Assembly: GCA_934691225.1 (NCBI GenBank) | Contig: CAKUSQ010000001.1 | Span: forward strand, 150,001 to 182,000 | Reading direction: 5' to 3' | Length of the DNA stretch: 32,000 nucleotides | Source of the DNA: an uncultured Opitutales bacterium | GTDB taxonomy: Bacteria > Verrucomicrobiota > Verrucomicrobiia > Opitutales > UBA9783 | In this document: one piece after another, positions 1-32,000 of the stretch | How the letters are laid out: each line of letters begins with the position of its first letter | How positions within the stretch are numbered: position 1 is the first letter of the stretch | Notes under the pieces: model-generated | The model's database searches: none | What the model was told of the DNA's origin: nothing | Seen by the model: only the letters and a program-made list of their open reading frames with translations | Position numbers and translations under genes: made by a program

Positions 1-1413
1 TTAAGCGATAACGTTTTATCGGAATATCTTTCCTTGCAAATCTTACAACGACCTCGAATGGCTATACATGAAGCATCTATTGCAAAACATGTGCAAAGAT
101 TGCACGAAGCTTCATCCCTTTTGCCAAACATACAGGTTGATCAAGCACTTGCTTGGGCAGAAAAAAAATTGCAAATCCAATGGTCTGAAACACAAAAAAC
201 TGCTTTAAAAAACATTTTAACATCCAAACTTTCCATCTTAACAGGAGGCCCTGGTACAGGAAAAACCACCTTATTGCGCGCACTTGTTGACGTTTTGTCA
301 GCCAAGCATATACGTTTATGTCTAGCTGCTCCTACAGGAAGAGCAGCCCAAAGAATGTCAGAAACAACCGGCCTTCCGGCTAGAACTGTACACAGAACTT
401 TAAAATTCGAACCTTCCATTGGACGTTTCACATTCGATGAAGAAAATCCATTACCTATTGATTTTTTAATTTTGGATGAATCCAGCATGTTGGATGTAGC
501 TCTAACCCATGCTTTGTTACGAGCAATTCCTGATCATGCTCATTTATTATTGGTAGGCGACATTAACCAGTTACCTTCTGTGGGTCCCGGCAATGTGCTC
601 AATGATTTCATAAACAATGCTTACTTTCATGTTGAATATTTAAGTGAAGTTTTTCGTCAAGGTAAACAAAGTTCAATTGTCGCTACTGCACATAGTATTT
701 TAGAAGGAAAACAAAAATTAACCTGTCCCATCGTTTTACCTAATGAATCTATAAATTTGGAAGAAGACTTTCATTTTATAAAAATTGATTCACCTCAAAT
801 CTGTATGGATGTACTGCAAGATTTTTACTGGAAAAAACTTCCAAAATGGTACCATGTAGATCCTATCCGCGATATCCAAGTTTTAGCACCTATGCATCGA
901 GGAGTTATCGGTATTGACCAAATAAATCAAGTTTTTCAACAGTACCTAGGAACGCAACGCAGAAAATTCGAAATAGGCGCACAAACTTATTTCATTGGCG
1001 ACAAAGTAATTCAACTCAAAAATAATTACGATAAAAACATCTTTAATGGTGATTTAGGATTTGTACAAGACATTGATAATGAAAATTCTAATGTAACTAT
1101 AAATTTCAACAATGAAGAACATGTTTTAACACTAAAAGATTGCTTAGATTTAAAACTAGCTTATGCAATTAGCATTCATAAATCACAAGGAAGCGAATTT
1201 CCCATTGTTATTATTCCTTTGTTCAAACAACACTTTGTTATGCTTAAACGCAATTTACTTTATACCGCCATCACACGCGGACGAAAAAAAGTTTTTATTC
1301 TCGGAGAACCACAAGCTTATTCCATGGCAGTCTATGCACTTGACAGCACTATTCGTTTAACTACACTTAACGATCGCTTAAATTACATGACTAACTCAAT
1401 GACAAACATTTAG
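1..1413 (+). CDS. recD2: RecD2-like ATP-dependent DNA helicase (SF1), 5'-truncated by the window edge
   Basis: Frame 1 is open from base 1; the track's 'M' at 34 is a TTG. Motifs seen: Walker A GGPGTGKT, Walker B FLILDESSM, GDINQLPSVGPG, and C-terminal SIHKSQGSEF...YTAITRGRKKV, typical of the RecD/TraA family. Walker A lies only ~70 aa into the ORF, so the N-terminal part must be upstream of the window. Confidence 0.85.
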   Translation, partial: LSDNVLSEYLSLQILQRPRMAIHEASIAKHVQRLHEASSLLPNIQVDQALAWAEKKLQIQWSETQKTALKNILTSKLSILTGGPGTGKTTLLRALVDVLSAKHIRLCLAAPTGRAAQRMSETTGLPARTVHRTLKFEPSIGRFTFDEENPLPIDFLILDESSMLDVALTHALLRAIPDHAHLLLVGDINQLPSVGPGNVLNDFINNAYFHVEYLSEVFRQGKQSSIVATAHSILEGKQKLTCPIVLPNESINLEEDFHFIKIDSPQICMDVLQDFYWKKLPKWYHVDPIRDIQVLAPMHRGVIGIDQINQVFQQYLGTQRRKFEIGAQTYFIGDKVIQLKNNYDKNIFNGDLGFVQDIDNENSNVTINFNNEEHVLTLKDCLDLKLAYAISIHKSQGSEFPIVIIPLFKQHFVMLKRNLLYTAITRGRKKVFILGEPQAYSMAVYALDSTIRLTTLNDRLNYMTNSMTNI

Positions 1414-1633
1414 CAAAATCCAAATCATTTAAAAGTTTAAATTGAGATTGTAATTTCGAATCTAGTAATTCATTAAAAAATCGCCCTAAGTCTTCATCTA
1501 ATAATATATGTCCACCTAATGACTGTATGATACCATCAATACGATACAAAGGCTCTCGTGAATGCCTCAAATGTATGTCAGATGCTTTAAGCTCTAACCC
1601 CTTCTCAATTATCCCTGCCAGTAGCTCATCCAT
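1391..1633 (-). pseudogene. pilT: PilT/PilU-type retraction ATPase, N-terminal ~80-aa remnant (ATPase core missing)
   Basis: MDELLAGIIEKGLELKASDIHLRHSREPLYRIDG...LNDLDFA aligns by eye with the first ~75 aa of PilT (MDITELLAFSAKQGASDLHL..PPMIRVDG...ETDFSF). The ORF stops before the Walker A region, and its 3' end overlaps the recD2 stop by 23 nt. Confidence 0.6.
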
Positions 1634-1678
1634 GATTTACCCTACCATAGAATCGTACTAACGTCAATCAATCTCTTT

Positions 1679-1798
1679 CGCCTGGCAATCCCCTACTCTC
1701 ACACCACAGTACATGGCACTACCATCGGCAGCTTAGGGCTTAACGTTCGTGTTCGGTATGTGTACGCGTGTTTCCCCTGCGCTTATCGTCACCAGGCA
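1679..1798 (-). rRNA. rrf: 5S rRNA (ends approximate)
   Basis: The reverse complement reads TGCCTGGTGACGATAAGCGCAGGGGAAACACGCGTACACATACCGAACACGAACGTTAAGCCC...GAGAGTAGGGGATTGCCAGGCG. The 5'/3' helix I pairs (GCCTGGTG / TGCCAGGC), and the CCGAAC and GAGAGTAGG motifs are conserved. Confidence 0.9.
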
Positions 1799-1904
1799 AA
1801 TCTTTTTCCTTCAGCTATAACCATAGCTTACTCGCTTTTTTGACCCTTTTTGATGCTTAATGAATATCGCTTCCCAACTACCCATAAACTTACCATAACT
1901 TCAC

Positions 1905-4815
<2,911 letters not shown>

Positions 4816-4905
4816 CTGTTATTCGTATTCTTCTCGCTTATTGTAGTTTTTCCACAATATTCATTAAACTGTCAAAGATCAAAAAATTCTTCCCAATGCA
4901 CTCAC

Positions 4906-4982
4906 TGGTGGGCCCAGATGGACTTGAACCATCGACCCCGCGCTTATCAAGCGCGTGCTCTAACCAACTGAGCTATGAGCCC
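4906..4982 (-). tRNA. tRNA-Ile(GAT): tRNA-Ile (anticodon GAT), CCA encoded
   Basis: Reverse complement: GGGCTCATAGCTCAGTTGGTTAGAGCACGCGCTTGATAAGCGCGGGGTCGATGGTTCAAGTCCATCTGGGCCCACCA. It folds as a cloverleaf with anticodon loop TTGATAA. Confidence 0.95.
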
Positions 4983-5000
4983 CTTCCATTACCCATGCCT

Positions 5001-5076
5001 TGGTGGAGTCGATCGGATTCGAACCGACGACCTCCTGCATGCAAAGCAGGCGCTCTTCCAACTAAGCTACGACCCC
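5001..5076 (-). tRNA. tRNA-Ala(TGC): tRNA-Ala (anticodon TGC), CCA encoded
   Basis: Reverse complement: GGGGTCGTAGCTTAGTTGGAAGAGCGCCTGCTTTGCATGCAGGAGGTCGTCGGTTCGAATCCGATCGACTCCACCA. The G3:U70 identity pair is present, and the anticodon loop is TTTGCAT. Confidence 0.95.
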
Positions 5077-5205
5077 TTCTTTTACTTATATTCTCGTTGC
5101 TTCTTAAGGTTGTCAAGCCCGTTTTTCTGGAAATTTACTTTGTGCCTATGTCCGGATGACTTCCGTCGACCTTGATTCAGCTGCTTTCGCACTGAATTTC
5201 TCCAT

Positions 5206-6739
<1,534 letters not shown>

Positions 6740-6914
6740 AAACCTTTTTTATATTTACTACGGCGAACCTATCCTTACGCTCTCTTACTCTTTGCGTCTT
6801 ATTTACCAATATAGTATTGTAGGCCCCCTTTCAGAGCCTCTACTTAAAACTTATTTCCTTTTCGGTTCACCCGAACATTTGCACAAAGTAAATTTCAAAG
6901 ATCTTATGTAAACT

Positions 6915-6943
6915 ATAAAATTAACTCTACCTCCCCTTGTCAA
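6915..6943 (-). promoter_or_regulatory. candidate sigma70-type rRNA operon promoter
   Basis: The minus strand reads AAATGATAAAAAAAGTA-TTGACA-(17 nt)-TTTTAT. The -35 element is perfect (6938-6943), and an A/T-rich UP-like tract lies upstream. It sits ~175 nt upstream of the mature 16S 5' end. The -10 element is weak. Confidence 0.4.
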
Positions 6944-7069
6944 TACTTTTTTTATCATTTTATTTGAATTTTTTACTTTAATACTCTTTAACAAATCTAA
7001 CTATTATTGCCAATTTTACGACTTTTAATGGCTTTCATCCAACGTAACACTAAACAGCCAACGCATCCC

Positions 7070-7098
7070 TTGTCGCAAAAAAAAATTTATTGTAAACT
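7070..7098 (+). promoter_or_regulatory. candidate promoter of the phage-like cluster (TTGTCG-17 nt-TAAACT)
   Basis: -35 TTGTCG is at 7070-7075, the spacer is 17 nt, and -10 TAAACT is at 7093-7098. The first ATG (7105) lies 7 nt after the -10 element, which would imply a leaderless or near-leaderless transcript. This rests on pattern matching only. Confidence 0.25.
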
Positions 7099-7104
7099 CG
7101 TGGC

Positions 7105-7548
7105 ATGAATACATTACCCTCTGAACTAGTTTCATTGCTAGGCTCATCCATATTCGGCAGCACCATGCGCTTACTAAGTTTTTCACTCATGGCACATCAC
7201 CGAGAAAAACTCCTAAAATTAACCAAAGCTCGCTTACAAGAAAATTCCATTGCAGCAGCGAGAAATCACCCTAGATCCAATCTTCAATTAACACGCCTTC
7301 TCATTACTATCCTAGCTGTATTTTCCATCGTACTTCTGCCTAAAATTATTGCAATTATACGCCCAGAAATTCCAATTTCTATTGGATACACACAAATTAG
7401 CGATGGGTTTTTATTCTTCTCATCTGCTAACGAAAAAATTCGTTGGACCGAACTTCGAGGGCTTGTAATCACTCCTTTAGATACACATCTCTTATCCGCC
7501 GTCATTGGACTCTATTTCGGAAGCGCTCTTGTAGATATAAAAGCTTAA
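7105..7548 (+). CDS. hypothetical membrane protein, first gene of the phage-like cluster (possible holin-like protein)
   Basis: 147 aa. Hydrophobic segments include LLITILAVFSIVLLPKIIAII and a C-terminal LLSAVIGLYFGSALV, with an amphipathic helix between the N-terminal segment and the TM segment. The architecture resembles multi-TM phage/GTA holins. No homology was verified. Confidence 0.4.
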   Translation: MNTLPSELVSLLGSSIFGSTMRLLSFSLMAHHREKLLKLTKARLQENSIAAARNHPRSNLQLTRLLITILAVFSIVLLPKIIAIIRPEIPISIGYTQISDGFLFFSSANEKIRWTELRGLVITPLDTHLLSAVIGLYFGSALVDIKA

Positions 7549-7552
7549 AATC

Positions 7553-7828
7553 ATGAATACTTCTAACGAAATTATTCGCAAAAACCTGCTGATTCAATTG
7601 GAAGCCGCTTACCCCATATCGCTCCCTGCTGAAACATTGCAACAAGGACTACACATCGCAAGAATTCCGGTACCTTATCACATTCTTATAAAGGAACTCG
7701 AATATTTGCTAGAAAAAGGTTTCCTATCTACAACCCTCAACGAATTATACCCGAAAAACCGAAGGTACAAATTATCCACCAAAGGCATCGATTTCTTAGA
7801 CAATGAAAACACAATCCACCGATTTTAA
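7553..7828 (+). CDS. small winged-helix-like protein (possible DNA-binding or packaging-recognition protein)
   Basis: 91 aa. The helix-turn-helix plus beta-wing pattern (..LIKELEYLLEKGFLSTT...NRRYKLSTKGIDFL) resembles PadR/MarR-type wHTH. It lies two genes upstream of the large terminase. Confidence 0.4.
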   Translation: MNTSNEIIRKNLLIQLEAAYPISLPAETLQQGLHIARIPVPYHILIKELEYLLEKGFLSTTLNELYPKNRRYKLSTKGIDFLDNENTIHRF

Positions 7829-8132
7829 CGAACATCTTAAGCGCATTAAAACCGCAAAAAATACAGCATCGATCTTGGAACAAATGACAATGGCTGAAAA
7901 ATCTATGGGCATTTTATGGGAACAAATTTTCGATATCTTATGCATAAATCCACAAACCAACGACTTTACTATACTTAAAGAAATGACATCCATCCTCAGC
8001 AAACTTTTAAACAATTACCGACAATTGTTTGCCATTTCGAAAAAAATCAATGGACAAACGAATAATGATAATGCATGGGCAATTTCTGAAAGTGTTTTAA
8101 AAGAAATCGAAGAACAACTTGAATTACTCTAA
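7803..8132 (+). CDS. candidate terminase small subunit (positional call)
   Basis: 109 aa, helical and coiled-coil-rich. Its stop overlaps the terminase large-subunit start (TAATG at 8130-8134), indicating translational coupling. No motif-level support. Confidence 0.35.
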   Translation: MKTQSTDFNEHLKRIKTAKNTASILEQMTMAEKSMGILWEQIFDILCINPQTNDFTILKEMTSILSKLLNNYRQLFAISKKINGQTNNDNAWAISESVLKEIEEQLELL

Positions 8133-9457
8133 TGACTTTTTTTCTCCCTTACCAAATTCGTTGGATTCAAGATAATTCTCGCATAAAAATTATGGAAAAA
8201 TCGCGTCAAATAGGCCTCTCATGGTCAACCGCTTACAAAACAGTACGCCACGCTGCTTGTTTTCCAAATACGTACTACTGGATTTGTTCACGCGATACAT
8301 TTCAAGCACAATTGTTTCTAGAGGACTGCAAATCTTTCGCCAATATTTTAAACAAATCATTCGAAGAAAAAATGATCCTACAAGGCAATTCCAGTCGCTC
8401 TTCATTATTGCTTAACAATGGGAGCGCTCTATTTGTATTATCATCTCATAAAAATGCTCAAGCAGGCAAACATGGATCGCGCATTTTAGATGAATTTGCA
8501 TTGCATGAAAATCCTGAAGAATTGTACAATATTTCTTATCCAGGCATTACTTGGGGAGGTCAGCTCGAAATTATTTCCACACATCGAGGTGCTCACAATT
8601 TTTTCAATCGTCTCATTGAAGAAATTCGAAATGGCAATAACCCTAAACATATTTCTTTGCACCGTGTCACTTTAACAGACGCACTTGAACAAGGTTTTTT
8701 AAAAAAATTAAAAACAAAACTTCCAGCTGATGATCCACGCCAAACCATGGATGAAAGCGACTATTATAACTTTATAAAAAGTTCTTGTGCAACGGAAAAA
8801 AGTTTTTTGCAAGAATATATGTGCCAACCTGTTGATGACGACAACGCATTTCTTACCTTCGAAAATCTCGATGGATGCTTCTATGAACATAATGCTGCAT
8901 GGCAACAATGTACACAAGGTCCTTGTTTTATGGGCGTAGATTTAGCACGTACTCAAGATTTAAGCGTTTTTGCCATCTTCGAAAAATACAATGATATTTA
9001 TTTTTTAAGAACATTAAAATGCTTAAAAAATGCTCGCTTTGATGAACAAGAAGCTTTGTTTGAACAGCTATTTAACACCTACCCTATTCAACACGCTTGC
9101 ATTGATCAAACAGGCATTGGCCGTCAATTTTTAGAACGTGCACAAATTCACTTCGGAACACATTGCATAACTGGTATTCAATTTACAGCTAAAACGAAAG
9201 AAAATTTAGCCTACAACTTAAAAACGCACCTAGAACGAAATGCGCTTCGCATTCCACGAGATGAACATTTAATTCAAGATTTATTAAGTTTGAAAATCAA
9301 TGAAAAATCTCAATTAAACGCTCAACACAGTACGCATGGACATGCTGACCGTTTTTGGGCGATTGCTCTCGCTATCAATGCGGATAACCCACGCCAATCT
9401 TTACACTTTTCAACCGAATTTTTCCCTATTTCAAAACATTCTATTTATGAAAACTAA
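8132..9457 (+). CDS. terL: phage terminase large subunit
   Basis: The N-terminus LPYQIRWIQD...EKSRQIGLSWSTAY is the Walker-A-like motif of the Terminase_6/Mu gp28-type TerL. Walker B is RILDEFA. The C-terminal RNase-H-like nuclease has acidic motifs (GVDLARTQDLSVF, IDQTGIG, HADRFWA). 441 aa with no interruptions. Confidence 0.9.
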   Translation: MTFFLPYQIRWIQDNSRIKIMEKSRQIGLSWSTAYKTVRHAACFPNTYYWICSRDTFQAQLFLEDCKSFANILNKSFEEKMILQGNSSRSSLLLNNGSALFVLSSHKNAQAGKHGSRILDEFALHENPEELYNISYPGITWGGQLEIISTHRGAHNFFNRLIEEIRNGNNPKHISLHRVTLTDALEQGFLKKLKTKLPADDPRQTMDESDYYNFIKSSCATEKSFLQEYMCQPVDDDNAFLTFENLDGCFYEHNAAWQQCTQGPCFMGVDLARTQDLSVFAIFEKYNDIYFLRTLKCLKNARFDEQEALFEQLFNTYPIQHACIDQTGIGRQFLERAQIHFGTHCITGIQFTAKTKENLAYNLKTHLERNALRIPRDEHLIQDLLSLKINEKSQLNAQHSTHGHADRFWAIALAINADNPRQSLHFSTEFFPISKHSIYEN

Positions 9458-10643
9458 TCCTTACTTAACATCATTTCGACAAGACAGTTTGTCTCGCTTG
9501 AATTGGAACCCTATCCGTTCACTAACACCTGCATCTTTATCACGAATACTCGATGACTTTCATGCAGGTAAATTGAGGCAAGCCGCACTTATTTGGGATG
9601 CCATCGAACACCGCGACGATTTGCTTCAAGGGGTCATCTCGAAGCGAAAAAAATCTATATCACGGCTTCCATGGGAAATTCTTATGCTCGACAACTCTGA
9701 TGAAGCTTTCAGACATAAACATTTACTAGAGCAATTCTACAATAACGCTTCCTGCATCAACGCTTACGATGAAAATGAACGCGGAGGAATTCCATTGCTT
9801 ATACGTCAAATGATGGATGCTATCGGAAAACGTTATGCTGTACATGAAATTGTTTTTAAACCTTTTGTTAAGAATTCAAAAAAATACTTAACGGCTGAAT
9901 TTCGCTTCGTTCCTCTATTTTTTTTCGAAAATAAAAATGGACGTTTACATTTCGTCGAAAAACCTAATGACAAAAAAATTCCATTGAAATCAGACGAATG
10001 GCTCATCACAACCGGCGACGGACTTATGGAATCATGCTCTATTGCCTACCTATTCAAACATTTACCTTTACGTGATTGGTTAATCTACTGCGAACGCAAT
10101 GGTATGCCAGGCGTTAAAGGCATTACCCATGCCCGTCCTGGAACCCCTGAATGGGAAGTGGCGCGTGAAGCTGTACAAAATTTTGGTGCCGAATTTCACG
10201 CATTAATGTCCACAGGAACAGATATTCAAGCCATTGATATCTCAGGCAAAGGCGAACTTCCGTATCCTAAACTTGTAGAACGGATGGATAGAGCTATGGC
10301 AGCTTTATGGCGCGGATCCGACCTGATGACATTGGGTCAAAAAGATGGCACTGGAGTCAACGCCCAACGCAATGAACGCGACCTATTGGAAGAAGATGAT
10401 GCTCAAATGATTTCAGATACTTTAAATGCACAAGTTGATCGTTGCGTCTTAAAATATCTAGATGGAACAGAACATCCTAAAGCCTACTTTCAATTAAAAA
10501 CAGCACCTAACAAAAATCTGAACAATGATTTAAATATTGTAAAAACACTGTGGGAAATGGGTATACAACTAAGCATAAACGACATTCGTGAACACTTCGG
10601 TATTAACCCTCCTTACAATGAAAAAGACACGTTAAGAAAATAA
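9447..10643 (+). CDS. phage portal protein, Mu gp29/DUF935-like
   Basis: I trimmed the start to the in-frame ATG at 9447 (MKTNPYLTSFRQ...), which overlaps the TerL stop by 11 nt. The track's 9336 start would run 120 nt inside terL. The N-terminal LRQAALIWDAIEHRDDLLQGVISKRKKSISRLPWEI matches my memory of the DUF935 portal signature. The gene lies immediately after TerL. Confidence 0.8.
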   Translation: MKTNPYLTSFRQDSLSRLNWNPIRSLTPASLSRILDDFHAGKLRQAALIWDAIEHRDDLLQGVISKRKKSISRLPWEILMLDNSDEAFRHKHLLEQFYNNASCINAYDENERGGIPLLIRQMMDAIGKRYAVHEIVFKPFVKNSKKYLTAEFRFVPLFFFENKNGRLHFVEKPNDKKIPLKSDEWLITTGDGLMESCSIAYLFKHLPLRDWLIYCERNGMPGVKGITHARPGTPEWEVAREAVQNFGAEFHALMSTGTDIQAIDISGKGELPYPKLVERMDRAMAALWRGSDLMTLGQKDGTGVNAQRNERDLLEEDDAQMISDTLNAQVDRCVLKYLDGTEHPKAYFQLKTAPNKNLNNDLNIVKTLWEMGIQLSINDIREHFGINPPYNEKDTLRK

Positions 10644-10652
10644 TTTACGAAT

Positions 10653-11243
10653 ATGAAAACTTGGATACAAATATCGCCTTACGGAACGTTTGACCACCCC
10701 ATGGGCAAACAATCAATTTCACCCATTGACGCAAAAAACTGCGTTAAAAAAACGAAAACATTTTTATTTCGCCTAGGATTTAAAAAAATCCCTGTTTACA
10801 TTGGGCATCCTGATGACCCTTTTTTTCAAGATTCCTACACACACATGAACAAAAATATCTACGGATATGTAAAAAATATACGGGCAGACGATCATGGTTT
10901 ATGGGTACAAATTAATTGGACAGCAGACGGAAGCGAGTTGATCGATAATCAATGCTATACCTATCTGTCTCCACGCTGGAAAATGGGCAAGATGTCTTAC
11001 GAAAAAGCATATCATCCAGAAAAGCTTATTTCCGTCGGTCTCACAACTACACCTAATTTACCTGTACAAGCTATTTACGAAAGAACACCTTTGAGTCACT
11101 TATCCTCACAGGTACAAAAACGTTCTGAAAAAGTAGCTATTTTACAATTCACACAGAAAGTTCAACAACGCATGCAGGAAACCGGCGAAAGCTATCCCGA
11201 AGCATGGCATAATGTTTATAAAAATCACAAAATTGCTTATTAA
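10653..11243 (+). CDS. prohead protease/scaffold, Mu gpI-like (Mu-like_Pro family)
   Basis: The N-terminus WIQISPYGTFDHPMGKQ...IPVYIGHPDD resembles the 'W.q..P.G.f.h..G' opening of Mu-like prophage protein I. It sits between the portal and capsid genes. Confidence 0.6.
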   Translation: MKTWIQISPYGTFDHPMGKQSISPIDAKNCVKKTKTFLFRLGFKKIPVYIGHPDDPFFQDSYTHMNKNIYGYVKNIRADDHGLWVQINWTADGSELIDNQCYTYLSPRWKMGKMSYEKAYHPEKLISVGLTTTPNLPVQAIYERTPLSHLSSQVQKRSEKVAILQFTQKVQQRMQETGESYPEAWHNVYKNHKIAY

Positions 11244-11264
11244 AAACTTTCAAATATTTTCCCT

Positions 11265-11699
11265 ATGAAAAGAAAAATACATACTATCATGGCTAACTCG
11301 CATACAGCAGTTGGCATACACGAAGGTTCGTTAACAAAACATACAAAATTGGGTGACCTAAAAGCCTATACATTGATTTGTTTTGATGACGACGCTAATT
11401 ACGTTAAAACATGCGGAATCAACGATATCCCTTGGGGTATTTGTCAGCAAGACGCAGATGAAAAAGAAAGCATTGTTAGCATTCAACCACTGTCATCATG
11501 TGCAAAAACAGCACAGCTAAGATTAAGCAGTGATGTACAAGCAGGACAGTTTATTTGCTTGGATGATAACGGAAAAGTTAAAGCTTTGCCAACGACTGCA
11601 GGCACCTACAACGTTGTTGGCATTGCATTAAACACTGGTAAAAATAATGAATGTATCGAAGCACTCACAAGTTTACCACATAACATAGAAATTAAGTAA
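11265..11699 (+). CDS. head decoration/cement-like protein (DUF2190-like)
   Basis: 144 aa. The C-terminal VQAGQFICLDDNGKVKALPTTAGTYNVVGIALNTG matches the typical DUF2190 pattern (G..v.....G.v.........GiA). It lies immediately upstream of the capsid gene, as with lambda D-E. The start may instead be the internal M9. Confidence 0.55.
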   Translation: MKRKIHTIMANSHTAVGIHEGSLTKHTKLGDLKAYTLICFDDDANYVKTCGINDIPWGICQQDADEKESIVSIQPLSSCAKTAQLRLSSDVQAGQFICLDDNGKVKALPTTAGTYNVVGIALNTGKNNECIEALTSLPHNIEIK

Positions 11700-11701
11700 T
11701 T

Positions 11702-12604
11702 ATGGAAACAACAATACAAGCCACTGAAAGCCAATTTAACCAAAATAATTATTCTGACGAATTAACACAATTTGCTCAAAATTGGCAAGATAACGAAAAT
11801 ATCGAAAACTTACTGAACTTTATAGCGCCTAAAGTTCCTGTTTCGAGACGTTTTGAGTATAAAAAATCAGACACAGATCAAATATTCTGTTCAGAAAATG
11901 ACGATTTGAGAGCTCTAGGTAGCAGTTTCAAACGCATCGAATTCGATGGTTCTATGATTCAAGCCAAAACTTTGAACAAAGGCTTAACAGTACGTATCGA
12001 CGCGGATGATATTGTTGGTGAAGATTGGGAAGAACGTTATGTTCATTTGCTGATGAAACGTTTATTCAGGAATGAACTTCGACGCGCCGTTGCTGCATTA
12101 AAAACAAATGCTCAGGTCATTGAAAAAACCTGGACGCCCGAAAGTCAACCCGACATGGACATACGTGAAACGCTTCTACAAAATGGACAAGCACATGGCT
12201 TTTATCCTAATCGACTTCTCTTCGGCGAATTAGCTTGGTACTTACGTCAGGATTGTTATGCCATTCAAAACAACGCCGGTGCTCGTATATCTTCAGAAAT
12301 GTCAAGAGAAAATCTGGCAGAAAAATTACTTGTAGAAGATATCAAATTACTGAAAAAACAAAACCTAGGTATTCAAGGCAATGAAATCACTGGTAACGAA
12401 ATCTTTGCTTTTTACGCCCAAAATGGTTTGTTAAAGGATGAACCTTCCAACATCAAACGCTTTATAACGCCTACCGATGAAGGATATTTATTCCGCGTTT
12501 ATATAGAAAAACATACAAAATTCACCGATATCACGGTTGAGCATTACAGCAATATCGTTGTTACTTCCAACACTAACATCACGCAGCTTAACGTTAAAAA
12601 ATAA
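11702..12604 (+). CDS. major capsid protein (HK97-fold, lambda gpE / Mu gpT-like, by position and size)
   Basis: 300 aa. It follows the protease and decoration genes and is followed by a strong stem-loop. The sequence character is consistent with the capsid E-like family. No verified alignment. Confidence 0.7.
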   Translation: METTIQATESQFNQNNYSDELTQFAQNWQDNENIENLLNFIAPKVPVSRRFEYKKSDTDQIFCSENDDLRALGSSFKRIEFDGSMIQAKTLNKGLTVRIDADDIVGEDWEERYVHLLMKRLFRNELRRAVAALKTNAQVIEKTWTPESQPDMDIRETLLQNGQAHGFYPNRLLFGELAWYLRQDCYAIQNNAGARISSEMSRENLAEKLLVEDIKLLKKQNLGIQGNEITGNEIFAFYAQNGLLKDEPSNIKRFITPTDEGYLFRVYIEKHTKFTDITVEHYSNIVVTSNTNITQLNVKK

Positions 12605-12617
12605 CCCTGAATCAATT

Positions 12618-12641
12618 ATTGAGAGGTACCAACCTCTCAAT
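12618..12641 (+). terminator. perfect 10-bp stem / 4-nt loop hairpin directly after the capsid gene (attenuator or mRNA-stabilising element; no U-tract)
   Basis: ATTGAGAGGT-ACCA-ACCTCTCAAT begins 14 nt after the capsid stop. It is the only sizeable intergenic structure inside the cluster. Confidence 0.45.
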
Positions 12642-12651
12642 CCATCGTATC

Positions 12652-13089
12652 ATGAAATCACTCTCCTGGATTTTTTTAGAAGAAATAGCTATATCAGATT
12701 ATTTAGCTAACGATCAGTTAAATTTATTATCTACTTATAAAACGCAAGAACCTTCATCGCTTTTAAAAAATATCATTAAAGATATTTGTACTTTAATCCA
12801 AAGTCGAATTCCAGAAAAACTACATCCTTGTCCTATGGCAACCAATCAGCTACCATCAGCCTGTAAAACAGCTGCCTGCCATTTGGTGATAGAAGCATTA
12901 CAAACGCGAATTCCAGAGCTACAATTATCCGAAGGTCAGATTCGAAATGCGCAACAAGCACGCACAACGCTTGATGATCTCTACAAATACTGGGTTGATC
13001 AAACTAAACCATCGACCTTTCAACCCCACATCGAAGCCGTTCGATATCGAATACGTGAATCGAGCAACACAACCTTAAAAGGATTATGA
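12652..13089 (+). CDS. head-tail connector/adaptor candidate (Mu gp36/DUF1320-like?)
   Basis: I trimmed the start to the ATG at 12652, because the track's TTG start at 12619 lies inside the hairpin. 145 aa. It is the first gene after the capsid gene, and its N-terminus ...ISDYLANDQLNLLS resembles the DUF1320 opening. Low certainty. Confidence 0.4.
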   Translation: MKSLSWIFLEEIAISDYLANDQLNLLSTYKTQEPSSLLKNIIKDICTLIQSRIPEKLHPCPMATNQLPSACKTAACHLVIEALQTRIPELQLSEGQIRNAQQARTTLDDLYKYWVDQTKPSTFQPHIEAVRYRIRESSNTTLKGL

Positions 13090-13538
13090 AACCTATTTTA
13101 AAGTGCATTCAAACATCTATCATCGATTATTTAAAATCGAATGAACATATTCAAAACCAAGCAAATATCCTCAGGAACGAAACTTTTTCACTGGATGAAT
13201 TTGGAGAAAATAAATTCGCATCCACCTATCCGCTTTGTCTTTTAGTCTCCTACCCTTTTCCCATACAAGCAACCGTTGATGTTTCTGCGCCTTGTTGGGA
13301 AAAATTATCACTTCATTGTTTACTAATACAAAAATTATCCATTGCATCAACTTCTCAATTCCTCAACCTAGCTGAAGAAATAAGTTATACTATTTCGCAT
13401 CAAAAATTCTCTAATGCGGTTTGGGAAGGAACTTTTGTTTTGTCAGAAAACCATCCTTGGGAATGGTTTAAAATAAAACAAGGGTTTGGCCTAAAAATTA
13501 ATTTTACAACTTCAAATTTTAATCTTTTGCTTCCATGA
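13086..13538 (+). CDS. hypothetical phage structural protein (head completion/connector candidate)
   Basis: 150 aa. It has ATGA overlaps with both neighbours (13086-13089 and 13535-13538). No recognisable motif. Confidence 0.35.
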   Translation: MKPILKCIQTSIIDYLKSNEHIQNQANILRNETFSLDEFGENKFASTYPLCLLVSYPFPIQATVDVSAPCWEKLSLHCLLIQKLSIASTSQFLNLAEEISYTISHQKFSNAVWEGTFVLSENHPWEWFKIKQGFGLKINFTTSNFNLLLP

Positions 13539-13933
13539 AAATTACCTTAAATGAACATATTTTAGCGAACGGAAACTTGACCAATGAAAATCCTATCCAT
13601 TTTGAAATTTCAGGTCAAAGGAATTTGCAAATTATAAAAGCTATTCAAGCACCTAATGTACAAACTTTGGATCGAGGAAATTTGCAAATCAAGCTAACTT
13701 TTCAAGTTGGTCGGCGCCACAAATCCCAAAACGATGCGATACAACATATGCTTGTTCACGCTAGTGAACTTGTAAAAGCACACGGAACATTAAAAATCGA
13801 ACTAGAAGACTCACTCAACCGCTCTTTTGTATTAGAATCCGCAACACTACAGCGAATTCAAACACAATACCGTGGAAATGCTTCTTATTCAACCTACGAA
13901 ATCTATGGAGGTCATTTGCATGTCAACCAATGA
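13535..13933 (+). CDS. hypothetical phage structural protein
   Basis: 132 aa with a beta-rich sequence character. It is translationally coupled upstream. No recognisable motif. Confidence 0.35.
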   Translation: MKITLNEHILANGNLTNENPIHFEISGQRNLQIIKAIQAPNVQTLDRGNLQIKLTFQVGRRHKSQNDAIQHMLVHASELVKAHGTLKIELEDSLNRSFVLESATLQRIQTQYRGNASYSTYEIYGGHLHVNQ

Positions 13934-14039
13934 TAACAATGCCCTTTGGGATGCATTGATGGAACAAATCGATCAAATTCGTGCCTTAGAATATGACATT
14001 CAAGAACTTCGTGAACAAATAGCTAACTTAAGGAATTAA
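13920..14039 (+). CDS. unannotated 39-aa coiled-coil micro-protein
   Basis: ATG at 13920, sequence MSTNDNNALWDALMEQIDQIRALEYDIQELREQIANLRN, stop TAA at 14037-14039. The stop abuts the ATG of the next gene (14040). The ORF overlaps the previous gene by 14 nt and fills the only otherwise unexplained 106-nt gap in the operon. It is below the ORF-track length cutoff. Confidence 0.5.
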   Translation: MSTNDNNALWDALMEQIDQIRALEYDIQELREQIANLRN

Positions 14040-15734
14040 ATGACCTGGTATTTATCTTATCGAGGAACCAAAAAATCGTTTTCTGAATGGAACATATTCC
14101 ACGCAACACGACGCATTTTAAATCAAGGAACAGACACTTTTTCATTTCAATCAGAACGAAATACCCTTCCATTCAATTGCGATGAAATTGTCGAAATTTT
14201 CAAAGACAATACACGATGGTTTTATGGCCGTATCACACAAATTCCGTGCGAATACACAACCGATCAAACGTACAAAACTTATCTGGTTTCAGGCCCAAAT
14301 TGGTACCTTGAACACTTAGTTTATCAACAACCTTGGCAATATTTCAAAGATGGAGATCAAACTCAAACCGTCCCTATCAATCGCAGCCTTTGCGTATTAG
14401 GACAAGATGAAAATGGCAACACAATCAATGCGCAACAATGCTTAACCAATATCATACAATACGCCATTCAACACGGAGCACCTATCACTTGCGGTAACAT
14501 CCAAGGTTTTAATTTTCTATTCCCATGTGAAACCATTAAGGATTGCAGCTGTGCTGAAGTTATTAAAAAACTTTTTCGTTGGACACCAGATGCGGTTATT
14601 TGGTTTGATTATGCAACTGCCAAACCTACGCTTCACATTTCGCGTGGTGAATTTTTAAAATCAAATACATTATCTATCCATAAACTCTCAAAATTTACAT
14701 TAAATCCACGAAAAGATTTAAAAGTAAGTTCCGTTGTTATTAAATATGAACACACGCATTCTAATGAAAATACATCTTGGAAAACCACCACAATCGATGC
14801 TTATCCTCAAAATGCTACAGGTGAGGAACTCAATGCTCTCGTACTCACTATTGAATTAGAAGGTACACAAACCCATTTGCAAGAACAATGGGTACAGGTA
14901 CAACCTATAAAAACAGATAGTATTGACTGGTGGAAACAACATTTCCCAACGCTTGCATCTATCCCTAATGACAAAATCAATTTATCGAATATCAAGCGAA
15001 ACACGAAATATCCAAACGAACTTATCGAAGGTGCCATTGCCCCATGGATGTGTTGCAGAGCTGCCTATGAAACCATAACCGCTGACATAAGTTACTTGTC
15101 TAAAACTTCAAGCATTGTTAACAGCACTATTTCACTAAAAATTTGCGCGACCGATGCCTACTCAAAAACTTATCGAAATTTGATTTTTTTGAAAACAGGT
15201 GTAAAACCTCCTACAAATTTAGCAAAGATTTTGTATGATGCAACAACTTGTTTGCAATACGAAGGTACGTTAAAAACGGATCAACATGATTTAGCAAACT
15301 CTCACATGGGACAACGACTTAATTTTTCCAATGGTGAAACAGAATGGGAGCACATTAACGTACCAGTTCAAGAAGAATATATGGTTATAGATACAGGGAC
15401 GACATCCCTTAAATTTGGTGCCCCCAAACAATTAGGCCCCAATGACCTTATTCAACTATTACAATCCAATCGCGCTCGAAATATTACAGATGACTTAAAC
15501 CAACGTTTCGCCTCAAAAAGTTCTGGTCAAACCACAACTTATTTTCCACACATAACCCCTATTATTAATTCAAATAGTGACCATGGAAATTATGCAAGTT
15601 TAATCATTTGTAATGCCGATAAAAAAATAAAATTGGATACAACTGAATTACCTCCAAATACCGAAATTACATTTAAACCTTTCGATATTGTCGAAAATGG
15701 TCAATTGAAAAAAATTTGGATACTTTCATCTTAG
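14040..15734 (+). CDS. large distal structural protein (tail hub, nozzle or receptor-binding candidate), family unknown
   Basis: 564 aa, the largest ORF in the cluster. An AAGGA SD-like motif lies 8-12 nt upstream, one of the very few in this window. Its position matches that of tail or host-specificity proteins. No motif recognised. Confidence 0.4.
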   Translation: MTWYLSYRGTKKSFSEWNIFHATRRILNQGTDTFSFQSERNTLPFNCDEIVEIFKDNTRWFYGRITQIPCEYTTDQTYKTYLVSGPNWYLEHLVYQQPWQYFKDGDQTQTVPINRSLCVLGQDENGNTINAQQCLTNIIQYAIQHGAPITCGNIQGFNFLFPCETIKDCSCAEVIKKLFRWTPDAVIWFDYATAKPTLHISRGEFLKSNTLSIHKLSKFTLNPRKDLKVSSVVIKYEHTHSNENTSWKTTTIDAYPQNATGEELNALVLTIELEGTQTHLQEQWVQVQPIKTDSIDWWKQHFPTLASIPNDKINLSNIKRNTKYPNELIEGAIAPWMCCRAAYETITADISYLSKTSSIVNSTISLKICATDAYSKTYRNLIFLKTGVKPPTNLAKILYDATTCLQYEGTLKTDQHDLANSHMGQRLNFSNGETEWEHINVPVQEEYMVIDTGTTSLKFGAPKQLGPNDLIQLLQSNRARNITDDLNQRFASKSSGQTTTYFPHITPIINSNSDHGNYASLIICNADKKIKLDTTELPPNTEITFKPFDIVENGQLKKIWILSS

Positions 15735-15761
15735 CACTTTAACTCTCAACATCTTTATTTT

Positions 15762-16436
15762 ATGCCAATAATTCCAAAATTTAGAACTTTTGTAAATGAA
15801 CTAGGAGTTAGTCCTAATATCTCCTTAATCTCTAACAAATATCTTCGTTCATCTGTCATTGTAGATGCTCAAACATATATGCAACTATATTGGCGATTTT
15901 ACAAATTAATTATCGATTACAAATACACTGTTAATAATCAGCCCATTTCTCGAATGCTCGTCGTTACTGATGATGAACCTGACTATAAAAGTCGAATTGA
16001 TGCAACATGGGAAGTATTCAAAAAAAAATCATTTAAAGAAGGGGCAGGCATATCTTCTATGGTCGCATTTACATTGTCCTGTCCCGCTTCCCCTTTTTCC
16101 AACAACTCAATAGACGAAAATTGTCGCGAGGAACGTTCTAAAAAGGCTATTACAGCGAGTCGACATGCACAAAGAATAGATCCTAATACCCAAATTCATC
16201 TATCTTTTTTATTTGAAGAATTAGCAAGTGATGCAGATTTTCATTTTGACAACAATTCTCCAAGCCTCCTTAAAGATGCTCAAATGTACAAAACTTTACA
16301 TACATTAACGACTGATTTTTTAGGATCTCCACAAACTTTTTATTTATATACTTCCAAACCCAGAAAAATTCAAGGTTACATAAATTACGTAAAAATAACG
16401 TATGAATTATACAGCATTCCTAATGAAAATAGCTAA
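15762..16436 (+). CDS. hypothetical protein, last gene of the phage-like cluster
   Basis: 224 aa on the same strand, with a 27-nt gap to the previous gene. No recognisable motif. Confidence 0.35.
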   Translation: MPIIPKFRTFVNELGVSPNISLISNKYLRSSVIVDAQTYMQLYWRFYKLIIDYKYTVNNQPISRMLVVTDDEPDYKSRIDATWEVFKKKSFKEGAGISSMVAFTLSCPASPFSNNSIDENCREERSKKAITASRHAQRIDPNTQIHLSFLFEELASDADFHFDNNSPSLLKDAQMYKTLHTLTTDFLGSPQTFYLYTSKPRKIQGYINYVKITYELYSIPNENS

Positions 16437-16501
16437 AACAACGTCGAAAAAATTTTAATAAAACCTTGTATTCCTTTTAGTACTTTGTATTCTAAAATAT
16501 C

Positions 16502-17497
16502 ATGGAAGGTATCAGTTTATTTTTCGTTGTATTTGCATTTTTACTATTAGCTGTTATAGCGATTGTTTTTTCATTCTTTAATGTTTGGTTGCGTGCATGG
16601 TTAGCTGGAGCTTACGTAAGTATACCCAATTTAGTAGCCATGCGTTTAAGGAAAGTTCCTTATGGTCTGATTGTTGATTGCAGAATCACAGCTGCTAAAG
16701 CAGGTATTGAGCTATCTGTCGATGAACTTGAAGCTCACTATTTAGCAGAAGGTAATCTGTCTCAAACCGTTCAAGCACTTATTGCTGCTGACAAAGCGGG
16801 TATTGAGTTATCATTTTCACGTGCTTGTGCTATCGACTTAGCCACCAAAGGAACGGGTAAAACTGTCATTGAAGCAGTTCATACTTCTGTAAACCCAAAA
16901 GTCATTGACTGTCCCAAAGCAATCCAAGGAAAATCAACTATCGATGGTGTTGCTAAAGATGGTATTCAGGTTAAAGTGCGTGCTCGAGTAACGGTACGAA
17001 CCAATTTGGATAGGTTTGTAGGTGGAGCTCAAGAAGATACGATCATTGCTCGTGTAGGCGAAGGTATTGTTGCTACTATCGGATCCGCTGAAACGTATAA
17101 ACAAGTACTTGAAACTCCTGATCAAATTTCAAAAGTTGTGCTTAATCGTGGTCTTGATGTCGGTACTGCTTATGAAATACTTTCGATCGACATTGCAGAC
17201 ATTGATATTGGAGAAAACGTAGGTGCAAAATTACAAGTTTCTCAAGCAGAAGCCAATAAAAATATGGCACAAGCACAAGCTGAAATTCGTCGTGCAAGTG
17301 CAGTTGCTTTAGAACAAGAAATGAAGGCACGCGTTGAAGAAATGCAAGCCAAAGTTGTGGAAGCGCAAGCAACAGTTCCGTTAGCATTAGCAGAAGCTTT
17401 CAAGCAAGGTCATTTAGGGGTTATTGATTACTATAAATTAGAAAACATGAAGGCAGATACCTCAATGCGCGAACAACTAGCCAACACGTCCCATTAA
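16502..17497 (+). CDS. floA: flotillin-like protein FloA (SPFH domain)
   Basis: 331 aa, collinear with B. subtilis FloA/YqfA as I recall it: ...HYLAEGN...[21 protein letters not shown]...VNPKVI...[32 protein letters not shown]...[59 protein letters not shown]. Confidence 0.92.
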
Positions 17498-17500
17498 TCA

Positions 17501-17917
17501 ATGGATTTTCAAGATATATTATTTTTCATAGTTTTCTTAGCGCTCACGGCTTTACCTAAAAAACGGAAAGAAAAACCAGAAGATACTTCCACTGAATTTG
17601 AAGCCACACGAAAAAAGATTGAAGCTCTTAAGAAACAACGTACACAAACCTTACCTAAAGCTTCTCACGATACGCAAAAACAACCACCTAAGGTAATTTT
17701 CTCTGCCTATAAACACATAAACCATCTTGAAAAAAAACCATGTGACACACCTTCAGAACCATTACCGCCAACGATCCCTAAAACACCTTGTCCATCATTC
17801 GTAAGTAAAACATCCAATGGAATGCAACATCCATCCATAAGAACATGGATGATTGGAAAAATTATTTTAGACAAACCCGCTTTTAAGAAAAACTATGGAA
17901 ATTTCATTGATCGCTAA
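17501..17917 (+). CDS. single-pass membrane protein with a Lys/Pro-rich linker, hypothetical
   Basis: 138 aa with an N-terminal TM segment (ILFFIVFLALTAL) followed by KKRKEK. It starts 4 nt after floA and overlaps the next gene by 23 nt. Confidence 0.45.
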   Translation: MDFQDILFFIVFLALTALPKKRKEKPEDTSTEFEATRKKIEALKKQRTQTLPKASHDTQKQPPKVIFSAYKHINHLEKKPCDTPSEPLPPTIPKTPCPSFVSKTSNGMQHPSIRTWMIGKIILDKPAFKKNYGNFIDR

Positions 17918-18530
17918 ACATTTATTGTGGTTTTTCCTTTTGCTAATCAGTCTAACTCTTCATGAATGGGGACATGCATTTGTGGCTGATAAGTTGGGTG
18001 ATCCAACACCCCGGCAAGAAGGACGCGTTTCCTTAAATCCATTGGTTCATATTGATATCTTTGGAACAATTATTTTCCCATTGCTATGCATTTTCTTATC
18101 CATGGGCGTACTATTTGGTTGGGGACGACAGGTCACCATTCATCCTTCTTACTTCAAAAAACCTGAATGGCACGCAGCACTTGCAGGAAGTGCTGGAATT
18201 TTAGGTAATTTGCTTCTCTGCACAATCGCAGCACTTGTTATAGCCACTAATACACCCTATCAAATGCTTGCGTATAGTTTATTAGAACTTAACGCCATAC
18301 TAATTGCTATCAATTTATTTCCCATACCTGGGCTAGATGGATTTTATTTCATTAAATATATTGTAAAACCTTCGAACGCAACGATTTCATTTCTTGAAAA
18401 TTGGGGATTTTTTATCCTACTTCTTTTAATTAACATACCCATAATACGTCTGGGATTAAGCAGTATTGTTAATGGTATCATTAGCATTTTTATCAAATTT
18501 AGCCTCTGGATTCATGGAATCTTCGTTTAA
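17895..18530 (+). CDS. M50-family (site-2 protease-like) membrane metallopeptidase
   Basis: HEWGHAFVADKLGDPTP contains the HExxH motif in TM1. The second motif NLFPIPGLDG matches NxxPxxxLDG. The protein is polytopic and hydrophobic, 211 aa. Confidence 0.8.
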   Translation: MEISLIAKHLLWFFLLLISLTLHEWGHAFVADKLGDPTPRQEGRVSLNPLVHIDIFGTIIFPLLCIFLSMGVLFGWGRQVTIHPSYFKKPEWHAALAGSAGILGNLLLCTIAALVIATNTPYQMLAYSLLELNAILIAINLFPIPGLDGFYFIKYIVKPSNATISFLENWGFFILLLLINIPIIRLGLSSIVNGIISIFIKFSLWIHGIFV

Positions 18531-18759
18531 GTTTTTACTAATTTTTCTCTTTTTAGCAACAAGATCTTCTTGGGGTGTAAATGAATTGTTTCAACCCAAA
18601 AATAACAAATCTGTTACAAAAATTCGTAACAAAATCATATCTGCTCATACATTGCTTTATCAGCCTACTCGAAACCGCATCAACAAATTTCAAACAATAA
18701 AGTCAAAAACTAACAATATATGGTTCAAAACAAACAATGCTGTATTGCAACCTCAAAAC

Positions 18760-19767
18760 TTAAAAATGCGTGCTAAACAGATCGGGTTGTTTTTGAATAG
18801 AAACTAAATCTTCATCTTTATTTCGATGTTCAGGTGGATTAATTAATTTTGCCTGCAAAGATTGCTCTCGTTGCATAACAATTTTTTCTGCAATTTTTCT
18901 GACATGCATCGTAATCCAACGATAAGTAGAACTACCCGGCAAATAATCTGCCGGTCCATAGCAATCTACACGACCGTTGGCTAATAAAATATCATTTTGC
19001 ATAAATTCATGCATTGAATTGGGATGATAAACCGCAAATGTTTTACCTCCATGTTCTTTCATAATAGCAAACATAGGAATATCGCTAGAACCATCTGCAA
19101 TATAAATCATATTTTCCATAGGAATTCTACGCTCTTCCCTAGGCATTGAAGCATTTACGTTTACCCTAGGATCTTTATTGACCCCCTTGTTGATCTCAAA
19201 TAAATAACGTGTCTTCGTTGTATTATCAACTACACGTCCTATTTGGGAAATTTCATGTTCATTAACCTCTAAAGACATCGTCTGTTGTGTCAAAAACCCT
19301 GGAAGCATAGGCTCCTCGATAAATTCGCAGCCAAAAATACCATCCACATACGAAGCAATTTTGCTGCCACGAACCATTTCTGCTAAACCACAACTTATAA
19401 TGTAGTGCTCTAACTGAATATGATGCTTTTGAAACATCGTATCTTCTTTAACAAAATCTTTCAATGTTTGAAAAAATTCTGGTAATCCATCAAATAGTGG
19501 CAACTCGGCACCCAATTCCCTCAGTTTTTTATTATTTAAACCACGCAACCATCCCGATTTTACGTAAGTTAACAAATGATTTAAATACATTAAATCCTCT
19601 GAAACCCCTACATTTCTCTTTGCATAAATTTCAGATAATGCATTAACTTCTCTCCAAAATTGCTTGGCATCCAAATCAAAAGCCTTGAATAAAGGTTCCT
19701 GCATAAACCCTGGAATCAACGTTTTATCAAAGTCCCAAATACATGCAATGAGCGTTGAATGATTCAT
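18760..19767 (-). CDS. HAD-superfamily hydrolase
   Basis: Motif I is IWDFDKTL (DxDxT). Motif IV is YIADGSSDIPMF. 335 aa. Confidence 0.65.
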   Translation of the reverse strand: MNHSTLIACIWDFDKTLIPGFMQEPLFKAFDLDAKQFWREVNALSEIYAKRNVGVSEDLMYLNHLLTYVKSGWLRGLNNKKLRELGAELPLFDGLPEFFQTLKDFVKEDTMFQKHHIQLEHYIISCGLAEMVRGSKIASYVDGIFGCEFIEEPMLPGFLTQQTMSLEVNEHEISQIGRVVDNTTKTRYLFEINKGVNKDPRVNVNASMPREERRIPMENMIYIADGSSDIPMFAIMKEHGGKTFAVYHPNSMHEFMQNDILLANGRVDCYGPADYLPGSSTYRWITMHVRKIAEKIVMQREQSLQAKLINPPEHRNKDEDLVSIQKQPDLFSTHF

Positions 19768-19812
19768 AAAATGATTTTATGCTATCTTATTCGCCAACCT
19801 CAAGATCTTTTA

Positions 19813-22035
19813 TTAACTATTAACAACCACGTCAGGAGGTGCTACCGAAATAGCTTCTAAAATCGTCGAAATACCATCCTTAACCTTCAACATAGCATCC
19901 TGGTGCAACGTTAACATTCCATTCTTTACAGCACACGCTTTGATCTTTTCTGTACCTAAATTATTGTTAATGGCATAAGTAATATCTTCATCATTAACCA
20001 TCAATTCATGAATACCAATACGTCCTCGCATTCCACTACCGCCACAAAAAGGACATCCTTTTTCATTAGCCTTTTTTACAGGACCTGACCAGTGAATAGC
20101 ATTTTCAAGTATTCGTCTTTCAGCCTCATTAGGTTCAACTTCTAAACAACACTTTGAACAAACACGTCGGATAAGTCGTTGGGCACAAACCACTAACAAA
20201 GAAGCTGAAACCATAAAAGGATCAATACCGATATCAGTAAAACGAGCAATCGTTGAAGGAGCATCATTTGTGTGCAAAGTACTTAACAGTAAATGCCCCG
20301 TAAGTGCTGCCTCAATAGCAATTTCAGCTGTTTCTCTATCACGAATTTCTCCCACTAAAATTACGTCTGGATCCATACGTAGAAATGACCTCAAAGCTGC
20401 TGCAAACGTCAATCCTATTGCTTTATGCGTCTGCATCTGATTAACACCAGCCAGTGTATATTCAATCGGATCTTCTGCTGTCTGTATGTTAATTTCTGGC
20501 GTTGAGATTTCTTTTAAGGCAGAAAATAATGTCATAGATTTTCCAGATCCCGTAGGGCCACAGTGCAAAATCATACCATAAGGCCGCTGAATGCATTCTC
20601 GATAAGTGGTCAAATTTTTTTCTGAAAAACCTAATGCTGTGATCGGTAAAGCTGACTTACGCTTGTCCAGAATACGCATAACAACCTTTTCACCAAACAT
20701 CGACGGACATGTAGCTACACGAAGGTCTATACTTAATTTTTTGCTGGTATAACGCGAGAAATCAATACGACCATCCTGCGGTAAACGCTTTTGTGCAATA
20801 TCTAGATCGCACATAATCTTTATACGAGCTACCACAGCTGCACACGACTTCAAAGGAAGATTAAGTTTTTCAACACAAACACCATCGATACGATACCGAA
20901 CAATAAGTCCTCTCTCTTGTGGTTCAATGTGTATATCACTCGCTCCTGCAAAATAGGCATCTTCAATAATTTGGTTGACCAATTTTACAATAGGAGCACT
21001 TACTTCATTTTCAGATTTTAACTTTTCCAGGTCAACATCTGAAGCAGCTTCCAATTCAGAATACTCACTTTCAATAAGATTGGTAATTTCATGGATAGTT
21101 TGACTCGCCGCAAAAACATCTTGACCTTCTGAAACATCCGGAAAGTGTGACTTAAATAATCGCTCAAACAGAGAAAACGGAACAACTATAACTTCATCTA
21201 TTGACAATTGTGTTTTTAACGAAAAAGACTCACGTCCTTGATAATCCAATGGATTTTTCATCAAAACACCCACACTGTGTTCATCGATACGTCTATAAGG
21301 GAAAACACCTGTTTTCTGTATAATTTCTCCGGATAAAGTAGATACAAAACGTTCATCTATTTCTAACTTATCTTCATCCACAACCAAAGGTGTATCGGTA
21401 AAACTGGAAATATAACGCGCGGTATCTAATTCATTGATTTCGTAACTAGGATCCAGAATTCTAAGCAGTAAAGCCGAAGTATATTCAGCAACTTCTTGTA
21501 AATAAATTAAATCTCCTTTGTCTAGATACTTCTTTCCAGAATTAGGTTCTTTATTTAAAACCTGAATAGCTCCAATAACGCGCTGATCTTTCAACGGAAC
21601 CGTTATCATAGATGTAATTTCGAAATCTGTATTTTTACTTAAAGTGAATAATTCATCGCTATTATCCACACTATTAAAAATATTGCTCTCACCGGTTTGA
21701 ATAACTTTACCTACTAAACCCGTACCTAAAGGAATACTTAATTGTAACAGTTGTTCCTTTTTTTCTTTAAATTTTTCTTCTAAACTCGTTTGTTCTGCCC
21801 ATAAAGATGGTGAATAATAAACATATTTGAAAGATATTTTCTCATTTTCAATCAAATACAACGTAATACTTTGCGCTTCTAAATCATCGATGATTTTCGT
21901 CGCCGTTAACTCTATAATCGAATCCAAATCCTCTCTCGTCGGCGTTGTTTTCGATAAAATCTTTAACAATAATGATCGTCTTAACGTCTTCGAAAGCGCA
22001 GATCTTTGTACGGTCCCAGATGCAATTCCAACCAT
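19813..22035 (-). CDS. GspE/PilB-family secretion ATPase with an N-terminal GAF domain
   Basis: The C-terminal half has Walker [11 protein letters not shown], Asp/His boxes ([22 protein letters not shown]) and a tetracysteine motif (CSKCC...CPFCGGSG). The central part is a T2SSE_N/MshEN-like region. The N-terminal ~170 aa are GAF-like ([12 protein letters not shown]...[19 protein letters not shown]). Confidence 0.88.
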
Positions 22036-22223
22036 AATGTTAGATTAATATAAATTTTTCTTTTACTCAAGCTTTTTAAAATACACCTCCACTTCATTCG
22101 CAACATTTTTGTTAAATAACCAGCTTAGCTTCGCATTTAATGGCTTACAAATACCAATTTTTGAAAAGAAGATAAAAAATAAGATTGACCCCGAAAGAAA
22201 ATTTTCGAATTCTGTATAGCATT

Positions 22224-22358
22224 ATGCAACCTACTTATTCACCATCTAAAATAAAAAGAGCTAGAATGTGCGGGTTTTTTGCAAGAAAAGCCACTAAAGG
22301 AGGACGTAAAGTTCTTGCTGCCAGACGTCGGAAAGGACGCAGGAAGCTGTGCGCATGA
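22224..22358 (+). CDS. rpmH: 50S ribosomal protein L34 (not in ORF track; below cutoff)
   Basis: [44 protein letters not shown] matches the L34 pattern (..QPS..KR.R.HGF..R..T..GR.VL..RR.KGR..L). It lies directly upstream of rnpA. Confidence 0.92.
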
Positions 22359-22364
22359 TCGAAT

Positions 22365-22715
22365 GTGAAAAAAGAGCAAAAAATTTGTAAAAACAATGAC
22401 TTTAAAAACTTGTATCGTAATGGTTTAAAATTGCGATCTCAAGGTTTTGTGGTTTATTGCCGAAAATCTAAAACTCATCATCGTATGGGGATTGTTATTT
22501 CAAGGAAATTTGGGAATGCTGTTGTAAGAAACAAATTCAAAAGGCGCGTAAGAGCCTGGTTTACTTCTTACGATTTTGATGCTCAAACCCCTTACGATAT
22601 TTTGGTAATTGCAACACACACTGATGTTACACACTTAACATTTAATTCGCTTACAACAAAACTAAACGAGGTTCTTGGTAAGTTTTTAAAGCTTAACGCG
22701 TCTTATGAATTTTAA
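22365..22715 (+). CDS. rnpA: RNase P protein component
   Basis: GTG start. 116 aa and basic, with the ...GIVISRKFGNAVVRNKFKRRVR.. RNR-like motif. The rpmH-rnpA-yidD-yidC synteny is conserved. Confidence 0.88.
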   Translation: MKKEQKICKNNDFKNLYRNGLKLRSQGFVVYCRKSKTHHRMGIVISRKFGNAVVRNKFKRRVRAWFTSYDFDAQTPYDILVIATHTDVTHLTFNSLTTKLNEVLGKFLKLNASYEF

Positions 22716-22971
22716 ATTAAAAATAGAACTATATTGTACAAAATTGATGTATTTAGGAGTTATTTTTTATAAAAAGTTCATTTCTCCTTGTCGATATTTT
22801 TTGCGTGTTTGTTTTGGAATTACCTGCGAGTGTCGCTTCACTCCTACATGTTCGGATTACGCACTTCAATGTTTGCAAAAATATTCTCCTCTGCGTGCAT
22901 TTTACCTTATTTCTAAACGTCTTTTGCGCTGCCATCCGCTTTGCCATGGTGGTTATGATCCTATCCCTTAA
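22705..22971 (+). CDS. yidD: membrane protein insertion efficiency factor YidD
   Basis: YKKFISP....CRFTPTCSDYALQCL...RLLRCHPLCHGGYDPIP is the canonical YidD signature. The start overlaps rnpA by 11 nt. Confidence 0.88.
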   Translation: MNFKLKIELYCTKLMYLGVIFYKKFISPCRYFLRVCFGITCECRFTPTCSDYALQCLQKYSPLRAFYLISKRLLRCHPLCHGGYDPIP

Positions 22972-22977
22972 AATCTT

Positions 22978-24618
22978 ATGGATAAAAAAAATTTTATAAT
23001 TGGAATTACTTGTTTATTCGCAGCTTTCACATTGTTTCTTAATCAAGAAAAACAATTGCGTGAAAACTTAAATCAAACGGCAGTCACCTCTTCAAATAAA
23101 CCGGAAGCACCCACAACTGCACCCGACCAAACACCAAGCCGTGTTCATTATTTTCAACCCACTATTTCTGCCGCAAAAATCTTAACGCTTGAAAATGATG
23201 TTATTCGCGTAAATTTTTCGGATGTAGGTGGAGCTATCCAGTCGATTGAACTTAAACATTATTGTGCAGATCAAAATAAGGAAACGCCTTACTTATTCAA
23301 CAAAAATGCAACTATTCCTGCCTTAATGCTTGCATGGAATTCAAAAACTCCAATCACAAATTCATTTGCTGTAACTGAAAAAACAGAAAACTTCATTCAA
23401 TTTAGCACTACACTTTCAGATGGAACAACAATCGTTCGAGGATATCGCCTTGAAAAATCCGATGCAAGTAACCCTTACATTATAAAGAACGAATTTTCGG
23501 TTCAACAGTCCCAACTCACGCATGATCACATTTTTTTACACTTGGGAATGATGCCCGACACACCTGGAGACAAATATTTAGAATACTTGAATTTTAGTGC
23601 CTTTGATGGTAAAAAAGCTGACTTTAAACGAATTGCCGATTTTGAACCAAGCAGTGGATTTTTAGGATTTGGCAAACACGATGGTCATCCTTATTTACAG
23701 GGAAACGATTCTTATATTTGGGGAGCTTTAAAAAATCAGTTCTTTGTAGCCATTTTAACGCCAAAAACACCGGCTGATGGGTACATTACATTTCCCAAAA
23801 AACAAGGTAAGCAAAATACAATTGAAGGAATCTTACAGTTTAATCTAAATAGCACTCATACGCGCATCACATCTGACTATTACGTGGGGCCTAAAGATTT
23901 TATCCTTCTTGATAAAATGGGAAAAAGTCAAGATCAACTCATGCAATTTGGATTTTTTGGCGCTGTTAGCAAATTGCTTTTAATGTCTATGCGCGGTATT
24001 CATTCTTTTGTACCTAACTGGGGATGGACAATCATTGTTCTTACTATTATTATTAAGCTGCTATTGTGGCCTATCACACAAGCTCAGTTACGTTCTTCTA
24101 AAAAAATGGCATCCATTCAAGAGCCACTGAAGAAAATTCGTGAAAAATACAAAAGCAATCCACAAAAACTTCAAATGGAAACCATGAAACTATTTAAAGA
24201 AAATCGCGTAAATCCGGCTGCAGGATGCTTGCCAGTATTTATCCAAATTCCTATCTTTATTGGGTTATATTACATGCTACGTACCTCGTCAGAAATACGA
24301 TTTCAGTCATTTCTTTGGATTCAAGACCTTTCTGTTCCAGACACTATTGGATTTATAGGATCCTTTCCTATCAACATTTTACCATTAATCATGGGTATCA
24401 CCATGTTCGTACAGATGAAAATTACGCCAACCCCTTCCATGGATGGAATGCAGCAAAAAGTTATTATGTGGATGCCTTTTATATTCCTCATTTTTTGCTA
24501 CAGTTTCCCAGCAGCCTTGGTGTTATACTGGACAGTTCAAAATCTTTTTACCATTTTTCAGCAATGGTTAACAAATCGCTCTTTAAAAAAAGTTCAAACA
24601 ACAACCCTTAATCAATAA
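22978..24618 (+). CDS. yidC: membrane protein insertase YidC (long diderm form with a periplasmic domain)
   Basis: 546 aa: an N-terminal TM segment, a large periplasmic domain, and a C-terminal 60-kDa IMP core (WGWTIIVLTIIIKLLLWPIT..Q..S..KM..IQP....I.EKYK.....Q.E.MKL.KE..VNP..GCLP..IQIPIF..LY). Confidence 0.95.
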   Translation: MDKKNFIIGITCLFAAFTLFLNQEKQLRENLNQTAVTSSNKPEAPTTAPDQTPSRVHYFQPTISAAKILTLENDVIRVNFSDVGGAIQSIELKHYCADQNKETPYLFNKNATIPALMLAWNSKTPITNSFAVTEKTENFIQFSTTLSDGTTIVRGYRLEKSDASNPYIIKNEFSVQQSQLTHDHIFLHLGMMPDTPGDKYLEYLNFSAFDGKKADFKRIADFEPSSGFLGFGKHDGHPYLQGNDSYIWGALKNQFFVAILTPKTPADGYITFPKKQGKQNTIEGILQFNLNSTHTRITSDYYVGPKDFILLDKMGKSQDQLMQFGFFGAVSKLLLMSMRGIHSFVPNWGWTIIVLTIIIKLLLWPITQAQLRSSKKMASIQEPLKKIREKYKSNPQKLQMETMKLFKENRVNPAAGCLPVFIQIPIFIGLYYMLRTSSEIRFQSFLWIQDLSVPDTIGFIGSFPINILPLIMGITMFVQMKITPTPSMDGMQQKVIMWMPFIFLIFCYSFPAALVLYWTVQNLFTIFQQWLTNRSLKKVQTTTLNQ

Positions 24619-24626
24619 ATTTAATC

Positions 24627-25373
24627 ATGTCAGGACATAGTAAATGGTCTACGATCAAACGTCATAAAGCGTTAGTTGACGCTAAACGAGGAAAAATGTT
24701 TAGCATCATTGGCAAAGAAATTACCTTAGCTGTAAAAACAGGCGGCAAAAACGCTGATTTTAACCCACAATTACGCGCATTGTTGGCCAAAGCCAAATCA
24801 GCCAATATGCCTAATGAAAACATACAAAAAGCGATTCAAAAAGGAACAGGAGAAATACCAGGACTTCAAATTGAAGAATTGATTTACGAAGGTTACGGTC
24901 CAGGTGGCGTTGGTTTCATTGTTGAAGTTACCACCGATAATAAAAATCGAGCTGTTTCCGATGTTCGAAACGCGTTTTCAAAGTGTGGCGGAAATCTAGC
25001 CAATTCGGGCGCACTTGCTTTCACATTTCAACGCAAAGGTCAGTTTTTTATCTCAAAAGATAAAGTCAATGAAGATAAATTATTGGAAATAGCTCTAGAC
25101 GCAGGTGCAGAAGACGTAACAACGGAAGAAGATCATTACGAAGTTGTTTGCGAAGTTGCTGAATTTTATAAAGTTTCTAAGGCATTTGAAGATGCGAAAA
25201 TTGAGCCTGAATCTTCAGATTTGGTTTATTTACCACTAACAACTATCCCTATTAATGATGCAGATTTAGGCAGCAAATTATTAAAACTTGTAGAACGCCT
25301 CGAAGACCTTGAAGATGTTAAGGAAGTTTACACCAATTATGAACTTGATCCAGCTTTAAATCTGGAAGCATAA
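24627..25373 (+). CDS. yebC: YebC/PmpR-family probable transcriptional regulator
   Basis: MSGHSKWSTIKRHKALVDAKRGKMFS...YEGYGPGGV...VEV.TDNKNR is the hallmark YebC N-terminus. 248 aa. Confidence 0.93.
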   Translation: MSGHSKWSTIKRHKALVDAKRGKMFSIIGKEITLAVKTGGKNADFNPQLRALLAKAKSANMPNENIQKAIQKGTGEIPGLQIEELIYEGYGPGGVGFIVEVTTDNKNRAVSDVRNAFSKCGGNLANSGALAFTFQRKGQFFISKDKVNEDKLLEIALDAGAEDVTTEEDHYEVVCEVAEFYKVSKAFEDAKIEPESSDLVYLPLTTIPINDADLGSKLLKLVERLEDLEDVKEVYTNYELDPALNLEA

Positions 25374-26068
25374 TGGAAATTCTTTCAGAAAATCCAGATT
25401 GGTTATGCGCGATCAAACCTAATAATTGCACAACGCAAGTTTTCGTACAAACATTAAAGTCAATCTTCGTAGAAACAAAATTTGCGTGCATCTATGATTT
25501 AGATGAAAATGTTGCAGGCCCTATTTTGTTGGCCAAAAACATAAATGCACGTAACTTTTTAAAAAATGCTTACGGCTCTAACTGTTTTAAGTTCACATTT
25601 TACGCCTATGGATCGTGCCATAAATTAAGTCCTAATCATTGGGAATGTGATCTTTCAATCGCCTGGGATGAACAAAAAAAACGATCGTATCCATCCAAAC
25701 AAACGGGTAAAAAAGCATCTACGCAATTTACAATTGAAAAAGCTTATGGGAATTATGTTTATGTAAAATGTGTAACTCACTATTTACGAAAGCAACAAAT
25801 TCCTATTCATTCTCATTTTTCGTACTTTGACATTTTGGGCGATAATTTATGGAATGCCCATCCACAATTTATTTATTTAAAAAACCTCAAAAATATTGTA
25901 AAAAAACCATCTCACGCCCCTATTTTTTCAAATCTTCATCTATTGTTAACGCAGGTAGAGTTTGAATTTCAAGGACAACTCATCTCAATTTCATACCCAT
26001 TGCCCAAAAACTGGCAACTTATTGAAAAAGTTTTAACCAATTACTGCAAAACATCGCAAAGTCAGTGA
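25373..26068 (+). CDS. divergent RluA-family pseudouridine synthase-like protein
   Basis: It is collinear by eye with E. coli RluA. ILSENPDWLCAIKP aligns with ILYQDDHIMVVNKP. IYDLDENVAGPILLAKN aligns with VHRLDMATSGVIVVALT, so the catalytic Asp is kept but H-R becomes Y-D. ILGDNLW aligns with ILGDRFY. Confidence 0.55.
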   Translation: MEILSENPDWLCAIKPNNCTTQVFVQTLKSIFVETKFACIYDLDENVAGPILLAKNINARNFLKNAYGSNCFKFTFYAYGSCHKLSPNHWECDLSIAWDEQKKRSYPSKQTGKKASTQFTIEKAYGNYVYVKCVTHYLRKQQIPIHSHFSYFDILGDNLWNAHPQFIYLKNLKNIVKKPSHAPIFSNLHLLLTQVEFEFQGQLISISYPLPKNWQLIEKVLTNYCKTSQSQ

Positions 26069-26428
26069 GTTTGTAGTCTATAAGCCAGATTCTGTACATT
26101 TTTCAATGCCGCATTCATTTATCTAACAACTTAGTTGCTCTCTTTTCGAGTGCGACGAACCCGAAGTTATCAAGCGGGCCACTTAACTCCCTATTTCGTC
26201 TTGCACCAAATTGGGTTTATCCTGCCATCAACATCGCTGCTCATGCGGTGAGCTCTTACCTCGCCTTTTCACCCTTACCGTTTCTCAATTTATACTTAAA
26301 AAATGGCGGTTTATTTTCTGTGACACTAGCCGTCCAAGTTTAACTTGTCCCTCATTTTCATGAGGAATTTTGCCCTGTGGTGTCCGGACTTTCCTCTCCT
26401 TTTGGAGCGAATGCGCAACTACAAACTC
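26069..26428 (-). ncRNA. rnpB: RNase P RNA (bacterial type A), ~360 nt
   Basis: The reverse complement contains GAGAGGAAAGTCCGGACACCACAGGGCA (P4 5' strand), GGTAAGGGTGAAAAGGCGAGGTAAGAGCTCACCGC (P10-P12 region) and ACAGAATCTGGCTTATAGACTACAAAC (P4 3' strand/P1). The termini pair (AGTTTGTAGT / ACTACAAACT). Confidence 0.9.
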
Positions 26429-26540
26429 TTATTTAAAAAACTAAATTTTTAAGATAATTGCAATCCTAAACATTCACTTTTTAACACAAACAAAAACATC
26501 ATTGAGGAAAAATAAAATGCCATCAAGGCCTTATAGAAAA

Positions 26541-26617
26541 TGGCGGGATGGACGAGACTCGAACTCGCGACCTCCTGCGTGACAGGCAGGCGTTCTAACC
26601 AGCTGAACTACCACCCC
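26541..26617 (-). tRNA. tRNA-Asp(GTC): tRNA-Asp (anticodon GTC), CCA encoded
   Basis: Reverse complement: GGGGTGGTAGTTCAGCTGGTTAGAACGCCTGCCTGTCACGCAGGAGGTCGCGAGTTCGAGTCTCGTCCATCCCGCCA. The anticodon loop is CTGTCAC. Confidence 0.93.
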
Positions 26618-26717
26618 GCGATAATTAACTACATATTTAAGAGTAAATTCACTTACATGTATGTCAATGCTTTTTTTCAAAAATCGTTAAACCATGCATA
26701 CACAAAGATTAAATCTC

Positions 26718-26792
26718 TGGAGCCGGCTGTCAGAGTTGAACTGACGACCGTCCGCTTACAAGGCGGGTGCTCTGCCACTGAGCTAAGCCGGC
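26718..26792 (-). tRNA. tRNA-Thr(TGT): tRNA-Thr (anticodon TGT), CCA encoded
   Basis: Reverse complement: GCCGGCTTAGCTCAGTGGCAGAGCACCCGCCTTGTAAGCGGACGGTCGTCAGTTCAACTCTGACAGCCGGCTCCA. The anticodon loop is CTTGTAA. Confidence 0.9.
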
Positions 26793-26795
26793 GCA

Positions 26796-26871
<76 letters not shown>

Positions 26872-26996
26872 AAAACAATATTAAGTTTGACGTATTTTTC
26901 TTAAAAATCAAGCCTTTATGTAAAAATTTTAGACATCATACATTTTAAATGAAAATATCAACTTTTTCACATACATTTTTACTATAGATGATTACA

Positions 26997-27028
26997 CAAA
27001 AAAACCACGGCAAAACCGTGGATTTTTC
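26997..27028. terminator. bidirectional rho-independent terminator
   Basis: AAAAAA-CCACGG-CAAAA-CCGTGG-ATTTTT. The GC-rich 6-bp stem is flanked by an A-run and a T-run. It lies 30 nt downstream of the minus-strand Cys-rich gene. Confidence 0.7.
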
Positions 27029-27057
27029 TTAAAACTTTCAGTTTTTTGTATTGTGAA

Positions 27058-27327
27058 TTACTTTTCAGAATCTTTGTTTTGTTCTAACGTTTGAATTTTT
27101 TCACAATCCTTAATAATGCAGGCTTTCTTTATTTCCTGAGATTTTTCATCCTTTTCACATTCAGAACAGCAACAAGCTTTCTCACAAGAACGACATATGG
27201 AAGTACTTCCCTCAGCACACGTTAAAGCAGCTCCACACTTTTCACAAAAGCTATTTTCGCCAAAGGTCAAACCTCCAGCCAACATTGTTGAAAACATTCC
27301 AAATTTTAATAAGTTTTTAATATTCAT
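27058..27327 (-). CDS. small secreted cysteine-rich protein (89 aa, 11 Cys), hypothetical
   Basis: It has an N-terminal signal-like segment (MNIKNLLKFGMFSTMLAGGLTFG), then FCEKCGAALTCAEGSTSICRSCEKACCCSECEK...ACIIKDCEK and an acidic/Lys-rich tail. It has its own terminator. Confidence 0.6.
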   Translation of the reverse strand: MNIKNLLKFGMFSTMLAGGLTFGENSFCEKCGAALTCAEGSTSICRSCEKACCCSECEKDEKSQEIKKACIIKDCEKIQTLEQNKDSEK

Positions 27328-27364
27328 AGATCAATAAATCGGATATTTTTATAAAAGTTTAATT

Positions 27365-27395
27365 TTTATAAAAGAGGAGCTTAAACAAAGCTCCT
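27365..27395 (-). terminator. rho-independent terminator of fbaB
   Basis: The minus strand reads AGGAGCTT-TGTTT-AAGCTCCT followed by CTTTTATAAAAAT. The stem is 8 bp, and it lies 24 nt after the fbaB stop. Confidence 0.6.
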
Positions 27396-27418
27396 TAATG
27401 AGTAAATCTTGCAATAAA

Positions 27419-28471
27419 TTACGCAACTGTAATAGATTTATCCAAATAAACATCTTGGACAGCATGCAGCAATTCTACCCCATCTGCAAATGGTTTTTGG
27501 AATGCCTTACGTCCTAAAATGAGTCCCATACCACCTGCACGTTTATTGATAACTGCTGTAGCAATGGCATCCATAAAATCATTATCTCCAGAAGCCCCTC
27601 CAGAATTAATAAGACCAATACGTCCCATATAACCATTCGCCACCTGATAACGTGTTAAATCAATAGGATGATCCGTGGTTAATTCTGTATACACTTTTTC
27701 ATGCGTTTTTCCAAATTTAGGCAAAGACTTGAAACCACCATTATTGGTTGGCAATTTTTGCTTAACAATATCAGCACCCAATGTAGCACCTAAATGATTA
27801 GCTTGTCCCGTCAAATCCGCACTGGTATGGTAATCTTTATCGGATTTAAATGCAGGATTTCGCAAATAACACCACAATATAGTGGCCAATCCAAGTTCAT
27901 GAGCACGCGCAAAAGCAGCACTTGTTTCTTCGATTTGACGGCTTGATTCCTGTGAACCAAAATAAATCGTTGCTCCAACGGCTACTGCTCCCATATCCAA
28001 AGCTTGCTCAACTTCAGCAAAGTAAATTTGATCAAATTTATTAGGATAAGTAAGCAACTCATTGTGATTTAGCTTTACAATAAATGGAATTTTGTGTGCA
28101 TATTTACGCGCTACACTGGCTAAAACACCGTAAGTAGAAGCAATGCCATTGCAACCCCCTTCCATAGCTAAACGTACCAAATTTTCTGGATCAAAATAAT
28201 CTGGATTAGGTGCAAAACTTGCTCCTGCAGAATGTTCAACGCCCTGATCAACTGGCAAAATTGAGATGTAACCTGTATTCGCTAAACGTCCATGGTTACG
28301 CAAACGCATCAAACTATTTAAAACTTGGTTCGAACGATCGCTGTTAACAAAAACCTGTTCAACAAAATCAGGATTTGGCAAAGCTAATTTTTCTTTGGCA
28401 ATCGTCTTGCAAACATGCTGCGTTAAAAAACCTTTATCTTCATCTAAAAAACGCTGAATATATTTATTCAT
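27419..28471 (-). CDS. fbaB: class I fructose-bisphosphate aldolase (DhnA/FbaB type)
   Basis: 350 aa, near-collinear with E. coli FbaB as I recall it: ...[67 protein letters not shown]...[30 protein letters not shown]...[20 protein letters not shown]...[19 protein letters not shown]...[11 protein letters not shown]. Confidence 0.95.
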
Positions 28472-28554
28472 AATTTTAATAATAACGGTTTTTCTTAAAA
28501 AGTCTCTAGCTTTTTTCGAAAATTTTATAACTTCAAAAACTTACCCAAACGTAC

Positions 28555-28887
28555 CTATATATGTTTATCTTTATTCTCTGTTTTATCCGCTAATTTACTC
28601 AAAAACTGGATTCCATTAGGGTGTATACCTAATAAAAATTTCTCACTTTCGTATGACACAACAGCCAAATATTGACGTCCTCCTAACGATTTCGTCTCTA
28701 AGATCGTCAGTTTTTTAACCGACTTTCCAACCTTCATTCGACCTGATTTTTGACGAAAATGCGAATAAGCATAAGCCATAGCGACAATAACCATGACAAT
28801 ACCTATCACTTGAACCATCAAAGTTACTGAAGGAATATCTCCTTCCAAATTATGCATACCATGTGCTAAAATTCTCCAACTATTCAT
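28555..28887 (-). CDS. FliO-like single-pass membrane protein (orphan)
   Basis: 110 aa: one TM segment (VTLMVQVIGIVMVIVAMAYAY), a basic stretch, then KKLTILETKSLGGRQYLAVVSYESEKFLLGIHPNGIQFLSKL. This parallels E. coli FliO (LKISASASLGARERVVVVDVEDARLVLGVTAGQINLLHKL). No fliP, fliQ or fliR gene is adjacent. Confidence 0.5.
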   Translation of the reverse strand: MNSWRILAHGMHNLEGDIPSVTLMVQVIGIVMVIVAMAYAYSHFRQKSGRMKVGKSVKKLTILETKSLGGRQYLAVVSYESEKFLLGIHPNGIQFLSKLADKTENKDKHI

Positions 28888-28931
28888 TTATCTATCTTTT
28901 ATACTAAATATTATAATTATAAAATCTAATT

Positions 28932-28962
28932 TAAAAAAATACAATCCATTAATGTCATGGAT
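28932..28962 (-). terminator. weak candidate terminator downstream of the transporter gene
   Basis: The minus strand reads ATCCAT-GACATTA-ATGGAT followed by TGTATTTTTTT. The 6-bp stem is AT-rich, so support is modest. Confidence 0.35.
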
Positions 28963-29038
28963 GGGAAGATTTCCAAATTCGTACGCTTTTCTTTCATTAT
29001 TTTATATAACGATTAAAATCAAACGATCGGTTGAGTAC

Positions 29039-30223
29039 TTACAATTTTTTTAATACAAAGTATACACTAAGCAAAACAAACCCATTGATATACAATAAGA
29101 TTTGGCTAACAGCCCCATAACAGCCGAAAAAATGTGCTAAACTGCTGTAAACAAAAGGCCCCATAGCACTGCAAAAACTAACCCATCCTGCAAAAGTAGC
29201 ATAACCAATGGCACGCTGTTCTACAGATAGAATGCGTGCTGGAAAGCTATAAGATAAAATGTGACTGCAACTCCAAACTAAAGCACACGCAAAAATAAAT
29301 GCTGCCATTCCCCAAAGTGTATCCAGATGAGTAATTGAAAAGTTAAATAGCATTAAATCTAATAGGACGCTATAAAACAACGTGTATGTTTTAGAATGAT
29401 TGTAAAGCCAAGCCATTAAAGGATTTAAAATCAATTCACTCAACGATATAGGTAAAAAAACTTTAAAAATGGTACTCAAAGGAATCTGTTGTTCTCTCGC
29501 AAAATCCGATAAGTGAAACGCCACAGCAGTTGATTGTAAATTTTGAAAAGCAATGATACCTAAACCTATTTTAAAGGACAATGGAAAATCTTTTAGAACA
29601 AACCGAAATCTTTTTAATGAATGAATTTGCATGGAAGTAACTCTTGGCAAATTTTTCGGCAAAAATAACAACCAAACCACTAACAACATCACTTGCACAC
29701 AAATAACCCAATGCCATTGCTCAAAAGCATTCCATCTGGCTAAAACATACAAAATAGTGCTTGCACAACACACAATAACAGTTGTATGAACCATCCCTAT
29801 CCAAGCACAACATTTATCATCAAATAAACTAGCCGCATAAGTTCGTGTAAACGTTGGTAAAAGTCCCTGCCCACTTAAACGAAAACCACCATAAATACTT
29901 ACCAAAAAAATAAACTTTACAAACACTGGACACGATAATTTTATTGTAAGAAAAACACCGATAAAACTCGCGATAAAAGTACCATATGCTATTCGAAAAC
30001 TTTTTTTAAGGCAAAAATTTTGTCCCAAACAACAAATCACTAGCGGCACACCCAAACTTGCTATAAAAGTTCCTAAAGAATACGCAAGAGAAAACAATGC
30101 CTCCGAAAGACCCAAGTTTTTCTTCAAATATGGATTCAACGCCGATATAAACGGAGTACGCCCTAATATCGATGGCAAAAGAAGCCACGTACTGATTATC
30201 AAAAATCGAATCATGCCGATCAC
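29039..30223 (-). CDS. polytopic membrane transporter, MFS-like
   Basis: 394 aa with ~11-12 hydrophobic segments split by a central basic loop (PRVTSMQIHSLKRFRF), giving a typical 6+6 MFS layout. No substrate can be inferred. Confidence 0.55.
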   Translation of the reverse strand: MIGMIRFLIISTWLLLPSILGRTPFISALNPYLKKNLGLSEALFSLAYSLGTFIASLGVPLVICCLGQNFCLKKSFRIAYGTFIASFIGVFLTIKLSCPVFVKFIFLVSIYGGFRLSGQGLLPTFTRTYAASLFDDKCCAWIGMVHTTVIVCCASTILYVLARWNAFEQWHWVICVQVMLLVVWLLFLPKNLPRVTSMQIHSLKRFRFVLKDFPLSFKIGLGIIAFQNLQSTAVAFHLSDFAREQQIPLSTIFKVFLPISLSELILNPLMAWLYNHSKTYTLFYSVLLDLMLFNFSITHLDTLWGMAAFIFACALVWSCSHILSYSFPARILSVEQRAIGYATFAGWVSFCSAMGPFVYSSLAHFFGCYGAVSQILLYINGFVLLSVYFVLKKL

Positions 30224-30326
30224 ATTAGGTTACATTTTTCTTTTTATCGAGCGAAAACTTAAATTCTTTCCATTGATTTTCAAAATTTCTAAAAATCGTT
30301 CAATTCCTTCCGATTTCATATATCAT

Positions 30327-31007
30327 ATGAAAAAATCTACAATACTCATCGGATGTTTACTATCAGCCATTTGCTTAACCAAAGCAGATACACCCATCAA
30401 CCTGTTTCTTCTATCAAGACACAATGTAAAAGTTTCAACGTTGCAAGAGTTTGTGTACAAGTCACCTGAAACTTTCAAACATGCCCGCACCTTTCTTAAC
30501 AGTTTACCTACAAACACTTACATAATTTCAGATTTTATAAAACTTTGGGTATCTTTAGAAAACGCTTGGCGTCAAAACCTCTCTTTGGAAAACTACTGTA
30601 CTCAGCATCACTTAAAATTTTCCTCCGAATGGGAAACATTCACAACCAAAATGTTACTTAATGCACATCCAAAAACATCCACTGATATGTTCATGTTTGA
30701 CGAAGAACTTGAAGATGCATCTGAAATCTGGACTCAACCGTTGCGAGCTCCCTACTTATTCCTCTGTGGAACCACATTTGCTTATTTGCCTAGCAACTTC
30801 TACCTCAATGAATCATACGGACAACGCTGCTTATGGGAATTATTAGATTGCATCTATTGTAGCTTAAAATTTGGACTGAACATCAAATGTGTGTTTGATA
30901 TATTCAATTTGCGTGCAGAAAAGATTAATGACCTCAACTACACAGATTACGAAATACACTTACTCGCACTTCACAAAAATGCTTCTAAAACCATAAACAG
31001 GTTATAA
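30327..31007 (+). CDS. secreted hypothetical protein
   Basis: I trimmed the start to the ATG at 30327 (MKKSTILIGCLLSAICLTKA, a signal peptide). The track's 30213 start would overlap the divergent transporter start. 226 aa. No motif recognised. Confidence 0.5.
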   Translation: MKKSTILIGCLLSAICLTKADTPINLFLLSRHNVKVSTLQEFVYKSPETFKHARTFLNSLPTNTYIISDFIKLWVSLENAWRQNLSLENYCTQHHLKFSSEWETFTTKMLLNAHPKTSTDMFMFDEELEDASEIWTQPLRAPYLFLCGTTFAYLPSNFYLNESYGQRCLWELLDCIYCSLKFGLNIKCVFDIFNLRAEKINDLNYTDYEIHLLALHKNASKTINRL

Positions 31008-31013
31008 AACGTT

Positions 31014-31382
31014 TTACTTAGCTAAAGAGAAACGTTTTTCGCGCACCTGACTTGCAGCTTTACCGATACGCTTACGTAAATAATACATTTTGGCAGAACG
31101 CAAAACAACACTTTCCTTGGTAACTTCTATTTTTACAATATTAGGAGAATTCAAAGGGAAAACGCGTTCTACACCAAAACCTGAAACGACACGACGGACC
31201 GTAAAATTTTCTGCAATACCAGATCCTTTTTTTGCAATCACGATTCCCGTAAAAACTTGAATACGTTCTTTTCCATTTTCATTGATGCGGATCGAAACGG
31301 AAATTTCATCCCCAACTTTAAAAGCAACGTGATTATTTTTCACTTGATCTGCAGTAACTTCTCTAAGAATAGCTTGGCTCAT
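31014..31382 (-). CDS. rplS: 50S ribosomal protein L19
   Basis: ...FKVGD.ISV...I.E.GKERIQ.F.G.VIA.KGSG....FTVRR...G.GVER.FPL.SP.I..IEV.. is the L19 signature. It lies downstream of trmD, as in the conserved operon. Confidence 0.95.
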   Translation of the reverse strand: MSQAILREVTADQVKNNHVAFKVGDEISVSIRINENGKERIQVFTGIVIAKKGSGIAENFTVRRVVSGFGVERVFPLNSPNIVKIEVTKESVVLRSAKMYYLRKRIGKAASQVREKRFSLAK

Positions 31383-31389
31383 TTTTTTA

Positions 31390-32000
31390 CTAATTAAAGA
31401 TTAAATCTGGACGACGCCGTATGGTTCGCAACATTTGCTGCTCCAAACGCCAACTAGCGATTGCCTCATGATCACCTGACAACAAAACGCTAGGTACTTC
31501 ATCTCCATTAAAATTAAAAGGTCGTGTATACTGTGGAAAAGATAACAAACCATTACTAAAACAATCCTGCTCCAACGATTGCTCCGCACCCAAAACTCCC
31601 GGGATATAACGAACAACCGCATCAATTAATACAGCCGCAGGCAATGTTCCATTGGTCAACACATAATCTCCTATCGAAACTTCCTCATCCACATAAGAAG
31701 TTCGAAAGCGCTCATCTACACTTTCATAATGTCCAGATATCAACAACAAATGCTTGCGCTTAGAAAAAGCACGTACACGTTGATTTGATAACAGCGGCCC
31801 ATCTGGACACAGATAAACAACATATGTATCTTCGCGCCTCAAATCACTCACTGCATGCATCAGAGGGTCTGGTTTTAAAACCATCCCAGCACCACCACCA
31901 AAAGGACGATCATCGACCGTATGATGAACATCTTTTGCCCAATCGCGCAAATTGTGCACACGAAGATCCACAAGATGTTCGCGCATAGCTCGACCTATAA
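31390..32000 (-). CDS. trmD: tRNA (guanine37-N1)-methyltransferase TrmD, 5' end beyond the window
   Basis: VDDRPFGGGAGMVLKPDPL, LLISGHYESVDERF and SIGDYVLTNGTLPA are TrmD motifs. The frame stays open upstream of the listed ATG (..IGRAMREHLVDLRVHNLRDW), so the true start lies off-window. Confidence 0.92.
   Translation of the reverse strand, partial: IGRAMREHLVDLRVHNLRDWAKDVHHTVDDRPFGGGAGMVLKPDPLMHAVSDLRREDTYVVYLCPDGPLLSNQRVRAFSKRKHLLLISGHYESVDERFRTSYVDEEVSIGDYVLTNGTLPAAVLIDAVVRYIPGVLGAEQSLEQDCFSNGLLSFPQYTRPFNFNGDEVPSVLLSGDHEAIASWRLEQQMLRTIRRRPDLIFN

Follow-up and report, generated by a model that had tools for sequence, protein, structure and literature searches.

An intact 9.3-kb cassette of phage-derived head and short-tail genes in the Opitutales chromosome, probably a domesticated GTA-like particle system

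The DNA analysed here is a 32,000-nt stretch (hereafter, the window) from a human-gut Verrucomicrobia (Opitutales) bacterium; the initial annotation had guessed Verrucomicrobia correctly. At positions 7105–16436 it carries 14 tightly packed ORFs on one strand, which form a 9.3-kb cassette of phage head and short-tail genes (Table 1). This count, against 13 in the initial annotation, takes in a small coiled-coil gene ending at 14039. All of the junctions described earlier were recovered: TAATG at 8130–8134, where the stop codon of o3 overlaps the TerL start, an 11-nt overlap of terL and portal (9447–9457), ATGA at 13086 and 13535, and a stop-start abutment at 14039/14040.

Both flanks of the cassette are host genes, with the 16S end of an rrn operon on the left and FloA (family match 2e-145) on the right, in agreement with the bounds proposed previously. 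Among the window ORFs scanned, no match was obtained to integrase, repressor, replication or endolysin families, all of which had been reported missing, and no flanking att-like repeats were found at the cassette. The suggestion that base composition is the same inside and outside the block was borne out by GC, GC3 (0.294 vs 0.277), codon usage (RSCU correlation of 0.86 vs 0.89 host-to-host) and tetranucleotide frequencies (correlation with host of 0.95–0.96), all host-like. Elsewhere in the window, an ORF at 1391–1633 (−) matches PilT over its N-terminal ~70 residues only, and the 'pilT stub' noted earlier is thus real.

Table 1 Genes of the cassette, with positions in the window and the basis of each assignment
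Gene	Position	Strand	Assignment	Basis
o1	7105..7548	+	147-aa membrane protein, first cassette gene; holin candidate	phrog_38283 (function unknown) 2e-8
o2	7553..7828	+	91-aa small wHTH-like protein, packaging module	phrog_3983 2e-7
o3	7803..8132	+	109-aa small terminase (TerS) candidate	Position
TerL	8132..9457	+	Large terminase (ATPase + RNaseH-like nuclease)	Terminase_6N 9e-10, Terminase_6C 1e-10, phrog_5909 1e-36
Portal	9447..10643	+	Portal, Mu gp29 type, 398 aa	Portal_Mu 6e-60, phrog_113 9e-31
Protease	10653..11243	+	Prohead protease, Mu gpI type, minimal 196-aa form	Mu-like_Pro 8e-11, phrog_328 5e-13
o7	11265..11699	+	Capsid decoration/cement protein	phrog_673 3e-10, Phage_cement_2 0.02
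MCP	11702..12604	+	MCP, lambda gpE-like family	phrog_1005 'major head protein' 3e-5
o9	12619..13089	+	Head-tail adaptor	PHROG matches of homologues
o10	13086..13538	+	150-aa conserved protein, neck/stopper candidate	Position only
o11	13535..13933	+	Tail-tube-fold protein (tube / Dit / Hcp family)	AF2 model + Foldseek
o12	13905..14039	+	~40-aa coiled-coil peptide	Conserved position + motif; ends exactly at hub start
o13	14040..15734	+	Tail hub / baseplate hub (gp27 / Mu gp44 / VgrG / Tal N-terminal type)	AF2 model + Foldseek
o14	15762..16436	+	224-aa fast-evolving last gene; receptor-binding / tail-tip accessory candidate	Always 3' of hub

The MCP family was matched in 164 Opitutales/Puniceicoccales species-representative genomes, and in the 80 loci fetched from these the cassette occurred as one locus per assembly. 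Nearly all loci were collinear, in the order terS-terL-portal-protease-cement-MCP-adaptor-o10-tube-(fibre)-coil-hub-o14. The recurrent flank genes scanned were core genes common within clades (purH, galK/galE/UDPGP, accB/accC, class I tRNA synthetase), with no integrase, repressor, replication or lysogeny families among them. A location between housekeeping genes is therefore kept within clades, while the rrn-floA position itself, proposed earlier as a synteny check, is not conserved. In the gut 'Merdousia'-like clade terL lies apart from portal, or terS/terL are inverted, resembling split GTA loci. No tube or hub gene was found within 10 kb of Cerasicoccus/Ruficoccus-type loci; these tail functions are either encoded elsewhere or not needed there.

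Within the packaging part, the o1 product has a strong hydrophobic segment at approximately residues 58–95 and a weaker one at 120–147; it was found by HMM in 21 loci including Cerasicoccus (identity 48–77%, dN/dS 0.00–0.10). It may be a holin, a role in lysis being a guess. The o2 gene (dN/dS 0.00–0.13) is conserved in 24 loci, where it precedes terS/terL, and also occurs in the IMG/VR phage contigs L094, L100, L101 and L107. The o3 product had no family match; its gene is kept in 41 loci (dN/dS 0.00–0.16), always directly upstream of TerL, a position that makes it a candidate small terminase. In TerL, the Walker A (KSRQIGLS) and Walker B (ILDEFA) motifs and the three nuclease aspartates (Asp270/325/406) are uninterrupted, as the initial annotation had stated, and are invariant in 45–47 of 49 family members. 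The portal, confirmed as Mu-type, is the most conserved protein of the cassette (identity of 78–87% within the window's clade); its mechanical ORF runs from 9336, and gene callers take the 398-aa form.

The prohead protease, likewise correctly called as Mu gpI-like, retains the GHPD (His52), SPRW (Ser106) and C-terminal TGExYxxAW motifs; the catalytic motifs of both TerL and protease, whose loss had been named as grounds for rejecting a functional system, are thus intact. In the window's clade the protease is without a central helical scaffold-like stretch present in other clades. The earlier decoration-protein call agrees with a weak Phage_cement_2 match and with matches of the family profile to PDB entries 6qyy_A ('capsid fiber protein', 4e-7) and 9gay_C ('minor capsid protein', 8e-4). 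The MCP call also held: its profile matches 3bjq_A weakly (0.064), and the family has 446 database homologues, of which the 120 listed are at least 47% identical to the window protein (dN/dS 0.01–0.13). The argument that the head module is chimeric proved weak, because the portal-protease-cement-MCP-adaptor order is also found in 31–58 kb IMG/VR phage contigs, and this head order therefore looks ancestral to one phage lineage.

Conventional tail genes, including a tube gene, had been reported as absent, a claim that the 3' part of the cassette contradicts. Four homologues of o9, a gene found in 71 loci, match phrog_195 'head-tail adaptor' (best 1e-5) and one matches phrog_477 'adaptor Ad1'. 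For o10 (65 loci, dN/dS mostly 0.05–0.16), no match was found in Pfam, PHROGs, NCBIfam or PDB, and no relationship to o11 by hhalign; its position suggests a neck or stopper protein. The AF2 model of o11 (63 loci; pLDDT 83.4) gave top Foldseek PDB matches that were all of the tube family, led by the AFP tube (6rao_A, 9.5e-4), with further matches to Hcp, lambda gpV (8k36), SPP1 Dit (2x8k) and RcGTA (6toa_G and 6tba_50). The o13 model (pLDDT 85.8, pTM 0.73) matched tail hubs including 7b5h_AJ (3e-13), 3cdd, Mu gp44 (1wru), 80alpha Tal (6v8i_AE) and the Bxb1 tip (9d93), as well as 397 BFVD entries at E ≤ 1e-3 labelled 'tail protein / 43 kDa tail protein / protein D'; its dN/dS was 0.06–0.14.

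Between tube and hub, an o12-position ORF with the C-terminal motif EQLxNL[RK] occurs in at least 35 loci from several clades. It had no family match, its start may lie at 13872, 13905 or near 13920, and its dN/dS values are unreliable; the peptide may serve as a channel plug or mini tape-measure. A sheath and a normal-length tape measure are absent from the cassette, and the earlier statement that there is no tape measure holds only for a long one. The last gene, o14, had no family or PDB match and shows only 24–45% identity among relatives with a hub identity of 49–60%, albeit with dN/dS of 0.06–0.28, reflecting purifying selection despite fast divergence; it could encode a receptor-binding or tail-tip accessory protein. 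Sister clades also encode a tail fibre and fibre chaperone in the cassette. With its own adaptor, tube-fold ring protein and tail hub, the cassette goes beyond a capsid-only (cf-PICI-like) module.

For 13 of the 14 genes, dN/dS was mostly 0.01–0.25 across 14 species pairs with unsaturated dS, and all 14 stay intact and collinear even between species with mutually saturated synonymous sites. In these pairs, cassette dS was close to that of the neighbouring host genes (for example, 0.38–0.79 vs 0.56–0.77 and 0.27–0.69 vs 0.38–0.66), and the cassette co-diverges with the chromosome. Signs of exchange between lineages were seen in the o7-MCP segment (L031 vs L056), and inheritance is therefore not purely vertical. 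Collinearity, clade-conserved flanks, dN/dS, flank-like dS and intact motifs strongly support the earlier proposal of a host-retained module under purifying selection, as opposed to a dead or assembly-split prophage.

Several of these features recall RcGTA of Rhodobacter capsulatus (particle 6tba/6toa): a chromosomal, integrase-less head-tail cluster smaller than a phage genome, inherited vertically across an order under purifying selection with parts sometimes split over loci, a shared terS-terL-portal-protease-MCP-adaptor-...-hub order, and o11 matching RcGTA tube-family chains structurally (E 0.03–0.04). RcGTA spans ~15 kb with 17 genes, and its head genes are HK97-type. The Opitutales cassette, a candidate particle system, belongs to another phylum, has a Mu-type portal and protease (PF06074, PF10123), a gpE-like MCP and a cement protein, and holds 14 genes in 9.3 kb without a normal-length tape measure; no megatron, Dit or tail-terminator set was identified in it. 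Its origin appears to be independent of RcGTA.

In the IMG/VR contigs L094–L107 (31–58 kb), the genes for the wHTH protein, TerL, Mu-type portal, gpI-type protease, cement protein, MCP (35–47% identical to the cassette MCP), adaptor, o10 and o11 are arranged as in the cassette. These contigs differ in being phage-sized with many extra genes, in their longer portals (485–605 aa) and proteases (357–500 aa), and in having DNA-pilot-like and further tail proteins, with two MCP copies in L094. These larger head genes and extra genes show what the cassette was reduced from; it is a stripped-down, chromosomally fixed derivative of a phage lineage. The Akkermansia phages DTMo-2021a, Chambord and Chantilly carry a protein 24–31% identical to hub o13, and the o9 and o13 profiles match ORFs in Chambord, which differs in having an integrase, repressors, replication genes and an annotated tape measure. 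A 10.5-kb operon of Faecalibacterium, proposed as a GTA after DNA packaged in capsids was sequenced from human faeces, is similarly a compact, near-ubiquitous head-tail operon of a gut commensal lineage; it comes from Firmicutes and is backed by packaged-DNA reads of 8.4–8.9 kb, and the preprint does not mention Verrucomicrobia (bioRxiv 10.1101/2024.11.15.623857).

The gene identities and intactness, order-wide collinearity, housekeeping flanks, purifying selection, co-divergence and host-like composition, all established directly, point to domesticated, chromosomally fixed, phage-derived particle genes, which probably constitute a GTA-like 'viriform' with a stubby tail, vertically inherited in Opitutales. 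TerS and TerL would, together with the small wHTH protein, pump DNA via the Mu-type portal into a procapsid of gpE-like MCP, matured by the gpI-type protease and stabilised by the cement protein, and the head would be closed by the adaptor and a second neck protein. The predicted tail is very short, comprising a hexameric tube/Dit-fold ring, a trimeric gp27-like hub, the ~40-residue coiled coil as plug or ruler, and the fast-evolving tip protein; in sister clades it would bear an extra fibre with its own chaperone. With only 9.3 kb and no replication, integration or lysogeny genes, such particles could not spread the cluster as a virus would, and most likely they carry host DNA, packaged at random and taken from a lysing subpopulation, perhaps opened via the membrane protein, into related cells. 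Against this reading, neither an endolysin nor a regulator came up in the window, and no fold was assigned to o10, o12 or o14. The Cerasicoccus/Ruficoccus-type loci without a tube or hub gene within 10 kb and the o7-MCP exchange also count against it.

The synteny and the purifying selection are also compatible with a particle that benefits its host in some other way. Selection for a non-transfer role, such as PBSX-like killing, a DNA or protein release vehicle, or defence/decoy, with DNA packaged but not productively delivered, would account equally for all of the domestication evidence. The hub is of the membrane-puncturing gp27/VgrG type, variable fibres in sister clades suggest diversifying pressure on target recognition, and the same caveat was raised for the Faecalibacterium candidates (bioRxiv 10.1101/2024.11.15.623857). 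We nevertheless consider this role unlikely: a complete, conserved TerS/TerL/portal set with intact nuclease residues would be costly if DNA content were irrelevant, and no sheath or other contractile machinery is encoded.

Mobile islands of the cf-PICI type carry integrase, regulatory and replication genes and hijack helper tails. The compact set of TerS, TerL, portal, protease, MCP and head-tail connectors, spanning some 9 kb without a long tail, resembles their packaging modules, some IMG/VR entries (L089–L093) consist of the cassette itself, labelled as viral, and the L031/L056 exchange shows some horizontal movement. A satellite of this type, or a defective prophage mobilised by a helper supplying tail tube, lysis and replication, is however largely refuted and distinctly improbable, given the lack of integrase, replication and regulatory genes in the window and among the relatives' recurrent flank genes scanned, the missing att-like repeats, the position between core genes conserved within clades, dS equal to that of the host, a single locus per fetched assembly, host-like composition, and tail-tip genes of the cassette's own (ring and hub). 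An inert prophage remnant whose decay is merely still to come might be suggested by a window without integrase, lysis enzyme or regulator and by the decayed pilT fragment nearby; it was rejected, and is hardly credible, on the low dN/dS in 14 independent pairs, the agreement of cassette and flank dS, the invariant catalytic residues of TerL and protease, and 14 genes intact and collinear beyond synonymous saturation.

A limited literature check found no prior description of the cassette, which represents a strong, apparently undescribed candidate for a GTA-like particle in Verrucomicrobiota.

The same-strand ORF junctions packed between 7105 and 16436 proved to be exactly as the initial annotation had described them, with an ORF count here of fourteen, and the borders that it had named, the rrn operon on the left and floA on the right, were borne out by the rRNA calls and by a Pfam match to FloA. 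Downstream of floA lie genes for an M50 peptidase, a HAD hydrolase and a GAF-T2SSE ATPase, together with rnpA-yidD-yidC, yebC, RNase P RNA, tRNAs, deoC and rplS. Among the ORFs scanned, all those outside the cassette with a family match are housekeeping genes, and the rest of the 32 kb holds no further phage-like content. A promoter and terminator scan of the window gave counts at or below shuffle expectation, and no regulator was identified among the window ORFs scanned. The previously reported pilT stub was present as an 80-aa ORF (1391-1633, minus strand) between a RecD-like helicase gene and the 5S rRNA gene, matching only the N-terminal ~70 residues of PilT (PDB 2ewv_A, E = 0.004). Among the housekeeping genes, the ORFs at 25373-26068 and 30213-31007 (231 and 264 aa, both plus strand) had no Pfam match. 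A 110-aa ORF (28555-28887, minus strand) matched FliO, a flagellar family (2e-9); flagellar genes are otherwise absent from the window.

Features of the window and of homologous loci in related genomes (L numbers), with the matches behind them
Feature	Sequence	Position	Strand	Match or remark
5S rRNA	window	1680-1796	minus	rrn operon
23S rRNA	window	1901-4814	minus	rrn operon
tRNA-Ile and tRNA-Ala	window		minus	listed between 23S and 16S in rrn operon
16S rRNA	window	5208-6739	minus	rrn operon
Cassette	window	7105-16436	plus	fourteen ORFs, overlapping or abutting
TerL	window	8132-9457	plus	Terminase_6N/6C; phrog_5909, 1e-36
Portal	window	9447-10643	plus	Portal_Mu, 6e-60
Protease (196 aa)	window	10653-11243	plus	N-terminal protease part of Mu-like_Pro
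Cement/decoration protein (144 aa)	window	11265-11699	plus	family profile against PDB
Major capsid protein, MCP (300 aa)	window	11702-12604	plus	major-head PHROG, 3e-5
FloA	window	16502-17497		Pfam, 2e-145; next after cassette
Inserted tail-fibre gene	L034	12379-14786		
Inserted tail-fibre gene	L039	10067-13096		
Inserted tail-fibre gene	L086	12415-14595		
Inserted tail-fibre gene	L070	4729-6255		
Portal of 'Merdousia'-like loci	L033, L063-L072, L077-L083, L085	~7.3 kb		

Walker A, Walker B and the three nuclease aspartates of TerL, motifs that had been read as intact from the window, were invariant across 49 family members, and the GHPD (His52) and SPRW (Ser106) motifs were invariant in 29 proteases. 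The earlier call of a decoration protein stands, because the family profile of this cement protein matches solved capsid decoration proteins (6qyy_A at 4e-7, 9gay_C at 8e-4). Protease length is 193-211 aa in the window and five loci of its clade, against 240-400 aa elsewhere (alignment A8). The longer proteins carry a helical scaffold-like insert between the protease domain and a conserved C-terminal TGExYxxAW motif; in the window's clade this central helical stretch is lost and the conserved C-terminal motif retained, and there the scaffold function may be gone or have been relocated.

None of the last six ORFs had a match of its own in Pfam, PHROG or NCBIfam, the latter giving no match for ten cassette proteins. 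Profiles of o9, o10, o11, o13 and o14 (ORFs numbered along the cassette) found nothing significant among PDB sequences, and PHROG scans gave no match for any o10 homologue and a single weak 'tail protein' match for the homologues of o11. Kinship between o10 and o11 was sought with hhalign and none was found. The AlphaFold2 model of o13 (564 aa, alignment A6, pLDDT 85.8) matched baseplate and tail hubs, with the eCIS spike base 7b5h_AJ at 3e-13 and further matches to the MuSo2 43-kDa tail protein (3cdd), Mu gp44 (1wru), VgrG, 80alpha Tal and the Bxb1 tail tip; another 397 matches in a viral structure library were annotated 'tail protein / protein D / Tal'. That of o11 (132 aa, pLDDT 83.4) matched tube-family folds only (AFP tube at 9.5e-4, Hcp, lambda gpV, SPP1 Dit and RcGTA chains), and homologues of o9 (156 aa) matched head-tail adaptor PHROGs. 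Identification of a tube fold, a hub and an adaptor overturns the earlier view that tail genes are lacking and, as far as these models go, makes the block a head plus short tail, not a capsid-only module. The cassette has neither a sheath nor a tape measure of ordinary length. Its o12 is a coiled-coil ORF of ~40 residues that ends exactly at the hub start codon, has a C-terminal EQLxNL[RK] and is conserved in at least 35 loci; it may act as a plug or mini-ruler.

An identical MCP was present in human-gut metagenomes, Hadza samples included. The MCP had 446 database homologues, the 120 listed being at least 47% identical to the window protein, and among those listed every organism-named match belonged to Opitutales, Puniceicoccales or Verrucomicrobia, including cultured Cerasicoccus, Ruficoccus and Rubellicoccus. 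The MCP of the nearest species representative, an 'Opitutales bacterium' MAG, was 81% identical to that of the window. With each GTDB species represented by one genome, a relative turned up in 164 genomes, and 80 loci were fetched from as many different assemblies among these. The initial annotation had proposed comparisons of synteny, dN/dS and k-mer or codon usage, and all three came out in favour of a resident, selected module: by tblastn and iterated HMMs, the gene order was common to nearly all 80 loci.

Four variants of the cassette exist, the window's clade having the compact form. In termite-gut and other Puniceicoccales, an extra tail-fibre gene lies between the tube-fold gene and the coiled coil (PHROG tail-fibre matches to 1e-16). 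These fibres have a ~170-aa N-terminal domain in common and very different C-terminal parts (collagen-like or fibre repeats, and a large extra domain in L039), which appear to form a hypervariable receptor-binding module; the L034 fibre is accompanied by a fibre-assembly chaperone (phrog_4912, 3e-21). A tape-measure reading of the long ORFs between tube-fold gene and hub in L034, L039 and L086 was rejected, because their sequences and PHROG matches show tail fibres and an assembly chaperone. In the gut 'Merdousia'-like clade terL is not beside the portal gene, or terS and terL are inverted ~2 kb upstream (three genomes: L042, L043 and L087), and the cluster is therefore split; the portal gene lies directly 3' of a UDP-glucose pyrophosphorylase gene, with terS and terL absent from the 10 kb upstream of it. 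Loci of the Cerasicoccus/Ruficoccus type (L053, L054, L055, L061, L076, L080, L084) keep o1, terS, terL, portal, protease, cement protein, MCP and sometimes the adaptor, and the 10 kb downstream yielded neither a tube-fold nor a hub gene; their tail genes are either elsewhere, too diverged for detection, or lost.

Flanking genes are common within clades, and the recurrent ones scanned belong to core metabolism or translation. Thirteen gut species have galK-galE-UDPGP, then portal to hub, then a LysM/TPR protein and purH; accB-accC lies upstream of the cassette in five termite-gut species, and a class I tRNA synthetase gene downstream in five others. Host genes adjoin the cassette at either end, in the window as well as in dozens of relatives whose long contigs reach 1.77 Mb. 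The integrase, repressor and replication genes noted as missing from the window were indeed absent from those of its ORFs that were scanned, and these families had no match among the recurrent flank genes of relatives that were scanned. The cassette is thus a chromosome-resident structural cluster without integration, replication or lysogeny modules, as a GTA or viriform is.

Since dS was saturated between the window and its relatives, dN/dS was taken from relatives closer to one another, in 14 species pairs whose dS (0.03-0.8) was unsaturated. It was mostly 0.01-0.25, a sign of purifying selection, for genes other than o12 and including the unknowns o1, o2, o10 and o14; the o12 value is unreliable, as mechanical ORF boundaries are wrong for so tiny a gene. 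The dS of adjacent housekeeping genes was about that of the cassette in the same pairs, which means that cassette and chromosome have diverged at the same pace. In the window, cassette and host genes were indistinguishable in GC3, codon usage and tetranucleotide composition. Collectively, collinearity, clade-shared flanks, dN/dS, the dS match and host-like composition point to vertical inheritance under purifying selection. One exception to strict verticality was seen between L031 (4820-6200) and L056 (9570-10903), where cement and MCP genes had a dS of 0.45-0.80 and a dN of 0.11, compared to 0.10-0.36 and 0.00-0.09 in the rest of the cassette, a several-fold greater divergence that suggests a local exchange, with recombination replacing the capsid-shell segment in one lineage. 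The MCPs of both loci, moreover, are only 50-52% identical to that of the window, while TerL and hub of these loci fall in with the window clade.

A tblastn search with the MCP against 50,697 GenBank phage records gave no match. Three Akkermansia phages encode a protein with 24-31% identity to the hub, and one of them, Akkermansia muciniphila phage Chambord (ON453894.1), has an integrase, repressors, replication genes and an annotated tape measure. The o13 and o9 profiles matched Chambord ORFs at 24341-26548 and 22170-22604, respectively; both are annotated 'hypothetical protein' and are likely to function as hub and adaptor, and the matches tie the cassette to phages of another Verrucomicrobia order. 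In IMG/VR, seven short contigs were this same cassette, and fifteen others, 10 of them 31-58 kb long, had MCPs 35-47% identical and the wHTH-terL-portal-protease-cement-MCP-adaptor-o10-o11 order in common with it. Unlike the cassette, these related contigs have larger portals and proteases and extra DNA-pilot-like and further tail proteins. Two tandem MCP paralogues were found in one IMG/VR phage contig, L094 (9935-10903 and 10988-11953; HMM 4e-138 and 3e-110). The head module, thus, is not a chimera assembled in this genome, as had been supposed; it appears to descend from one phage lineage, of which the Opitutales cassette would be a stripped-down derivative.

Several other identities were weighed against these data. 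A Mu-like transposable head module would agree with the portal (gp29-type) and protease (gpI-type) families, but gp30-like (F) and transposase genes are absent from the cassette and the MCP is gpE-like, not gpT-like, and the cassette does not appear to be such a module. Host genes adjoining both ends set it apart from an intact or assembly-split temperate prophage. A capsid-forming PICI or phage satellite would bring integrase, alpA/stl-like and pri-rep genes, absent from the window ORFs and recurrent flank genes scanned; satellites are also flanked by att sites, insert at variable positions and, lacking their own tail, use those of helpers, whereas the cassette keeps its position within clades, co-diverges with its host and encodes a tube-fold protein and hub, with a fibre and fibre chaperone in sister clades. 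On these data it does not look like a prophage, a satellite or an inert remnant. With RcGTA of Alphaproteobacteria the only link is the fold-level similarity of o11 to tube-family chains, in a comparison made by family and fold matches only; the cassette's family matches are a Mu-type portal and protease and a gpE-like MCP. The closest gut-commensal precedent is a 10.5-kb candidate GTA operon of Faecalibacterium (10.1101/2024.11.15.623857).

On every point that sequence can test, the cassette has the features of a domesticated phage-derived particle, a GTA-like viriform. The core of the initial interpretation, a host-retained and selected particle module, accordingly stands; its supposed absence of tail genes does not. 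The complete, conserved packaging motor argues for particles that would be filled with DNA, and from the modelled tube ring and hub, and from the fibres, one would expect a particle that attaches to a target cell and penetrates it. The most economical reading of the predicted particle would be gene transfer, tentatively held and at slightly less than even confidence; its main rival is a PBSX-like particle without gene transfer.

The literature searched contained no description of a GTA from Verrucomicrobia or Opitutales, and what we describe is apparently an undescribed, order-wide and selected particle system, beyond a single-genome oddity. It is quite possible, with the balance tipping a little the other way, that an independently evolved, previously unrecognised GTA, the most compact yet (about 9-12 kb), is present in Opitutales, those of human and animal guts among them, and moves host DNA between cells of the phylum. 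Such a GTA would combine a Mu-lineage head with a minimal tail that lacks a tape measure and consists of one tube/Dit-type ring, a gp27-type hub and a ~40-residue coiled-coil ruler or plug. Very few GTA lineages of independent origin have been recognised to date. The carrier species were found in the guts of humans, ruminants, chickens and termites and among marine isolates, and since some of them are cultured (Cerasicoccus, Ruficoccus, Rubellicoccus and Puniceicoccaceae Marseille-Q1082), the hypothesis is directly testable. Conserved in no fewer than 164 Opitutales species, under selection and fixed in the chromosome, such a particle cluster would bring to the domesticated viruses both a phylum and a structural solution that are new to them, with the 14-gene set as a natural minimal design for a tailed DNA-packaging particle. 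It would also indicate a way in which genes are exchanged within a gut lineage that does not otherwise lend itself easily to study.
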